Virus record (IMG/VR): IMGVR_UViG_3300012347_000446
Coordinates: 1 to 55,869 of that record
DNA from: a virus
Taxonomy: Duplodnaviria; Caudoviricetes
Reading direction: 5' to 3' (one strand)
Length of the DNA: 55,869 bases
Part shown: piece after piece, positions 1 through 55,869 of the stretch
How the letters are laid out: each line of letters begins with the position of its first letter
Position numbering within the stretch: position 1 is the first letter of the stretch
Notes under the pieces: generated by a model
What the model saw: the letters and a program-made list of their open reading frames with translations, nothing else
Database searches by the model: none
Told to the model about the DNA's origin: nothing
Translations under genes and position numbers: made by a program

Positions 1-73
1 ACATTGCGCTTGCAACTGCAAACGAACCCAAAATTGAAACAAAAGTACCAAACCAGCTCAAGACATTAATCAT
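1..73 (-). CDS. Truncated small membrane protein (MINVLSWFGTFVSILGSFAVASAM...), runs off the window
   Basis: ATG at 73-71, hydrophobic translation, upstream TGn-TATAAT at 114-109. Confidence 0.6.
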   Translation of the reverse strand, partial: MINVLSWFGTFVSILGSFAVASAM

Positions 74-149
74 TTTTTAACCTTTGAATTGTGACGTTTC
101 AAGTCCCAATTATACCACACAAACACGCCACAAATAAAAATAATTGAAA

Positions 150-530
150 TCATTTTCGGGAAATCTCCATTGAGTGAAAGGGGTTAGCCTCAAGCCCATA
201 GTTTACCATAATTTCAGCCCATTTTTTGCCATGCCCGCAAATTTTTTCGCTTTCACCAAACAAATTCCAGTCAGCCTGATGGATAATCTCATGCGGAAGT
301 ATTACATCCATCATGGTATTGAAGTATTCTGGGTTACTTTTGAAAAATTTGTAACCCATTTGTATGCGGTTTTCGCTTTGAAAGCATTTGCCAGCACAAC
401 GCCAAATGTAAGGGTTAAGTTCTACTTTTGGCTCATTGTAGTGAACCAAAGGTGTATATAATTCGCAAAGTGAATCCCAAATCATGCAAGTTTCCCGCCT
501 GATGTGGTGTAAGAGTGCTTTTTTGTCCAT
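150..530 (-). CDS. SprT-like zinc metalloprotease (pre-early)
   Basis: HEIIH (HExxH) plus downstream GHGKKW motif. Start moved to ATG 530 because the longer ORF runs through a palindromic intergenic cassette. Confidence 0.75.
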   Translation of the reverse strand: MDKKALLHHIRRETCMIWDSLCELYTPLVHYNEPKVELNPYIWRCAGKCFQSENRIQMGYKFFKSNPEYFNTMMDVILPHEIIHQADWNLFGESEKICGHGKKWAEIMVNYGLEANPFHSMEISRK

Positions 531-578
531 GCTGAAATTATACCCCATAAAATCCCGATTTTTTGGCCCACACCCCCA

Positions 579-620
579 AAAATAATTGTAACAGTTTGCC
601 AAAACTGTTACAATTATTTT
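579..620. repeat. 19-bp perfect inverted repeat (AAAATAATTGTAACAGTTT-gcca-AAACTGTTACAATTATTTT)
   Basis: Read directly from the sequence. Confidence 0.9.
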
Positions 621-642
621 CGTTGTTTTTTGGGGAAACCCC

Positions 643-718
643 TTGACACGGCCCAATATTATGTGGTATAATATTGGCGCAAAATTGCAAACCAAAGTAT
701 TCATTTTGGTTTGCAAAC
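643..718 (+). promoter_or_regulatory. Repeat cassette copy 1: TTGACA-18-TGnTATAAT promoter with the -10 inside a palindrome, followed by a 12-bp-stem hairpin
   Basis: TTGACA 643, TATAAT 667, CCAATATTAT/ATAATATTGG inverted repeat, TTGCAAACCAAA-GTATTCAT-TTTGGTTTGCAA 685-716. Confidence 0.75.
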
Positions 719-725
719 TCAAGTA

Positions 726-1016
726 TTAAATTTTACGTTTTTGCCATAATTGAAACTCAAGTTTGAATATAATAATGGCAAAACCTTTCACCTCTGGATT
801 AGTTGGTTTTCTATAACCAAACCATTTAGTAACCACGACAATATCAATATCCCAATTAATAATCCACAAAACTTTTACGATTATCATGGCCAATATTGAT
901 AATGGCCAAAAAACAGAAAGTATAACGGCAGCATCAATATCTTGGTAGGGTGTTCTGATGGCAAATGCTATCATCATGATAATCACGCCAGCCATATAAA
1001 CAGTTAATTCAATCAT
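726..1016 (-). CDS. Hypothetical membrane protein
   Basis: 96 aa with two hydrophobic segments; overlaps the upstream ORF by 4 bp. Confidence 0.7.
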   Translation of the reverse strand: MIELTVYMAGVIIMMIAFAIRTPYQDIDAAVILSVFWPLSILAMIIVKVLWIINWDIDIVVVTKWFGYRKPTNPEVKGFAIIIFKLEFQLWQKRKI

Positions 1017-1186
1017 TTTAATTCCTCGGGTTGAAATGCCATAATATCAGAATAAACGTCAACATATTTATGGCATCTATTCAACAATTCTTTGTTTTCC
1101 AGATAATGCCATTCGTTTGTTTTATGGTTAAGGAAGTATTCTAACCCCTCAACCTCCACATATTCCCAAAATTCTTTTTCTGTCAT
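1013..1186 (-). CDS. Hypothetical protein (MTEKEFWEY...)
   Basis: ATG 1186 immediately follows the dmp stop; coupled to the next gene. Confidence 0.65.
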   Translation of the reverse strand: MTEKEFWEYVEVEGLEYFLNHKTNEWHYLENKELLNRCHKYVDVYSDIMAFQPEELK

Positions 1187-1187
1187 T

Positions 1188-1664
1188 TTAGTGGCCTTGT
1201 TTGCTTGGAACATAAACACCACGAATATTGAATCGGTCACAAACCGCTTTTAAATAGGTAGTATTATCTTCATAAAATGTAAATTCGGCATTTTGAAATG
1301 GCTTCAAGTTAAAAAACTTGGTTAATCCAGCGATTTTGAGTTTACCGCCTGAAGTAGTATCACCGTCAACCCGTGAGATAATATAATCAGGCTCGCCCAA
1401 AATGTCACGAATAAACTGATTATCAGCATCACGCAAAACTCGGGCAGTGGCAATAATCACAAAAGTATTTTCATCTTTTAAATCAGCCCGATATTGTGCG
1501 GCCAATGGCAAAAGTGAATCTTCCATTGCACGATATTCATTTTCGCGCCAGTAGTTTAAATCAATACGCTCGCCATTGTCGTCAACAATGGTACGGTATC
1601 TGTGCAAACTGCAAACGATAGTACCATCCATGTCGTAAATTGAAACCTTTGTGATCTTTGCCAT
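1188..1664 (-). CDS. dmp: HAD-family deoxynucleoside-5'-monophosphatase, T5 Dmp-like
   Basis: DxDGT motif (YDMDGTIVCSLHR), DSLLPL, IATAR and FYED motifs resemble T5 Dmp; pre-early context. Confidence 0.8.
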   Translation of the reverse strand: MAKITKVSIYDMDGTIVCSLHRYRTIVDDNGERIDLNYWRENEYRAMEDSLLPLAAQYRADLKDENTFVIIATARVLRDADNQFIRDILGEPDYIISRVDGDTTSGGKLKIAGLTKFFNLKPFQNAEFTFYEDNTTYLKAVCDRFNIRGVYVPSKQGH

Positions 1665-1694
1665 TTTGAACCTCTGTTCGTTGTTGATGTATCA

Positions 1695-1722
1695 ATTATA
1701 TCAGGCTTTTGTGGCTTTGCAA
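1695..1722 (-). promoter_or_regulatory. Sigma70-type promoter for the dmp operon
   Basis: TTGCAA-16-TGaTATAAT on the minus strand; AGAGG SD before the ATG. Confidence 0.65.
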
Positions 1723-1790
1723 TCCCCTAGGCAAATATTTTCGATTGTATTTACCTATTGCCCCGATTGAGAAAATCAATCGCAAAATCC

Positions 1791-1861
1791 TTGACACGCC
1801 CCATTATACTGTGGTATAATGGCGCGCCCGCAAACCAAAGTATTCATTTTGGTTTGCAAAC
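1791..1861 (+). promoter_or_regulatory. Repeat cassette copy 2: TTGACA-18-TGnTATAAT with palindromic -10, followed by the same hairpin
   Basis: TTGACA 1791, TATAAT 1815, CCATTATAC/GTATAATGG inverted repeat; 1830-1861 identical to 687-718. Confidence 0.75.
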
Positions 1862-1868
1862 AAAAGTG

Positions 1869-2000
1869 TTATGCTCCTGTCATCATTGCAAAATAATCCT
1901 CAAATTCTTGATCTGTCCAAACCCAGGCAGGGCACGAGTTCATGAGGGCATCATAGTATGCGCCCGACATATTGTATACAATGTAAGTGTTTGTGTTCAT
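1869..2000 (-). CDS. Small hypothetical protein, 43 aa (MNTNTYIVYNMSGAYYDALMNSCPAWVWTDQEFEDYFAMMTGA)
   Basis: Translated by hand; TATAAT 6 nt upstream of the ATG; fits between a terminator and the repeat cassette. Confidence 0.65.
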   Translation of the reverse strand: MNTNTYIVYNMSGAYYDALMNSCPAWVWTDQEFEDYFAMMTGA

Positions 2001-2016
2001 GAGTGTATTATATCAC

Positions 2017-2044
2017 AAAAAATGTAGGGGCCAAAGCCCCTACA
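2017..2044 (-). terminator. Rho-independent terminator of the A2-like gene
   Basis: TGTAGGGG/CCCCTACA stem followed by T6 on the minus strand. Confidence 0.8.
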
Positions 2045-2049
2045 ATCAA

Positions 2050-2373
2050 TCAGGTCTTTTCAGCCTTGATAAAATCTGCAATCATTTTCAAGGCTGTTTT
2101 GTTAGCTTTGGTTAACGATTCTGTGTCGGCTTCAGACAAGCCCAAGGCTTCGCCGATGTAATCGGCAACTGTATCCTTTTTGATTACGGCTTCGCCAGTT
2201 TTGGAAACATAAGTTTTAGCTTTGTAAACCTTTTCGCGTGACAATTTGGCCACCACGGAACGAACGGTTTTACCCAATTCTGAGGCCATTTGTTCTACAG
2301 TCACGCCAGCCTCATAATCGGCCACCATTTTAGCGGTTTGCTCGGGGGTATAGTTCACAGTTTTTGCAGTCAT
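2050..2373 (-). CDS. T5 A2-like pre-early DNA-binding protein
   Basis: HTH-like N-terminus (VEQMASELGKTVRSVVAKLSREKVY) and C-terminal ESLTKANKTAL resemble T5 A2; AGGAGA SD before ATG 2373; near dmp. Confidence 0.65.
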   Translation of the reverse strand: MTAKTVNYTPEQTAKMVADYEAGVTVEQMASELGKTVRSVVAKLSREKVYKAKTYVSKTGEAVIKKDTVADYIGEALGLSEADTESLTKANKTALKMIADFIKAEKT

Positions 2374-2433
2374 AGTTTTCTCCTGAAAAGTCAAGGGTTA
2401 AGGGAAAGGGTCAAGGCTTCATTACAAAAGCAA

Positions 2434-2462
2434 AGTATAGCACAAAAGGCAAGGCAATGCAA
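2434..2462 (-). promoter_or_regulatory. Promoter for the A2-like gene
   Basis: TTGCAT-17-TGcTATACT. Confidence 0.65.
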
Positions 2463-2495
2463 GCTGCAAATGCCAAGGCATCAAAAAATTCACGT

Positions 2496-2660
2496 TTACT
2501 CATACCAAACATCTCCAGTGATTACACCGTCAATTATAACATAGTATGCGGTCATATAACCGATACGGGCAGAAAAATTGTTGTTGCCGTGTTCGCACAC
2601 GTCATAGGCTCGGGCATCGTGCTGGGCGATGGCTTGAATGGCTTGTTGTTTCGTTGTCAT
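2496..2660 (-). CDS. Small hypothetical protein, 54 aa (MTTKQQAIQAIAQHDARAYDVCEHG...)
   Basis: Translated by hand; TTGCCA-16-TATAAT promoter ends 6 nt before the ATG. Confidence 0.65.
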   Translation of the reverse strand: MTTKQQAIQAIAQHDARAYDVCEHGNNNFSARIGYMTAYYVIIDGVITGDVWYE

Positions 2661-2930
2661 GGGTTTATTATACCCGACTTTTCGGGCTTGGCAAGCCTTT
2701 GCACAAATATTTTTGAATTGTTACAAACTGTTACATATTAGTACCTGAGTTCACAGATTCACACAAGAAACAAAAGTACTCATACGGGGGCGGTTTGAAG
2801 ACTAGAGTACTCACATTTGCCGTGCCACCCACCCACACGGCCTATCAAAGAAAAATCTCACAAAAACTTTGGGTGCCATAACCACTCACAAACCACACCA
2901 ACTCACACAAACCCCACCAAAAAACACCAC

Positions 2931-2960
2931 TTGCCACACCACCACCCCCCATGCTATAAT
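2931..2960 (+). promoter_or_regulatory. Promoter for the terminase genes
   Basis: TTGCCA-18-TGcTATAAT, then AAGGA SD. Confidence 0.7.
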
Positions 2961-2979
2961 CACACCAAAGGATCAACTT

Positions 2980-3447
2980 ATGACGCAAAACCTACCTGCA
3001 GAAACTGTACAAATTGCACCTGAAGCACTGGAAGTAGCCAACTGCTACCTACAACTGCAAGACGCACGCCGCGTTGCAGACGAACTAGACCTACCAGTCT
3101 CACTGGTCACCGAAATCTTAGCCCGACGCGAGGTCAAAAGCTATATCGACCACGTTTTCATGGACACCGGGTTCAACAACAAGTTTGAAATGCGTGCTGC
3201 CATGGACGCCATTATTAAACGGAAGTTTCAGGAGATGCACGAAGCTGATGTGGGGTCCACCAAGGATATCACTGAATTGCTAGCACTTTCACACAAAATG
3301 TCAATGGATTTATTAGACCGTGAAATTCAGCTGGAAAAAGCTCGACAAGTCAACCAGCCGCAAAAGCAAGTTAACGTGCAAATCAACGATGATGGAACCA
3401 AGTACTCCAACCTTATTTCGCGTCTTATTAGTGGAGACGGGGTTTAA
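2980..3447 (+). CDS. terS: Terminase small subunit (T5-like)
   Basis: 155 aa with an HTH-like N-terminus and coiled coil, TAATG-coupled to terL; SD before ATG 2980. Confidence 0.75.
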   Translation: MTQNLPAETVQIAPEALEVANCYLQLQDARRVADELDLPVSLVTEILARREVKSYIDHVFMDTGFNNKFEMRAAMDAIIKRKFQEMHEADVGSTKDITELLALSHKMSMDLLDREIQLEKARQVNQPQKQVNVQINDDGTKYSNLISRLISGDGV

Positions 3448-4733
3448 TGCTAACTGTTAGTCGCCCCGACGTTAACTGTGATGAGATATCCGAGTTTGAT
3501 GCAGCACACAGATTTATCAAACTGCCGATCACAAACTACCTAAAACTCCTAGGTATTTACGAGTCAATCAACCGACCCCAAATCGCACTAATCAACGCAG
3601 TCAACGACCCCAAGTACCGTTTCGTATGCGCTGCACTAGCTCGCCGATTGGGCAAAACCTATATCGCCAACGTGGTTGGGCAACTTGTAAGCCTAGTACC
3701 GGGCTGCAATGTACTTATCATGTCGCCCAACTATAACCTATCCGGCATTTCGTTTGAGCTGCAACGTAAATTAATCAAACACTTTGACTTAGAAGTGTCG
3801 CGTGATAACTTAAAGGACAAAATCATTGAGCTCTCAAACGGTTCTACCATACGTATGGGCAGTTTGTCTACTGTCGATAGTTGTGTGGGTCGCAGCTACG
3901 ATCTTATTATATTTGATGAAGCAGCATTGGGCTCGGATGGAGAAGCTGCTTTCAACGTGGCACTTCGACCTACACTAGACAAGCCTAACTCCAAAGCTAT
4001 TTTTATTTCAACACCACGTGGTCGCAACAACTGGTTTAGCCAATTTTGGAATCGTGGGTTTAGTGATAACTTTCCAGAGTGGGTTAGCTTACAAGCAGAC
4101 TATTCGGAAAACTCTCGCATGGCTGAGTCGGATGTGGCTGAAGCTCGTAAATCAATGTCGCGTGCTGAATTTGAGCAAGAATATCTTGCAAGTTTTACTG
4201 TGTTTGAGGGTCAGATTTATAGCTTAGCTGAGTCGGACATTTGCGAACCGCCTGAGGGCTTACGTGGCGAAGCCATTGCTGGCTGTGACCCCGGATACCG
4301 TGACTACACAGCATTTGTGGTAATTGTCTATGACGAGGTTGCTGACGTGTTCTGGATTGTTGACGAGTACTTGGAAAATGAAGCCACCACCGAACAACAT
4401 GCAGAACGGTTCTTAGCACTCATGAGCAAGTGGGGCGTTGAAGCTGTGTTTATTGACTCGGCTGCTGCACAGTTTGCCAGCGACCTGGCATACATTTATG
4501 ATGTAGCAACCACCAAGGCCAAAAAGGATGTACTACCAGGCATTGCCTATGTGCAAACCATTGTAGCACAAAATCGACTAAAAGTATCACCACACTGCAC
4601 GCATTGTTTAGCAGTGTTTGACCAGTACCGCTGGGATACCAAAGAAGGGCTACAAAAAGAACGACCCAAGCATGACGACTACTCGCACATGGCAGATGCT
4701 ATCAGATATGCGCTTTATACGTACACCTTGTAA
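3447..4733 (+). CDS. terL: Terminase large subunit
   Basis: Walker A ARRLGKT, Walker B IIFDEAA, STPRG coupling motif, RNase H-like DPG...HMADAIRY. Confidence 0.95.
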   Translation: MLTVSRPDVNCDEISEFDAAHRFIKLPITNYLKLLGIYESINRPQIALINAVNDPKYRFVCAALARRLGKTYIANVVGQLVSLVPGCNVLIMSPNYNLSGISFELQRKLIKHFDLEVSRDNLKDKIIELSNGSTIRMGSLSTVDSCVGRSYDLIIFDEAALGSDGEAAFNVALRPTLDKPNSKAIFISTPRGRNNWFSQFWNRGFSDNFPEWVSLQADYSENSRMAESDVAEARKSMSRAEFEQEYLASFTVFEGQIYSLAESDICEPPEGLRGEAIAGCDPGYRDYTAFVVIVYDEVADVFWIVDEYLENEATTEQHAERFLALMSKWGVEAVFIDSAAAQFASDLAYIYDVATTKAKKDVLPGIAYVQTIVAQNRLKVSPHCTHCLAVFDQYRWDTKEGLQKERPKHDDYSHMADAIRYALYTYTL

Positions 4734-5296
4734 TTAAAAAGTCGGTCCCACCAGCTTAGTTTGCTGAGTCTGATTAATTCGTCTTTTCTGGTTAACATTC
4801 TGCTTTTAAACTCATTGGCCAAGTTAACCACATCCAAGTAGTCCTGATTAACAATATACCCATTAGCCTTGTAGTCTGCCAGTGCTTGTTCTGCCTGAGC
4901 TTGATCTTGTTGTGCACGATCAATCTTGTCTTGGCTTGAGTGAATCATTTTAAGGTGATCCCAGGTACCGGCATGCAGTAGTTCTCTGCTTTTGTTAATT
5001 AAAATAGCAACTTCGTTGGTAAGTTCACAATCTGGATAGGTTGTGTTAAGCATGTCAGGGCCTTTAAACTGCTCAATCAACAACTCCTCAAGAATATCAA
5101 TGTGGTCTTTATGACAATCAAAGATTACTTCAGTCTGGGGTAGCCCGCAACGATCGTACTCTAGTTGCATTGGTCGTGCAGCTTTGCCAGTAGCAAATTT
5201 ATTAAAGTGCTGTTTCCAGCGAGTTTCCAAGTCCAGTGATTTACCAATATAGTATTTGCCACTTGAAAAGGTTAGGCGATAGATTCCCGAAGCCAT
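4715..5296 (-). CDS. GIY-YIG nuclease domain protein with C-terminal coiled coil
   Basis: SGIYRL...YYIGKS...RWKQH, conserved E and LN; own promoter and AAGGA SD. Confidence 0.8.
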   Translation of the reverse strand: MASGIYRLTFSSGKYYIGKSLDLETRWKQHFNKFATGKAARPMQLEYDRCGLPQTEVIFDCHKDHIDILEELLIEQFKGPDMLNTTYPDCELTNEVAILINKSRELLHAGTWDHLKMIHSSQDKIDRAQQDQAQAEQALADYKANGYIVNQDYLDVVNLANEFKSRMLTRKDELIRLSKLSWWDRLFNYKVYV

Positions 5297-5314
5297 ATTT
5301 TCCTTAAAAATTCA

Positions 5315-5343
5315 ATTATACCGTGTTTGGCTGCGTGCGTCAA
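5315..5343 (-). promoter_or_regulatory. Promoter for the GIY-YIG gene
   Basis: TTGACG-17-TATAAT. Confidence 0.75.
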
Positions 5344-5377
5344 GTCAAGAGTTTGACCTGCATTAAAAAATATGGTA

Positions 5378-5406
5378 TTGACTTTTGTTTGCATACCATG
5401 TATAAT
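5378..5406 (+). promoter_or_regulatory. Promoter for the HNH/portal/head operon
   Basis: TTGACT-17-TATAAT. Confidence 0.75.
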
Positions 5407-5437
5407 ACTAGTAATCACAAGAAGGTCCAATGTAAAA

Positions 5438-5869
5438 ATGGCCAAAAATACCAATAAACGAATCCCTGTAAAATGGGTTCGTGATCGTGCTAAAGCAGCA
5501 TACGATAAAAAATCAGAGTGTTATATTTGTGACACCACCAAAGACTTAGAGCTGCATCACTTGCACTCTGTTACAATACTCTTGGAAACGTGGGCTGACG
5601 CAAAAGGTTACGATATTTCAACTGACGAAGGCATTTTAGCTGTTCGTGATGAGTTTATTGAAGAACATAAAATTGAGTTATATGAAAAGGTATACACCCT
5701 ATGTAACCCGCATCATGTAGCGCTACACGCCATTTATGGTAAAGCTCCTCAAACAGGCTCCGAACCTAAACAGCAGCGTTGGATTGAATTACAGCGCCAA
5801 AAGCACGTTCATGGTGAAACATCCGTAATCCCTCAAAACCACACCTCGCTTTTCTCAAGATTTATATAG
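5438..5869 (+). CDS. HNH endonuclease (T5 nicking-endonuclease-like, packaging associated)
   Basis: CxxC...ELHH...LCNPHH motifs; lies between terL and portal as in T5. Confidence 0.75.
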   Translation: MAKNTNKRIPVKWVRDRAKAAYDKKSECYICDTTKDLELHHLHSVTILLETWADAKGYDISTDEGILAVRDEFIEEHKIELYEKVYTLCNPHHVALHAIYGKAPQTGSEPKQQRWIELQRQKHVHGETSVIPQNHTSLFSRFI

Positions 5870-5878
5870 GGAAAACCA

Positions 5879-7063
5879 ATGAGTTGGATTACAAAAGCAC
5901 AAGACTGGATTAGCACAAAGCTAAACCCAGCACAAACCCGAATTGCACAAGATGCCGGTACACATGTTGGCAGCGACGCTAAATTAACTTATTTTCAAAG
6001 CTTTCAAAAGCTTGAGTCTGTTAATCGCAGTGTTAGCTTGTTAGTAAACGCTTGCGCAAGCCTAGACTACGACGTCAAAGACAAAGTTCATGACGGTATT
6101 GTCACAGGCATCAGACAAAAAACACTAAACACACTACTTAACTTCAGACCTAACCCGTATCAATCGGCACAAGAGTTTCGCAGTTCACTGTTCACCGATT
6201 ATGTACTAGAAGGCAACGCCTTTGTACACTTTGACGGCGTGTTTATGTATCACCTACCCGCAGACAAAGTTGAAATCTTAACAGATGAAAAAACTTTTAT
6301 TCGCGGCTTTCGCTACAACGGCTTAATAGATTTTAAAGAGTCCGAAGTTTTCTACTTTCGCGACTTGAGTTCAGACTCAATCTATCGTGGCAGCAGCCGT
6401 TTGCAAAGCGCAGATCGCAGCGTTAAATTGCTGTATTCAATGCAGCAGTTCCAAGAAAACTTCTTTGACAACGGAGCTGTGTTTGGTTTAGTACTAACCA
6501 CTGACAACACGCTATCGCAAGTTGCCAAAGAAAAAACAATTGCCTACTGGCTACAAAAGTACAATGTAAAAAATGGCGGCAAAAAGCCTGTTATCTTGGA
6601 TAGCGGCCTAAAACCACATCAGTTAGCCGAAACCAATTTCAAAGACATGGATTTTGATGTAAGCATTAAAACTCATGGTGAAAAGATCATGCAAGCTATT
6701 GGTGTGCCACCAATCTTGCTGCAGGGTGGAAACAATGCTAACATTGCTCCTAACCTGCGATTGTTCTATTTAGAAACGGTACTGCCAATTAACCGCAAAT
6801 TTATCAGTGCTGTTGAACGATACTTTGGTTATGACGTTGAAGCCATTACCAGTTCAGTAAGTGCACTACAACCAGAATTAAAAGACATTGCTGCTTACCA
6901 CGCAACACTGGTAAATGGTGGTATTATTAGTCCAAACGAAGCTCGCGTAGAGTTGCGTTATGAACCAAAGCCGGGCAATGACGATTTACGTATTCCAGCA
7001 AACATTGCTGGAAGCGCAGCAAATCCTAGCACTGGAGGACGTCCCGCCTCCGCCAAGGAATAA
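5879..7063 (+). CDS. HK97-family portal protein
   Basis: RPNPYQS, LEGNAF, YRGSSRL, IGVPPILL, SPNEAR motifs. Confidence 0.95.
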   Translation: MSWITKAQDWISTKLNPAQTRIAQDAGTHVGSDAKLTYFQSFQKLESVNRSVSLLVNACASLDYDVKDKVHDGIVTGIRQKTLNTLLNFRPNPYQSAQEFRSSLFTDYVLEGNAFVHFDGVFMYHLPADKVEILTDEKTFIRGFRYNGLIDFKESEVFYFRDLSSDSIYRGSSRLQSADRSVKLLYSMQQFQENFFDNGAVFGLVLTTDNTLSQVAKEKTIAYWLQKYNVKNGGKKPVILDSGLKPHQLAETNFKDMDFDVSIKTHGEKIMQAIGVPPILLQGGNNANIAPNLRLFYLETVLPINRKFISAVERYFGYDVEAITSSVSALQPELKDIAAYHATLVNGGIISPNEARVELRYEPKPGNDDLRIPANIAGSAANPSTGGRPASAKE

Positions 7064-7077
7064 CACAAAGGGGTATT

Positions 7078-9006
7078 ATGGTAGATAAAAATAAAGTCCT
7101 GTTTTTGAACAGTTCTTTTACTAAGAGTGAACCTCTACCAACTGCTGACGGAAAAATTGATAGTGTAATCATTGAAGGTTATGCATCAACCAATGACGTT
7201 GACAGACACGGCGATATTGTTCCTGCAAGTGTGTGGGAAGCTGGTATTAAAAATTACTTGAAAAACCCTGTAATTTTAGCTTACCACAATCACAGTGAGC
7301 CTGTGGGTAGAATGACGGATCACAGAGTAGATGAAAAAGGCCTATATGTAAAAGCCCGTATTTCTGCTGCTGCTGAAGACGTTTTTAATCTTGTAAAAGA
7401 CGGTGTGCTAACCGCCTTTAGCATTGGTTTCCGTATCGTTGATGCGGAATATAATTCAGCCTTAGAGCTGTTTGTTGTAAAAGAACTGGAACTACACGAA
7501 ATATCTGTTGTGTCTGTGCCAGCTAATCAAAATACACTATTTAGTCTTTCTAAGGCGTTTGATACAGCCGAAGAATTTAAATCATTCAAAATGCAGTTTG
7601 CAAGCAAAAGCGACTCAGCTAATGGGCTAGAAGCCTCCAGCGATGTAAACAGCGAAATTAACGAGGAATTGGAAATGAACCAAGAAGAACTACAAAAAAT
7701 GTTGGCCGCTGCCGCTACTGCTGCTGCTCAAGAAGCCACAAAATCTCTGCTAGCTGCTCAAGAAAAAGCTGCTGCTGAAAAAGCTGCTGCTGACGCTGCA
7801 CAAGCTGACCTAGACGCAAAAATCAAGGCTGCTGTTGCACTAGCAACACCAACCACAACTGGTGCTGAAGCCCTACTAGCCGAAGTTGAAAAGCGTTTTG
7901 CTGCTCAAGCCGACGAAACTAAGTCTGTTGTTGCAGGCCTAGAAGCTAGCTTGAAAGAAAAAGCTGCTGAACTAGAAGCCATCCAAAAGTCACGTATGCA
8001 ATTCCAAGACGGCAAAGCCGGCGAAATGTCTTATGCTGACAAAGAAAAGGCTGTTATCCTAGCCAAAATGGCAGGTAAAGCTCTAGATGACACCAAGTTT
8101 GGCCGTGAAATGGTCCAAAAGTTTGGCGCTCACCTACCAAGCGCAACTTGGGAACTAGAAGTTAGCCTGAACATGGAAAACGAAGTACGTCGTCGTTTGG
8201 TTATTGCTCCTACCCTACGTGGTATCTCAATGCAAACCAACGTGATGACTATTCCTGTGAACCCAGAAGCAGGTGTTGCAACTTGGATGGCTAACACAGC
8301 CTTCGGTACAACAGCTTCTGCTGGTAACACTGATACACACGCATTAAAAGAGATCACTCTAAATGCGTACAAAGTAGCAACAAACGAATACGTTGCATAC
8401 GAAGAAGAAGAAGACAGCTTACTGGCTATTATGCCTGTTATCCGTGACGCCATGGTTCGCCGTGTTGCCCGCGCTGTTGACCGTGCAATGATGCGTGGTG
8501 CAGGTACTGGTAGCGATCCAGTTAAAGGTCTAGCCGGTTACGATGCAGTAAGCGCCGTTACCTTAGATATCAGTGACGCAGCAAAAATGACTGTGGCCAA
8601 GCTACAGTTACTACGTCGTGATCTAGGTGCTTGGGGTCTAGACCCATCAGAACTAGTTTACATCGTAAGCACAGAAAACTACTACGACTTGTTAGAAGAC
8701 CCAATCTTCCAAACAATGGACAAAGTTGGTACACAAGCTACAGTTCTAACTGGCCAAATTGGTTCAATTGCTAACACTCCAGTTCTTGTAAGTGCTGAAT
8801 TTGAAGACAAGGCAGCAGGTACTGTTGGCGCTCTGTGCTACAACCCAGGCAACTTCTTGGTTGGTAATCAGCGTGGCCTACGTATCGACACACAAGACCT
8901 AGTGGAAACACAACGTCGTGTTATGGTAGCCAGCCTACGTACAGGTATGACACAAGTTACAACTAACCTAGGCCCAGCTATCTCGGCTCTACGTTACGTA
9001 GCTTAA
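7078..9006 (+). CDS. Fused HK97-type prohead protease + scaffold (delta) + major capsid protein; probable internal MCP start at 7675
   Basis: Protease motifs IEGYAST, DRHGD, AYHNH, FSIGF, EISVVSVPAN; Ala-rich coiled coil; T5 pb8-like capsid C-terminus; no stop between the parts. Confidence 0.9.
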   Translation: MVDKNKVLFLNSSFTKSEPLPTADGKIDSVIIEGYASTNDVDRHGDIVPASVWEAGIKNYLKNPVILAYHNHSEPVGRMTDHRVDEKGLYVKARISAAAEDVFNLVKDGVLTAFSIGFRIVDAEYNSALELFVVKELELHEISVVSVPANQNTLFSLSKAFDTAEEFKSFKMQFASKSDSANGLEASSDVNSEINEELEMNQEELQKMLAAAATAAAQEATKSLLAAQEKAAAEKAAADAAQADLDAKIKAAVALATPTTTGAEALLAEVEKRFAAQADETKSVVAGLEASLKEKAAELEAIQKSRMQFQDGKAGEMSYADKEKAVILAKMAGKALDDTKFGREMVQKFGAHLPSATWELEVSLNMENEVRRRLVIAPTLRGISMQTNVMTIPVNPEAGVATWMANTAFGTTASAGNTDTHALKEITLNAYKVATNEYVAYEEEEDSLLAIMPVIRDAMVRRVARAVDRAMMRGAGTGSDPVKGLAGYDAVSAVTLDISDAAKMTVAKLQLLRRDLGAWGLDPSELVYIVSTENYYDLLEDPIFQTMDKVGTQATVLTGQIGSIANTPVLVSAEFEDKAAGTVGALCYNPGNFLVGNQRGLRIDTQDLVETQRRVMVASLRTGMTQVTTNLGPAISALRYVA

Positions 9007-9013
9007 TTGTTAC

Positions 9014-9041
9014 AACAAGGCCCCTTTTGGGGTCTTGTTTT
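9014..9041 (+). terminator. Terminator after the capsid gene
   Basis: AACAAGGCCCC-TTTT-GGGGTCTTGTT plus T run. Confidence 0.75.
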
Positions 9042-9084
9042 ATAAGTGTATGTTGTACATTTATAAAACAAGAGAGGTATGCTA

Positions 9085-9654
9085 ATGGCAGCAAATTTAA
9101 TCACAAAGCAAGAATATAAAACATATGCCGGCATCTCTAGTACTAATCAAGATGCGGAAATTGACTTATTAATTCCCAAAGTTTCAGCACTAGTAAAAGC
9201 TTACTGCCGTCGCAGTTTTATTGACTATGTTGACGAAGCTCGCACAGAAGTATTTGAAGGCGGCTTTGGCAGTTTACTGCTAAAAGAAAGTCCTGTAATT
9301 CAAGTTATTAGTGTACAGTTAAGCACAGATTATGGTCAGACTTATACAAAGCTAACAAAGTTTACAGACTGGGCTCCCAACGGTGATTACGTAGTAGCTG
9401 TTAATCCTGAAGGATTTAAGCCCTATGTAAACGGTTATAAAGTAAGCTATTTTGCTGGTTACGAAACCGTACCAGAAGATTTAAAACTAGCTCTACTAGA
9501 CTTGGTTACCTACTACCGTAAAAATGACGGCTCAGTACACAACAACAAATCACCCGGAGCTGGTGGCAGTGTTCAACTAGAGTATATCATGAACACTAAC
9601 TTTCCTGCACACATCAAGCGCGTCTTAGACCTTTATGTGGCGGATTATACATAA
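9085..9654 (+). CDS. Head completion / head-tail adaptor (T5 p144-like)
   Basis: LITKQEYK, YFAGYETVPEDLKLA and FPAHIKRVLDLY motifs; position; SD spacing favours ATG 9085. Confidence 0.8.
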   Translation: MAANLITKQEYKTYAGISSTNQDAEIDLLIPKVSALVKAYCRRSFIDYVDEARTEVFEGGFGSLLLKESPVIQVISVQLSTDYGQTYTKLTKFTDWAPNGDYVVAVNPEGFKPYVNGYKVSYFAGYETVPEDLKLALLDLVTYYRKNDGSVHNNKSPGAGGSVQLEYIMNTNFPAHIKRVLDLYVADYT

Positions 9655-11207
9655 TGTCATTTTATACGCCTACCTGGGTTCGTAAGCTAGTAAAAGAAGA
9701 CCACAGTAACATACAGGACTATTTGTCTAAACAAAATAGCGACTTTCGTGACTATATAGACGCCAACACACCTTTTGTGCTATGGTTAGAAATAGGTCTG
9801 ATACGGGAAAGAATTCTTGCTAAAAGCAAACCATATATTCAAGAGTTAGCATTAGCAGTATCACAAACACGAGATGTTTCAGATATAATAATTAAGTTAC
9901 TAGACAAAGCTTATGTAGCTACAATTAATGATTATGCTGATAATAATAGATATTTGCGTATAGATCAATCTGAGTTAGAAACGCTGTTAACTACCTTAAG
10001 TAATGCAGAACTAGGTTCCGTTAAGAAAACTATTACAGACAAGTTTAACAGAACGATGATAGTAACTGATGTTACTAAAAAGAATAAATCTGTTATGTTA
10101 ATTTTGCCAAAGTTTACTACACTTAACTTTGGTGCGGTGTTTAAAAAACAATTAGCAGAAATTGTTGGCAAGTCGAAAGATTTAAAAGACTCAGCTCCAG
10201 TAGCCGCTGTAGGCGGCATGTTTGGTGGTTTAGTAAAATCAGACGCCAGTGCTGATAGCTCAGAAAAGTCAAGAATGTTGGCTTTTGTTAATGAAAACTT
10301 TGCAAAGCTACAGAATATAGGTCACGTAGAGGTCGACGTAGTAAGTGAGTCTGAAAGAAAAGTCATGCGAGGCCAAAACAGCCCCAGACTTATACAGGCT
10401 CTAGTAACTCTGCCAAACGATATTAAAAGGTTTGAGAGATTACAGTTAAAGTTTAGTAAAGAAACTGGTCAGGCCGCTACCCGCGTAAAAGTTCGTAAAA
10501 AGTTTAGTGGTTCTAAGCTAGTGTTTGAATTACTAATAGAACATGGTTTAGCCGTAGGTGTTCCAGAAACACAAGAAGACAACTTATATAAAGCAAAGCT
10601 TGAAAGAGCCTTTACTATAGGACGTGGTCTTAGTAAGACAATTAGAGATAACCCAGGACTACTAGCTGAGTTAGAAACTTCAAAATCAGCAGTAAAATAT
10701 TTAGAAGAGAGTTTAATAAAAACTCTTCTTAAAATTCCTATTAAAGATTATAATAGCAATACTATTATTGATCAAAAAACTAAGGTTACAAAAACAAAAG
10801 TAAAAGCCCAGTTATCTAAAACTTCCAAAGGAAGTACGACTCCTTCTTTAACAGGAAAATCTTTAGTTAACCAAGCAGTTACTAGCTTAACTAACCTACA
10901 AAACCTTATTAACAGCCAATTACAAGACGTAATTAGTGCTAATATGGGTTCTGGTAGTAGTCGTAATATCTTAAACTACCGCACAGGCAGACTAGCTGCA
11001 AGCGCCAAAGTTGAACGTATGAGTGAAAGTCGAGCAGGTATGATTACTGCCTTTTACTCGTATATGAAAAATCCATATGCTACTTTTAGCGAAGGCGGTC
11101 GCCAAAGTATTCCAAAAACCCGTGACCCTAAGTTGCTGATATCAAAGTCAATTCGTGAGATTGCTGCAACACAGGTTGCTAACCAACTAAGGGCAGTTAA
11201 TGTATGA
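9654..11207 (+). CDS. Tail completion protein-like (T5 p143-like C-terminus) with a long N-terminal extension
   Basis: C-terminal LNYRTGRLAASAKV...RDPKLLI; between adaptor and tail terminator. Confidence 0.6.
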   Translation: MSFYTPTWVRKLVKEDHSNIQDYLSKQNSDFRDYIDANTPFVLWLEIGLIRERILAKSKPYIQELALAVSQTRDVSDIIIKLLDKAYVATINDYADNNRYLRIDQSELETLLTTLSNAELGSVKKTITDKFNRTMIVTDVTKKNKSVMLILPKFTTLNFGAVFKKQLAEIVGKSKDLKDSAPVAAVGGMFGGLVKSDASADSSEKSRMLAFVNENFAKLQNIGHVEVDVVSESERKVMRGQNSPRLIQALVTLPNDIKRFERLQLKFSKETGQAATRVKVRKKFSGSKLVFELLIEHGLAVGVPETQEDNLYKAKLERAFTIGRGLSKTIRDNPGLLAELETSKSAVKYLEESLIKTLLKIPIKDYNSNTIIDQKTKVTKTKVKAQLSKTSKGSTTPSLTGKSLVNQAVTSLTNLQNLINSQLQDVISANMGSGSSRNILNYRTGRLAASAKVERMSESRAGMITAFYSYMKNPYATFSEGGRQSIPKTRDPKLLISKSIREIAATQVANQLRAVNV

Positions 11208-11641
11208 GTAAAAGAACAAGCATTATACGTGCACTTGTAGAAAAATTAAAAACCATTGATGGTACTGCACCATACCAAACCAACTTAAGCTCAAACGCTT
11301 ATGCAAAACTAAAATTCTGGGACGAAGTTGAAGACTTTCCTAGTGTATACTGCACACCTGGCAGCGAACAGCGTGAATACCATCCCAGTGGGTTTACCTG
11401 GGGATTTTTAGGCATAAGCATAAAAGTTTACTGTCGTGGTGAAGAAGCCCAAACCGAGCTAGAACAGCTTTTAGAAGATGTTGAAACTTGCGTTGATGCA
11501 AACCGTGTGTTGGTATATGATGAAACCCGGCACTATGAAACAACTGAAATTTTAGTTCAGTCGATTACCACTGACGAGGGGCTGTTAGCGCCTTATGCAG
11601 TCGGTGAAATAAATTTACAGGTTCGATACCAACTTGTATAA
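11204..11641 (+). CDS. Tail terminator (T5 p142-like)
   Basis: Size, acidic FWDEVEDFPS and ITTDEGLLAP motifs, synteny. Confidence 0.75.
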   Translation: MSKRTSIIRALVEKLKTIDGTAPYQTNLSSNAYAKLKFWDEVEDFPSVYCTPGSEQREYHPSGFTWGFLGISIKVYCRGEEAQTELEQLLEDVETCVDANRVLVYDETRHYETTEILVQSITTDEGLLAPYAVGEINLQVRYQLV

Positions 11642-11712
11642 TCATAACCAAAACCAAGTGCAGATAATTGTCTAGCCACGGTCCAAGTTATTAACTATTT
11701 AAGGATACCAAT

Positions 11713-12897
11713 ATGGCATTAAATTTAATCCGTAATAGCAGAGTATTTTTCACTACAAACGTGAACTCTGCTGGCACAGTACAAACAACAGGTCTTACAA
11801 AGACAAACACATTTGAGATTCAAGTTCAAGACGGATTTTCATTCTCACAAAATACAACTCAAGAAACAGTTACACTAAACGAAGCCGGTGCTGCACCAGT
11901 TCGTGGCCAGCGCAGTTTCAACACTGCACTAGAGCCAGTTGATTGGAGTTTTTCAACTTACATTCGTCCTAAGCTAGAAGAAGGCTCAGTAAGTAACCCT
12001 AGCCCTGATGCTGACGACTTTATTGCTGCCGAAGAATCTGTACTATGGAATGCGCTAGCAGGTACTGGAGCCATTGGTGGTGCTGGTGCTGGTTGGACAG
12101 CTACCCCAGGTTTAACTCCAGTTTCAACAGTTGCTTTTGGTAACTCTAACGCTCACCAGCTGCAAAAATTTGGTTTAATCATTGTTTTTGAAGCAGTTGC
12201 ATACGCACTAGATAATTGTGCCGTAGAATCAGCCACAATTGACTTTGGCTTAGACGCTATTTCTTCAATTGCTTGGGCAGGCCGTGGTGCTACAATGCGT
12301 CAACTAAGCACAGTAACTGTTGCTGATGATGCTGTTAACGGTGAAGTTGACTTTACTGGTGGTTTAACTGGCAGTGCAAAGATTCGTGACACTGCTGCCA
12401 AGTACATTGCCAACAAGCTGTCAACCATGACCTTAGCACGCACTACCTTCCAAGGTCAGGGTGCCAAGACTTATACAGTTGCACTAACTGGTGGTAGCTT
12501 AACAATTGCCAACAACTTAACATACTTGACTCCAGCTAACCTGGGCACAGTAAACCAAGCTGTTACATATTTTACTGGTACACGTGCTATTAGCGCCACT
12601 GTTAACGCTTACTTGAAGACTGGTACCAACGAGACTTCAACATTACTAAGCGACTTGCTAACCATGAGCACAACAGACGACGAAAATCAGTTTGCTTGTA
12701 CAGTTGAATTAGGCGGAAGCACTAACCTTAACAAAGTTGTACTAGATATGCCGTTTACAATGGTTGGTATCCCAACTATTAGTTCAGAACAAGTTATTTC
12801 TACTGCTATTACCTTAATGCCACAAGCCGGTTCTACTAGTGCTTACAACATTGAGAATACAAACGAACTAACTGTTAAATACTACGCTGTTGCTTAA
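11713..12897 (+). CDS. Major tail tube protein (T5 pb6-like, no obvious C-terminal Ig domain)
   Basis: LNLIRNSRVFF, DGFSFSQ, RSFNTALEPVDWSFSTYIRP motifs. Confidence 0.85.
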   Translation: MALNLIRNSRVFFTTNVNSAGTVQTTGLTKTNTFEIQVQDGFSFSQNTTQETVTLNEAGAAPVRGQRSFNTALEPVDWSFSTYIRPKLEEGSVSNPSPDADDFIAAEESVLWNALAGTGAIGGAGAGWTATPGLTPVSTVAFGNSNAHQLQKFGLIIVFEAVAYALDNCAVESATIDFGLDAISSIAWAGRGATMRQLSTVTVADDAVNGEVDFTGGLTGSAKIRDTAAKYIANKLSTMTLARTTFQGQGAKTYTVALTGGSLTIANNLTYLTPANLGTVNQAVTYFTGTRAISATVNAYLKTGTNETSTLLSDLLTMSTTDDENQFACTVELGGSTNLNKVVLDMPFTMVGIPTISSEQVISTAITLMPQAGSTSAYNIENTNELTVKYYAVA

Positions 12898-12911
12898 ACA
12901 GTAAGTTTCAA

Positions 12912-12942
12912 GGTACCGGCTGATCCCCGGTACCGCTTTTTT
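12912..12942 (+). terminator. Terminator after the tail tube gene
   Basis: GGTACCGG/CCGGTACC stem plus T6. Confidence 0.75.
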
Positions 12943-12969
12943 CCACTTTGAACATAAAAATTATTACAC

Positions 12970-13377
12970 ATGTCAATTACCCTAAAATCACTGTTAGTAC
13001 CTTCAAAATCTCTTGAGGTTGAATACCCAGGGATGCCTGATTTCAAGATTCAGGTTTCTTTTTTATCACGCGAGACACTACAGTCAATTCGCAAGAAGTC
13101 TACTAAAACAAGTTTTAAAAACCGTCAGCCTGTTGAAGAACTAAATGACGAATTATTCTTAGATCTTTATGTTAAAAATGCCGTTAAAGGCTGGACTGGA
13201 CTAAAACTCAAGTATCTTGAGCAACTGGCCCCAGTTGATTTAACTGGTCAAGATGCCGATGCAGAGCTAGAATACTCTGAAGAAAATGCCCTTTACTTGA
13301 TGAAAAATTCAAGTAACTTTGATAGCTTTATCAGTGAACAGGTAACAGACCTGGGAAACTTTTCAGCGAACAAGTAA
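12970..13377 (+). CDS. Tail assembly chaperone (gpG-like)
   Basis: Position before the TMP; VKGWTGL motif; slippery site near the 3' end. Confidence 0.8.
   Translation: MSITLKSLLVPSKSLEVEYPGMPDFKIQVSFLSRETLQSIRKKSTKTSFKNRQPVEELNDELFLDLYVKNAVKGWTGLKLKYLEQLAPVDLTGQDADAELEYSEENALYLMKNSSNFDSFISEQVTDLGNFSANK
13353..13359 (+). other. -1 programmed ribosomal frameshift site G GGA AAC
   Basis: X XXY YYZ in the correct phase; the -1 frame is open from 13353 into the ORF ending at 13742. Confidence 0.85.
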
Positions 13378-13742
13378 TACAAGTTCGCGATCAAATACGC
13401 AGATACTTTCAAAACACCGACATACACATGACAAAGGAAACTTACTTTGAAATGTGTGAGATGTTAAACCAAGAACCCATAGAAATAGAAATACCCGTTG
13501 ATATCAACGATTTCCCGGATATAGTACAACATTGTTTTGTAATATACGGGATATTGCCTGACCGGTGGGATTCTATGGGTGGCGGGTACATGGGCAAAGA
13601 CTACACAATAGTTTTTGAACTGTTTGATGTATACGAATTAGAAGATCGCGCAGAAATATTACTTTGCCTGGAATTTTTACAACACATGGACAGTGTGCGT
13701 CAAAAGTTAATAGCAGACAAAATAAAATCAAAAAGCCCGTAG
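13353..13742 (+). CDS. Tail assembly chaperone frameshift extension (gpT-like)
   Basis: Open -1 frame containing ORF 13428-13742 (LPDRWDSMGGGYMGKDY). Confidence 0.75.
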   Translation, partial: GKLFSEQVIQVRDQIRRYFQNTDIHMTKETYFEMCEMLNQEPIEIEIPVDINDFPDIVQHCFVIYGILPDRWDSMGGGYMGKDYTIVFELFDVYELEDRAEILLCLEFLQHMDSVRQKLIADKIKSKSP

Positions 13743-13768
13743 CTGTAAAAAAGCTTACGGGCTTTTTT
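13731..13768 (+). terminator. Terminator before the tape measure promoter
   Basis: AAAAGCCCGTA...TACGGGCTTTTTT. Confidence 0.75.
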
Positions 13769-13787
13769 GTACCTAAAAAATTTCGGT

Positions 13788-13816
13788 TTGACAAATCTAT
13801 GCTGGTATGCTATAAT
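13788..13816 (+). promoter_or_regulatory. Consensus promoter for the tape measure gene
   Basis: TTGACA-17-TGcTATAAT. Confidence 0.85.
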
Positions 13817-13881
13817 CGTGTAAACTATAAATCCCAGTTTTGATTTTAAACTGTGATGGTGTCTAGCTATTAGGAGAACAA

Positions 13882-16800
13882 ATGGCCACACAAAATCAAG
13901 TAAATATTGGCATAAACGTTAGTGATAACGGTACCGCCAAGAAAACCGTAAAAAACTTTGAAGAAATAACAAAAGCAGCTAATACAGCACAGCGTGCTGC
14001 GGGCAGTATTAACACGCCCGCCGTTAAAAGCACTCTAGCCCCGGGCGGCACTACTGGTTCACGTATGGTAGCTGCAACCATGGCACCCAGCGAACGATTA
14101 ATGAGTGGTGAAGATTATGGTCGTGCTCGCGGTAGTGCCGGAGCCACAGGAGCCAGTGCTCGTGATTTTGCAAACCAAGCCCAAGGTCTTGGTGGGCTAG
14201 TTCGCCTATACGCTACTTATGCTGCTAACATTTTTGCTGTTAGTGCTGCATTCACTGCACTAAGTAATGCAATGGATACTGCCAACATGGTACGTGGACT
14301 TGACCAGCTTGGCGCAGCTAGTGGAGTTGCACTAGGTAGCTTAAGCAAAGAGCTAGTCAAAGCAACTGATGGAGCTATTAGCTTACGTGATGCAATGACA
14401 GCCACAGCCAAAGCAAGTTCTAGTGGTATGGACAGCGAGCAAATATTACGTATGGGCAAAGTAGCTCAGCAAGCTTCGCAAACCCTGGGCGTTGATATGG
14501 CTGACGCCATTAGCCGTATTAGTCGTGGTATTACTAAGCTAGAACCTGAACTATTAGACGAATTAGGCTTGTTTACAAAAACTGGTAAAGCTGCTGAAGA
14601 TTATGCTAAAAATGTAGGTAAAAGCGTTACTGAACTAACAGACTTTGAAAGACGTGCTGCCTTTGCCAATGCAGTATTAGCAGAAGGCGAAGCAAAGTTC
14701 AGCCAAATAAAATTAGACGTAAATCCATATACTAAACTACTTGCCAGCATAAAAGACCTTGCCCAAGTATCTCTAGAATTCATAAACAAGGGTTTAGCTC
14801 CAATAGTATCTTATCTTAGCAATAGTCCTACTGCTCTTGGAGTGGCCATAGCTGCTCTTGGTACTGTACTTGTTAAGCAGGCCTTACCAGCACTTGGAGA
14901 GTTCAAGGCAGGATTAGCCTCAACCGCAGATAGAGCAAATCAGCTGTCTCTACAAAAAGCGCAAGATGCCAGCAAAGCCAGACTAGCTATTGACGCTGAT
15001 ATACTAAACAAAGTCGAAGCATTAGCTGATGATAAAGTTGCAGCTGTGGACGCTGCGGAGAGAAAAATACAAGTAATAGAAGCTTCTGGTTTAAATAAAA
15101 GATCTGCTGCTTATAAACTGCTTCAAAAAGATATAACTGAAGTAACTCAAGCAGATATAGATGCCGTAGAAAAACGAGCAAAAATTGCAGAAAAAGCAGG
15201 GGATATTAAATCAGCCTCCGCATATCGTGAAGTAACTTCCGCAGTTTTAGAACAAAAGAAGGCAGAAGAAGACCTGGTTATAACTAAGCAAAACTTATCT
15301 AAACAATTAGAAAAAGATGCTAGTGGTATGACTACTTATGGTATGACTGTGCGTGCCGCAGAGAAGGCACAAACAGCAGCAACTAATGCCAGTATAGTTA
15401 GTAACACTGCATATAACGGTAGTTTAATAGGCGTAAGAGCTTCTATGACTTTAATGCGTGCAGAAATGCAAGCAGCAGGAATAGCTACTAATACTTTTGC
15501 AGGTAAACTTCTACTAGCACGAGGTGCCCTTGCGGCTGTTGGCGGAGCTGTATCTACGGCAATGTCGGCATTTGGCCCCCTTATGCTAATAATTACCGCA
15601 GCTAGTTTAGCTTTTTCGTTATTTGACGGCGCATTATCTAAAAATAGTAAGCAATCATCAGAACTTTCTGGATCCTTAGATAAATTAGATGCAAATGCCT
15701 TGCACTTAACAAAAACTATTGATGCAATAAACCAAAAACCTTTCTTGGAAAGAATGTCTCCAGAATCGCTAAAGGTTAAAGCTACTGCATTAGGCGAAGT
15801 AAGTACCGCCATTTCTAGCACTATTAATGATTTGTTAAAAGCAGATAAAGCCGCATCTGGTTGGGATAAGTTTGTTGATGGCATTAAAACTCTGTGGGGC
15901 GGAGACATGCTGTCTAAAACTTCCAAGAGTTTAGCTACAGGAATAACTAGTGGTTTGGCAAATATTGCTGGAAGCCCAGAAGCAAAAGCCTTAAACAAAG
16001 ATTTATCTAATATTTTAAAAATAGATACTGAAACAGCAACATTTCAACAAGTTCAGGATTCCATAAAGAAAATAGGTCAAGAGTCTCCAAAAGACCTTAA
16101 ATTGGTAGAAGAAGGTTTTAAGAGAATAACTTTGGCGTCTCAAGTAAGTGCTGCCAAAGGCACAGAGCTTGTTGATGCGTTCAAAAAGCTTAGTGACATT
16201 AAGCAAACTATTGGTAATAAATTTTTACCAACTGATGACTTAACAAAGTTTGGTCAAGAACTTGCGCTAACTTCCCAAAAATTAGCTGTTGCACTAGAAG
16301 ATCCTCAACAAAAGTTAAATGCAATTATTCAGCTAGGTGCAAATGCCGTTAGTATACCTGGCGCTACTTTTGAACAAGTTTCTGCACTAAACGAAGCAGC
16401 AAGTTTAGCTAAAAACATACAAGTTATAGAGGCTAAGCAGTTAGAAAATAAACAGCAATTAATAGATAAGCAAGAAGAATTATCTAAGTTAGTTGGTAAA
16501 GAACGTGCCGCATCTATTGCTGCTGGAAAACAAACTCAAGTATCTGGATTAAATCAAGAAGGCCTTAGACAAGTAGACAAACTTAAGGCTGATTTAAAAG
16601 AGCTAAAAGCATCCGGCGATGTTAACATAAAAGTCAAAACTGAGTTAACCAGTAAACTAGAAGGCTATACCAAAGAAATAGAAACAGCTACTTTGGGTAC
16701 TTATAAAGCTGGTGCGGATATTGTAGCCAAACAAATTAGCGCCGAGTTTATCAAAGCTGGAAAAGTAGTAAGCGATGCCTATGTTAATATTATCGGCGAA

Positions 16801-19800
16801 ACTGAAGCCACTATAAAAATAAAAGCAGACTCGGAAAAAGCAGTAGTTAATGCACAAATTCAGCAAATATTATCGCAAAGAGACTTAACTATTGCTACAC
16901 GTGAGTTGTCTCTACAACTTCAGAAAAAATCACTAGAAGATTATTTACAAAGTAACCCAGAAGGCAGGCAGGGGGTTTACGATAAGTTAGCAGTACTAGA
17001 ACCGCAGATTCAGGCTGTAGAAGCCGCGAAAACAGGTGATTTTAGCAAACTAAAGTTATCCACTGAAGTAAAAGACTTAAAGAGTCTAAATGTTGAAGCC
17101 AATAATTTTGCACAAAATATGCGTGCTAGTGCAGCAGCTGTAAGTAATTTGCAAGCACAAATAAAAGCAATAGATATTGGTGCATTAGATGCAATTACTA
17201 GAAAAAAGTTTGAGCCAGAGAAGAAAAATCTTGAGAATAGCGAAAAATCTGTAGCACTAGCAAAACAAGAGCTAGACGTTCAAAACAAATTAGTTACTCA
17301 AGGCAATTTAGCTTTCTTAAATGCAAAACAGGTATTAGATACTAAGCAGTTAGGTATACAACAAAGTATTGCACTACTAAGTAACGAAGTAGAAACCGCC
17401 AGACAGGATCAAATAATTGCAAAATCAAAAGACGAATCGATTGTATCCGCAGCTGTAAATAAAAAAGCTCAATTAGCAGAAGAACGTAAAACCTTAGTAA
17501 TACAACAACAGCAACAAAAAACCACTCTTGCTAGTAGTCAAATACAAGAAAGACTAGGGGCGATTGCTTTTAATGCAGAAGAAGCACGTAAACGTGAAGC
17601 AGAAAATGCTGAACTAGCACTAGCTAAAAAATCAGAAGAACTTAAACTAGAACAAGACTTATTTGGTTTATACAATTCTACTAACTTGTTAACAGAAACG
17701 CAAAAAATAAATCAAAAGTTCTTGCTTGAACAAAAAAGTGCCGAACTAGATTATGAACAAAAAATTGCTAAACTAAAGAGTTCTGCCGGTCAACAAATGG
17801 GTGGCCTGGATGCGCGAGAAGAAGCTATATGGACACAGATCGGTGCTGGTACTGGTAATCAAGCAGCACTGATTGCCGAACTTGATAAGATTGCTGAAGC
17901 AAAAGCACTTATTACTGCTCGTACTAATGAAGAAGCAGCTTCTGTTGCCAAAGTTCGTGATAATACACTAAGTATTGCCAATGCTATAAAAACCGCAGGA
18001 TTAGAACAAGAACGCTACAATCAACTATTAAATTCTGGTACTGAATTTGCTGATGCATTAAAAGCTGGTTTCGAAGGTGCAGCAGAAAGTTCACAAAAAA
18101 TAGCTGCTGCACTTGGTACTGTTGCTACTACAATGGCACAGGTAGCAGTTAATGCTGAACAACGGGCAAAATCCGAAAAGTTAGCTCAAGAAAATGTTGA
18201 TAAAGCTTTTGAATCTGAAAATTATGAAACAATAATTAAAGCTCAAAAGGAACAAGCGGAACTCAAGAAAAAGAATGTCAAACAAGAATTGGCTGACGAC
18301 ATAAAAACCCTAAATTCTTCTAAAAAGCTTTTCAAAGAAAAAACAGCCGCATACAAAATACTAAACGGTATGGAAAAAATAATGCACGTACAACGAATTG
18401 CATTAGAATTAAAAGAGTTTGCGGTTAAAATGGGTTTAATTACTCAAGAGCAAGTTGCAAAAGCAGGCGCATGGGCAAAAGAGCTTGCTATGAAAGCTAA
18501 TAATGCATTGATTAGTATTGGTATTGACATTCCTGCAATATACGCTAAATTCATGGCAACAATGGGCCCTTGGGGTGCAGCCGCAGCGGGTGCAGCAATT
18601 GCTGCCTATGTTGGTGGGGCTTTTGGTGGTGGTAGTAGTGCACCATTTGTACCTAACGCAGAGCAACGTCAAGAAACTCAAGGTACTGCCATGAGCTATG
18701 ATAGTGCTGGTAACAAAGTACAAACCAGTCGTGGAGTATTTGGCGATACTGAAGCAAAATCAGAATCTATTGCTAATTCACTGGAAATCATCAAAGATAA
18801 CAGTGTAAAAGGCCTAGACTATGACGACAAAATGTTACGTAGTTTACAAAACCTAACTGATGCACTAGATGCTACTGCAAAAGGTTTGTATGGTATAAAA
18901 GGTTTACGTGCAGGCAGCTTAAGTGGTGTTGTTGAAGGCACTAACTCTAGTGGAGGTTTGCTTGGTATTGGTGGATTGTTTAGTAAAAGCGTTACCAAGA
19001 GTATCATAGATTCAGGTCTTCAATTAAAAGGAACTTTCTTAGAACTGGTACAAGGTTTAGAAGGTACTATCAATACTTTTGAAACAGTTAGCACTACAAT
19101 AAAACGTAGCGGTTTATTGGGTATTGGTGGCGGTACAAGCACTAGCGTAAGCACTAACTTTAAAGATCTTGGTATTCAAGACCCTAAAGCGTTCAAATCA
19201 CTAGTCGCTGCATTTGGATACGCCAGCGATTTGTTATACGAAGTAGCAGATACTGCTGGCAAAGATGCTGCTGTAGTAACTACTGCAATGTCACAAATAC
19301 GCGTTGATCAAATGGCTAGTTTACGTGGTTTAACTGGTGAACAATTTACCAGCGAACTTAGTGCTGTTATTGGTAGCGTGCTAGACGAAACAAGCTTGGT
19401 GTTGTTTGCAGAGTTTGAAAAGTTTGCAAACTTTGGTGAAGGAATGTTGGAAACAGTTATTCGCGTAATTGATACCAATAAAAAGGTACTACAACAGTTA
19501 AATAATTTAAGTGTTTTAAGTGCCCTTGGTTTAAGCACAGGAAACTCTTCTATGCAAATAACCGAAAACTTAACCAAACTTGCAGGAGGTTTAGACAAGT
19601 TTTTAGATCAGTCTAATTACTTTGCTGAAAATTTCTTAACTGAATCTGAACGTACACTGCCAACTCAAAAGGCTGTAATTAAACAACTGGCTAATTTGGG
19701 GTATGCAAGTGTAGATACTAAAGCAGAGTTCAAGGCACTAGTACAAAGCCTAGATTTAACGACTAATGCAGGTCAGCAAACTTACCAAAGTTTAATGGAT

Positions 19801-20607
19801 TTAGCTCCTGGATTTATTGAAGTAATTGATGTAATAGACTCACAAGCACAAGCATTAAAAGATGCTGCCACAGGTTTCCGTGACTTTATTGTGCAAGTTC
19901 GTGAGTTTAAAAGCTCGCTACTATTGAGCGGCAGCTCTACACTAACACCAAGTCAAAAATACACTGAAGCTAAAACACAATTTGACGCTATATACTCGCA
20001 AGCATTAGCTGGTGACAAGACAGCAATGTCTAAAGTTACTTCTTCTGCTCAAACATTCTTAGATGCTTCTAAAACTTATTTTGCATCTAGTACTGCTTAT
20101 ACCAATGATTTCAATTCTGTATTAAGCAAACTTGATAATGCAATCGTAAGCGCAGGAGCTTCTGCAAGCGTAGCAGAATTACAACTTAATGCTCTTAGTA
20201 TTCACACAGAGTTATTGACTAGTATTAATACTAATATTGCTACAATTGCTGGCGTGCCTCAGGCAGCTAGTGGAGGTCGCGTAAAAGGATTAACACTGGT
20301 TGGTGAACTAGGCCCAGAACTAGTTGACTTTACAAACCCTGGTCAAGTTTACACAGCAGATCAAACTGCTGGCATGTTTGCTCCAAAAGCAGGCGTGTCA
20401 AACAACATGAACCAAGTAGTACAAGAATTGCGTCAAGTTCGTCAGGAAATAGCGCAGTTACGTAAAGATCAACAGCAACAAACTGGTGATTTAATTGTAA
20501 GTAACTACGATGCTAATAACCGAGCAGCGGAAGCAATAACAACTGAAGTGGCAAATACTGCCACGCAAAAAGAGTGGCAGCAGCGCAATAAAGTTGCTGT
20601 TGTATAA
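13882..20607 (+). CDS. Tape measure protein, 2241 aa
   Basis: Follows the chaperone frameshift pair; Ala/Lys/Gln-rich helical; T5 pb2-like N-terminus (YATYAANIFA, EPELLDELG); TM-like segments; C-terminal VGELGPE. Confidence 0.92.
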   Translation: MATQNQVNIGINVSDNGTAKKTVKNFEEITKAANTAQRAAGSINTPAVKSTLAPGGTTGSRMVAATMAPSERLMSGEDYGRARGSAGATGASARDFANQAQGLGGLVRLYATYAANIFAVSAAFTALSNAMDTANMVRGLDQLGAASGVALGSLSKELVKATDGAISLRDAMTATAKASSSGMDSEQILRMGKVAQQASQTLGVDMADAISRISRGITKLEPELLDELGLFTKTGKAAEDYAKNVGKSVTELTDFERRAAFANAVLAEGEAKFSQIKLDVNPYTKLLASIKDLAQVSLEFINKGLAPIVSYLSNSPTALGVAIAALGTVLVKQALPALGEFKAGLASTADRANQLSLQKAQDASKARLAIDADILNKVEALADDKVAAVDAAERKIQVIEASGLNKRSAAYKLLQKDITEVTQADIDAVEKRAKIAEKAGDIKSASAYREVTSAVLEQKKAEEDLVITKQNLSKQLEKDASGMTTYGMTVRAAEKAQTAATNASIVSNTAYNGSLIGVRASMTLMRAEMQAAGIATNTFAGKLLLARGALAAVGGAVSTAMSAFGPLMLIITAASLAFSLFDGALSKNSKQSSELSGSLDKLDANALHLTKTIDAINQKPFLERMSPESLKVKATALGEVSTAISSTINDLLKADKAASGWDKFVDGIKTLWGGDMLSKTSKSLATGITSGLANIAGSPEAKALNKDLSNILKIDTETATFQQVQDSIKKIGQESPKDLKLVEEGFKRITLASQVSAAKGTELVDAFKKLSDIKQTIGNKFLPTDDLTKFGQELALTSQKLAVALEDPQQKLNAIIQLGANAVSIPGATFEQVSALNEAASLAKNIQVIEAKQLENKQQLIDKQEELSKLVGKERAASIAAGKQTQVSGLNQEGLRQVDKLKADLKELKASGDVNIKVKTELTSKLEGYTKEIETATLGTYKAGADIVAKQISAEFIKAGKVVSDAYVNIIGETEATIKIKADSEKAVVNAQIQQILSQRDLTIATRELSLQLQKKSLEDYLQSNPEGRQGVYDKLAVLEPQIQAVEAAKTGDFSKLKLSTEVKDLKSLNVEANNFAQNMRASAAAVSNLQAQIKAIDIGALDAITRKKFEPEKKNLENSEKSVALAKQELDVQNKLVTQGNLAFLNAKQVLDTKQLGIQQSIALLSNEVETARQDQIIAKSKDESIVSAAVNKKAQLAEERKTLVIQQQQQKTTLASSQIQERLGAIAFNAEEARKREAENAELALAKKSEELKLEQDLFGLYNSTNLLTETQKINQKFLLEQKSAELDYEQKIAKLKSSAGQQMGGLDAREEAIWTQIGAGTGNQAALIAELDKIAEAKALITARTNEEAASVAKVRDNTLSIANAIKTAGLEQERYNQLLNSGTEFADALKAGFEGAAESSQKIAAALGTVATTMAQVAVNAEQRAKSEKLAQENVDKAFESENYETIIKAQKEQAELKKKNVKQELADDIKTLNSSKKLFKEKTAAYKILNGMEKIMHVQRIALELKEFAVKMGLITQEQVAKAGAWAKELAMKANNALISIGIDIPAIYAKFMATMGPWGAAAAGAAIAAYVGGAFGGGSSAPFVPNAEQRQETQGTAMSYDSAGNKVQTSRGVFGDTEAKSESIANSLEIIKDNSVKGLDYDDKMLRSLQNLTDALDATAKGLYGIKGLRAGSLSGVVEGTNSSGGLLGIGGLFSKSVTKSIIDSGLQLKGTFLELVQGLEGTINTFETVSTTIKRSGLLGIGGGTSTSVSTNFKDLGIQDPKAFKSLVAAFGYASDLLYEVADTAGKDAAVVTTAMSQIRVDQMASLRGLTGEQFTSELSAVIGSVLDETSLVLFAEFEKFANFGEGMLETVIRVIDTNKKVLQQLNNLSVLSALGLSTGNSSMQITENLTKLAGGLDKFLDQSNYFAENFLTESERTLPTQKAVIKQLANLGYASVDTKAEFKALVQSLDLTTNAGQQTYQSLMDLAPGFIEVIDVIDSQAQALKDAATGFRDFIVQVREFKSSLLLSGSSTLTPSQKYTEAKTQFDAIYSQALAGDKTAMSKVTSSAQTFLDASKTYFASSTAYTNDFNSVLSKLDNAIVSAGASASVAELQLNALSIHTELLTSINTNIATIAGVPQAASGGRVKGLTLVGELGPELVDFTNPGQVYTADQTAGMFAPKAGVSNNMNQVVQELRQVRQEIAQLRKDQQQQTGDLIVSNYDANNRAAEAITTEVANTATQKEWQQRNKVAVV

Positions 20608-20608
20608 A

Positions 20609-20636
20609 AAACAAAGCCTGGAAACAGGCTTTGTTT
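20609..20636 (+). terminator. Terminator-like hairpin after the TMP
   Basis: 12-bp stem with GAAA tetraloop. Confidence 0.7.
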
Positions 20637-20658
20637 ACTATAATAACAACGGAGGCTT

Positions 20659-22188
20659 ATGCTAAACTACCAAACATGGCTGGAAAGCACAAAAGAAATA
20701 AGAGTGCTGCTAGTACAAGTTTCAGTGTTAATAAATGGCACGGAGCAAACAAAGTACCTTAGCACACATGCAGTAACTGTGGGCGGCATAGAGTACGCCC
20801 CACTAATAAAAAATAGCGTAAATATTGATGAATCACTAAGCCTAGACTACTCTGCTAGTATTAGTTTTGGTGATGTAGAATTAGCCAATAACACTGGTGC
20901 ACTCGATGCCTGGTTGACCTACATATGGAAAAATCGCAGTATAAAAATATACTATGGGGGTTTACCGCTTCCAGGCTCTGCCCCCACACTTGCCAATGAT
21001 TTTGAATTAGTGTTTGACGGTGTTTGTGTAGACATTGACGCTAAATCAAGGCAAACCGTTAACATAAAAATACGTGACAAACTTGAAAAATTAAACACTC
21101 CTGTAACTGAAGAATTAATTGGCAATTATTACAAAGGCCAACTGGTATCTGAAACAGTAACTGTAAATCAAAACCGTAATGTATTAAAACCACTAGTATA
21201 CGGTGAAGTGCACAACATTTCACCCATACTAACAGACCCAACAGAACTAGAGTTTATGGTCTCAGCTGGGCCGGTTGAACAAATAATTGAAGTCTTAGAT
21301 AACGGTGTTCCTGTTAGTTTTAACACAGTAGCACAAAGCGGCGAGCCAGTATTACCGGCTGGAAGCTTTAGATTAATTGCTCCACTACAAGGAACCTGTA
21401 CAGCTTCTGTTCAAGGCACTGCTAAACTTGTAAACGTTGCAGGCAGTACGTACACAGATGTTTATTCTTCAACAGTTTCAAATACTATTTTAACCTTGCT
21501 TAAGTTTACTGGCAAGGGATTAGACTACGCAGATATTGATGCCGCAAGCTTTGCTGCTCTAGGCTCAGAAGCTTGCGGTATTTATTTAAATTCCAGAACC
21601 AACGTACTTGCAACGTGCCAAGAACTAGCAAAAAGCGCTGGTTTAACACTTGCAGTTACACGAACCGGAAAAGTCAAACTAGTAAAATTAGCCATTCCAA
21701 CAACCAGCACAGTTACCATTTCTGAAAGCGATACTATATTAAACTCATTTCGTATAGTAAACAAACCAGAGGTAATTGGAGCTGTAAAGTTAGGTTACGC
21801 AAAAAACTATACTGTACTAACTGGCTTAGTAACAGGAATTCCAGAAGAACACAAAGATTTATTTGCAAAAGAATATTTAGAAGTATTGGCGCAAGATTCC
21901 ACCACAATAACAAATTACAGCTTAGATTCAGAACCTGTGTTAGAAAGCACAAGTTTAATAAATCGCCAACAAGCTCAAGCAGTAGCCGAAGCAAAACTTG
22001 AACTATTTAAAACACCTCGTGTAGTATATGCCATGACCTGCACCAGCAAATATCTTAATTTAGATATTGGAACTCCAGTTACACTTGTATCTAGCAGATA
22101 TGATTTAGTTAGCGGTAAAAAAGGGCTAGTTATTTCCACTAAACCTAATTGGTTGGCTGGAAAAATAGAGGTAGAGGTACTTGTATAA
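20659..22188 (+). CDS. Putative baseplate hub / tail tip protein
   Basis: Directly after the TMP; KPLVYGEVHNISP motif; hub-like C-terminus. Confidence 0.6.
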   Translation: MLNYQTWLESTKEIRVLLVQVSVLINGTEQTKYLSTHAVTVGGIEYAPLIKNSVNIDESLSLDYSASISFGDVELANNTGALDAWLTYIWKNRSIKIYYGGLPLPGSAPTLANDFELVFDGVCVDIDAKSRQTVNIKIRDKLEKLNTPVTEELIGNYYKGQLVSETVTVNQNRNVLKPLVYGEVHNISPILTDPTELEFMVSAGPVEQIIEVLDNGVPVSFNTVAQSGEPVLPAGSFRLIAPLQGTCTASVQGTAKLVNVAGSTYTDVYSSTVSNTILTLLKFTGKGLDYADIDAASFAALGSEACGIYLNSRTNVLATCQELAKSAGLTLAVTRTGKVKLVKLAIPTTSTVTISESDTILNSFRIVNKPEVIGAVKLGYAKNYTVLTGLVTGIPEEHKDLFAKEYLEVLAQDSTTITNYSLDSEPVLESTSLINRQQAQAVAEAKLELFKTPRVVYAMTCTSKYLNLDIGTPVTLVSSRYDLVSGKKGLVISTKPNWLAGKIEVEVLV

Positions 22189-23486
22189 TGGCCACATTAT
22201 TAAATAGTCGAAATCAATTATTGAATCTTGCTTCAACCAGAATAGTTGGGGCAGGAGTTTACATAACTAGTGGTGTAGCTAATGCACTTACACTACCAAC
22301 AAATGCAACTGCAACATTACCGACTAACTTAACATTAACAGCAATTCCTAGCAGATACGTTGTTCCACAGTATACTTGGTATAGACGTTTTAATGATACC
22401 GGTAACTACGTAGTTATCCCGAACAGCAACAATCCTGTATTTAACATTGTAGGGGATGCTGCTTTTATTGCCGATCTTGGTTCAAGTACTATTGTACAAT
22501 ATAAAGTAGAGGTAATAGAAACCACCACTACTGCAACAAATCCATCAGAAGCTGTAATTACAATTCCTATTGTTCGTGAAGGAACTAATGCAGTACTGGG
22601 CGTATTAACTAATAGTTCTCAGGAAGTTTCTGTAGGAGAAACTGGAGAAGTACCTGCCGGTACGGTTATTGAATCAACTCTACTTATCTACAACGGAGCA
22701 ATTGACGACAGCGCTAACTGGTCGGCAACTATTGTAGCTAGTGCAGGTGTGCTAGCCGAACTAGTAAATGGTAAAACTATTAAAGTTAACTTACCACTAT
22801 CTGCTGTAAATGGCTATGTAGATATTACAGCTACTCGCCAGGGCTATGCAGATATAGTAAAACGCTTTAGTATAAGCAAAACAATAGCAGCTTCGGCTAT
22901 TTCAATAGTACTGTCCAAAGATACTCACGTATTTAATGCTAACTCAGACGGTGTTGTTTCTACTTATAGTGGAGCAAGCACAAATATTTTTGTGTACAGC
23001 GGTCCCAACGACAGTAGTAATTTATGGACAATTAGCGTTAGTGCAGCTACTAATGGCGTACTATACACACTAAACAATAATGCACTAGTTATAACCAGTG
23101 TACCAGATACTCTGGACGTTGGTAATATAACTATAACAGCAAGTCGTGCCGGGTTTCCAAACTTAACAAAAACTTTTGATTTTGCTAAAGCCAAAGATGC
23201 TGTTACCTATAACGTAATTATTGAGAGCAGTAATGGCGACACTTTTAGGCCTGGAAATGCTTTTGCAACAACCCTTGTAGCCAGAGTATTTAAAAACGAT
23301 CAGGAAGTAACCAGTGAAATACCGGCTAGTAGATTTCGCTGGACACGAGTTTCTTACTATCCCCAACCACCCCCAGCCGACGATTCTACCTGGAATCAAA
23401 CATACAGCTCAGGATACAAATCCATAGTACTGTCTATTTCAGACGTATGGCAACGAGCTACTTTTCATTGTGATATTTTAGAATAA
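22188..23486 (+). CDS. Tail-associated protein with Ig-like repeats
   Basis: Beta-rich repeats (ITATRQGY / ITASRAGF); TAATG coupling to the previous gene. Confidence 0.6.
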   Translation: MATLLNSRNQLLNLASTRIVGAGVYITSGVANALTLPTNATATLPTNLTLTAIPSRYVVPQYTWYRRFNDTGNYVVIPNSNNPVFNIVGDAAFIADLGSSTIVQYKVEVIETTTTATNPSEAVITIPIVREGTNAVLGVLTNSSQEVSVGETGEVPAGTVIESTLLIYNGAIDDSANWSATIVASAGVLAELVNGKTIKVNLPLSAVNGYVDITATRQGYADIVKRFSISKTIAASAISIVLSKDTHVFNANSDGVVSTYSGASTNIFVYSGPNDSSNLWTISVSAATNGVLYTLNNNALVITSVPDTLDVGNITITASRAGFPNLTKTFDFAKAKDAVTYNVIIESSNGDTFRPGNAFATTLVARVFKNDQEVTSEIPASRFRWTRVSYYPQPPPADDSTWNQTYSSGYKSIVLSISDVWQRATFHCDILE

Positions 23487-23496
23487 TAGGAATTTT

Positions 23497-24900
23497 ATGC
23501 CAATTATCTCCACCGGTCAATTTACGATTGTTGACCAAAACGATGCCAAGCCTATTATGGCTTTTATCAGTGCAAACGGTTCATTGCAACAAGCATACAG
23601 CAAAGACAATGCTAGCGAACTGTTTACACCAAATTGGGTTAGTACTCCACTTACACTAACTGCCGCAGTTTATGTTGGTGGTGTTAACGTAGTAGCAGGT
23701 ACAACTGTTACAAACCGCAAATGGAGTCTTACATTTGACGGTACGTCTATTGGTTCAACCAGCACTTTTACCAGAAACACAAACTTTGCTGCTACAGATG
23801 TAAGTCAAACATACTTCTTTACTTGCACATACACGGACCCTGTAACAAACATTCCATCACGAGTAGATACACAGATTACTCTTAGTATTGTTAAAACAGG
23901 AACTAATGCTGTTTATGTACTAACTTCCGGTGTTGACGTAATTGTACAATCTGATACAGCTACAAAAAACGTAGCCGCTGTTAAAGCTGAACTGGTACGT
24001 AGTTCAGGAGCAGATACTAGTGGACTACAGTACAAGTGGTACTCAGTTAGCAGTGCGGGTGTAGCTACTCATTTACATGCTAGTGTTGCCGGAGTTGCAA
24101 ACTACGGACTAAAAACCACAGCAATAGGTGTAGCACCTACAGGTACATCTGCAAACTTGGGTGCCTCAACCTTTACTGCTGCAGGTGCAACTGCAAATGA
24201 TGTGTATACCACAGTAGGTTCACCAGGATTTAACACACTAATAATTGGCGAAGGTGCCGTTAATGGTTTCCAGTTATTTAAAGTTGAAGTGTATGACAGT
24301 GCAGATAATGCTGCCGCAGTTTATACTTCGTTCTTTACCATTAATGATATCAGTGACCCTTACGCTGTTACAATCTTGTCTAGCAATGGAGATCGTTTAT
24401 TAAACGGACTAGGTAGCACTACACTAACTGCCAAAGTTTATAACGGATCCTCAGAAATATCTAGCTATACAGGTTGGACTTTTGATTGGTACTTTAGAAA
24501 CAGTGTAGGAACACGAGTTGGTTTCGTAGCCAGTGCAACCCCTCCAACACCAGATATTACTGCTGTAATTAGCGCATCCACAAACTCAACTACCAGTGTA
24601 CTGTTAAATGCCGCAGCTACTTTTGCCGCAGGCGATCTAGTAAAAATGGTAAGCGCAGACGGAGCTATTGTTAAATTTGCACAAGTAGCCGCAAGTACTG
24701 GTACTACAGTTACTTTCCAGGCAGCAACTGGCGACAATGCACTTGTTAATCCTGTAACTACAATTGGAGCTACTGAATTTGCTAGTGGCACGTTATATAA
24801 AGCAATCTCTAAGAGAACTACTACTACTAACACTCTTACTGTAACACAGTTTGACGTAGACGGTAAAGCTACTATTCAAGTAGACGCCAACAGACCCTAA
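23497..24900 (+). CDS. Tail-associated beta-rich protein
   Basis: Thr/Ser/Gly-rich; N-terminal MPIISTGQFTIVDQND. Confidence 0.6.
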   Translation: MPIISTGQFTIVDQNDAKPIMAFISANGSLQQAYSKDNASELFTPNWVSTPLTLTAAVYVGGVNVVAGTTVTNRKWSLTFDGTSIGSTSTFTRNTNFAATDVSQTYFFTCTYTDPVTNIPSRVDTQITLSIVKTGTNAVYVLTSGVDVIVQSDTATKNVAAVKAELVRSSGADTSGLQYKWYSVSSAGVATHLHASVAGVANYGLKTTAIGVAPTGTSANLGASTFTAAGATANDVYTTVGSPGFNTLIIGEGAVNGFQLFKVEVYDSADNAAAVYTSFFTINDISDPYAVTILSSNGDRLLNGLGSTTLTAKVYNGSSEISSYTGWTFDWYFRNSVGTRVGFVASATPPTPDITAVISASTNSTTSVLLNAAATFAAGDLVKMVSADGAIVKFAQVAASTGTTVTFQAATGDNALVNPVTTIGATEFASGTLYKAISKRTTTTNTLTVTQFDVDGKATIQVDANRP

Positions 24901-24910
24901 GTTGTAACAA

Positions 24911-24936
24911 TCTAAAGCACCTACGGGTGCTTTAGA
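24911..24936 (+). terminator. Hairpin with cUACGg tetraloop
   Basis: 11-bp stem TCTAAAGCACC/GGTGCTTTAGA; weak U tract. Confidence 0.55.
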
Positions 24937-24951
24937 AAAAGGAAGGTAAAC

Positions 24952-27486
24952 ATGCCTATAATTTCCTCAGGACAAATAACTATTACTGACCTAAATGATG
25001 GGTATACTCTATCTATTACTGGCGGTAACAGAACATTTTCCTATGCCTCATCAGGCACTACCCCTGCACCAGCTACTTCAGGTACTTTTGGGTTTACACT
25101 ATTTCGTGGCGGTACAAGCATTACGCCCAGCGCGTATTCTTGGACAGCCAGTGGTGTACTATCCGGCACTAGCACAACATCAACATTTCAGCCAACACTA
25201 AGCAATACTTATAGTGTGGCTACTCCAACAACCGTAACTCTTACAGTTACGCACGAAGGCAATAGTTTAACAACCACTGTGTCTGTGTTAGTATCACAGG
25301 CCCCCAGTAATGCCATTATTGACACAATTTTTGTTAGCGCACCTGCAATTTACAAAGATGTTGCAGATGCTGCTACAACCGGCACGTATACAACAACTAC
25401 CATTCAAGGTAAACGATACAATGGTGACACAACCAGTAACTTTGGCTGGATAACTGTTACACCAAACACAACCGGCACAGAAAGTGCTCGCACAGACACC
25501 AGCACAACAGCGCTAACATTAACGCCCACAACAACCAGTGGCGTGTCCTCTTATATTATCAAACTTTATGCAGCTGCTAGTGGCGGTACTGCTGTAACTT
25601 CTCAAACACTTAATGTAGTGTTTAAAGGAGCGGCCGGTAGTCCTGGTAGCCCAGGCACTAATGGAACTAGCCCTACATTATACGAGCTAGGACTAAGCGC
25701 CGCAGTAATAGCGCGCAGTTCTAGTAACGTGCTTGCACCAACCAGCCTGGTAGTCAGTGGATTTTCTACTACTGCTGGCACTAAATCTGCTTATTCCGGC
25801 AGATTTAAAATCTATGAAGATGCAGTACTAAAGTACACAAGTAGTGCTGATCAAACCACATATACGTACACCCCGACAGTTGGTACTATTGGGTTACTAA
25901 AGACAGAACTATACGCTGCTGGTGGCACAACAACATTACTGGATACACAAGAAGTACCGGTAGTTGTATCTGGAAGCAGCGCCATGACTTTTAGCCTAAC
26001 CAATAGTGCTTACCCTATACCTGCGGATAATGCTGGCGCAGTTGCTACTTATGTGGGCAGTGGCACAAATATTCAAGTGCTAGAAGGCAGTGATCTTTAT
26101 ACCTATGTAACAACTCTGGGTACTACCGCAAAAACTTTTAGTATTGGTACGCCAACACTATCAGTGGCAAACGCAATAACTGTGGGTGCTCGTAGTGGTG
26201 CAACCACTACCACTGCTGTAGTTGCACAGCACAGTGCTATGAGCAACAGTGTAGAAGCCGTAGTTATAAGTTATCCACTTACTTATATTCGCGCCAATGG
26301 AGCTACAGGAACTCAAACTGTAACGCAAACTGTAACCAAAGTAAAATCTGGTACCCTAGGTATTCGTGGTAGTCGTCAACTGTACAGCACAGATGCTGCC
26401 TATGTGTCCACTTATGACTTTGATGGAGCCGGAGCTATAACAGCAGGTGCTGATAGCTATGCTGCCAGAGCTACACAATTAATTGCTGCCGCTACAGCAG
26501 GCAGTAATCCTACTACACCAATTAATGGTGACACAGTTACTTTTACTAATGGCACTAATTATGTGTATACTATTACACATAACGGAACGGCTTGGATACC
26601 TCCTGGTACTATTCTTGATGGTAGTTTGCTGGTAACTGGTAGTGTTACTGCTGGAAAAATAAATTCAAATGGCCTAGAAGTACGAGATGGTTCAGGTAAG
26701 CTATTACTTGGCAGTGGTGGATTAACCATGCAGGGTCTTAGTGGTAACTTTCTACGAAATTCTGGTTTTGAAGATGGTATTGCAGGCCACTCTGTGGGGT
26801 ATTACAATACTGTAATTGCTCCGGGTATTGGGTGGAATTTAAATGCACAATATAATCTAAAAGGTCAAGGCTTGGGTTATATAACAGTACCTGGTGCTCC
26901 AACTATTAATACAGTTTTTGACTATAGAATTGAACAGCTAGCTGTAACTCCAAATACAAGGTATGAAGCTAGCGCATTATTAAACTGCCACAGATGCGAA
27001 GGTGCCATACATTTAGTATGGTTAGATATTAATTATGCTTATATAACTGAAGTTGCTGGTAATGCGGTATCCTTTAGCAGTGAAGTGTATACTTTATCCG
27101 ACTTACGCTTAAGTGGGGTATTTGCCACATCGCCCGTCAACGCTGCTTATTGTCAAATTCAAGTTCGTTCTTATGTAAAGTCAACTGATCCATACTCGTT
27201 TATAAAAAATGTGTATTTTGGACTAGCTAGTGCTGCACAAACAGACCCTACACCGTATTCACCAGGCCGTGGATTGGGTCAAATTACAGCAGCAAACGCA
27301 AGTACTTATATTGCCAATGCTGCAATTGGCAGTGCACAAATAGGGTCGCTTGCATTAACTGGCACAAATAATTTTAGCGTAAAATCAGCTACTGCTGGAG
27401 CCAGAATGGAAATGGACTCACGGGCTATCAAAGTTTACGATGCTAGCGGAGTACTTCGAGTACAAATAGGAGATTTAACAGCATGA
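24952..27486 (+). CDS. Central tail fibre / host specificity protein with CBM-like domain
   Basis: NFLRNSGFEDG carbohydrate-binding-module-like start; J-like C-terminus (IKVYDASGVLRVQIGDL). Confidence 0.65.
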   Translation: MPIISSGQITITDLNDGYTLSITGGNRTFSYASSGTTPAPATSGTFGFTLFRGGTSITPSAYSWTASGVLSGTSTTSTFQPTLSNTYSVATPTTVTLTVTHEGNSLTTTVSVLVSQAPSNAIIDTIFVSAPAIYKDVADAATTGTYTTTTIQGKRYNGDTTSNFGWITVTPNTTGTESARTDTSTTALTLTPTTTSGVSSYIIKLYAAASGGTAVTSQTLNVVFKGAAGSPGSPGTNGTSPTLYELGLSAAVIARSSSNVLAPTSLVVSGFSTTAGTKSAYSGRFKIYEDAVLKYTSSADQTTYTYTPTVGTIGLLKTELYAAGGTTTLLDTQEVPVVVSGSSAMTFSLTNSAYPIPADNAGAVATYVGSGTNIQVLEGSDLYTYVTTLGTTAKTFSIGTPTLSVANAITVGARSGATTTTAVVAQHSAMSNSVEAVVISYPLTYIRANGATGTQTVTQTVTKVKSGTLGIRGSRQLYSTDAAYVSTYDFDGAGAITAGADSYAARATQLIAAATAGSNPTTPINGDTVTFTNGTNYVYTITHNGTAWIPPGTILDGSLLVTGSVTAGKINSNGLEVRDGSGKLLLGSGGLTMQGLSGNFLRNSGFEDGIAGHSVGYYNTVIAPGIGWNLNAQYNLKGQGLGYITVPGAPTINTVFDYRIEQLAVTPNTRYEASALLNCHRCEGAIHLVWLDINYAYITEVAGNAVSFSSEVYTLSDLRLSGVFATSPVNAAYCQIQVRSYVKSTDPYSFIKNVYFGLASAAQTDPTPYSPGRGLGQITAANASTYIANAAIGSAQIGSLALTGTNNFSVKSATAGARMEMDSRAIKVYDASGVLRVQIGDLTA

Positions 27487-27785
27487 GTAATGGTTTTTCA
27501 ATAACGTCTGGCACAGGTACATTTGTTTCTATTGATAGTTCTAATGATGCAGTAGGTGTATTTTTAGATACTTTTTTCGTTCCATATAATACTAATGTTA
27601 CTAGATCTTACCCTAATTTTTATGGGTCAAAATTATTTACAATAATTACACAACAAGATAGAACAAAAGCAAACCCTCCTAGCACTAGTATTAATAATAC
27701 TACAAAAACAGTTAGTGTTACTTCTACAACTCAAGCTGCTGCCGCAAGGCAGTCTGGGCTATACGTTACAGTATTAGGAAAATAA
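27483..27785 (+). CDS. Small tail tip accessory protein
   Basis: ATGA overlap with the fibre gene; beta-rich. Confidence 0.55.
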   Translation: MSNGFSITSGTGTFVSIDSSNDAVGVFLDTFFVPYNTNVTRSYPNFYGSKLFTIITQQDRTKANPPSTSINNTTKTVSVTSTTQAAAARQSGLYVTVLGK

Positions 27786-27787
27786 AT

Positions 27788-28477
27788 ATGGCATATGGTA
27801 TAAATTTATTAAATTCTGTTGGAGATATTATGTTTTCTACTGAATACATGGCCTATCATTATGTCGGTAAATTTACAGCTGTAAATACGGTATCTTTTCA
27901 GTGTCAGGCGTCTTTTAGTTGTGTAGGTACTCCTATTATATTTATTGATGGTTTTTCTGGCACTGCCTCGGTAACTTTAACTCAGCTAACTAATACTAGT
28001 GGAAATAATTGGACAGCCACAGTTACAGGAAGAACACTAGCTAACGTAGGACTTACTAGCATAGATATATATGTATTTGCCTTCCCTAGTGCAAACTCCA
28101 GTTCCGGGTATGGTATTATAGCAAAAAATACTTCTGGAAGCGCTACCTTAAATACCGACCAAAAACTGTTAAAAATATCTGGAAGTTATCAAACTGTAGT
28201 AGAGTCCTCTACAACTACAAATGTACCTCCTAGTAAAGCTATTAACTTTGGTACCATTCCTGCCAACTATATAGTGTGCGCGCCTACACTTGGAGAAATA
28301 CTTAGCCCAAACGGACCTAATACATTGTTGTTAGCAGCAGGCGCTTATCGAGTAAATTCTACTACTATAGGTTTTTGGCCTACTTATATTTATACCGCTA
28401 CTGCGCCGGTAGGCCCAGCTTATAGAATGTACGAGCAGCAATACGTACTATTTGCAGATAAAACCTTGTATGCCTAA
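27788..28477 (+). CDS. Tail tip accessory protein
   Basis: Repeated YGI-x-N-x-G motif typical of genes following J-like fibres. Confidence 0.55.
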   Translation: MAYGINLLNSVGDIMFSTEYMAYHYVGKFTAVNTVSFQCQASFSCVGTPIIFIDGFSGTASVTLTQLTNTSGNNWTATVTGRTLANVGLTSIDIYVFAFPSANSSSGYGIIAKNTSGSATLNTDQKLLKISGSYQTVVESSTTTNVPPSKAINFGTIPANYIVCAPTLGEILSPNGPNTLLLAAGAYRVNSTTIGFWPTYIYTATAPVGPAYRMYEQQYVLFADKTLYA

Positions 28478-28536
28478 GTATATACAAATGGTTATTTTAA
28501 AACAACTAAGTAACTTAGTACTAAACAAGGAATTCA

Positions 28537-29250
28537 ATGGCAAATTTAAGATTAATACACACTAACAGGCTAACACAAGTAGCGGGTAGTGCTACGCACC
28601 CCGCTACCAATGACTTTAAGTCTCAAAGTGCAACTGGCACAAGTTTTGTGTTAACCACCGGAGCTGTAAGTGGTAATGTGGCTATTGTTGCCTACTTACC
28701 AGAGCATACTGGCTCGATAACAATGACTGTTACAGGCTTACCAGCAGTAACTGAGGCCACAACCAGCGCAACCGCCAGCCTACCGGCTGGATACGGCGGC
28801 GGCAAGTACGTTGTGGTATATGCCACAGGCCTGGCCAGTACTACTAGTTTTACAGTAACATTTAACACCAGCGTAAAAGTCAGCCGTTTTATTGTAGGCA
28901 ACTACTGGAGTCCGCAGTACAACATACCTTTTGGTGTTAGTGTTGGTTACACAGACACAACAACATCAGAGCGACTTCAGGGCGGGGACTTGTATTCTAC
29001 GCCAGGGCCTCGACACAAAACACTACAGTTTGAACTACAGTACTTAACCGACACAGACAAGTTTGAGTTTTTTAGTATCTTAAAAACTGTTGGCAAATCT
29101 GGTTGCGTTTTTGTATCAGTATTTCCCGAGGACACCGACAAGCCCCGCGAACAAATGTACTCAATATACGGTAAACTAAGCGACCTTAGTGCAATTGCAT
29201 ACGCTCAGTATACACGTTATACAAGTTCAGTTCAACTAGAAGAATTTTAA
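28537..29250 (+). CDS. Distal tail (Dit)-like protein
   Basis: GNYWSPQYN...YTDTT...GG...RHKTLQFEL pattern and terminal QLEEF. Confidence 0.5.
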   Translation: MANLRLIHTNRLTQVAGSATHPATNDFKSQSATGTSFVLTTGAVSGNVAIVAYLPEHTGSITMTVTGLPAVTEATTSATASLPAGYGGGKYVVVYATGLASTTSFTVTFNTSVKVSRFIVGNYWSPQYNIPFGVSVGYTDTTTSERLQGGDLYSTPGPRHKTLQFELQYLTDTDKFEFFSILKTVGKSGCVFVSVFPEDTDKPREQMYSIYGKLSDLSAIAYAQYTRYTSSVQLEEF

Positions 29251-29257
29251 AAATCAC

Positions 29258-29288
29258 ATACCCTGGCTAATACCCAGGGTATTTTTTT
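29258..29288 (+). terminator. Terminator
   Basis: ATACCCTGG/CCAGGGTAT plus T run. Confidence 0.8.
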
Positions 29289-29291
29289 ACG

Positions 29292-29320
29292 TTGACTTTG
29301 TTGTGCTGGTGTGCTATAAT
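29292..29320 (+). promoter_or_regulatory. Promoter for the side-fibre/lysis operon
   Basis: TTGACT-17-TGcTATAAT. Confidence 0.8.
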
Positions 29321-29442
29321 ATATCAAAATGTCGGTAGTCTCCTATTTTTACGTTAAAAAGGGGTTGCGCTGAATCACAATCAGTTAAATAAACTTAGTG
29401 GCTGTGAGGTTTACAGCCAGCATATAATAGGAGAACTAACAT

Positions 29443-29805
29443 ATGTTAGAATCTAATTTTGAGCAAAACTTACAAGCTACTAGCCTAATTGCAATAGCAG
29501 TAATGGCGGTTTTTATAGGTGCGCAAAAAATCTTGAAAAATTGGCGAAGCACTGAAGCAGAAACATCAATTATAACTCTTATGCACACAGAATTAGAGCG
29601 TATGAGTGAGCAGAATACAAAGCTTAGCTTAGAACTTGGCAGGCTGCATTCGGAAATAATTGCACTAAACAATGAGCTGCAAAAGTTAACTGCTGAAAAC
29701 CAGCATTTACGCACTGAAGTAAGCGCACTTACACAAGAAGTAAGCAAGTTCAAGCGGCTATCAGAAACACAGAAAGGTACTGCAAATGCAACCCGCAAAA
29801 CTTAA
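29443..29805 (+). CDS. Membrane-anchored coiled-coil protein
   Basis: One N-terminal TM helix plus leucine heptads; AGGAGA SD. Confidence 0.7.
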   Translation: MLESNFEQNLQATSLIAIAVMAVFIGAQKILKNWRSTEAETSIITLMHTELERMSEQNTKLSLELGRLHSEIIALNNELQKLTAENQHLRTEVSALTQEVSKFKRLSETQKGTANATRKT

Positions 29806-30379
29806 TTACAAAATATATCAAGGAAGTACTTTTCAAGAAAGCTACCGTTGGGAATCAGAAACAAAAGTTTATGTACCGATTTCAGCTATTGCTAAAAGTG
29901 CTCCATGTGTTATAACAACAACTCAAGCTCATGCTATACCACAAGGCTGGAGAGTCCGGGTAGTTGGAGCCGGTGGTATGAAAGAGCTAAACAGCGTTGG
30001 AGATGCTTACCATCTAGTAACAAGCGTTACCGATTCTACAGTTACCCTAAATCAGGTAAATAGCTTAGGTTACACTGTCTACACTAGTGGCGGTGTTTTA
30101 GAATACAACCAGCCTGTTCCATTAACAGGTTATAATGCGCGTATGCAAATTCGCGAAACTGTAGATAGTCCCACAACTTTATACTCAACTACCAGCATTG
30201 CTGGTGACCTTACAGTAGATACCACACTAAACACTATTATGATTACTATTCCTGCAAGTGTAACGCAGGCATTTGATTTTACCACCGCAGTATACAGCCT
30301 TGAATTGTATACTGCAGCCGGATTGGTAGTACCGTTTTTAGCAGGTAACTTAACCTTGGTACCGGAGGTAACAAGATGA
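29786..30379 (+). CDS. Fibre collar/adaptor (T5 p132/LtfC-like beta-sandwich) with an inserted FCCH-like domain
   Basis: YQGSTF...PLTGYNARMQIR...AVYSLEL framing ISAIAKSAPCVITT...GGMKELN. Confidence 0.55.
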   Translation: MQPAKLNYKIYQGSTFQESYRWESETKVYVPISAIAKSAPCVITTTQAHAIPQGWRVRVVGAGGMKELNSVGDAYHLVTSVTDSTVTLNQVNSLGYTVYTSGGVLEYNQPVPLTGYNARMQIRETVDSPTTLYSTTSIAGDLTVDTTLNTIMITIPASVTQAFDFTTAVYSLELYTAAGLVVPFLAGNLTLVPEVTR

Positions 30380-30639
30380 CTGAAACTGTAGTTGTAGAAA
30401 AAGCGCACACAGTTATCTCTGACCAAAAACCACAAACAATCGTCACACAAAATACCAGCGTACAAACAATTGTAACAGGTATAATGGGCCCTCCAGGAGT
30501 AACAACCCTAAGTGGTGCTACTGACGTAGATAAAACACAGCTAACTGATGGGGCGGTGCTTGTTTATAAAGCAGATACGTCTATTTGGCGTGCTACAAAT
30601 AAATTAGATAACCAGATATTAGAAGCTGGTCAATTTTAA
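30376..30639 (+). CDS. Small fibre adaptor protein
   Basis: GPPG, DVD...DGAVLVY...W, C-terminal EAGQF. Confidence 0.55.
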   Translation: MTETVVVEKAHTVISDQKPQTIVTQNTSVQTIVTGIMGPPGVTTLSGATDVDKTQLTDGAVLVYKADTSIWRATNKLDNQILEAGQF

Positions 30640-30651
30640 AGGAATGATACA

Positions 30652-32538
30652 ATGGCATCTCTTATTAAGATAAAAAGATCAGAGGTTTCTGGTAATCCCG
30701 CAGTACTTGGTGCCGGCGAATTAGCTTACTCTGCTTTAGCCGATAACGGGTCAAATGGTGGTGACCGCCTATACATTGGTATGGGAACTGAAACAGCAGG
30801 CAATGCTGTTAATCACGTTGTAATTGGTGGTAAATATTTTACTGATCAAATTACTGCTGCCACAGCAGCAAATACAGCGTCAGCAATTGTTCGTCGTGAT
30901 GCGTCGGGTAACTTTGTAGCTGGTACAATTACTGCTGCTTTAACAGGTAACGCTGCAACCGCAACAAAGTGGGCTACAGCTCGTAACTTGAGCCTAACCG
31001 GTGATGCAACCGCAACATTGAGTGCTGTTGACGGATCTGCTGCTGTTAGTGCCGCAATTACATTAGCCACAGTTAACTCAAACGTTGGAAGTTTTGGTAG
31101 CGCCACTACTATTCCAGTTGTTACAGTTAACGCCAAAGGTTTGGTTACAGCCGTAAGTACTGCTTCAATTAGCACAACACTAAACGTTGCAGGCTCTACT
31201 GGCACAGGTACAATTGCACTGGCAACCGATACCCTGACAATTGCAGGTGGTACTGGTGTTACAAGTGCATACAATAACACCACAAAAACTACTACATTAA
31301 GTATTGGTCAAGCAGTTGGTACAACAGACAACGTAACTTTCAACAACGTTGCTGTTAACGGTACACTAAGTTCCGACGACATTACTGCTGCCAACATCAG
31401 CGTAGCAGGTAATGCAACCATTACCGGTAACTTAACTGTTCAAGGTACAACAACCACTATTAACTCCACAGCCGTTGCTGTTAGCGATGTTAATATTACA
31501 CTAGCCAAAGATGCTACCACAGCCGCTGCTGCCAATGGCGCAGGCTTAACAGTTGCTGGTCCAGCCGTACCTGCTACACTTACTTACACAAGCGCGGATG
31601 ATCGCTGGAACTTTAACAAAGGCCTAAACGTAGGTACTGTTTATGGTGCGCTAAGTGGTAACGCTACAACAGCTACCACACTACAAACTGCACGTAACAT
31701 CAACGGTGTAAGTTTTAACGGTAGTGCAGATATTACAATTACTGCAAATACCACAAATGCTTTAACAATTGGTACTGGACTAAGTGGTACCAGCTACAAC
31801 GGTTCTGCAGCAGTAACTATTGCTGTTGATGCAACAATTGCAAGACGCGCAGATGCTCTTTTTGTTGGTACTACATCAGTTGCCCTAAACCGCGCCAGCG
31901 CTAACCTTGCACTAACCGGTATTAGCAGTGTAACACTACCAGGTGCTACATCAGGTACAGTTCAACTTGTACCGGCCGCAGTTGCAGGTACAGCAGTAAT
32001 TACACTACCAGCCGTAACTGGTACAGTTGTAACAACAGGAGATACTGCTACAGTTACTAACACAATGCTGGCTGGCTCAATTGCCAATGCCAAGTTGGTG
32101 AACAGTAGTGTAACCATTGGTACAACAGCAATTGCCTTGGGTGCTTCTAGTACTACATTAGCAGGTTTAACAAGTGTTGCATCTACAAGTTTCACAGGTG
32201 CCTTAACTGGTAATGCTAGTACAGCCAGCGCACTGGCAACTGCTCGTGCTATTACAGCAACTGGTGACGCATCATGGACAGTTAACTTTGACGGATCAGC
32301 CGCTGTAAGTGCTGCACTTACACTAGCAACTGTTAACTCAAACGTTGGCGCTTTTGGTAGTGCTACAGCTGTACCCACAGTAACTGTTAATGCCAAAGGT
32401 TTGGTAACTGCGGTTTCTACCACAGCTATTCCAACAGCCACTACAAGTGTAAACGGTTTAGCAAGTTTTGATTCAACCATCTTTACTGTAACCGGTGGGC
32501 TGGTAACTGTTGCAACGCTGGACGGCGGAACATATTAA
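30652..32538 (+). CDS. Tail fibre protein 1
   Basis: IKIKRS...GELAY head motif, TATKWATAR-type repeats, internal duplication. Confidence 0.75.
   Translation: MASLIKIKRSEVSGNPAVLGAGELAYSALADNGSNGGDRLYIGMGTETAGNAVNHVVIGGKYFTDQITAATAANTASAIVRRDASGNFVAGTITAALTGNAATATKWATARNLSLTGDATATLSAVDGSAAVSAAITLATVNSNVGSFGSATTIPVVTVNAKGLVTAVSTASISTTLNVAGSTGTGTIALATDTLTIAGGTGVTSAYNNTTKTTTLSIGQAVGTTDNVTFNNVAVNGTLSSDDITAANISVAGNATITGNLTVQGTTTTINSTAVAVSDVNITLAKDATTAAAANGAGLTVAGPAVPATLTYTSADDRWNFNKGLNVGTVYGALSGNATTATTLQTARNINGVSFNGSADITITANTTNALTIGTGLSGTSYNGSAAVTIAVDATIARRADALFVGTTSVALNRASANLALTGISSVTLPGATSGTVQLVPAAVAGTAVITLPAVTGTVVTTGDTATVTNTMLAGSIANAKLVNSSVTIGTTAIALGASSTTLAGLTSVASTSFTGALTGNASTASALATARAITATGDASWTVNFDGSAAVSAALTLATVNSNVGAFGSATAVPTVTVNAKGLVTAVSTTAIPTATTSVNGLASFDSTIFTVTGGLVTVATLDGGTY
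31030..32420 (+). repeat. Diverged internal duplication in fibre 1 (about 31030-31160 vs 32290-32420)
   Basis: DGSAAVSAA[IL]TLATVNSNVG[SA]FGSAT..P.VTVNAKGLVTAVST twice, 1260 bp apart. Confidence 0.85.
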
Positions 32539-32586
32539 AAACTAGCAGGGCTTTTTAGCCTTGCTTAATTCCTTTTTAGGGCTAAC

Positions 32587-33951
32587 ATGGCAAGTAAGAT
32601 TGTTCTTAAAAAATCATCAGTAGCTAGTAAAGTACCACTAGCTGCTGATTTGGACTACGGAGAAGTAGCCCTTAATTACCAGGATGGTAAACTATACTTT
32701 AAAAAAGCCAATAACACTATTGATGCTTTTACTGCAACATTAACGTCTTCTGCAGTTACTACTGCCCTGGGATATACTCCACTATCTACTGGTGGTGGTA
32801 CTATAACTGGAGATATTACAGCCACAATGAATCAGGCTGTACATGGTTTTTCAACTTTACCTTCTGGGTATGTTGAAAGTAACCCACAAAACTTTAGATT
32901 TGACCAAGATGTTTTACGTTACGTAAACCGTAGAGCTGAAGCAGTAATTACTACTAGCGGATTTACCTTAGGTGAGGTAGACGTACTATTTAGCCAGTAT
33001 GCTTCTTTTGTTAATTTAAATGGTAAAGCTGATGGTAGCTATATTCAAATAGAAGGATTTTCTTTTAATAATAGCGCAAACGGTTACTGGTGGCCTTATA
33101 TATTTACACACGCAGGCAGCTATAGCGGTGCAAATATTACTATGGAAATTAAGACCAGCGGCTCTGCTAGCTGGCAAACATTATACACAGGTACTTTTGG
33201 AAGCTATAAAATTGCTAATATAGGTAGTATTGGTGGGTCTTTAACTGGAGTTAGATGGACATTTACTGGGCAAAGCACAGTTAATACTTATGTTAGGTAT
33301 TTAGGCGTTATTGGTAGAAATTCTGACGCGTATAACTGGAGTATAATGAAAGGCGGAGACACCATGTTTGGTGATCTGACTTTTGCTCCTGGTTACTCAG
33401 TACGTGCACCAATATTTTACGATTCAGCAAATCCTTCCTTTTATTTAGACCCTAATCAAACATCAGTATTATCTGGTTTAACATTAGCTAATACTGCTAC
33501 TTTTAATGGCAGCGCCGTTTTTAATAACACAGTCACTCACTCAGGACTTACACTTACAGACGGCACTAATGTTGACCAAGTAAAAACAATCACCAAGTCA
33601 ATAACACTGACTACTGATTGGCAAGATACTGGTATCAAATCAACTGATCTTGCAACAGGAACCTACATAGTTCAGCTTATTGCAAACGATAGTGGTAGTG
33701 GCGGTACCAACAACAACGAGTATTATTCAGGTACCATGAGTTGGTATAGTGGAGATACTAACTCGGCATTAGAAATGCCCACAGACGAAATAGTCTTGCA
33801 TCGTGCAGGAGCAAGCGGCGAAGGTGCTCTATATTTAAGAACATATAGAACACCTACCGCAGATGTTAATAACTTAAAACTTCAGATCTATTCAAACACA
33901 GCCAATGCGTCAGCCGCAAACTATGTGTTTAAATTTAGACGTATTATCTAA
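32587..33951 (+). CDS. Tail fibre protein 2
   Basis: IVLKKSSV...GEVALNYQDGKLYFK head; TALGYTP; RAPIFYDSAN motif. Confidence 0.7.
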   Translation: MASKIVLKKSSVASKVPLAADLDYGEVALNYQDGKLYFKKANNTIDAFTATLTSSAVTTALGYTPLSTGGGTITGDITATMNQAVHGFSTLPSGYVESNPQNFRFDQDVLRYVNRRAEAVITTSGFTLGEVDVLFSQYASFVNLNGKADGSYIQIEGFSFNNSANGYWWPYIFTHAGSYSGANITMEIKTSGSASWQTLYTGTFGSYKIANIGSIGGSLTGVRWTFTGQSTVNTYVRYLGVIGRNSDAYNWSIMKGGDTMFGDLTFAPGYSVRAPIFYDSANPSFYLDPNQTSVLSGLTLANTATFNGSAVFNNTVTHSGLTLTDGTNVDQVKTITKSITLTTDWQDTGIKSTDLATGTYIVQLIANDSGSGGTNNNEYYSGTMSWYSGDTNSALEMPTDEIVLHRAGASGEGALYLRTYRTPTADVNNLKLQIYSNTANASAANYVFKFRRII

Positions 33952-33963
33952 CAGGAGCATTAG

Positions 33964-35937
33964 ATGGCTTTTAAAATTAAAGACGGTGTACAGATAGGCA
34001 CCGTTAACGTATTCAATAATGCGGGTGCACTGCTAGTTAATGCGCCTTCCGCTACAGTTTTAGCAAATGCACGAACTATTGCTATTAGTGGGGCTGTAAC
34101 AGGTACTGCCACTAGTTTTGATGGTGGTGCAAATATTACAATCAGTGCTACAGCATTAGCTGCAGCCAACTTAAGCGGTACTATTCCAAGTGCTGTATTG
34201 GGTGCAAGCAGTGTATTTATTGGTAGTACCTCAGTTGCACTAAATCGCGCCACGGGTGCTCTAGCACTAACCGGCGTAAGCATTGACGGTAACGCCGGTA
34301 CGGTTACAAACGGTGTATACACAAACGGCAGTTATGCAGATCCTGCATGGATTACTAGCCTAGCAAAATCCAAAGTTGGTTTAGCAAACGTAGAAAACAC
34401 TGCACTAAGTACATGGGCTGGTAGTAGTAATATTACTACTATTGGTGCTGCTACTGCAACAAGTTTGGTGGTTAGTGGTAACTTAACTGTAAACGGTTCT
34501 ACAACCACAGTTAATTCCACAGTTACCACACTAGACGACCCAGTTATCACGCTTGGTGGCGATACCGCTCCAGCCAGTGATGACGGCAAAGATCGTGGTG
34601 TTGAATTCCGTTGGCACAATGGCACAGTTGCCAAAATTGGTTTCTTTGGTTTTGATGATAGTACAGGCAAGTTTACCTTTATTCCAGATGCCGCAAACGC
34701 ATCCGAAGTGTTCTCTGGCACAAAAGGTGTGCTTGATGCTTCTATTGAATGGGCTGACATTTTAAACAAACCAGCAGTAGGTACTGGTAGCGTTACAAGT
34801 GTAGCAATGACTGTGCCAACTGGTTTAACAGTTACTGGCTCACCAATTACCACATCAGGTACATTTGCAGTTACATTAACCGCCGGATACTCAATTCCAA
34901 CCACAGCTTCACAAACAAACTGGGATACGGCATTCACAGACCGTAACAAGTGGGACGGTGGCTCAACTGGTTTAACAGCATCCACAGGCCGTACTAGCCT
35001 AGGTGCTACAACAGTTGGTGGTAACTTATTTACACTTGCTAACCCAACAGCAGTTACGTTCTTGCGTGTTAATGCAGATAATACAGTAAGCACGCTAGAC
35101 GCTGCCACATTCCGTGGTGCAATTGGTGCAGGTACTAGCTCTACTGTAGGTACAGTAACAAGTGTTGGCGGTACAGGAACTGTTGCTGGTTTAACACTGT
35201 CTGGTACAGTTACTGCAAGTGGTAACTTGACTCTTGGGGGTACATTAAGCACTCCAGTTAGCACTATTAACGACAGTACAACACTAGGCCAAAACTTAGT
35301 TAAACTAGCTAACCCAGGTGCTGTTACCTTCTTGCGTGTTAATGCTGACAATACAGTAAACACACTGGATGCTGCTACATTCCGTACAGCTATTGGCGCT
35401 CAAGTTAGTGGCAGCTACTTGACCAGCTACACAGAAACGGATACCTTGGCAACTGTAACTGGTCGTGGGGCCACAACAGCCACAGCCATTACATTAACCA
35501 ACTCTACAAATGCAACCAGCAGTTCAACTGGTGCTTTAGTAATTACTGGTGGTTTGGCAGTTAATGCTAACGTATACGTAAAAGGTACGTTCTTGGATGC
35601 CAACAGCGCCGGTACTATTATTAGTGCTCGCGATACAGTTCAAGCCGTTGTAGCTACTACAACCGCAACTGCCGTAGATACTTGGGCAATTGCCACTTAT
35701 CGCGCAGTCAAGTACTTGGTACAAATTACTCAAGGCAGCAACTACCAGTTTTCTGAGATTGTAGTTGTACATAACGGTACTACTACAACAATGACTGAAT
35801 ACGCTGTTGTAGAAACAAACGGTGCGCTTGGTGCCTTTACAGCCGATGTAAGTGCCGGTAATGCTCGCTTGTTAATAACAATGGGCTCAGCAACTAGCGC
35901 AACAATCAACATTCAGCGCACACTAATGGTTGTGTAA
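33964..35937 (+). CDS. Tail fibre protein 3
   Basis: Thr/Gly/Ala-rich; GSVTSVA motifs; C-terminal YRAVKYLVQITQG...TEYA domain. Confidence 0.7.
   Translation: MAFKIKDGVQIGTVNVFNNAGALLVNAPSATVLANARTIAISGAVTGTATSFDGGANITISATALAAANLSGTIPSAVLGASSVFIGSTSVALNRATGALALTGVSIDGNAGTVTNGVYTNGSYADPAWITSLAKSKVGLANVENTALSTWAGSSNITTIGAATATSLVVSGNLTVNGSTTTVNSTVTTLDDPVITLGGDTAPASDDGKDRGVEFRWHNGTVAKIGFFGFDDSTGKFTFIPDAANASEVFSGTKGVLDASIEWADILNKPAVGTGSVTSVAMTVPTGLTVTGSPITTSGTFAVTLTAGYSIPTTASQTNWDTAFTDRNKWDGGSTGLTASTGRTSLGATTVGGNLFTLANPTAVTFLRVNADNTVSTLDAATFRGAIGAGTSSTVGTVTSVGGTGTVAGLTLSGTVTASGNLTLGGTLSTPVSTINDSTTLGQNLVKLANPGAVTFLRVNADNTVNTLDAATFRTAIGAQVSGSYLTSYTETDTLATVTGRGATTATAITLTNSTNATSSSTGALVITGGLAVNANVYVKGTFLDANSAGTIISARDTVQAVVATTTATAVDTWAIATYRAVKYLVQITQGSNYQFSEIVVVHNGTTTTMTEYAVVETNGALGAFTADVSAGNARLLITMGSATSATINIQRTLMVV
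35023..35400 (+). repeat. Duplicated module in fibre 3 (LANP.AVTFLRVNADNTV.TLDAATFR.AIGA), 270 bp apart
   Basis: Seen at protein and DNA level. Confidence 0.85.
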
Positions 35938-35982
35938 TACTGTGGGGCTTAGCGCCCCACTCTTTCGTGGATAGGGAAACGA

Positions 35983-37668
35983 ATGGCAAACGAGTTTAAA
36001 GTAAAAAATGGCATAAAGTTCCAGGACGGAACAATCCAAACAACCGCAGCAACTGGCGGAGGTGGTGGAGGCAGTTCAGCAATCACAATCAGTGATGCTG
36101 CACCAGGGTCTCCTACAGCAGGCATGCCCTGGTGGGATAGCACTGTTGGTAGTTTACGTATTTATTATAATGATGGTACTAGCTCACAGTGGGTTGACGC
36201 ATTTAACGCACAAGGTAACGCTGGTGTAGATGGTAAAAGCATTCTTAATGGTACTGTGGACCCTACTACTCAGGGCTTAGACGGGGATTTCTACATAAAT
36301 ACTGCTACAAAGTATTTTTTCGGACCCAAAGCCGCAGGAACATGGCCAGCCGGTACATACATGCTGGGCACCACACTGGTGTCTGTGGGTACAGCGCCAC
36401 CAACTTCTCCACTAAATGGCTCAACTTGGTGGGACAGCAACATTGGTAAATTGTTTATTAGTTACAATGATGGTACTAGCACACAGTGGGTTGGTGTTGC
36501 AAACGATCCGGGCACAGACGGTGTTGGAGTTGCCATAGGCGGTACAATCGGCCAAGCACTGGTAAAAAACAGTAGCACAGACTATGATACTACCTGGACT
36601 AGTATTATACCTTCAAGCGGTGTGGCTATTTCAGCAGGTAAGTTTAACACTTCAGCTACTAATCCCACTAACACTACTCGTTTAAATTACGAAGGTAACT
36701 TTTATGCTACCAGTTTAAATGGAAGCTTAACTGATACCTATATTACCTATACTAGCCGAGCAGCAAACTTGGTATTAGCAGCTCCAAATAATGCAGCAGG
36801 TGCCCCAACTTTTCGTAACCTAACACTAGAAGACTTGCCAGATGCTTGGGTTAAAAAGGCTGTTAAATGTGCTACTACCGCCAACATTACGCTTAGCGGA
36901 ACTCAAACCATTGATGCGATTGCAGTTGTTGCTGGCGACCGCGTACTAGTAAAAAATCAAAATACTGCATCTCAAAACGGTATTTATGTGGTTGCAGCTG
37001 GAAGCTGGACACGTGCACTTGATTCCGACACTGCCAGCGAATTAGCAGGTGCAATGGTAGCTGTGGATCAAGGTACTGTAAACGGCGGTAAAACCTATGA
37101 TTGCGACTTTAAGTCAACTGATACAGTGGGCACTACTGTAGTCACTTGGCACCGTATGCTGGACGATTCTGTTGCTGATCTTTACTATCGCAAAAATACT
37201 GCCACCAGTTTGTCCAGCAGTACTAGTGCACAATCTTGGCTAGGATTGACCAGTGGTGTAACTGTTACAGCCAGCACAATTTATGCGTTTGAAGGTAGTT
37301 TTCGCCTAACAACTAGTGGCACTACTTCTCATACAGAAAGCATACTGTTTGGCTTAACCTCTGCCACAGTAACAAACATGGATTACTCTGTTAATCGTTT
37401 TATTAACAGTACTACAGCCACTGCCCCACAAACTGTTCGAGGCACAGCAGTTACTGCACTTGTTGTAACTCCTGCAATTACAACAGCCCAAGATGTTACT
37501 TATTTTATCAAAGGCACGGTGGCATTTGGTACTGGCGGTAGCTTTAACCCGCAAATTCAGTTTTCTGCAGCACCTGGCGGTACATCCACTGTGATTCTTG
37601 GGGCTATGTTTAAAATGACTCCACTTGGCACAACCGGCTCTAACGCCATTAACGGAACATGGGCATAA
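35983..37668 (+). CDS. Tail fibre protein 4 / branching adaptor
   Basis: Two WWDS..G.L.I.YNDGTS.QWV modules; LSGTQTID...DRVLVKNQ...NGIY domain. Confidence 0.7.
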   Translation: MANEFKVKNGIKFQDGTIQTTAATGGGGGGSSAITISDAAPGSPTAGMPWWDSTVGSLRIYYNDGTSSQWVDAFNAQGNAGVDGKSILNGTVDPTTQGLDGDFYINTATKYFFGPKAAGTWPAGTYMLGTTLVSVGTAPPTSPLNGSTWWDSNIGKLFISYNDGTSTQWVGVANDPGTDGVGVAIGGTIGQALVKNSSTDYDTTWTSIIPSSGVAISAGKFNTSATNPTNTTRLNYEGNFYATSLNGSLTDTYITYTSRAANLVLAAPNNAAGAPTFRNLTLEDLPDAWVKKAVKCATTANITLSGTQTIDAIAVVAGDRVLVKNQNTASQNGIYVVAAGSWTRALDSDTASELAGAMVAVDQGTVNGGKTYDCDFKSTDTVGTTVVTWHRMLDDSVADLYYRKNTATSLSSSTSAQSWLGLTSGVTVTASTIYAFEGSFRLTTSGTTSHTESILFGLTSATVTNMDYSVNRFINSTTATAPQTVRGTAVTALVVTPAITTAQDVTYFIKGTVAFGTGGSFNPQIQFSAAPGGTSTVILGAMFKMTPLGTTGSNAINGTWA

Positions 37669-37671
37669 TAT

Positions 37672-39138
37672 ATGGCATTAGAATTTCCTTCAAGCCCTAC
37701 AACAGGGCAAACATATGTAAACGGTAACCTTACCTGGAAGTGGAACGGCACTGCCTGGAATCCAGTAGGCGGTCAAACCGTAACCACTCAAGTTATTACC
37801 ACACCAGTATTTTCTACGCCTAGTCAAGCTGCAGTAGGACAAGTTGTGGTAGTAAAAGCGTCCGCCACAAGTTTGTTGGCTGGTGGCAGCATAGCTACCT
37901 TTAGAATTACTGTTCCTGGATTTGGTACTAACACAGTAGCTGCCACATCCAGCGCTGGTCAGTACAGTTTTACAACCAGCGGTAGTTTGGGTAACAGTAT
38001 TACTGTACAAGCACAAGCGGTAGACAACTACGGCAACTTATCTCCTGTTAATAGTTTTGAAATTGTACTAAGCACTAACTATGTAAACAAAGCAACAATT
38101 ACCTCTCCAGCTAACTTAGCTACCGGGGTATCAAATGGTTTAACAATTACTACTGCTGCCTTTGCTGTTACTGGTGGTTCTGATACCCTAGATCGTACTG
38201 AGTTTGAGATTCGCAATGCGGCAGATGTATTGTTATGGTCAACATTTGCAAGCTCATCTTTGACCACAACAGTTCCGGATAATACTGTGGCTGCTGGTGC
38301 TACGGTATTTATACGTGCTCGCCATGTTGGTGTTACCTATGGTTCTGGTCAGTGGAGTGACTTAACTCAGATTACCATGGAATCAAACTTAACGCCCAGC
38401 AAGTATGGTGATGCATATGCCGGCGGATTTTATGCTGGCAGAATCATAATGTCTGGCAACATTTATGCTATAGTTGTGGCACCGGCTAGTTCGGAAACCA
38501 CACTTGCTGCGGCTATCAATAGCACAAGCGGTACTTTAACCACAGGTGCAAAATCACTGTTTGATGGTTTGGCCAATACCAATGATCTTATCTTAAACAG
38601 CACAACATTTTGGCCTGCAGCATCCTATTGCTATAACCTTTCACTAAACAGCTACACAGATTGGTATCTGCCTAGTTTAATGGAGCTGGAATTAGCTTAT
38701 AGAACACTAAAACCCACGGATGCCCTCAATAGCCTTACTGAAGCGTATGATGCTAACATTGGCGGTAATACTAGTATAGTGAATGTGCCTTCTACTTGGA
38801 ACGGTAACTTAAACAATGAGTGGGGTTACGCTTCCGCAACTACAACTGCTGTTCCTGCTGGCGGGGGCACTTATACTAACAGTTCCGTAGCTACTTTTCC
38901 TGCTATGACTACTGCAACTGCATTTCAAAGCTCGCTGTTGCAGGAAGCTTTTGCCTCAGACACTTACTGGAGCTCTAGCGCTATTAGTGTTACAGTTGCT
39001 GGCCGGGAAAATTTAGGGTTTTTTAGGTTTACTGATGGTTATACCGAGGGTAGCGGAAGTGCTACAGGAAATACCATTTATACCACCCAAGTACGCAGAG
39101 TTAGACCATTTCGCAGAGTATTTTTAGGTACAGTATAA
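37672..39138 (+). CDS. Fibre/receptor-binding protein with Fn3-like and C-terminal DUF1566 (C-type-lectin-fold)-like domain
   Basis: GGFYAG, DGLANT, YTDWYLPSLMEL, YWSSS, VRPFRR motifs. Confidence 0.7.
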   Translation: MALEFPSSPTTGQTYVNGNLTWKWNGTAWNPVGGQTVTTQVITTPVFSTPSQAAVGQVVVVKASATSLLAGGSIATFRITVPGFGTNTVAATSSAGQYSFTTSGSLGNSITVQAQAVDNYGNLSPVNSFEIVLSTNYVNKATITSPANLATGVSNGLTITTAAFAVTGGSDTLDRTEFEIRNAADVLLWSTFASSSLTTTVPDNTVAAGATVFIRARHVGVTYGSGQWSDLTQITMESNLTPSKYGDAYAGGFYAGRIIMSGNIYAIVVAPASSETTLAAAINSTSGTLTTGAKSLFDGLANTNDLILNSTTFWPAASYCYNLSLNSYTDWYLPSLMELELAYRTLKPTDALNSLTEAYDANIGGNTSIVNVPSTWNGNLNNEWGYASATTTAVPAGGGTYTNSSVATFPAMTTATAFQSSLLQEAFASDTYWSSSAISVTVAGRENLGFFRFTDGYTEGSGSATGNTIYTTQVRRVRPFRRVFLGTV

Positions 39139-39605
39139 TGATAATTATAGTAACACACATTGATATTATAACAGGCGTTTCAGTAGCACAAGCTCCTGCC
39201 AAAAACGGACCTAAACTGCCGGAATTTGACAACCTCAGAGTATTGTGGGCCAAAACCAGCAAGTACCCTGCAGAAGTACCGGAGTTTGTTTGTGAGATCA
39301 CAGATGGACAAAATATTGAGGTTCAAGGAGTATTAGGTACTTATACCCCTGAGCAGGAGCAGGCGGCTTATTTGCAAGAGCTTGATGATCGTATTTTAAA
39401 AGATTACAATCAACGTGCAAAACCAATACGCAATCGCAGAAACGAATTATTAACTGCTTCTGATATATACGTAATAGCTGATTATCCAATTTCGGAAATC
39501 AAAAGAACCGAGTGGAAAGCATATCGACAAGCCTTGCGGGACGTTACTTTGCAAAGTACTTTTCCTGACTCCGTTGATTGGCCCACAGAACCTGCTAAGG
39601 AATAA
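39138..39605 (+). CDS. Tail fibre assembly chaperone
   Basis: IRNRRNELLTASD...WKAYRQALRDV...WPTEP. Confidence 0.85.
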   Translation: MIIIVTHIDIITGVSVAQAPAKNGPKLPEFDNLRVLWAKTSKYPAEVPEFVCEITDGQNIEVQGVLGTYTPEQEQAAYLQELDDRILKDYNQRAKPIRNRRNELLTASDIYVIADYPISEIKRTEWKAYRQALRDVTLQSTFPDSVDWPTEPAKE

Positions 39606-39607
39606 CA

Positions 39608-40018
39608 ATGGCAATCAATTTTCCTTCAAGCCCTGCAACAGGGCAAACATTTACTAGTGCAGGTAAAACTTGGTATTGGACAGGCAGTTCTTGGTCAGCA
39701 AGTAATAATATATTTGCTTCACCAACAATTGCCGTAGCCGCACTAGATATTAATTGTAGCTCTAGCAATTATTTTACAAAAACTATTGCCGCCAACAGTA
39801 CTTTTACTTTTAGCAACGTGCCAGCAACTGGTGTTGCTTATAGTTTTACCCTTGAGCTTACTCACACAAGTGGTACAGTAACGTGGCCTGTTAGCGTAAA
39901 ATGGGCAGGAGATACTACCCCACTGTTAACCACAGGCAAAACTCACCTGTTTATGTTTGTAACAGATGATGGTGGCACACGTTGGCGCGCGTCGTCGCTG
40001 CTTAACTTTGTAAACTAA
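39608..40018 (+). CDS. Short fibre anchor protein
   Basis: FPSSPATGQT N-terminus; TFTFSNVP...TWPVSVKW...TDDGGTRW. Confidence 0.65.
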   Translation: MAINFPSSPATGQTFTSAGKTWYWTGSSWSASNNIFASPTIAVAALDINCSSSNYFTKTIAANSTFTFSNVPATGVAYSFTLELTHTSGTVTWPVSVKWAGDTTPLLTTGKTHLFMFVTDDGGTRWRASSLLNFVN

Positions 40019-40019
40019 T

Positions 40020-41402
40020 ATGGATAAAACTACACAAAGGCTAATGTCCGGCACAGCCGCTGTGCCTTCAGAAAAGTGGATTGTAAAATACACCACTAGT
40101 TTACCGAATACGGCGTACCTGCCATTTAGTACTTCTGCTGGAGGTTTATTAACTTCAAATGGCACTAATACATTTTTAGTGCTTGGTTATAGCAGCAGTT
40201 CTAAATATGTTACCTTAAATACCTATGGAGATATTACTCAATCTGTGGACGGAACAAACTCTGTACAGTATGAGTGGCCTTACTCTTTGGGTCAATATGT
40301 TGGTACCAGTTACTATTTAACCTCACTTTATAATTACACATTTAATTCAACACTATCAACCGTAATTAGCAGAACTATAGTTGATAATGCATTAGACGCT
40401 ACCAGTAGTTATAATATAAGCAGAGTTTACTATAATAATACGTTTACCTGGGGTTTAGGTCGTAGAAATACTACAATATCAAGTTTAGCTATTGTAATGT
40501 TTAATTCCTCAAATGTTACTCAGTGGATAAGAAATATAACTCCACCAACTAATTATCAATTTAGCGAAATAGCCATGTGCCCTGTAGCTAGCGACATGGA
40601 AATTCTTGCTGAAATGTATGATCCTAACGGTACACTATTAAATAAAGTATTTACCGCAAAAGTTGCTAACAGCTCCGGAACTGTTAGTGTTCAAAGATTA
40701 ATAGGCGACTCGGTTTATAGCTTAAGACCTGTATGTATGGTTGCTGATACTAGCAATAAATATATAGTGGTAACAAGCTCACTTGAAGAAACTTATTTGC
40801 TAAAAATAAACGCTGCAGGTACTTTGCAGTGGCAAAAAAGAATAGCCTCATCTGATATTTACTTTTATCAACCAAGTTACACAGACGTAAATGGAGAAAT
40901 AATTGCCATAGACTCAGTCGGAGATATATATCTAGTAAGAGGATCAACCGCGTACCTAGACCAAGTATTTATTAAAGTAACAAAAATAAATACGGCCGGA
41001 ACCGTTGTTTTTACTAATACTATTTCAATACCAAGCTTATCATCTGGTAATTACAGACCCGGCCAAGCAATTGTACTAGTATCTGGAACCAGTGTAGTAG
41101 TAAGTGCAACATACTACGATTATACTTTAAACCCAACTAATTTAACCAGTTGTTTTATTAAGTTTTCAACCGCAGACAGTACCCTACCACTTGGTACTTA
41201 TCAAATAGCTGGACACCCAGATCTTTATATTTCTAGTGATACTGGCACTTCACTGCCTACGTCAACTCTGTCTGTTACTACAGTTTCGTATACTACAAGT
41301 ACTTTATCGACTACTTATATATCTAAAGTTGACTCAAATGACTCGCAGTATTTTATTACTTCTACTAATGTTCCAAGCATAAGTAAGGCACAATTACCAT
41401 GA
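40020..41402 (+). CDS. Putative beta-propeller receptor-binding protein
   Basis: LLKINAAGTLQWQK and IAIDSVGDIY repeats; Ser/Thr/Tyr-rich. Confidence 0.55.
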   Translation: MDKTTQRLMSGTAAVPSEKWIVKYTTSLPNTAYLPFSTSAGGLLTSNGTNTFLVLGYSSSSKYVTLNTYGDITQSVDGTNSVQYEWPYSLGQYVGTSYYLTSLYNYTFNSTLSTVISRTIVDNALDATSSYNISRVYYNNTFTWGLGRRNTTISSLAIVMFNSSNVTQWIRNITPPTNYQFSEIAMCPVASDMEILAEMYDPNGTLLNKVFTAKVANSSGTVSVQRLIGDSVYSLRPVCMVADTSNKYIVVTSSLEETYLLKINAAGTLQWQKRIASSDIYFYQPSYTDVNGEIIAIDSVGDIYLVRGSTAYLDQVFIKVTKINTAGTVVFTNTISIPSLSSGNYRPGQAIVLVSGTSVVVSATYYDYTLNPTNLTSCFIKFSTADSTLPLGTYQIAGHPDLYISSDTGTSLPTSTLSVTTVSYTTSTLSTTYISKVDSNDSQYFITSTNVPSISKAQLP

Positions 41403-41836
41403 CACAATATATTAATACCGAAACATTGGAATACCCAGTATTTCAACAAGATATTATTGCTGCGTTTCCAAACACATCTTTTGAATCTGACTTTAAAGCC
41501 CCGTATCCTTTTGCAGAAGTTTTTGAAGCAGAAACAATTAATCAAGGACCTTATCAAAAAATAACAGAAGTACTTCCAGTATACAGCAATGGGCACTGGA
41601 ATAAAACTTATGCTATTGAAGATATGACAGCAGCGGAAATACAAGCAGTCAATATTAAAAAAGGATCTTTGATTAGAAATAAACGTAATGTTTTACTAAC
41701 TCAATCAGACTGGACCCAAGTTGCAGATGCCCCCGTAAATCAGCAAGCTTGGGCAACCTACCGCCAAGCACTGCGAAACATTACACAGCAACCTGGATTT
41801 CCACTAGAAATCACGTGGCCCACACAACCGGAGTAA
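41399..41836 (+). CDS. Second tail fibre assembly chaperone
   Basis: IRNKRNVLLTQSDWTQ...WATYRQALRNI...WPTQP. Confidence 0.85.
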   Translation: MTQYINTETLEYPVFQQDIIAAFPNTSFESDFKAPYPFAEVFEAETINQGPYQKITEVLPVYSNGHWNKTYAIEDMTAAEIQAVNIKKGSLIRNKRNVLLTQSDWTQVADAPVNQQAWATYRQALRNITQQPGFPLEITWPTQPE

Positions 41837-41839
41837 CCT

Positions 41840-42313
41840 ATGGTAATAGAAACACTACTAAGCGGAGTATTCGGCGGGTTACTTCGCCTTGCTCCAGAAG
41901 CAATGAAAATCTTTGATCGAAAAAATGAGCGAGAGCATGAACTAAAAATGCTGCAACTTGAGCACGAATTTGCCAAAACCAAAGCTGAAGCGCAAATTCG
42001 TCAAGGTGAACAGCAAGTTAACATCAAAGAGTTTGAAGCAATCAGTGCAGCTATTGAAGAACAATCTAAAACTTCACAAGCCGCTGGTTGGTTTATTGCT
42101 GCAATTAATGCACTAGTACGACCAACTACAACTTACTTGTTTTTAGGCTGCTACTTTTTGGTTAAAGCTGCACTATATTCTATGGCTACGGTTGCGGGAG
42201 CACCTTGGAATGAAGTAGTTATTGCACTTTGGACCAAAGATGATATTGCAATCCTATTCATGATTATCTCATTCTGGTTTGTAGGACGAGTATATGAACG
42301 AAAAGGCAGTTGA
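41840..42313 (+). CDS. Holin-like membrane protein
   Basis: VRP motif followed by two TM helices and FWFVGR; overlaps the lysozyme gene. Confidence 0.6.
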   Translation: MVIETLLSGVFGGLLRLAPEAMKIFDRKNEREHELKMLQLEHEFAKTKAEAQIRQGEQQVNIKEFEAISAAIEEQSKTSQAAGWFIAAINALVRPTTTYLFLGCYFLVKAALYSMATVAGAPWNEVVIALWTKDDIAILFMIISFWFVGRVYERKGS

Positions 42314-42752
42314 GCTAGCCACACAACTATGTATACATTTTGAGGGATTTTCTAGTACTCCCTACTTATGTCCGGCTGGATATTGGACTATAGGTTACGG
42401 TACTGTTTACAAGCCGGATGGTAGTCGTGTTACTGCTGCACATCCGGCTATATCTCGTGAAACTGCACTAGTTTGGTTGCAGCATGAAATAACTCACAAT
42501 TATATGCCGGCTGTGTTAAGTGTTACACCTGGTGCAGCCAAGTACCCAATGCTCTTAGGAGCACTTACAGACTTTGCTTACAACCTAGGCGGCCCACGCT
42601 ACCGTGCTAGTACACTAGCCAAGCGTGTACGTGACGAGCAGTGGACAGAAGCACGTAGCCAGCTATTGTTGTGGAACAAAGGCGGCGGCCGAGTCCTTCC
42701 AGGACTAGTTCGCCGCAGAGCAGCAGAAGCAAAATTCTTTCCGCAAAACTAA
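42294..42752 (+). CDS. Endolysin, GH24 lysozyme
   Basis: FEGF...YLCPAGYWTIGYG (E-x8-C-x5-T), FAYNLG, LPGLVRRRAAE. Confidence 0.92.
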   Translation: MNEKAVELATQLCIHFEGFSSTPYLCPAGYWTIGYGTVYKPDGSRVTAAHPAISRETALVWLQHEITHNYMPAVLSVTPGAAKYPMLLGALTDFAYNLGGPRYRASTLAKRVRDEQWTEARSQLLLWNKGGGRVLPGLVRRRAAEAKFFPQN

Positions 42753-42760
42753 AAATCGGA

Positions 42761-42789
42761 TTGACACCAAAACCTACAACTGGTATAAT
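42761..42789 (+). promoter_or_regulatory. Consensus promoter for phoH
   Basis: TTGACA-17-TGgTATAAT. Confidence 0.85.
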
Positions 42790-42843
42790 TTAAACTTGTA
42801 AATACCTAGCAGTATTTTTCTATTTACAAATCCAAGGAACCCA

Positions 42844-43602
42844 ATGGCAAGAAATAGTGGTAAAACCCATCGCACCTTCCCAGCAAAAAAGTCTAGCAAA
42901 CAACCCACACGCGAACAGCAAAGTACTTGGCGTGCTGAAAAACAAGCTGGTGAAGATGTACCAAAAGTCTCCAGAAATTACACATTTAAAGAAGTTAAAC
43001 CACTAAACTTCATCCAAGGCGAGTATTTATCCGCCATTGAATCAAATGACATAGTTTTTGGAATCGGATCAGCAGGCACTGGCAAAACATTTATTGCCGC
43101 CAGTTATGCAGCTGCTGAGCTATATTACAAACGTATTGATAAAATCATACTTACCAGACCCAATGTTGAAACTGGGCGAGGCATGGGATTTTTACCTGGC
43201 GAGCTTGACGAAAAGTACGCACCATACCTGCAACCATTTGATCAAGTGTTTACACGAGCACTAGGCAAAGGGTTCTATGAATACTCGCTAAAAGTCAAGG
43301 ATATCGACCCTAAACCGCTGGGATTTATGCGTGGAGCAAGTTTTGAAGACTGCATTATTTTAGTTGATGAAGCACAAAACTTAACCAAAACTGAGTTTAA
43401 AATGTTGCTATCACGCATTGGCAAAAACTGCAAGGTTATCTTGAGTGGCGACCCAAAACAAACTGATATTACTGACTCAGGTCTTTTAGACGCTACCAAG
43501 CGATTAAGCGGTATTCCTGGTGTTGAAGTAATTACTTTTCAAGATTCGGATATTGTGCGTAGTGCAATGTGCAAGCAAGTTATCTTAGCCTATAACAATT
43601 AA
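42844..43602 (+). CDS. phoH: PhoH-family ATPase
   Basis: GSAGTGKT, GFLPG, FMRG, DEAQN, SRIG, GDPKQTD. Confidence 0.95.
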   Translation: MARNSGKTHRTFPAKKSSKQPTREQQSTWRAEKQAGEDVPKVSRNYTFKEVKPLNFIQGEYLSAIESNDIVFGIGSAGTGKTFIAASYAAAELYYKRIDKIILTRPNVETGRGMGFLPGELDEKYAPYLQPFDQVFTRALGKGFYEYSLKVKDIDPKPLGFMRGASFEDCIILVDEAQNLTKTEFKMLLSRIGKNCKVILSGDPKQTDITDSGLLDATKRLSGIPGVEVITFQDSDIVRSAMCKQVILAYNN

Positions 43603-43604
43603 AC

Positions 43605-43644
43605 AAAAAGCCCCACGCTATTGCTAGTGTGGGGCTTCTTTTTT
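43605..43644. terminator. Bidirectional terminator between phoH and dps
   Basis: AAAAAGCCCCAC...GTGGGGCTTCTTTTTT. Confidence 0.8.
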
Positions 43645-44080
43645 ATGGTTGCATTGTTGAATACAACATCCAACCATGTTTACGGTGTGCATCAATGCGT
43701 TCACTTAAAAACGCACCAAGTCCGTGTTCACCTTCAGATTCTGCAAGTGAGTATGCTTGCATTAACGCCGCGTGAATTTTTCCGTTGTCAACGTATAGTG
43801 TACGTACCATCTCGGCTGGTGGCAATACTTCCAGCGTATCAAGAATCGTCGAATGTTCACTAAGTTGGCTAAAACTAGCAGGAACATAGCAGCGTACAGC
43901 ACGAACACGCTCAGCAAAGTCGTCCAGCTCATCATCTACCTCATCATAAATTTTTCCAAATAGTTCATGATACTGCATGAAATTTGGGCCTGTTACATTC
44001 CAGTGAAAGTTTTCTGCTTTGACTAAGAATGCATAGGTTGTTGCAAAAGCGCGTTTAAGCGCAAGTTTAAGTTCTTCCAT
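43643..44080 (-). CDS. dps: Dps / ferritin-like DNA protection protein
   Basis: HWNVTGPNF...HELF...DDFAERVRA ferroxidase signature; KHGWML. Confidence 0.92.
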   Translation of the reverse strand: MEELKLALKRAFATTYAFLVKAENFHWNVTGPNFMQYHELFGKIYDEVDDELDDFAERVRAVRCYVPASFSQLSEHSTILDTLEVLPPAEMVRTLYVDNGKIHAALMQAYSLAESEGEHGLGAFLSERIDAHRKHGWMLYSTMQP

Positions 44081-44089
44081 GTTATTTCC

Positions 44090-44686
44090 TTATATTGTCC
44101 ACCAGTTTCCATTATTAAAAATTACACTAACTGATTCATAAGGAGTTGTCATTGTAATTGTGGTAACGCCGTTTATTAAACTAGGTGATTCTGGTTGTAA
44201 GATTAGTTTTCTGTTACCCACAGGTGCACCAAACTCTAGTTTGATAGTGTACCTGGTTCCTGAGGGTACTGTGTTAGGCAGCTTGACAGTTGCTTTGTCT
44301 TTTAGTTGTGCACCAATATAGCAATCGGCTTCACTTGCGCAATAGTCCGAGGTAATAGTCACTGTGTTACACTCGCAGCCCTCGCAAGGTTCTGATGGAC
44401 CAGGAGGTCCAGGCGGTCCAATTACTGATCCTGCGTCTAGCACAGTACCATCACTTAGTGTAAGTAATAGGTTTCCTGGGTTAGGGCTTACTTCGGCCCC
44501 TACCACACTTATTCCATCTGTGCCATTAGCACCAGGTATTCCTTGTGGGCCTGCTGGCCCTTCTGGTCCTGGTACTGGCGTACCTCCAACCACACTGTTA
44601 ATAAACAAATCATTGTCTTCAATGGTTGGTGGCAGCGGCAAATACAGTGGCATAGGCCAACCAAAAGGCATAAATTGTTGTTGCAT
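44090..44686 (-). CDS. Collagen-like protein with Cys-rich linker and C-terminal beta domain
   Basis: GPEGPAGPQGIPG and GPPGPPGP triplets; PCEGCECN. Confidence 0.75.
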   Translation of the reverse strand: MQQQFMPFGWPMPLYLPLPPTIEDNDLFINSVVGGTPVPGPEGPAGPQGIPGANGTDGISVVGAEVSPNPGNLLLTLSDGTVLDAGSVIGPPGPPGPSEPCEGCECNTVTITSDYCASEADCYIGAQLKDKATVKLPNTVPSGTRYTIKLEFGAPVGNRKLILQPESPSLINGVTTITMTTPYESVSVIFNNGNWWTI

Positions 44687-44701
44687 AACAACTCCTTTAT
44701 G

Positions 44702-44735
44702 AAAAAAGCCCCCACGACTTGTGGTCTTGGGGGCT
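44702..44735 (-). terminator. Terminator/attenuator between the 304-aa gene and the collagen gene
   Basis: AGCCCCCA/TGGGGGCT stem plus T6 on the minus strand. Confidence 0.7.
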
Positions 44736-44743
44736 AGGACTAA

Positions 44744-45658
44744 TTAACGAATGTTAGTGTTAGTGTTTGCTGGGTTAGCAGTTAGTGTGCCGCTTCCAAC
44801 GTTGATTGCTTCATTTGTTGAACGAATACTTTGACCTAGGCTCCAGATCAAGTTGGCCAATTGACCGTACTGGGCTTGTTGTTGTTGCTGTTGTTGCATC
44901 TGATTGATGTTGTTGGTTGTTGTAACTTCAACACCACGTGCAGCATTACCACTGAACTCGCGACTACGTAGTTCAATAATTGCAGCATTAGCATCAGCTA
45001 ATTGACGCTGTAGGTTTAATTCGTACTGTTGTGTGATTAGTGCACGAGTCTTTTCACCGTCAGCACTAATATCCTTGCTTAGCTCATAACGATTTTCCAT
45101 GATGTTTTGGTTAATCGCTGCTTGGCCTTGCATTAAGGCAACTGCATTAGTATTAACAACATCTTTTAAGTTATCAGTACGAGCAGCCAGTGAGCTAGCT
45201 ACGTTGTTTAGTTGAGTTGTAATACCAAGAGTTTGTGTAGCTTGTGAAGCTTCCATTGAGGCTGTTGAAACTGCTGTTGCTTTATCAACTGCACCAATTG
45301 CTGCCATTAAGTCCATGTTAGCTTGGTTTTGTTCTGGAGGGTTACGTAGTGTTGCACCTAAGGCTGCTCCACTGCCATCGCCGCCTAATAGATTTCCGTT
45401 GTTGCGTAGTAAGCTTCCTAGGATAAGACCGCCAATTAAGCCGCCTCCACCACCGAAAACACCGTCACCACCGCCACTCATCATCATTCCTGCTGGGTTT
45501 AAAATTTCTGCCATTTTAGGCTCCTTTAAAGTTTCTTTAAGTTGAGATGCTAGTTGCTTGTAATACTCGTCAGCAAAACTAGCTTGTTGTTTTAGCGCTT
45601 CCATAGCTTCTGCAGTTGCTTCTGCAGAAACAGGTACGCCAGTTTTTGTATCATCCAT
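44744..45658 (-). CDS. Hypothetical Gly-rich hydrophobic / coiled-coil / polyQ-N protein; alternative start at 45514
   Basis: GGGGGLIGGLILGSLL, DGEKTRALI, NNINQMQQQQQQQAQ; AAGGAG SD before ATG 45514. Confidence 0.8.
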   Translation of the reverse strand: MDDTKTGVPVSAEATAEAMEALKQQASFADEYYKQLASQLKETLKEPKMAEILNPAGMMMSGGGDGVFGGGGGLIGGLILGSLLRNNGNLLGGDGSGAALGATLRNPPEQNQANMDLMAAIGAVDKATAVSTASMEASQATQTLGITTQLNNVASSLAARTDNLKDVVNTNAVALMQGQAAINQNIMENRYELSKDISADGEKTRALITQQYELNLQRQLADANAAIIELRSREFSGNAARGVEVTTTNNINQMQQQQQQQAQYGQLANLIWSLGQSIRSTNEAINVGSGTLTANPANTNTNIR

Positions 45659-45737
45659 ATTGTGTGAATTCCTATATAGTGGATTGATATGATACTGCGT
45701 ATCACTGCGCAGCTCACAAATCTTGTGAACTGATATA

Positions 45738-45766
45738 ATTATACAACAGTTTTTAAACTAGCGCAA
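45738..45766 (-). promoter_or_regulatory. Promoter for the accessory module
   Basis: TTGCGC-17-TATAAT. Confidence 0.65.
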
Positions 45767-45868
45767 CGCAACTTTTAGGGTTCCAGGAGCAAAAATGCAC
45801 GGTAACAAGAAATTATGCAGGATATTTTTGGGCAAGTGCATTGGCGCACCCTAACAATTTTTGACGAC

Positions 45869-45905
45869 AAAAAAGCCCCCGAGTTTTGCAACGCGGGGGC
45901 TTTTT
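45869..45905 (-). terminator. Terminator of the nrdJ operon
   Basis: AAAAAAGCCCCCG...CGGGGGCTTTTT. Confidence 0.85.
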
Positions 45906-45915
45906 CTTTGCCTAT

Positions 45916-46110
45916 TTATTCGGCAGCTTTTTCAACTTGTGATTCTTGAACTTGTTGAGCTTGCATTGCTGCAATCTGCTCTTGAGCTTGAGCTTTGATC
46001 TTCTCACTCAATGGATTGCAGATTTTAGCAGGCAACTCTTGTAGCGATGCCAAGATAATGTTGGCTTCTTCAAGATTTAAGGCAAAAGTAAAAATTGGGT
46101 TTTCGTTCAT
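45916..46110 (-). CDS. Small hypothetical protein
   Basis: 64 aa, LEEANIILASLQELP; directly after nrdJ. Confidence 0.7.
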   Translation of the reverse strand: MNENPIFTFALNLEEANIILASLQELPAKICNPLSEKIKAQAQEQIAAMQAQQVQESQVEKAAE

Positions 46111-46117
46111 GGTTTAT

Positions 46118-48085
46118 TTATTTAATTGGGCAAGCGCCGGTTGCACACTCGGCATCGGTAATTTCGTCAAACGAGTTGGTGTTGTTAAGATCAACTGGAG
46201 TTAATACACTAACATACTCGTGGTAGTCTTGTTCACTTACAACTTCTTGTGGAAGGTATAAGTAGCCCAAGTCTTTGGCTGTTTTGGTAGGGTCAGTGCG
46301 GTAGATAAAACTCACACCAACATAGCAATCCCAGTTGTCTAACAACCAGTCAATGATTGCTGATACTTCAGTTGGGTCATAGCTAATAGTAACTGATGTG
46401 TTCTGCTGATTCCAAGATGTTTGTAGGAGCTTATAACGCTCAAGCTGCACTACTGCTGACTCAAGGTTAACTTCCTTACCCTCAACCTCATCAAACTGCA
46501 CACCGTCCCACATTACAGGGAATGTTACCAGCACACCACTATCATCCACAGGATGATTAAACACACGGTAGTTTGCACTACGTAGCTTTTCTACTACTGG
46601 ATCGTGCTTGGAGAACTGAACATTGTTGAAAATGTACTTGCCCAGGGGCTTGTGTACGCCTTCAGTGGTGTCCATGATCTTTGATAGTGTACCTGACGGC
46701 TTAACGCAAGTTACGTTTTTAGGAGCAGGCAATCCTAGTTCCAAGCTCATACCAACAGCAGCTGACGTAGCGGTACGCTTTAAGTATTCGTAGTCATAGC
46801 TGCCCATGTCTGGACGCATTGCAATACCTGTTAAGCCTACACCGCAAAGTCGTAGGAAATAGTTGTTAAGATGCCAAGATTCCTGAAGAATGCCGTCCTG
46901 TAAGTTAACGCAGGTTTGTCGGTAGTTGGCACGAGCTGCCAGTCGAATAGCGTTGTGCAAACCGGCAGTGTCGCCTTTGAACTTGGCAATGTCAGTTTCG
47001 GTAAGGTTACAGAAAGCCTTGTTACCGAGTAAGATTTCAACGCATGGATTGGCTCCCTTAAACCATGGAGCGCGTCGGAGTGCTTCGACTTCATTGATAA
47101 ATCCTGGTTCACTACCACCAGCTTTGATCATCATGGTAAAGATTTTTTCCAAATCTGATTTAAGCGGCTTCTTTTTAAACACTAAACTGTTGTTTGACTG
47201 TGTGCGGTGTGCGTTGTTGTGCAACCACCAGTCTTTTTTGGCTACTGCAAATTCTTCCCATTCCGGCTGGTCATAGTCAAAAAGAGCAATTTCAGCACTT
47301 CTGCGGCTAGACAAAATAGTTCCCAGATGATTAACAATATCCAGAATATCCATGCGAGTAAGCAAACTATCAGCACGACCATTAAGAATATTGGCAATAG
47401 CAGTATACGCAGTACTAATAGCTGCATCGCCAGAGCTGATCCAACCATAGCCTTTTAGCCTTTCACCAGCAGGTCGTAGTTGGCTAAAATCAAGTACGAG
47501 AGTATCAGCAGGGTACTTACCCGCAAGCAACTTGCCAATAGACTTTGCCCAAGCTTCTGCGCTGTCTCCGACCTGAATTGTCCAAGTCTTGGTTTCTGCA
47601 TCCCACTTTTCAACGTTTTCTTCACAACCGCCTTTTTCAGTACGTGTTGAGCGTACTACTCGAATATTTTTGATTGGTTTTGAGAACCCGTTAAGAGTAC
47701 CCACAATTGGCTTAAAGCCAACGCCACAACCTTGTAGCAGTAACCATAAGACGTCAACAACGTCATAAATTGTTTCAACGTGTGTGAAACTGCAATTAAA
47801 CTGTGAAGCTTCACGAGTTTTGGCTACGTTAGTGCCACCAAGCCAAAGTGTACGACCACTCATTAGTACTTTGCGATCTAGCATTAGCTGCTCAAGATCG
47901 TATAGTTCTGCGTATTCAACGTCGTTGAGATCGCGATTGACTGCTCGTTCCCACAACCATTGTTGGTGGTCGATTACTCTGGCAACTGTTTCTGCCCATG
48001 TTTCAAATTCTTTTCCGTCGTCTGAGGTGGGACGATTGTATGTACGACGTGTAATTACTTGCGCTCGTGTTGATGGTGTGTTCAT
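46118..48085 (-). CDS. nrdJ: Class II (adenosylcobalamin-dependent) ribonucleotide reductase, monomeric type
   Basis: RTYNR, SGRTLW, FNCS, GCGVGF, NPCVEI, CNLTE, VKPSGT, C-terminal CATGACP; no beta subunit nearby. Confidence 0.9.
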   Translation of the reverse strand: MNTPSTRAQVITRRTYNRPTSDDGKEFETWAETVARVIDHQQWLWERAVNRDLNDVEYAELYDLEQLMLDRKVLMSGRTLWLGGTNVAKTREASQFNCSFTHVETIYDVVDVLWLLLQGCGVGFKPIVGTLNGFSKPIKNIRVVRSTRTEKGGCEENVEKWDAETKTWTIQVGDSAEAWAKSIGKLLAGKYPADTLVLDFSQLRPAGERLKGYGWISSGDAAISTAYTAIANILNGRADSLLTRMDILDIVNHLGTILSSRRSAEIALFDYDQPEWEEFAVAKKDWWLHNNAHRTQSNNSLVFKKKPLKSDLEKIFTMMIKAGGSEPGFINEVEALRRAPWFKGANPCVEILLGNKAFCNLTETDIAKFKGDTAGLHNAIRLAARANYRQTCVNLQDGILQESWHLNNYFLRLCGVGLTGIAMRPDMGSYDYEYLKRTATSAAVGMSLELGLPAPKNVTCVKPSGTLSKIMDTTEGVHKPLGKYIFNNVQFSKHDPVVEKLRSANYRVFNHPVDDSGVLVTFPVMWDGVQFDEVEGKEVNLESAVVQLERYKLLQTSWNQQNTSVTISYDPTEVSAIIDWLLDNWDCYVGVSFIYRTDPTKTAKDLGYLYLPQEVVSEQDYHEYVSVLTPVDLNNTNSFDEITDAECATGACPIK

Positions 48086-48339
48086 TTATTTCCTTTGTAA
48101 AGTTCTTCTTGTAGTAAGTAGCCTTCTAGTTGCCAAATACTGTTAATTGCATTCTCTTTGCTGATCTTGCGGCCAATTTCTTCGTTGAAATTCTCTTTGC
48201 TTACCACAGCAGCCTCGCCACGAACGGAAAATCCGTTTTCTAATATTAACTCACACACCAACACTTTACCGCTGGGCAGGGTAGTATATGTTTCACTTAC
48301 TATCTTGCCAAGGATTCTATCCAGGGTTACCTTGTTCAT
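48082..48339 (-). CDS. Phage Gp49-family (N4 gp49/Sf6 gp66-like) protein
   Basis: LENGFSVRGEAAVVSKENFNEEIG...IWQLEGYLL. Confidence 0.8.
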   Translation of the reverse strand: MNKVTLDRILGKIVSETYTTLPSGKVLVCELILENGFSVRGEAAVVSKENFNEEIGRKISKENAINSIWQLEGYLLQEELYKGNK

Positions 48340-48347
48340 CTATTTCC

Positions 48348-48542
48348 TTAGTTTCTGCAATATGGCAGCGATACAATTCGTACGCCACCGTCAGGTTGTT
48401 TTTGTTGTTGGGCTAGTTTTTCACTTAGTTGCAGGCAAGCATGGTATGCTTTGCGATTTTCGTTAGCGTTATATTGCAAACTACTTACTAATATAACTAC
48501 TACGATTACTAGGGCTGATAATATGTACTTTAATTCTTGCAT
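48348..48542 (-). CDS. Small membrane protein
   Basis: Probable start MQELKYIL just after the dut stop; single TM helix; two Cys. Confidence 0.6.
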   Translation of the reverse strand: MQELKYILSALVIVVVILVSSLQYNANENRKAYHACLQLSEKLAQQQKQPDGGVRIVSLPYCRN

Positions 48543-48543
48543 T

Positions 48544-49008
48544 TTATTGTCCGGTACTGCCGAAACCGCCAGTACCACGTTGTGTGTCATTCCATGCGTC
48601 GTAAAATGTTGGAAGCTCTACGCGCTGAACCACAAGCTGTGCGATTCGGTCTCCAGCCTCAATTACATACGGATCTTCGGAAATATTTTTTAGCAAAACT
48701 TTTAAATTTCCACGATAGTCAGCATCTATTACGCCAACACTATGAGGGATTGTAATCCCACGTTTCCCTTGCGAACTCCTGTTGAAAATAAAGCCCGCAA
48801 ACCCTCGTGGAATTTTAACCGCTACTCCTGTATCAACAAGTTTTTGTTCGCCGGGATAAATTTCACAGCCCTCACGTGCAAACAAATCTGCTCCGGCATC
48901 ACTGGCGTGTGCACGTTCTGGGAGTTTAGCGCCGGGTTCAACTTTGCAAGCGATTGTGGGTTCTGTGGTACTGCTGATGGTGTGGCTAAATAAGTATTGA
49001 TTGCTCAT
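48544..49008 (-). CDS. dut: dUTPase
   Basis: AGADL, RSS, GVIDADYRG, RIAQL, RGTGGFGSTG. Confidence 0.95.
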   Translation of the reverse strand: MSNQYLFSHTISSTTEPTIACKVEPGAKLPERAHASDAGADLFAREGCEIYPGEQKLVDTGVAVKIPRGFAGFIFNRSSQGKRGITIPHSVGVIDADYRGNLKVLLKNISEDPYVIEAGDRIAQLVVQRVELPTFYDAWNDTQRGTGGFGSTGQ

Positions 49009-49850
49009 TGTGTATAAAGTTCTAGGGTTTGGTCAATTGTTTTACAGTTATCAGCTCCAATGGCTTCGGCACAGTAAGTAACCAAGTCCATTAACTGATA
49101 GTTTAGCAGTAATAAGTCTTTGCACTTATTTAACTCTTGAATATATTTGTATTTGCCTGCAATTGGAATGTTTGCAGCAATATCGTAACAGCTGCCATAT
49201 TCACTAACCAAGGCAACAGCTCGTTTTGGCCCAATGCCAGGCACACCAAGTACATTGTCGCCGCTATCGCCCATAAGGCACTTAATTGAGATATAATCTT
49301 CGGGACTAAAGTCATAGTGGTTGTTCCAGTTATTGATGGTTACTTCTTTGCGGGTTACATAGCTAAAGCGACTAACGCCTTCACCAACCAACAGGTCCCA
49401 GTCTCGGTCTGAAGACATTAGCCAGATTTCATCAAAAGGCAATTTTGATTTTTGGTTGACAATGTAGGCCGCAATGTCGTCAGCCTCAACACCAGGAAAG
49501 CGCAGCACAGGGTAGTCTGTGTTTTCAGCAATGTGCTCAAGAGTTTTGGTAAAGTCCTCAAAGAAAAGCTCAAAAGCAGCGCGTTCAGCGTCTGTTTGTT
49601 CAGCAAACTTGTCTTTGCGGTTTTGCTTGTATTCTGGACTTAAGGCTTTGCGATAGCTGCTGGAACCTTGATCGCCTGCGATAATTACATGCGATGCTTT
49701 ATAAGATTTTTTCAGACTGTTAACTGTGCGAAGGTAGTCTTCTGCAAAATCAGTAGCACCACTGTGCTTATAGCGAAAAGCCAAGTTAAGCGAATCTACA
49801 ATAAGCAATGTATTGGTTGATTCGGTGGCTTGTTTGAATGTTTTACTCAT
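49005..49850 (-). CDS. 5'-3' exonuclease / flap endonuclease (T5 D15-like)
   Basis: VDSLNLAFR, YKQNR, GVEADD, SDRDW, GDSGDNVLGVPGIGPKRA. Confidence 0.92.
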   Translation of the reverse strand: MSKTFKQATESTNTLLIVDSLNLAFRYKHSGATDFAEDYLRTVNSLKKSYKASHVIIAGDQGSSSYRKALSPEYKQNRKDKFAEQTDAERAAFELFFEDFTKTLEHIAENTDYPVLRFPGVEADDIAAYIVNQKSKLPFDEIWLMSSDRDWDLLVGEGVSRFSYVTRKEVTINNWNNHYDFSPEDYISIKCLMGDSGDNVLGVPGIGPKRAVALVSEYGSCYDIAANIPIAGKYKYIQELNKCKDLLLLNYQLMDLVTYCAEAIGADNCKTIDQTLELYTQ

Positions 49851-49876
49851 TGTGTATTCTTTGTGTTTAAGTAGAT

Positions 49877-49905
49877 ATTATACGCTGAATAAGCGTCACA
49901 GTCAA
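49877..49905 (-). promoter_or_regulatory. Promoter for the D15-dut-nrdJ operon
   Basis: TTGACT-17-TATAAT. Confidence 0.75.
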
Positions 49906-50360
49906 GTGACAAATTCTGGTTGCTCATGCTTTAACCAATCTTCTAACAGCGCCACATAAAATTCATGAGTTTCGTGGTAGTAATAAATCCAACGGTAGCC
50001 TTGAGCGCAAGGCATATCTTCAAAAGCCACAAAAACTTTGCTGCGATCAAATTTAAATATTAACAGTGGTTTTTTACCTACTTGCGTACCTTGACGTACA
50101 CTTTGTTCCCAAAATTCCACAAGCTGTGGGTTTTTTGAAGTTAACAGGTGTGAGGTAAGGTGATCTTCTGCATAACCTTTTACTTCTGTGCAGTATAGGT
50201 TAGTTCGCCCAGGCACGTACAAGTCGCCTTTTAGCAAATGTTTAGGGTCTAGGGCACCACTTCCAGGAACTCTTTCCCACCCTAAACCGGTGTGTTTACG
50301 CAAAAGGTCACGCACTGTGGTTTCAGTACGTGCACCTTTTGCTCTAGCGTCTACGACCAT
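49902..50360 (-). CDS. T5 D14-like PD-(D/E)xK nuclease / Holliday junction resolvase
   Basis: KGARTE, RVPGSGA, GD...EVK, WEQ, PLLIFK. Confidence 0.8.
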   Translation of the reverse strand: MVVDARAKGARTETTVRDLLRKHTGLGWERVPGSGALDPKHLLKGDLYVPGRTNLYCTEVKGYAEDHLTSHLLTSKNPQLVEFWEQSVRQGTQVGKKPLLIFKFDRSKVFVAFEDMPCAQGYRWIYYYHETHEFYVALLEDWLKHEQPEFVT

Positions 50361-50656
50361 TACTCTGCCTGCGTAACTTTACTTGCAGGCTCCACACTTG
50401 GCTTGGCAGCCTTACTAGCGGGTTTAATGATTGTGGGCTTGGCTGGCTTAGTTGCTGGTGGGACTGGAGCTGGCTTTGCGTGAAATACAAGCTCTTTTAC
50501 CTCCAGTTCATCCACTGAGTAAACAATACTTCCGTCAGTTGCCTCAATTGTAGCTAGCTCAGCTTCTGTTACTGTCATACCCAAGGTAATGGGTTGGCGC
50601 ACATCATTGCGTAAGATAGTAGGCTTTTCTGCTGTAATTCGTTCGATTTTAATCAT
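50360..50656 (-). CDS. Hypothetical protein with Pro/Lys/Ala-rich tail
   Basis: Coupled ORF between the D13- and D14-like genes. Confidence 0.7.
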   Translation of the reverse strand: MIKIERITAEKPTILRNDVRQPITLGMTVTEAELATIEATDGSIVYSVDELEVKELVFHAKPAPVPPATKPAKPTIIKPASKAAKPSVEPASKVTQAE

Positions 50657-50658
50657 GT

Positions 50659-52497
50659 TTATACCTCTATTTGGGATATGTTATTGTGTTTTACCACATT
50701 TACCTTTTCTAGTAGTGGATGGGTAAACCCATGCGATATTAGAAAGGTGTTTAAATGTTCCTCTTGCAGCAAGACTTCTACTAGCTTTTCTTTGCCATCT
50801 GTGTCCAAGGATTCAACTGTTTCGTCTAGGATCAGTAGGTTAACTCTGCTTGAACTTAAGGTCTGCATTAGTTTACGAATAGCTAACAATGTAGCTACGT
50901 TTACTCTGGCCCGTTCACCACCACTTAGTGCAAGCATTTCAATATCTCGACCATTGTCAGTGATAACAACATTTAGTTTATCACTTGCCGAAATTTTAAA
51001 ACTAATCTGAAAACGACCATCACTTAAGTCTACCAAGTAACCGTTAGTAATTTCTTCTAGGTCTTTTACCAAACATTCAATCTTATAGGCCACTAAACCT
51101 GTAGTAGAGAATGTTTTAGTTAAGATATTAACGGTACTCATTCGCTCTGATAGTTCATGAAGCTTTTGACTATAAACTTCAAGCTCTTCTGACATTTCTG
51201 CTAGTTGGCGACTAACAGTTTCTACTTTTGAGTTATGAGCATTAACCTGCTGATTGGTTTTTTCAGCAGTTTGAATTTTTGTTCGGGTAGAATTTATACT
51301 ATCTGTTAAAGCGTCCAACTGCGACTGTAAACTATCTTTATCTAGTATAACTTCTGGTAAGTCTGCGTCAATAAGTTGATGGTACTTTTCCCACTCGTCT
51401 TGAGACTTTTGGGCTGATTCCCAAGCATTGCGTTTATTTAGGTAGGTTTTATACTCTGTGTTAAGCTCTAGCGTCCTTGACTGCAACAGCTTGATCTTAG
51501 ATTCAGCTGTTGATTTTATGTCAGATTGCTCGGCTACTAACTCTGCAATTTTGTGTGTATCAATAGGCTGCAAACACGTAGGACAAGTACCGCTTAGTTT
51601 AGCTATTTTTTGTACAAAAGCTTCTGAGTCTTTGACTGTTTTTTGCAGCTCAATTGTTTGAGTATTAAGCTGTTTTGCTTCTGCTTGTGCTGGTGCAATG
51701 TCGTCTTGAGGCTTTTCTGGCACTGGCAGCAAGCTGATTTTTGCTTGTAGCTGTTTGTAAGTATTGTTTTGACTGATCTTTTTGTTTGTTGCAGCCACTG
51801 TTTGAATAGCTACCTCAAGTTTAGCACTTTGTTGCAATAGTTCAGCGTCTAGTTCTGGCACTGGCACCAATGGCTTAGTGCTAAGATCAGTATTAGAATA
51901 CTTGTTTAGCCAGGCTACTACAGTATTTACTTGTGCTTGGGTGGAGGCAATATCTTTGCTGAGTTCTTGCTGAGTTTCCTTAAAAACTTCTTGTGCCTGT
52001 GTGTACTTGCCTAAATTTAAAATCTCAATAAGAAACTTTTTACGAGCAGTATCAGGTGCAGTTAAAAACTCTAGACTGGAAGCATTGGATTGGTAAACAA
52101 TTTGACTAAAAGTTTTATGGTCAATGCCAATTAATTCTTCAATTATTTTATAAGTGCCAGTAGAAGTATGTGCACTTATATCTAAACCGTTTTTGTATAG
52201 TTTAACAGTTTGCGTGCTGCCACGGCGTGTTTCAATCTTGTACTCTGTGCCGTCTCTGTCAAATACTAGCTCAATAGAGTAGCTTTTATCTTTAACATAA
52301 CGGTTAAGAATATCTGCTTTCTTAATTGACTTGGAGTTTTTGTTAAACAAAACCTCTTCTAACACAAGTGCAATTGAGCTTTTACCGTGGCCATTCTTAC
52401 CCACAAGCTGAGTAAGTGGGGAAGCCACAAAGTCAATAAAGTTATCTGGGCCGTAACTAAAAGCATTAGACCAGGCTAGTGTTTTTATTGTTATCAT
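50659..52497 (-). CDS. SbcC/Rad50-like ATPase (T5 D13-like)
   Basis: GKNGHGKS, CPTC zinc hook, LSGGE signature, LILDE, ISH. Confidence 0.92.
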   Translation of the reverse strand: MITIKTLAWSNAFSYGPDNFIDFVASPLTQLVGKNGHGKSSIALVLEEVLFNKNSKSIKKADILNRYVKDKSYSIELVFDRDGTEYKIETRRGSTQTVKLYKNGLDISAHTSTGTYKIIEELIGIDHKTFSQIVYQSNASSLEFLTAPDTARKKFLIEILNLGKYTQAQEVFKETQQELSKDIASTQAQVNTVVAWLNKYSNTDLSTKPLVPVPELDAELLQQSAKLEVAIQTVAATNKKISQNNTYKQLQAKISLLPVPEKPQDDIAPAQAEAKQLNTQTIELQKTVKDSEAFVQKIAKLSGTCPTCLQPIDTHKIAELVAEQSDIKSTAESKIKLLQSRTLELNTEYKTYLNKRNAWESAQKSQDEWEKYHQLIDADLPEVILDKDSLQSQLDALTDSINSTRTKIQTAEKTNQQVNAHNSKVETVSRQLAEMSEELEVYSQKLHELSERMSTVNILTKTFSTTGLVAYKIECLVKDLEEITNGYLVDLSDGRFQISFKISASDKLNVVITDNGRDIEMLALSGGERARVNVATLLAIRKLMQTLSSSRVNLLILDETVESLDTDGKEKLVEVLLQEEHLNTFLISHGFTHPLLEKVNVVKHNNISQIEV

Positions 52498-52741
52498 TTG
52501 CTAGTTTTTGCTTTAATTCTTGTAAACCGCCAACGTACTCACCATTTACAAAAATTTGTGGTACGCTGCGGGCGTGTGGTACAACATCAATTAAGTCTTT
52601 TTTGGTAACATCCACACCAAGCATTTTTACTTGATAAGGAATAGCCTTGGAGTCCAGTAATCGTTTTGCTTCAGTGCATGCTGGGCAATTTGTTTGTGAC
52701 CAAACAACTGCAAATGGGCGTTCATGTAAGTTTGTCTGCAT
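52466..52741 (-). CDS. Glutaredoxin
   Basis: CPAC active site; SVPQIFVNGEYVGG. Confidence 0.9.
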   Translation of the reverse strand: MQTNLHERPFAVVWSQTNCPACTEAKRLLDSKAIPYQVKMLGVDVTKKDLIDVVPHARSVPQIFVNGEYVGGLQELKQKLANDNNKNTSLV

Positions 52742-53687
52742 GGTCTTGTAATTCTTTTAAAACTTTATCTACGGTAGCTTCTGGCAGCTCTAAGATATAG
52801 GTTATGTACTCGCGTACTTCTTGATCTAGTGACATTTCAGGCTCCAAGATCAGGGCGGAATCTGTGTCGCGCTTGAGAACTTTTGAGGAGATCAGCTCAC
52901 TATCAGCTAATTCTCCAAGTTCTTGCATATCGCCTTGCACTTCATAGATTGTGTGATCAAAGTCGGTGGCATTGGCGGAGGTGGAGGCCTCTTCGGCAGT
53001 GATTGTTTTCTTGATGAGCTGCGGCAAGTTGAATCTGCGCCACTCATGACCAAGAGTATCAGCATCAAGTAGTATAGCACCAGTATCCACGCGTTGACGG
53101 TGAAAGCTAGTAGTATAAGGGCTGCCTGGATACAATATATTACGTTGTGAATTTTCATAACTGTGTAAGTCACCGGCTAAAACAATTTGCCAGCGGCTAA
53201 AAATATCCAAGTCAACTTCGGGTTTTACGTGTGGTGGAATCTCGCCACGAACGTGTGTGCAAAGAATTCGGCCACCAAACTCTCTGCCGGACTTTTCAAA
53301 GTCTTTGAGTTTGTTGTAGGGAATAATGTCTAGATCAAACCCACAATTTTCGTAGTAGTCATCAACAACAGTTACCAGTGGGTTTAGGCGATGTGTGGAC
53401 TTTTTTAGGTTACTTAAAAAGGTTGTTTCTTTTTTAAGTGCTTCGTGGTTGCCTGGATAGATAATTGTGGGTTTGTGAAAGCTTTCAACAAAGTCAAAGT
53501 AGAGCTCAACTTCGTCCATTGTTGGCAATCGGTCAAACACGTCGCCACCTACAATTACCAAGTCTGCGGACTTTTGCATTTCTGCAAACTGTTCACAAAA
53601 CATTTTAAAGCGATTACGCGCCCAGGGTACTGGAACATTCTTTTGACCCAGTTTGATGTGCACGTCAGCAGTGAATAATATCTTCAT
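52722..53687 (-). CDS. SbcD/Mre11-like metallophosphoesterase nuclease (T5 D12-like)
   Basis: ADVH, GGDVFD, PGNHE, GDLH motifs. Confidence 0.92.
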   Translation of the reverse strand: MKILFTADVHIKLGQKNVPVPWARNRFKMFCEQFAEMQKSADLVIVGGDVFDRLPTMDEVELYFDFVESFHKPTIIYPGNHEALKKETTFLSNLKKSTHRLNPLVTVVDDYYENCGFDLDIIPYNKLKDFEKSGREFGGRILCTHVRGEIPPHVKPEVDLDIFSRWQIVLAGDLHSYENSQRNILYPGSPYTTSFHRQRVDTGAILLDADTLGHEWRRFNLPQLIKKTITAEEASTSANATDFDHTIYEVQGDMQELGELADSELISSKVLKRDTDSALILEPEMSLDQEVREYITYILELPEATVDKVLKELQDHADKLT

Positions 53688-53698
53688 ATTTATTAGAC

Positions 53699-53734
53699 AA
53701 AATAGCCCGCAAGCTTTTTAGGATTGCGGGCTAT
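53699..53734 (-). terminator. Terminator after the D11-like gene
   Basis: ATAGCCCGCAA/TTGCGGGCTAT stem plus T4 on the minus strand. Confidence 0.7.
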
Positions 53735-53742
53735 GTGTTAGA

Positions 53743-54384
53743 TTAACCTAATTCTTTGACAGCTTCTTGTGCAGCAGCATCACCACTGTCTGCGTCATCA
53801 GTATTGCTTGTGATCTTTTCCAGTGTAGCCAAAACTTCGGCTTCGGTTGGACGTGGGTACTTTTCATCAATGCTTTTAGCAGCATCAGCCGCTTCACGCT
53901 CTGCGTCACTTAGCTTGCGTGGCTTGCAACGTAGTACTGACAAGTCGTAGCTGACGTTAAAGGCTACAGGTCCTGTTTTGGTACGCTTGAAAACCACATC
54001 CCAGCCAGTGTCGTAATCGGTTGGGTCACCCAAATCTTCTGCGGCAGAAACAATCTGCTCAAACAGTTTCTTTTTCAAGTTCAGTGCTTTGACTTTGCCG
54101 TCTTTTGGATCAATACAGTTAACAGTATAAGACCAGCTGCACTTCAATTCTGGGAAGAAAGTTGGAACGTGGTCTTTTTCCACATTGTCAAACTTTTCCT
54201 TGTCGCGGCTAAAAGCCAAGCACTCAACTGGAATGTCTTTGTTGTTAGCGCCTTTAAGCCAGTAGATGTAACGGGGTAGTACGCCGCCAATCAATCGCAC
54301 GGTGTTTTCGCCGTCTTTGTACTCATAAGCCTCAACTTTGTTTGAGATTGCTTTGCCTTTGGTGTTTTTAAATGAAATTGCCAT
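53743..54384 (-). CDS. T5 D11-like ssDNA-binding protein
   Basis: VLPRYIYW, LKKKLFEQI, DPTD, KTGP, acidic tail; synteny. Confidence 0.7.
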   Translation of the reverse strand: MAISFKNTKGKAISNKVEAYEYKDGENTVRLIGGVLPRYIYWLKGANNKDIPVECLAFSRDKEKFDNVEKDHVPTFFPELKCSWSYTVNCIDPKDGKVKALNLKKKLFEQIVSAAEDLGDPTDYDTGWDVVFKRTKTGPVAFNVSYDLSVLRCKPRKLSDAEREAADAAKSIDEKYPRPTEAEVLATLEKITSNTDDADSGDAAAQEAVKELG

Positions 54385-54386
54385 AA

Positions 54387-54764
54387 TTAAGTGTTTTCGT
54401 ATTTAAAGTAAATTTTGTTTTGTTGTATGTTGAGCAGTGGATTGTGTTTAATTGCGTCTAGGTCAATGTCCTTGTAATAACTTAAGTCTAGGTAGGTTAC
54501 ACGATAAAGTTTATATAAGCTATAGTCACGCCTTCCTGCAAGTCTTATATATTGCGTTTTGTATGCAATATCTGATGAGTCGGAAAAAAGTGAGGCGGCA
54601 TCTAAAAGGAAACTGTGTCCGACTAGGCTTCGAGTAAGTACTCGGTCGCGGCGGTTTTTCGGTATTAGCTTTCCGGTGAAATGCCTCTCAAGCATTGATA
54701 ACATTAATTTAGGGTCGCAGTTAGTTTCCGTTTCCAGTAGATCAAGGTTGAAAAATAAAGCCAT
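54387..54764 (-). CDS. Conserved T5-like hypothetical protein
   Basis: Between the D10- and D11-like genes; own promoter. Confidence 0.65.
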   Translation of the reverse strand: MALFFNLDLLETETNCDPKLMLSMLERHFTGKLIPKNRRDRVLTRSLVGHSFLLDAASLFSDSSDIAYKTQYIRLAGRRDYSLYKLYRVTYLDLSYYKDIDLDAIKHNPLLNIQQNKIYFKYENT

Positions 54765-54784
54765 AATGGTTGAATTCAGACTAT

Positions 54785-54813
54785 ATTATAGCATAATGAC
54801 CAATCTACAGCAA
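54785..54813 (-). promoter_or_regulatory. Promoter
   Basis: TTGCTG-17-TGcTATAAT. Confidence 0.7.
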
Positions 54814-54825
54814 GTGTAAATTTTA

Positions 54826-55869
54826 TCATGCCGTTATTACCTGCCAGCCTTTACGTAAGTAAAGCGATAACCTGTCATTGTTTTGCTTCTTGTCAGCAAA
54901 CCCAGCAAAGTTAATATCCACAACTAGTGGATCTAGCTTACCTTCATGCAGTCGCTGAACTCGACCCACAATCTGCTCAAGTAAACTATCGTTGCTCATT
55001 GGAGCAGCTAGGATAACACAACTGAGGGTGTTAATAGATATGCCCTCTGAAAAGATTTGTCGCGACCCACAAATGGCCCGCTTGTTGCCGTTGAGAACTT
55101 CTTGCTTGATGTGCTGTCGTTCTTGATATTCTGTGTCGCCTGTAACAACCGCGCAATCTTCACCAATGTATTCCTTTACTTTGTGTAAAAACTCCACTCT
55201 GTCTGCTATTACTAGCACACTGTGGCCCTCTTGCATGTGCATTAATGCTATACCAGCAATAAACTGCCGGTACTTTTCCGACTCCAACAACTCAGTAACT
55301 TTTTCAACCCAAGGTACTCCAGGTTTTAGTGTAATTCCTGACCGAACAATGTGCACCGTTGGTGTTAGGGTGTTTGACTGTGGTGGTTTGTAAACCAGTG
55401 GACCAAAATAGTCACCGAATAAAATGTGTTTGCCGTCTTTGCGAATCATTGTGCCACTCAGGGCGATTCGGTAGCGTGCGTGAAAAACGTCCACTGTTTG
55501 TGCAAATGTAGTGGCAGGACAGTGGTGGGCTTCATCAAGGATAATAGTCCCGAACTCTTTAGCAAGTTGGTCGCTGCATTTTGCCAGGGTTTGTATATTT
55601 GAAACTGTGATGAAATGGTCTTCGTAGTCCATTCGTCCACCACCAATAACTCCGGGTTGTATCCCGAATAGGACTTCGACTTCTTCACACCACTGGTCTC
55701 TGAGTGCGGCGGTGTGGGTAATAACAAGAGTTTTTTGTCCGAACTTGTGAGCAAGGTGTAAGGCTGTAAAAGTCTTTCCCCATCCCACAAGGGCATTGAT
55801 AAAGCACGTGTCGTCGATTGGGTCATAAACCACTTGTTGTTCGGGTCGTAAACCAAATTTAGGCGTTGG
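54826..55869 (-). CDS. SF2 DNA helicase (T5 D10-like), 5'-truncated by the window end
   Basis: GWGKT, DEAHH, SGT, EGIS, QIVGRVQR; frame open to the window edge (LRPEQQ Q-motif). Confidence 0.9.
   Translation of the reverse strand, partial: PTPKFGLRPEQQVVYDPIDDTCFINALVGWGKTFTALHLAHKFGQKTLVITHTAALRDQWCEEVEVLFGIQPGVIGGGRMDYEDHFITVSNIQTLAKCSDQLAKEFGTIILDEAHHCPATTFAQTVDVFHARYRIALSGTMIRKDGKHILFGDYFGPLVYKPPQSNTLTPTVHIVRSGITLKPGVPWVEKVTELLESEKYRQFIAGIALMHMQEGHSVLVIADRVEFLHKVKEYIGEDCAVVTGDTEYQERQHIKQEVLNGNKRAICGSRQIFSEGISINTLSCVILAAPMSNDSLLEQIVGRVQRLHEGKLDPLVVDINFAGFADKKQNNDRLSLYLRKGWQVITA

Follow-up and report, generated by a model that had tools for sequence, protein, structure and literature searches.

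A tail-fibre gene cascade with conserved end-and-head motif pairs in an uncultured, distantly T5-like phage: a possible serial fibre with distal tips

The long tail fibre of phage T4 is built from several gene products, gp34, gp35, gp36 and gp37, which follow one another end to end in the order of their genes, and T2-type phages carry a gp37-gp38 adhesin, with a small or variable tip adhesin and dedicated chaperones. Small β-sandwich assembly domains, of the type found in CBA120 TSP1-4 and T4 gp10, hold further spikes or fibres. The T5-like phages DT57C and DT571/2 are described as having branched, L-shaped fibres, with LtfC as collar and LtfA and LtfB as fibre proteins; in DT57C the collar holds the first fibre protein and the second reaches the virion only via the first (PMC4728585, PMC10713586). 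Both LtfA and LtfB are described as having receptor-binding parts and a C-terminal PF13884 domain (PMC4728585). In KP32, K11 and KP34, podophages that infect Klebsiella, a conserved N-terminal peptide of the secondary receptor-binding protein is reported to dock on a domain of the primary one, the branching domain and docking peptide being exchangeable (PMC13352976). Klebsiella jumbo phages phiKp24 and RaK2/phiK64-1 are described as combining many receptor-binding proteins in one branched apparatus (PMC9700779, PMC10253068). Fibres composed of several proteins and equipped with docking peptides have precedents.

We explored a window of 55,869 nucleotides (the whole of the stretch analysed, IMG/VR record IMGVR_UViG_3300012347_000446) from a phage known solely from a metagenomic contig, 53% complete. 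Eleven ORFs, all on the + strand, span 29786-41836 with intergenic gaps of -4 to +48 nt. The original prediction of an eleven-gene, 12-kb cascade was sound in its coordinates for every ORF, and each motif that it quoted is present only where it had been placed. The genes and their elements are as follows.

29786..30379, + strand: collar-like protein, 197 aa
30376..30639, + strand: adaptor, 87 aa, terminating in EAGQF
30652..32538, + strand: fibre 1, 628 aa, head IKIKRS..GELAY, terminating in DGGTY
30664-30729, + strand: N-terminal head of fibre 1
32521-32535, + strand: C-terminal end of fibre 1, ..LDGGTY
32587..33951, + strand: fibre 2, 454 aa, head IVLKKSS..GEVALN
32599-32676, + strand: head of fibre 2, IVLKKSS..GEVALNY
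33964..35937, + strand: fibre 3, 657 aa, head MAFKIKDG
35983..37668, + strand: fibre 4, 561 aa, head MANEFKVKNG
36094-36201, + strand: fibre 4 W module 1, residues 38-73
36394-36498, + strand: fibre 4 W module 2, residues 138-172
37672..39138, + strand: FP-headed protein 1, 488 aa, MALEFPSSPTTGQT
37672-37767, + strand: FPSSP head of FP-headed protein 1 (FP-head HMM, E 3.8e-13)
39138..39605, + strand: tail-fibre assembly chaperone 1, 155 aa
39608..40018, + strand: FP-headed connector, 136 aa, MAINFPSSPATGQT
39608-39703, + strand: FPSSP head of the connector (FP-head HMM, E 6.3e-14)
39716-40015, + strand: conserved C-terminal β-sandwich of the connector, terminating in ..RWRASSLLNFVN
40020..41402, + strand: variable distal protein, 460 aa
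40020-40052, + strand: N-terminal peptide of the variable distal protein, MDKTTQRLMSG
41399..41836, + strand: tail-fibre assembly chaperone 2, 145 aa

The block encodes a collar and a small adaptor, four long fibres, two proteins with FPSSP heads, a predicted β-propeller protein and two PF16778 chaperones. It lies 3' of the genes for the tape measure and tail tip and 5' of the lysis genes. Matches to PHROG, PF16778 and PDB 26dk_M bear out its assignment as a fibre, adaptor and chaperone module, and it is best explained as an adsorption (tail-fibre) module carried by an uncultured siphophage distantly like T5. The same cascade is present in Limnohabitans phage DC31 and in the relatives L035, L038 and L042. 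Among 24 close loci the backbone of collar, adaptor, fibre 1 and fibre 2 head is conserved, and all genes 3' of this backbone are variable. The modules are not peculiar to aquatic T4-like phages: phages with module matches include those of Ralstonia, Gordonia, Rhodococcus and Xanthomonas.

The window resembles DT57C as a T5-like siphophage with a collar and fibre proteins apparently joined serially. It differs in having up to seven structural products rather than two, and in encoding its chaperones as separate PF16778 proteins, where LtfA and LtfB have a C-terminal PF13884 domain. We found no sequence similarity between the window and T5-like collar or fibre proteins, including T5 pb1 and p132. 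KP32, K11 and KP34 use other modules on another virion type. In the window the proposed docking pairs are instead xGG[ST]Y end and IxxK[KR]S head, W module and FPSSP head, and ..RWRG..YVN β-sandwich and MD..Q.L peptide. By description only, the locus may be likened to T4 in its multi-product end-to-end fibre, tip adhesin and chaperones; in contrast to T4, its joints are short strand-type motifs common to siphophages, podophages and myophage-labelled records. The likeness to phiKp24 and RaK2/phiK64-1 is also by description, these being reported as jumbo myophages with depolymerase spikes.

The collar-like identity predicted for the first gene was confirmed by homology to a solved phage collar chain, PDB 26dk_M ('Structural protein', 197 aa), along its full length (E 1.2e-29 by phmmer, residues 6-196 vs 5-196). 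KPP25 ORF087 is nearly identical to 26dk_M (E 9.6e-131, full length). The collar of the Pseudomonas phage A1002 (Kochitakasuvirus), gp33, is described as a double jelly-roll ring of 197 aa (PMC13730344), and we infer from length, genus and name that 26dk is this collar. A1002 differs in being a podophage whose collar encircles the neck adaptor on which it is seated and was not observed holding fibres, the chain-like fibres being on another protein, gp39 (PMC13730344). The collar gene is the first of the cluster in the 24 close relative loci, and its product is probably the virion-side anchor of the fibre system. The adaptor has a GPPG motif, a 'DG.vLVY..T..W' hairpin, of which three copies occur within P0050 (E 1e-6, 7e-4 and 7e-3), and, conserved at its C-terminus, E[AS]GQF (30622-30636). 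It was found in every relative covering its position, ending in ESGQF, ECGQF, EAGQF, DSGQY, DCGQF or EGGYY, and there the fibre 1 head always follows directly.

Next, we examined the joint between fibres 1 and 2. Fibre 1 has tail-fibre matches in PHROG and is 82% identical across 164 aa to a protein of Limnohabitans phage DC31. Its conserved parts in relatives are the N-terminal ~65 aa and the C-terminal ~110 aa; within the last 114 residues G112 and Y114 are invariant, even where the remainder is ~26% identical. Fibre 2 is conserved in relatives only over its first ~50 aa, which precede bodies of 74 to 1379 aa. The head is strictly N-terminal, at residue 4-7 in 15/15 longer homologues, and five relative loci place a fibre 2-type head at residue ~72 of the ORFs as called. 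ORF calling and motif expressions were crude. In loci that were not collar-seeded, donor-type C-termini were followed by a head gene in 12/30 cases, compared with 16/3321 for all others (odds ratio 138, p 6e-19, the p-values here and below overstating independence because the loci share kinship); in collar-seeded loci the counts were 23/30 and 8/292. Judged by sequence, xGG[ST]Y or xGQF C-terminal ends and IxxK[KR]S..GE[LV]A heads form a pair that is conserved.

Complex prediction of terminal segments, which had been put forward as a check, covered this joint and gave a positive result. The fibre 1 C-terminus and fibre 2 residues 1-60, each supplied in three copies, yielded an ipSAE of 0.91 (runs 0.92, 0.91 and 0.90), with partner pLDDT of at least 86 and contact agreement of at least 97%, and the best of three controls gave 0.00. 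The calibration mark was reached by 116/157 solved pairs and 2/215 mismatched pairs, counts that apply only roughly to this joint because custom alignments and multi-copy chains were used. In the predicted interface the last 10 residues of fibre 1 face fibre 2 residues 1-10, and residues 15, 17, 21, 23 and 28 of fibre 2 also touch them. Sequence searches found no solved homologue of the fibre 1 end or the fibre 2 head.

Similar pairs recur further along the cascade. Fibre 2 ends in ..NYVFKFRRII, and a ..NYVFKFR[RK].I end is followed by a MAFKIKDGV head in 3/4 distinct cases (the window, L036 and L038). Fibre 3, which has structural and tail-fibre matches in PHROG, ends in ..INIQRTLMVV, and a ..I.I.RTL..V end is followed by a MANEFKVKNGIKF head in 3/3 cases having a downstream gene. 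The cases counted for these two joints include L042, whose body differs.

These pairs might instead arise from fibres attached in parallel, which we consider unlikely. Each long protein would attach separately to the virion, at the collar, adaptor or baseplate, via its N-terminal head; the three like-head pairs (two IxxK[KR]S, two FK.K.G and two FPSSP) would be paralogues sharing or competing for three kinds of virion site, and the conserved C-terminal ends would be folding or trimerisation caps. An end and the next head would then travel together only as DNA neighbours, at a hot spot of recombination whose gene boundaries are conserved. The two lie 10-50 nt apart, and their co-occurrence could therefore reflect recombination-block linkage and not binding; modular recombination also predicts the free swapping of bodies between heads seen in relatives. 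In L036 the adaptor end directly precedes a fibre 2-type head, fibre 1 being absent, which indicates that heads are not bound to a single partner. However, the predicted fibre 1-fibre 2 interface consists of exactly the conserved end and head, and relatives have a single collar and a single adaptor gene upstream of the fibres.

We turned to the W modules (WWDS..YNDGTS.QWV) of fibre 4. Both predicted copies were recovered by an HMM of 34 modules from other proteins, built without window sequences (E 4.7e-23 and 2.3e-19). Each is modelled as three short strands with modest confidence, in a poor N-terminal model (pLDDT 67). The WWDS region has 685 homologues, and the FPSSP-type module occurs in 18257 representative proteins at E<=0.001. 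The motifs exceed chance, being conserved in relatives and recurrent in thousands of proteins elsewhere. At the sequence level, the WWDS modules and the FPSSP heads belong together as variants of a single repeat family. The paired docking motifs of the original prediction stand as conserved pairs across many phages, but not as unrelated donors and acceptors.

We compared the distribution of the two elements across viral contigs. FP-headed ORFs occur in 57/80 W-seeded loci, 0/30 collar-seeded loci and 6/80 loci seeded with the connector C-terminal domain (of 39608..40018), and a W module is present in 68/79 validated FP-seeded loci; 28 ORFs carry an FP head and a W module on one chain. A W-bearing gene lies upstream at position -1 in 26/61 cases, -2 in 10/50 and -3 in 4/43; downstream of the last FP gene the counts fall to 1/57, 0/51 and 0/43 at successive positions. 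FP-headed proteins contain a W module in 37/63 cases if another FP gene is next and in 9/90 if terminal (odds ratio 12.8, p 1.6e-10), or 30/49 and 5/63 after clustering at 40% identity. No W-bearing gene is found in the four genes upstream of 27/109 FP proteins. The coupling of W modules and FPSSP heads in number, order and position is supported by these counts. W modules lie as far as about 1200 residues from the C-terminus and still predict a downstream FP gene, which is not explained by DNA linkage at gene boundaries and argues against parallel attachment.

The numbers of W modules and FP genes were equal in 13/21 independent full-flank loci (shuffle expectation 6.0, p 0.0005) and in 13/24 of a second, independently seeded set (expectation 5.5, p 0.0015). 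They differed in 8/21 and 11/24, including loci in which 4-6 W modules accompany 1-2 FP genes, and others in which FP genes outnumber W modules (2:3 or 1:4). The predicted matching of donor and acceptor numbers is therefore frequent, but no rule. An excess of FP genes would suit a reading that we find improbable, in which the proximal chain is real and the two FP cassettes, perhaps also fibres 3 and 4, alternate at one site, giving a mixed population of particles or fibres instead of one branched tree. The FP heads are close paralogues (31% identity across 120 aa, E 2e-10), and relatives have tandem like-headed sets after one donor, with three ~300-aa paralogues in L005, L007 and L008. Against alternation, equal counts are commoner than shuffles give, the window has exactly two W modules and two FP heads, and L035 has one of each; L038 has neither.

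We then considered the terminal units. FP-headed protein 1 (phrog_4245) has, besides its head, an FN3-like region and an Lcl_C (DUF1566)-like C-terminal domain; its resemblance to Lcl_C clusters in the Atlas (TM 0.75-0.86 by row, features score 0.88) is a lead only, and the protein is a candidate receptor-binding tip. The connector was modelled by AF2 with pLDDT 90.3. Its best matches by fold are parts of phage spikes and fibres, every Z below 8, the top one a capsid spike (Z 7.6). They include CBA120 TSP4-N at Z 6.0 and 5.4, under the level that tells a shared fold from a common arrangement, so that family membership is not established; the CBA120 and T4 gp10 domain is N-terminal, whereas that of the connector is C-terminal. 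The connector domain lies at, or at most two residues from, the C-terminus of 93 ORFs in 80 connector-seeded loci, and of one more in L035; the ORFs span lengths of 127-1391 aa at 50-80% identity, and three further BLAST rows (two in L103, one in L109) are head-only matches or overlapping frames. Most often the following gene begins 2-9 nt further on. After the ..RWRG..YVN domain it opens with MD in 39/60 distinct pairs, and the N-terminal peptide motif is enriched there (29/60 vs 37/5966). The variable distal protein had no match in PHROG or Pfam; its Atlas model resembles SBBP/DUF5122 β-propellers (TM 0.59-0.73), and it is a predicted β-propeller and candidate adhesin. Both chaperones match PF16778 Phage_tail_APC (77.6 and 77.1 bits, cut-off 26.6), chaperone 1 also matching PHROG tail fibre assembly families, and they are 40% identical across 85 aa. 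The two FPSSP cassettes thus each have their own chaperone as predicted, but the second comprises three genes and not two, the 460-aa gene lying between.

Very improbably, the chain might make up whiskers or decoration fibres, serving in loose adhesion or sensing, on a collar placed where head and tail join, as in podophage A1002, rather than the primary tail adsorption organ: the neck position of the solved collar homologue, the capsid spike match of the connector, a widespread middle domain of fibre 4 (aa 290-393) like a capsid decoration protein (PDB 9nx3, E 4e-8), a fibre 1 repeat like phage L Dec (E 0.0013) and 'head decoration' among several PHROG names would fit, but the genes sit between tail and lysis genes, two Tfa-type tail-fibre chaperones are encoded, many homologues are annotated as tail fibres and single jelly-roll collars are described as carrying tail fibres in DEV and GP4 (PMC13730344).

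We propose instead a serial chain with a W-FP branch and terminal tips, a model that as a whole we hold to be about evenly balanced between right and wrong. A ring-forming collar would hold the small adaptor, and the products most likely join head-to-tail in gene order, the N-terminal strand of each docking onto the conserved C-terminal end of the upstream protein. Thus, adaptor ..EAGQF would receive the fibre 1 head, fibre 1 ..DGGTY the fibre 2 head, fibre 2 ..FKFRRII the fibre 3 head and fibre 3 ..IQRTLMVV the fibre 4 head. Where a hierarchical tree had been predicted, these first four joints look like an end-to-end chain, and only the last step, with two W modules and two FP cassettes, looks branched. 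The two ~35-aa W modules of fibre 4, which itself has a C-terminal domain terminating in ..NGTWA, would be sockets for the two FPSSP-headed products, the heads docking in trans in the way that adjacent repeats of other proteins pack in cis. The first plug would be the protein with the lectin-like Lcl_C end; the second would be the connector, whose β-sandwich may grip the variable β-propeller protein via MDKTTQRLMSG. Each terminal unit would be served by its own Tfa-type chaperone. The outcome would be a long segmented stalk bearing two or three different candidate receptor-binding tips at its end.

The 12-kb block comprises eleven plus-strand ORFs between 29786 and 41836, as the original prediction had it, with intergenic gaps of -4 to +48 nt. 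Its genes are listed below, where a head is a conserved N-terminus, a donor end a conserved C-terminus, a W module the ~35-aa WWDS..YNDGTS.QWV motif and an FP head an N-terminal FPSSP motif.

From 29786, + strand, collar (g29786)
From 30376, + strand, adaptor
30652-32538, + strand, fibre 1
32587-33951, + strand, fibre 2
33964-35937, + strand, fibre 3
35983-37668, + strand, fibre 4
From 37672, + strand, FP-headed protein 1 (g37672)
From 39138, + strand, chaperone (g39138)
From 39608, + strand, FP-headed connector (g39608)
From 40020, + strand, distal protein (g40020)
From 41399, + strand, chaperone (g41399)

The terminal motifs first quoted for these proteins were all recovered by regular-expression search, each confined to the position reported for it. 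The two W modules of fibre 4 held up likewise, scoring E 4.7e-23 and 2.3e-19 with an HMM trained on 34 modules taken from other proteins. Two FPSSP cassettes, each with its own chaperone, had also been described; there are two and both have a chaperone, but the second consists of three genes (136 aa, 460 aa and the chaperone). g39138 and g41399 are Phage_tail_APC proteins (PF16778; 77.6 and 77.1 bits against a gathering cut-off of 26.6), and most other genes of the block match PHROG families named tail fibre or structural proteins. Pfam gave no match to the fibre proteins at E<=0.01, Peptidase_S74 (PF13884) included, and none to the heads, adaptor or W region even at E<=10. In all-against-all BLASTP of the tail proteins with composition correction switched off, low-complexity T/A/G/S matches drowned out the rest, and this comparison was used solely for the pair of chaperones and the pair of FP proteins. 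The Thr/Ala/Gly-rich fibre genes contain long antisense ORFs (e.g. 34332-35363, minus strand), up to 343 aa in length, which are most likely a by-product of composition.

The record has no end repeats and an estimated completeness of 53%. PHROG and family searches identified a siphophage structural module of the classical type, and further genes adjoin the block.

Window, small terminase, large terminase and portal (structural module)
Window, head-tail adaptor, tail terminator and major tail protein (structural module)
Window, two tail chaperones and four tail-tip proteins (structural module)
7078-9006, 642-aa ORF; residues 28-314 match head maturation protease families, and matches to major head protein families extend to residue 626
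13882-20607, tape measure of 2241 aa, matching PHROG tape-measure families
29443-29805, 120-aa protein (phrog_3671) with an N-terminal hydrophobic stretch, a coiled coil and many weak coiled-coil Pfam matches
42844-43602, PhoH-like gene, after the lysis genes
46118-48085, ribonucleotide reductase, after the lysis genes

Judged by its family matches, the 642-aa ORF looks like a fused protease-capsid gene. For a siphophage, a tape measure of 2241 aa is long; if length scales as usual, the tail should be very long. PhoH-like genes and ribonucleotide reductases are auxiliary genes common among aquatic phages. The major tail protein matches 907 records, with at least 80% of its length covered in 893, and shares 32-33% identity with its counterparts in T5-like Vibrio, Serratia, Pectobacterium and Klebsiella phages, so that comparison with T5 is fair, yet the relation is distant. 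Megablast found no nucleotide relative of the 12-kb block among 50,697 phage records. The 120-aa gene overlaps the collar gene start by 20 nt and is kept immediately 5' of the collar in relatives (49-90% identity). Directly 3' of the block lie a holin-like gene and a lysozyme (41840-42752); near-identical copies in two other contigs (L038, 12551-13463; L043, 5174-6086) follow quite different fibre sets, so the block can be read as a replaceable segment between conserved flanks. A terminator-like hairpin (29258-29282) and then an 11/12 promoter-like site (29292-29320) lie just upstream of the cluster, and the PhoH-like gene is preceded by a 12/12 site (42761-42789) and followed by a strong hairpin (43608-43637); these sites are leads only, because overall site counts are no higher than in shuffles.

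We then compared the W modules and FP heads across viral contigs. A search with the first 200 residues of fibre 4 found 685 homologues at E<=0.001, whose heads and C-terminal domains vary. Contigs were scanned with degenerate DNA patterns for the W module and, separately, for the FP head, all counts being among the matches listed, and all ORFs of the scanned loci were scored by HMMs built without the window, with which the FP heads of g37672 and g39608 scored E 3.8e-13 and 6.3e-14. The W-FP counts include related loci and are not counts of independent events. Among the matches listed, FP-headed ORFs occur in 57/80 W-seeded loci, against 0/30 loci seeded by the collar and 6/80 seeded by the C-terminal domain of g39608 (the connector domain). 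Conversely, the 141 FP-seeded loci listed include 79 with a validated FP head, and a W module is found in 68 of these. Counting back from the first FP gene in the listed FP-seeded loci, positions -1 to -5 hold a W-bearing gene in 26/61, 10/50, 4/43, 1/33 and 1/28 cases; the three positions after the last FP gene do so in 1/57, 0/51 and 0/43. Of the W proteins that lack an FP head, 59 distinct ones (again among the matches listed) have a downstream gene; an FP-headed gene comes next in 22 and within three genes in 44, and the C-termini of these 59 are mutually unlike.

The original prediction also spoke of matched numbers of donor and acceptor motifs. This is so in the window, with two W modules and two FP cassettes, and elsewhere equality exceeds the shuffled expectation: among the matches listed, counts are equal in 13/21 independent loci with full 8-kb flanks (shuffles 6.0, p 0.0005, rho 0.51) and in 13/24 independent loci of a second set with the same flanks (shuffles 5.5, p 0.0015, rho 0.64). 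It is not a strict rule, since 8/21 and 11/24 of the listed loci have unequal counts, some with 4-6 W modules to 1-2 FP genes, and 27/109 listed FP proteins are without a W-bearing gene within four genes upstream. Among the relatives of the window, the fibre of L035 retains the second W module only and is accompanied by one FP cassette, and both W module and FP cassette are missing from L038, a close relative that shares the holin and lysozyme. At least 28 ORFs carry an FP head and a W module in one chain. In a test of a chain model among the matches listed, W modules were found in 37/63 FP proteins with another FP gene at most three genes downstream, against 9/90 that are last in line (odds ratio 12.8, p 1.6e-10); with the proteins single-linkage clustered at 40% identity, the listed proportions were 30/49 and 5/63 (p 1.3e-9). 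The typical order is [W][FP+W][FP+W][FP], as in loci L126, L166, L123 and L137.

Direct comparison did not plainly identify the FP head as a W module: the W HMM matches the heads over PSSPxxG only (E 0.1-0.5), and hhalign aligns 12 columns of a proline-rich lead-in, FPsSPsxGqxY against aPsSPxxGdLWW (probability 32%, P 4.7e-4). A profile of 71 FP heads found 18257 representative proteins at E<=0.001 (1913 at E<=1e-10). Among the best 150 of these 18257, the module lies at residue 1-3 in 104, at least four copies, often in tandem, occur in 39, and 21 of 433 FP-type stretches overlap a W-profile match, with intermediates such as FPSSPKVGDLFYRTDENVLYRYDGSSW bridging the two motifs. Both FP head and W module are modelled as three short strands, and the adaptor hairpin is a further relative of the repeat. 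Because of these intermediates, models and hairpin, the FP head is read as an N-terminal copy of the W module's ~35-aa repeat family, a kinship traced through intermediate repeats in other proteins and not by direct comparison. The simplest mechanism for the W-FP coupling would then be trans packing of a lone FP head against a lone W module, in the manner of adjacent repeats in cis. A fold search with the fibre 4 N-terminal model returned nothing usable. Three proteins of 832-1083 aa (P0137, P0138 and P0139) hold 8-10 FPSSP-type stretches according to the library search; those inspected, seven or eight per protein, are 40-80 residues apart. The adaptor hairpin (residues 55-85) also weakly matches a solved WWE-domain fragment of human TRIP12 (E 0.02), probably by convergence of a small beta-hairpin motif.

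The connector g39608 was modelled at pLDDT 90.3 as a short three-strand head followed by a beta-sandwich. The sandwich resembles the Pa223 capsid spike (Z 7.6), Solidus gp83 (Z 7.4), a KP1 baseplate chain (Z 6.5) and CBA120 TSP4-N (Z 6.0), all below Z 8 and so below the level that proves a shared fold; T4 gp10 gave weak Foldseek rows only (E 0.69). The scan with the connector domain kept 80 loci, of 209 confirmed relatives. In these 80 loci the last ~100 residues of g39608 recur in 93 ORFs of 127-1391 aa as a domain 50-80% identical, ending at most two residues from the C-terminus, behind many kinds of N-terminus. The following gene usually starts 2-9 nt later and begins MD in 39/60 distinct pairs; an N-terminal ..[TS]Q.L..GA motif is found in 29/60 of these genes against 37/5966 elsewhere, and a Tfa-type chaperone lies within three genes in 24/51. 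Since connector domain, next-gene start and motif, and chaperone co-occur, we treat g39608, g40020 and g41399 as one unit, in which, to judge from these sequences, g39608 would supply a conserved docking domain, g40020 a variable distal protein and g41399 its chaperone. g40020 has no family match, and its ESM Atlas model resembles SBBP/DUF5122 beta-propellers (TM 0.59-0.73). g37672 resembles FN3 + Lcl_C (DUF1566) proteins in ESM Atlas (TM 0.75-0.86 by row, features 0.88); its Lcl_C identity is a lead only, because PF07603 is carried by the Atlas neighbours alone and Pfam found no PF07603 match on g37672 at E<=0.01.

A scan with the collar gave 30 loci, 24 of them close. All 24 share the order of small membrane/coiled-coil protein, collar, adaptor, fibre 1 and a gene with a fibre 2 head, and downstream of that head all content varies. 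In relatives the adaptor always ends E[AS]GQF, ECGQF, DSGQY, DCGQF or EGGYY, and fibre 1 always ends [DE][GA]G[TS]Y, including at three loci in which its last 114 residues are ~26% identical; in fibre 2 the first ~50 residues alone are conserved, ahead of bodies of 74 to 1379 aa. The collar-adaptor-fibre 1-head cascade is also found in L035, L038, L042 and a cultured phage.

8356-11179 of Limnohabitans phage DC31 (L032, PQ492658), collar-adaptor-fibre 1-head cascade; record labelled Pakpunavirus

In DC31 the half-collar has 118 aa and the adaptor 92 aa, with the end ESGQY; fibre 1, whose start is 82% identical to its counterpart in the window, has 589 aa and the end SIDGGTY, and a 118-aa protein bears an IILKKSS head. 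The module crosses phage types, and DC31 offers a cultured handle for experiments on the cascade. At five loci (L012, L013, L014, L017 and L021) the gene after fibre 1 was called as a 146-147-aa ORF (e.g. L017, 12210-12650) with the fibre 2-type head at about residue 72, behind an unrelated 70-aa stretch; the GTG immediately before the head could be the true start.

In loci not seeded by the collar, a gene with a head follows a donor-type C-terminus in 12/30 cases and other C-termini in 16/3321 (odds ratio 138, p 6e-19); the proportions in collar-seeded loci are 23/30 and 8/292. The fibre 2-type head lies at residue 4-7 in 15/15 longer homologues, and internal heads, as in fused forms, were found neither in these nor in 135 proteins examined. 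For a complex prediction, the C-terminal 114 residues of fibre 1 (17-row alignment) and residues 1-60 of fibre 2 were each supplied in three copies. As the original prediction had anticipated for its paired terminal motifs, an interaction is predicted, with an ipSAE of 0.91 (runs 0.92, 0.91 and 0.90; best of three controls 0.00), past a mark reached by 116/157 solved complexes and 2/215 mismatched pairs, a calibration that is rough here, with our own alignments and several copies. Partner pLDDT is at least 86 and contact agreement at least 97%, and the confident interface joins the last ten residues of fibre 1 to fibre 2 residues 1-10, 15, 17, 21, 23 and 28. Profile searches of PDB sequences found no solved relative of either side, so the pass is unlikely, as far as sequence tells, to be memory of a known complex. 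The model supports an end-to-end joint between fibres 1 and 2, short of proof of binding.

Further along the proposed chain, a fibre 2 end of the type ..NYVFKFR[RK].I is followed by a MAFKIKDGV head in 3/4 distinct cases, and a fibre 3 end of the type ..I.I.RTL..V by a MANEFKVKNGIKF head in 3/3 cases with a downstream gene, including L042, in which a different head and body precede that end. These cases are few, and the ends adjoin the heads on the DNA; DNA linkage is a live alternative for these pairs. Extended to the whole block, it would have parallel fibres attached independently and every motif pair a product of linkage; we consider this unlikely, while giving it real weight. In fibres 2 and 3 the ends are kept across phages that have different partners, which favours joints over host-specific tips.

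The reading we prefer, though we would put it no higher than an even call, is a segmented stalk anchored at the collar, with fibre 4 holding two FP units by its W modules and possibly a third tip. The stalk segments would assemble in gene order through conserved end-to-head joints; the two W modules of fibre 4 would hold two FP-headed units with unlike distal domains (one lectin-like, one a beta-propeller), and the C-terminal domain of fibre 4 may be a third tip. That the tips are alternative and not simultaneous seems improbable to us. At L005 (15040-18003), L007 (17367-20557) and L008 (11621-14811), a small protein ending ..PIDGGSA precedes three tandem ~300-aa paralogues with ..QFRRG/..QLRRD/..YLKRG..P.L..GE heads and ..YPYIK[STL] ends, an arrangement suggestive of one donor with three tips, used alternatively or together.

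The stalk as we prefer it starts from g29786, which had been called collar-like. The collar assignment stands: g29786 matches a solved 197-aa chain, 26dk_M ('Structural protein'), at E 1.2e-29 (residues 6-196 against 5-196), as does ORF087 of the Pseudomonas podophage KPP25 at E 9.6e-131. It does not stand through T5 p132, T5-like phages being absent from the 23 tblastn records of g29786 (Pseudomonas, Acidovorax, Acinetobacter, Xanthomonas and Limnohabitans phages). According to one report, A1002, of the same genus as KPP25, has a 197-aa collar, gp33, whose double jelly-roll makes up a 15-fold ring seated on the neck adaptor, and the single jelly-roll collars of DEV and GP4 offer fibre attachment sites (PMC13730344). 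We infer that 26dk_M is the A1002 collar gp33. Relatives of g29786 of 118-134 aa retain the C-terminal half only. That the block encodes neck or head appendages, as its solved collar homologue on the neck and several domains resembling decoration proteins would allow, strikes us as very improbable.

Multi-protein fibres and branched receptor-binding systems are already established. The T4 long fibre is made of several proteins, and phiKp24 and RaK2 reportedly have branched receptor-binding systems. LtfA and LtfB on the LtfC collar form a multi-protein fibre in T5-like DT57C (PMC4728585, PMC10713586), CBA120 and G7C are named as further examples (PMC4728585), and KP32, K11 and KP34 combine a branching domain with a conserved docking peptide (PMC13352976). 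The window appears to work like such systems but, by sequence, is not a member of the T5 fibre family. The T5-type fibre carries a PF13884 C-terminal chaperone domain, whereas the window has separate PF16778 chaperones; homology to the T5-type collar p132/LtfC was not found by tblastn of g29786, which shows full-length homology to the A1002 gp33-type collar. A T5 pb1/LtfA-type attachment domain was sought on fibre 1 by tblastn against 50,697 phage records, which returned six records, no T5-like phage among them, and the pb1 family is absent among the PHROG matches of fibres 1-4. In the KP32-type system the secondary proteins carry a conserved N-terminal peptide, and the window likewise has FP heads and an MD..Q.L peptide, which may be likened to it as functional analogues, not as sequence homologues. 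The KP32-type branching domain is T4 gp10-like; the window's connector sandwich matches CBA120 TSP4-N at Z 6.0, below shared-fold level. Our search of the openly accessible literature on multi-protein fibre architecture yielded no paper on these joints.

More tentatively, and with some doubt, we propose that the window is one instance of a plug-and-socket grammar by which fibre proteins are daisy-chained and branched across tailed-phage morphotypes, W sockets predicting FP plugs. Four or more kinds of joint would belong to it, in which an IxxK[KR]S head pairs with an xGG[ST]Y end, FK.K.G heads with strand-type ends, an FPSSP head with a W module, and an MD..Q.L peptide with a ..RWRG..YVN beta-sandwich. 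W module and FPSSP head would be copies of one ~35-aa repeat docking in trans, the number of W sockets would predict that of FP-headed plugs, and gene order would be assembly order.

The host range of a phage depends on multi-protein and branched receptor-binding systems, of which a few model phages supply the known examples. If the joints are real, they would provide sequence rules for reading the architecture of adsorption organs, in product order and tip number, from metagenomic contigs, and the FPSSP-type module alone reaches 18257 representative proteins. The rules would also name short exchangeable connectors, of a kind already used for re-targeting laboratory phages. Applied to this phage, they would predict a T5-like tail bearing a segmented fibre of great length, which would end in two or three unlike tips and go beyond the fibre of DT57C with its two proteins.

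What the first reader, a model, noticed from the sequence alone, without database searches (positions are those of the whole stretch)
43643..45766. Self-contained accessory module: Gly/polyQ-N coiled-coil protein + Cys-rich collagen-like protein + Dps
Seen: own promoter (45738-45766), flanking terminators, and three co-oriented genes at the junction of the late and replication arms. Gene 1 has a Gly-rich hydrophobic segment, a long Ala/Gln/Asn coiled coil and a prion-like NNINQMQQQQQQQAQ tail. An internal terminator would make it far more abundant than gene 2 (Pro-rich leader, collagen triplets, PCEGCEC, beta head) and gene 3 (Dps with intact ferroxidase residues). None shows a classical signal peptide. 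Established: collagen plus Cys-rich proteins build spore exosporium-type coats, and Dps sequesters iron and protects DNA. Inference: best candidate here for an undescribed system, a self-assembling intracellular matrix, filament or coat (major subunit plus minor collagen spike) protecting phage DNA, virions or the infected cell under oxidative or starvation stress. phoH converges on it.
Basis: partly seen in the sequence, partly recalled or inferred. Interest (0 to 1): 0.85.

Follow-up and report, generated by a model that had tools for sequence, protein, structure and literature searches.

The report
Portable phage rod-and-knob cassette plus Dps
An uncultured freshwater T5-like phage carries a separately transcribed pair of genes for a long helical rod protein of a large unknown family and a small collagen-stalked knob protein of the kind phages use in fibres, with an optional iron-storage (Dps) gene beside them; where the assembly sits and what it does is still unknown.

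Summary
In detail: three minus-strand genes (g1 44744-45658, g2 44090-44686, dps 43643-44080), a TTGCGC-17-TATAAT promoter, and hairpin terminators before g1, after g1 and after dps.

The three-gene "system" does not hold.
- **g1 and g2 are a conserved pair.** A g2-family gene lies downstream of g1 in 70 of 73 related viral loci. These include complete phages whose capsid and tail proteins are unrelated to this phage.
- **Dps is optional.** It occurs in 23 of 61 loci, at varying positions.
- **g1 founds a large uncharacterised family.** More than 2,127 clusters at 90% identity and 273 at 50%; no Pfam hit. It has an invariant glycine zipper, a helix of about 178 residues, an invariant alternating-Gln stretch and a very conserved C-tail.
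- **g1 is made from two conserved in-frame starts**, and its mRNA is bracketed by conserved hairpins.
- **The g2 C-terminal knob has the T4 gp9/gp10 / CBA120 TSP4-XD / Pa223 capsid-spike-knob fold** (Z 10-12).

Most likely (about 0.45) this is a portable accessory fibre cassette. A non-virion self-assembling structure and a membrane-active role for g1 are not excluded. This scan noted the same cassette earlier on three other genomes.

The parts
45869..45905 (-). Intrinsic terminator of the upstream 64-aa gene (45916-46110); it isolates the g1 unit from the RNR arm
   Evidence: GC hairpin plus T-run read. Terminator-type leader models match 45867-45981 on the minus strand. A plus-strand hairpin at 45893-45911 was listed.
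45738..45766 (-). Promoter-like site: -35 TTGCGC (45766-45761), 17-nt spacer, -10 TATAAT (45743-45738)
   Evidence: The -10 is invariant in 21 of 21 aligned relatives. The -35 matches in only 3 of 6 positions, and the generic scan did not list the site.
45710..45732 (-). Stem-loop at the predicted 5' end of the g1 mRNA, followed by a conserved CTGCGCAGTGATACGCAG element
   Evidence: RNAalifold on 21 relatives gives a 10-pair helix; 4 of its pairs are kept through changes on both sides (5 of the 15 pairs in the whole predicted structure). RNA-library contigs end joined to adapter letters at 45713 (X11) and 45707 (X13). This is a hint only.
44744..45658 (-). g1, long isoform (304 aa): 48-aa helical N-extension, Gly-rich segment with glycine zipper G73-x3-G77-x3-G81, helix 108-285, alternating-Gln stretch 253-263, conserved C-tail 286-304
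   Evidence: No Pfam or PHROG hit. 2,127 homologues, capped. 273 clusters at 50% identity.
44744..45514 (-). g1, short isoform (256 aa) from the internal ATG at 45514-45512 (M49), with Shine-Dalgarno AAGGAG at 45526-45521. This equals the only form in many other phages.
   Evidence: A GGA-core Shine-Dalgarno plus ATG is kept in 29 of 29 distinct relatives that bear the extension, although the encoded residues differ. Short forms start MAE....
44702..44735 (-). Hairpin (-19 kcal/mol) plus T-run between g1 and g2: terminator, attenuator or 3' stabiliser
   Evidence: 52 of 54 distinct relatives have a hairpin of -12 kcal/mol or stronger in the same place, against 5 of 162 shuffles. One RNA-library contig bridges it (X13, 44349-45355).
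44090..44686 (-). g2 (198 aa): conserved Gln/Pro/aromatic N-terminal motif (1-35), two short collagen runs split by a small beta insert (61-88), a Cys cluster, and a C-terminal knob (106-198)
   Evidence: Knob fold. 274 homologues; 13 of the 120 listed carry Pfam Collagen.
43643..44080 (-). Dps-type ferritin-like protein, starting 9 nt after the g2 stop; an optional neighbour, not a core part
   Evidence: Occurrence 23 of 61.
43608..43637 (.). Bidirectional terminator hairpin shared by dps and the converging phoH

Best explanation
g1 and g2 form a portable accessory fibre-type cassette. Dps is an unrelated stress or iron gene that happens to sit in the same variable island.

**Shown:**
- g1 is an elongated protein. 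Its long helix would be about 26 nm if straight.
- g1 is made as a long and a short isoform.
- The g1 mRNA is bracketed by a 5' hairpin and a 3' hairpin.
- g2 has a conserved N-terminal motif, a collagen-like stalk of variable length, and a knob with the fold of phage appendage attachment domains.
- The pair travels together between unrelated phages. The g2 body is swapped or multiplied while its N-terminus and the g1 C-terminal 60 residues stay conserved.

**Inferred:**
- g1 oligomerises into a rod, probably as a trimer to match collagen.
- The conserved g1 C-terminal part is the socket for the conserved g2 N-terminus.
- The variable knobs are the distal part that binds the host or a surface.
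- Extra g2 paralogues in other phages branch from the knobs, as tailspikes do on gp10-like domains.
- The assembly decorates the virion (head or tail fibres) and helps adsorption.
- The attenuating hairpin gives more rod than knob protein.
For: **Synteny.** A g2-family ORF starts within 400 nt of the g1 stop in 65 of 73 loci with enough DNA, and lies somewhere downstream in 70 of 73. In five of the rest, Dps is simply inserted between the two genes.

**Portability.**
- G003 and G004 share capsid (68-72%) and tail-tube (55-58%) proteins with the window but hold the cassette elsewhere in the genome.
- G001 (170.8 kb, complete) and G002 have no match to either protein, yet carry g1 at 66-72% identity (best tblastn segment) together with g2 arrays.

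**Fold.** The g2 knob (pLDDT about 97) matches:
- CBA120 TSP4: Z 12.0, rmsd 2.0, 91 residues aligned.
- T4 gp10: Z 10.2.
- T4 gp9: Z 10.0.
- Pa223 capsid-spike knob: Z 10.6.
- Of at least 500 BFVD matches with E up to 10, 479 have E of 0.001 or better. Those named include tail fibre, minor tail and collagen-repeat proteins.

**Pattern typical of receptor-binding modules.**
- g2 is the fastest-changing gene of the neighbourhood: 58-76% identity where RNR is 93-96%.
- In seven loci only its first 25 to 33 or so residues still match by tblastn.
- Its N-terminus is its best-conserved part: 0.51 against 0.40 for the knob.
- In g1 the C-tail (0.88) and the Q/N stretch (0.81) are the best-conserved parts.

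**Rod.** One helix from 108 to 285, with pLDDT 84-94 over residues 111-240 and falling to 72-84 from 241 to 280.

**Expression design.** Conserved -10, a 5' hairpin with compensatory changes, and a 3' hairpin. RNA-library contigs cover g1 in 4 of 4 runs laid.

**Annotation of a relative.** PhiPLPE gp38, a true homologue, lies among virion and fibre genes and is annotated 'putative tail-fiber protein' by its depositors. That is an annotation, not a test.
Against: - No virion evidence exists for any member. In PhiPLPE the mass-spectrometry note is on gp34, gp35 and gp63, not on gp38, although only three genes carry it at all.
- The cassette lies outside the structural module, among nucleotide-metabolism, tRNA or auxiliary metabolic genes in the window, G001, G004 and KLER1-1.
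- A virion fibre needs a docking site. Yet the same short g1 form, and the same small flanking proteins, occur in phages with unrelated capsids and tails.
- g1 is far more conserved than fibres usually are.
- No heptad periodicity: 771 of 1,000 shuffles reach the observed power at period 3.5.
- Cultured distant homologues have no g2-like neighbour, so g1 can work without g2.
- The hairpin implies that g1 exceeds g2, which a 1:1 rod-knob fibre does not need.
Confidence: 0.45

Rival explanations
1. A non-virion self-assembling structure, which is the first reader's idea without Dps. g1 is an abundant subunit that polymerises into filaments, sheets or a matrix in or on the infected cell. Polymerisation would run through its invariant glycine zipper and its alternating Gln/Asn/Thr stretch. 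g2-family proteins would be minor decorating or capping subunits.
For: - The expression design resembles major-subunit genes: a 5' hairpin, a 3' hairpin, and an attenuator before the minor gene.
- The cassette is self-contained and moves between phages with unrelated virions.
- It lies in accessory or auxiliary-gene islands, not in structural modules.
- In distant homologues too, the region around 240-265 shows a strict alternation (V.V.V / T.N.T.N / Q.Q.Q.Q). That suits a beta ladder better than a helix face. AlphaFold2 confidence is lower there, 80-84.
- g1 is very conserved, as self-interacting polymers are.
Against: - The g2 knob fold is known only from virion appendages among the strong matches.
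- g2 evolves and is swapped like a host-range protein. An internal matrix would not explain that.
- No polymer has been modelled or seen.
- There is no signal peptide for an extracellular version (by eye).
Confidence: 0.22
2. g1 is a membrane-active protein: a holin/antiholin-like pair of isoforms, a viroporin, a superinfection-exclusion or envelope-spanning factor. Its hydrophobic glycine zipper inserts in the membrane. The 48-residue acidic extension of the long isoform changes topology or timing. g2 would be only a neighbour or a separate fibre.
For: - The G-x3-G-x3-G zipper is invariant in the only hydrophobic segment. Its Kyte-Doolittle mean over 19 residues is 1.61.
- The two in-frame starts are conserved. 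From recall, such starts are the hallmark of holin/antiholin pairs.
- In Acinetobacter phage At2 the homologue lies three genes upstream of a gene that, by my own reading of its sequence (no family search), looks like an endolysin. Next to that is a protein with an N-terminal hydrophobic segment and a coiled coil, spanin-like on the same basis.
- In the window the lysozyme gene is 2 kb away.
- The helix length, about 26 nm, is near the width of a Gram-negative periplasm (recalled).
Against: - A simple sum on the recalled Hessa insertion scale gives +2.9 kcal/mol for the best 19-residue window, and the hydrophobic core is only about 11 residues long. It is marginal as a transmembrane helix.
- The window has its own membrane protein overlapping the lysozyme start (41840-42313).
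- In most contexts no lysis gene is nearby.
- The starts are 48 codons apart, not 2-3 as in known dual-start holins (recalled).
- The tight g1-g2 synteny stays unexplained.
Confidence: 0.13
3. g1 is a virion needle or ejection-type protein. It would be carried in or on the particle and extend through the envelope at infection, using its glycine-rich hydrophobic tip.
For: - Rod length and composition: Ala/Gly/Asn/Leu/Gln/Thr make up 62%; no Cys or His and one Trp in the short form.
- A hydrophobic Gly-rich tip.
- One 402-aa relative (P0252) joins the g1 C-terminal half to a long helical N-part with Gly-rich hydrophobic stretches. By my reading only, that part is like a tape-measure protein.
Against: - The family occurs in sipho-type, N4-like and dwarf-myo-type genomes, which solve penetration differently.
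- It has its own promoter outside the structural genes.
- A collagen-knob partner does not fit an ejected protein.
Confidence: 0.08
4. Three unrelated accessory genes ('morons') with no functional link.
For: Dps clearly behaves this way. Distant g1 homologues lack g2.
Against: g1 and g2 are adjacent in 65-70 of 73 loci across different genomic contexts and unrelated phages.
Confidence: 0.05

Closest known systems
T4 gp10 / gp9 domains and the XD domain of CBA120 tailspike TSP4 (PDB 5iv5, 1qex, 7rej/7rfo/7rfv)
   Same: The g2 C-terminal domain (106-198) superposes with Z 10-12, rmsd 1.9-2.1 Å and 86-91 residues aligned. From recall, these domains are trimeric modules on which other fibres or spikes are hung.
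   Different: - Sequence identity is only 14-19%.
- In g2 the domain is terminal, on a 198-aa protein with a collagen stalk, not part of a large baseplate or tailspike protein.
- No baseplate context.
- Trimer state and binding partners were not tested.
Pseudomonas phage Pa223 capsid spike gp52 (PDB 9ny6; bioRxiv 10.1101/2025.06.11.659172, passages read)
   Same: The overall logic matches: a short N-terminal attachment arm, a trimeric stalk, and a C-terminal knob. The knob matches the g2 knob at Z 10.6. The spike is an accessory that leans on the capsid threefold axes, and its authors suspect a role in adsorption.
   Different: - The Pa223 stalk is a triple beta-helix, not collagen.
- There is no separate rod protein.
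- The gene lies with the structural genes.
- Virion location is shown for Pa223 and unknown here.
Iodobacter phage PhiPLPE gp38 ('putative tail-fiber protein'), Acinetobacter phage At2 NNFDKGAK_00065, Pararheinheimera phage KLER1-1 gp74
   Same: True homologues of g1. They share the Gly-rich hydrophobic segment, the DGEKTRALI-type motif, the alternating Gln stretch and the ...ANPTN... tail. PhiPLPE gp38 is the only significant BFVD fold match.
   Different: - 30-44% identity over part of the length.
- No g2-like gene beside them.
- None has been characterised; the PhiPLPE label is an annotation.
Trimeric rod fibres such as P22 tail needle gp26 and T4 fibritin (recalled, not tested)
   Same: A rod of about 25 nm made mostly of one long helix per chain; an accessory role; some needles end in a knob.
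   Different: - No sequence or profile match to any solved structure.
- No heptad periodicity.
- The knob is on a separate polypeptide.
- The glycine zipper and Gln ladder have no counterpart.
Dps (DNA-binding protein from starved cells), e.g. PDB 8ff9, 1n1q
   Same: Gene 3 matches over its whole length (E 3.1e-19 and 6.4e-15) and keeps the ferroxidase-type H, H, D, E positions in the printed alignment. It also matches PHROG 3636.
   Different: - Phage-borne.
- The N-terminus is very short, so there is no Lys-rich tail of the kind E. coli Dps uses for DNA binding (recalled).
- Dodecamer formation and iron oxidation were not tested.
Bacillus exosporium BclA-type collagen proteins
   Same: A Pro-rich N-terminal targeting segment, a collagen stalk and a C-terminal trimeric beta knob.
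   Different: - No spore-former is involved; the known hosts of relatives are Gram-negative.
- The strong fold matches of the knob are phage appendage domains.
- BclA was not among the listed matches, which does not exclude a distant likeness.

Membership tests
Dps / ferritin-like (Pfam PF00210) | Ferritin-like four-helix domain over the whole protein | tested here: met
   Pfam E 3.3e-17, 63.2 bits against a cut-off of 24.5, residues 7-142. 53 solved Dps-type chains match at E 0.001 or better.
Dps / ferritin-like (Pfam PF00210) | Inter-subunit ferroxidase ligands (two His, Asp, Glu) | tested here: met
   H26, H38, D53 and E57 align with identical residues of 8ff9 in the printed alignment. That these positions are the ligands is recalled.
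Dps / ferritin-like (Pfam PF00210) | 12-mer shell, iron oxidation, DNA binding | not testable with these tools
   Needs protein work.
Collagen triple helix (Pfam PF01391) | Uninterrupted G-X-Y repeats long enough for the family model | tested here: not met
   The window's g2 has only 6+3 triplets and no Pfam hit. 13 of 120 listed homologues do carry PF01391, and relatives have far longer runs.
T4 gp9/gp10-like (XD) appendage domain | Beta-sandwich fold of about 90 residues | tested here: met
   Z 10.0-12.0, rmsd 1.6-2.4 Å, 83-91 residues aligned, model pLDDT about 97.
T4 gp9/gp10-like (XD) appendage domain | Trimer that docks other virion proteins; located in baseplate, tailspike or capsid spike | not testable with these tools
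   No virion data. The one complex job gave no answer (see Tried and rejected).
Heptad coiled-coil virion fibres (fibritin / tail-needle type) | Long helix | tested here: met
   Helix 108-285.
Heptad coiled-coil virion fibres (fibritin / tail-needle type) | 3.5-residue hydrophobic periodicity | tested here: not met
   Power at period 3.5 is reached by 771 of 1,000 shuffles. At period 11/3 it is reached by 24 of 1,000. The best peak overall is not beyond shuffles: 159 of 1,000.
Heptad coiled-coil virion fibres (fibritin / tail-needle type) | Sequence or profile relation to a solved fibre | tested here: not met
   The profile of 43 sequences finds no PDB chain at E up to 1.
Dual-start holin/antiholin | At least one true transmembrane helix | tested here: inconclusive
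   The best 19-residue window has a Kyte-Doolittle mean of 1.61 and a simple insertion sum of +2.9 kcal/mol on a recalled scale.
Dual-start holin/antiholin | Two in-frame starts | tested here: met
   An internal Shine-Dalgarno plus ATG is kept in 29 of 29 distinct relatives. The starts are 48 codons apart.
Dual-start holin/antiholin | Next to the endolysin gene | tested here: not met
   In the window another membrane protein overlaps the lysozyme start (41840-42313 and 42294-42752). g1 is 2 kb away across phoH, dps and g2.
PHROG 9288 / 8119 (unknown function) | Profile match | tested here: not met
   The window's g1 matches no PHROG. 14 and 9 of 118 distant family members do, so the family overlaps these PHROGs only at its edge.

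The most novel reading that the evidence does not exclude
The cassette encodes a phage-borne, self-contained polymer system that is not part of the virion.
- g1 rods would lock side by side, through the invariant glycine zipper and a Gln/Asn/Thr beta ladder, into filaments or a lattice. This would be a phage cytoskeleton, a matrix or an extracellular net.
- Swappable collagen-knob proteins would tie this polymer to host or particle surfaces.
- The cassette is portable between unrelated freshwater phages because it needs no docking site on any capsid or tail.
Probability: 0.2. Interest if true: 0.8.

Novelty: new variant of a known kind. Interest (0 to 1): 0.55.

Why it matters
- **Size of the family.** It is conserved at 60-85% between phages that share no capsid or tail protein. 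It is built for high expression and is present in RNA libraries from four studies.
- **If the fibre reading is right.** The cassette would be a plug-in host-range or adhesion module that moves between phage families. That matters for host prediction and for understanding adsorption in lakes.
- **If the polymer or membrane reading is right.** It would be a new kind of phage-made cell structure.
- **It is testable now.** Three cultured phages (At2, PhiPLPE, KLER1-1) carry homologues.
- **A caution for annotation.** Dps next to a gene pair should not be read as one system.

Tried and rejected
- **Complex prediction** of g1(48-304) x3 with g2(1-60) x3 gave 'no answer' (score 0.00, mark 0.32). It counts neither for nor against binding.
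- **Fused forms.** No protein of 533-2000 aa matched g1 residues 100-304. This is weak evidence. Representatives up to 575 aa exist. Their N-terminal additions are of four kinds: a beta domain of about 100 aa, Arg/Gly/Tyr/Asp-rich disordered stretches, a helical extension, or a long helical N-part.
- **The beta domain** has only sub-threshold structural neighbours in the Atlas (TM about 0.5) and no PDB sequence match.
- **Fold search with the g1 model** found only its own homologue, PhiPLPE gp38.
- **The ESM Atlas** found only unnamed viral clusters.
- **Rfam.** No family matched at gathering score in the window. Only terminator-like sub-threshold hits appeared.
- **Temporal class from promoters** cannot be told. 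Consensus-type promoters stand before structural genes (for example upstream of 11713 and 13882), before phoH and before replication genes alike.
- **RNA contig depth.** Contigs over g1 have higher k-mer depth than neighbours in three of four RNA runs. Contig depth cannot rank genes, g1 is the most conserved gene so strains collapse on it, and DNA carry-over is possible. It was not used as evidence.
- **Scaffolding-protein idea for g1: rejected.** The capsid protein is fused to its protease, and phages with unrelated capsid proteins share g1.
- **Prophage or host origin.** Only 3 hits among 185,579 species genomes, all contigs of metagenome-assembled genomes.
- **orf64 as part of the cassette: rejected.** It is not related to the small family that precedes g1 elsewhere (hhalign probability 0.1).
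- **Literature.** Searches found no paper on such a cassette or on phage Dps in this setting. The At2 paper is a genome announcement (listing and abstract only). The PhiPLPE-group paper PMC3391216 (passages only) does not mention gp38. The original PhiPLPE paper is not in the library. Supplements were closed.


Full report
**What the window is.** The window is an IMG/VR viral contig estimated to be 53% complete.
- The plus-strand arm encodes terminase, portal, a fused protease-capsid protein, tail tube, chaperone, a 2,241-aa tape measure, several fibre proteins, a membrane protein overlapping a lysozyme gene, and phoH.
- The minus-strand arm encodes a class II ribonucleotide reductase, an exonuclease, SbcCD-like proteins and a helicase.
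- The capsid protein is about 36% identical to those of Vibrio T5-like phages. The phage is therefore an uncultured, distant T5-like siphovirus.
- All 13 runs that hold a quarter or more of the sampled words of this stretch are labelled freshwater or aquatic metagenomes. The four laid are all labelled freshwater and hold contigs 95-99% alike over parts of the region.

**The observation.** It is correct at the stated coordinates. The main corrections:
- The -35 is weak (3 of 6).
- The Gln run is internal and invariant, not a drifting tail.
- 'Coiled coil' is not established.

**Gene 1.**
- It has no Pfam or PHROG match.
- It has 273 clusters at 50% identity with E of 0.001 or better in 1.84 billion representatives.
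- The only cultured carriers found are Acinetobacter phage At2 (N4-like by its 10-kb gene), Iodobacter phage PhiPLPE (gp38) and Pararheinheimera phage KLER1-1 (gp74).
- Of 185,579 species genomes, three contigs from metagenome-assembled genomes hold it.
- 14 and 9 of 118 distant members touch PHROGs 9288 and 8119, both of unknown function.
- In 43 aligned sequences, the invariant positions include G73, G77 and G81 (a G-x3-G-x3-G zipper), every second residue from Q253 to Q263, and parts of the C-tail.
- Region by region, mean identity to the window is 0.24 for the N-extension, 0.74 for the Gly segment, 0.66 for the rod, 0.81 for the Q/N stretch and 0.88 for the tail.
- AlphaFold2 (mean pLDDT 72.8) gives one helix from 108 to 285, a helix from 12 to 45 in the extension, and a disordered Gly-rich part.
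- Hydrophobic periodicity at 3.5 is absent. A weak 11/3 signal (24 of 1,000 shuffles) does not survive the search over periods.

**Two isoforms.**
- Many relatives start at the equivalent of M49 (MAE...; about 252 aa).
- In the window a strong Shine-Dalgarno (AAGGAG, 45526-45521) precedes this ATG.
- In 29 of 29 distinct relatives that bear the extension, a GGA-core Shine-Dalgarno lies 6-11 nt before the internal ATG, although the encoded residues vary (LKE, LKD, LGD, EKE, KGE, TEG, TGD, SGD and others).
- This repeats, on my own data, what scan note e1-6034631 said about a relative.

**Gene 2.**
- It has 274 homologues, all unnamed; 13 of the 120 listed carry Pfam Collagen.
- The alignment of 48 sequences shows a conserved N-terminal motif (Gln-rich, then PFGWP-type, then D.DLFIN-type), collagen runs from a few to more than 30 triplets, and a C-terminal domain.
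- AlphaFold2 gives mean pLDDT 84.2, with about 97 for residues 111-198.
- The knob matches CBA120 TSP4 (Z 12.0), a Klebsiella phage baseplate protein (11.7), an Acinetobacter phage tailspike (11.9), the Pa223 capsid-spike knob (10.6), T4 gp10 (10.2) and T4 gp9 (10.0). Unrelated folds follow at Z of 3.3 or less.
- The Pa223 preprint (passages read) describes its spike as an N-terminal attachment arm, a stalk and a knob on capsid threefold axes.

**Neighbourhood.** I fetched 80 viral loci with g1 relatives. Many are near-duplicates of each other, so the counts are not independent.
- By tblastn, g2 is found in 49 of 80 loci, Dps in 25, RNR in 39 and phoH in 37.
- With profiles, 73 loci have at least 700 nt after g1. 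In 65 of them a g2-family ORF starts within 400 nt, and in 70 one lies downstream. L048, L066 and L068 have none by this test. L016 and L045 had no whole g1 ORF.
- In L036, L056, L057, L061 and L064, Dps sits between g1 and g2.
- Dps is in 23 of 61 loci with at least 3 kb downstream, all of them in the RNR context.
- Arrays of two to four g2 paralogues follow g1 in, for example, L037, L041, L053 and L078.
- G003 and G004 (98 kb, terminal repeats) share capsid and tail-tube proteins with the window. G001 (170.8 kb, terminal repeats) and G002 do not. All four have one g1.
- In those other contexts two further small families flank the cassette. One, of about 85 aa, lies before g1 or after the array (hhalign probability 98% between the two placements). 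The other, of about 75 aa, lies after the array. Neither is in the window, and orf64 is unrelated to them.

**RNA features.**
- The hairpin after g1 is -19 kcal/mol in the window.
- A hairpin of -12 kcal/mol or stronger stands within 66 nt of the g1 stop in 52 of 54 distinct sequences, against 5 of 162 shuffles.
- The stem letters differ widely between lineages.
- Right after the -10, a 10-pair hairpin is kept in 21 relatives; 4 of its pairs show changes on both sides (5 of the 15 pairs in the whole predicted structure).
- RNA-library contigs cover g1 in 4 of 4 runs. One bridges the g1-g2 junction (44349-45355). Two from different studies end, joined to adapter letters, at 45713 and 45707. Contigs cannot prove a transcript end, and DNA may be present in such libraries.

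**Dps and the stress idea.**
- Gene 3 is a sound Dps.
- Near the cassette in other phages I confirmed rubrerythrin (L041, L073), AhpC and a CMD-family protein (L037), and NifU_N plus Fe-S_biosyn (L037, L029).
- In the four larger records the distances from g1 vary. NifU_N is 0.4 kb away in G002 and 9.4 kb away in G001. Rubrerythrin is 3 kb away in G004 and 54 kb away in G001. G003 has none.
- I read this as a common accessory island. No background rate was computed, so a looser link is not excluded.

**Reading.** The pair behaves like a modular fibre.
- A conserved proximal part (g1, above all its last 60 residues) is combined with a distal protein.
- The N-terminus of that distal protein is kept while its stalk and knob are lengthened, swapped or multiplied.
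- The knob has a fold used by phages to hang appendages.

What does not fit a simple virion fibre:
- The location among non-structural genes.
- The extreme conservation of g1.
- The same short g1 form, with no lineage-specific part, in phages with unrelated virions.
- An expression design that favours g1 over g2.

I therefore give the fibre reading 0.45 and keep three rivals: a non-virion polymer (0.22), a membrane-active g1 (0.13) and a needle or ejection role (0.08).

**Earlier notes of this scan.** Notes e1-6060713, e1-6034631 and e1-6013019, on other genomes, reached much the same reading. They are AI notes and do not count as independent support.

Noticed in passing
window 45695-45732 (minus strand): The g1 leader holds a 5'-terminal hairpin kept by compensatory changes. 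It also holds a second, almost invariant element (CTGCGCAGTGATACGCAG type). No Rfam family matches. It may be an mRNA stabiliser or a processing site.
   Followed up: partly
L029 about 5940-6010; also L039, L041, L067, L072, L073 and L048 upstream of g1: In another genomic context the g1 leader has two overlapping, mutually exclusive pairings (a CTGGCA...TGCCAG hairpin against GGCAAGTA.TAC...GTATTACTTGCC), followed by TATAATTATAA about 25 nt before the ATG. This looks like a switch or attenuator. It was read by eye only.
   Followed up: no
L020 5556-5813 and 7347-7595; L037 8998-9270; many other loci: Two small protein families without any Pfam hit flank the g1-g2 cassette in other phages. The ~85-aa one appears either before g1 or after the g2 array (hhalign probability 98% between the two placements). 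Both are absent from this window.
   Followed up: partly
L037 860-1902 and 5201-5886; L029 10147-10856; L041 8926-9378; L073 10234-10734: Peroxiredoxin, a CMD-family protein, IscU-type and IscA-type Fe-S assembly proteins, and rubrerythrin lie within a few kb of the cassette in other freshwater phages. This recalls Dps here. No background rate was computed.
   Followed up: partly
window 7078-9006 (plus strand): Prohead protease and major capsid protein are fused in one 642-aa ORF. PHROG protease matches cover residues 28-314 and capsid matches cover 371-626.
   Followed up: no
window 42761-42789 (plus strand): A perfect TTGACA-17-TATAAT with TG lies upstream of phoH. Similar consensus sites stand before the tail-tube gene (about 11602-11642), the tape-measure gene (about 13776-13816) and several others. 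Promoter form does not separate early from late genes here.
   Followed up: partly
P0329, P0360 (representatives of distant g1 relatives): Some family members carry N-terminal stretches of 230-330 residues that are rich in Arg, Gly, Tyr, Asp, Glu, Ser and Pro (disordered, low complexity). Others carry a ~100-aa beta domain starting MW..L. The part of the protein before the glycine zipper is a swappable module.
   Followed up: partly
run X8 record 25; window 44086-44601: An RNA-library contig joins dps to the end of g1 with 1,218 other letters in place of 514 bases of g2. A close relative in the same water therefore has a different or larger g2 region.
   Followed up: no
L001 7582-8483 (Acinetobacter phage At2): Three genes after the g1 homologue lies a gene that looks, by eye, like a cell-wall hydrolase. 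Next to it is a protein with an N-terminal hydrophobic segment and a coiled coil (spanin-like). Both are annotated as hypothetical. No family search was run on them.
   Followed up: no
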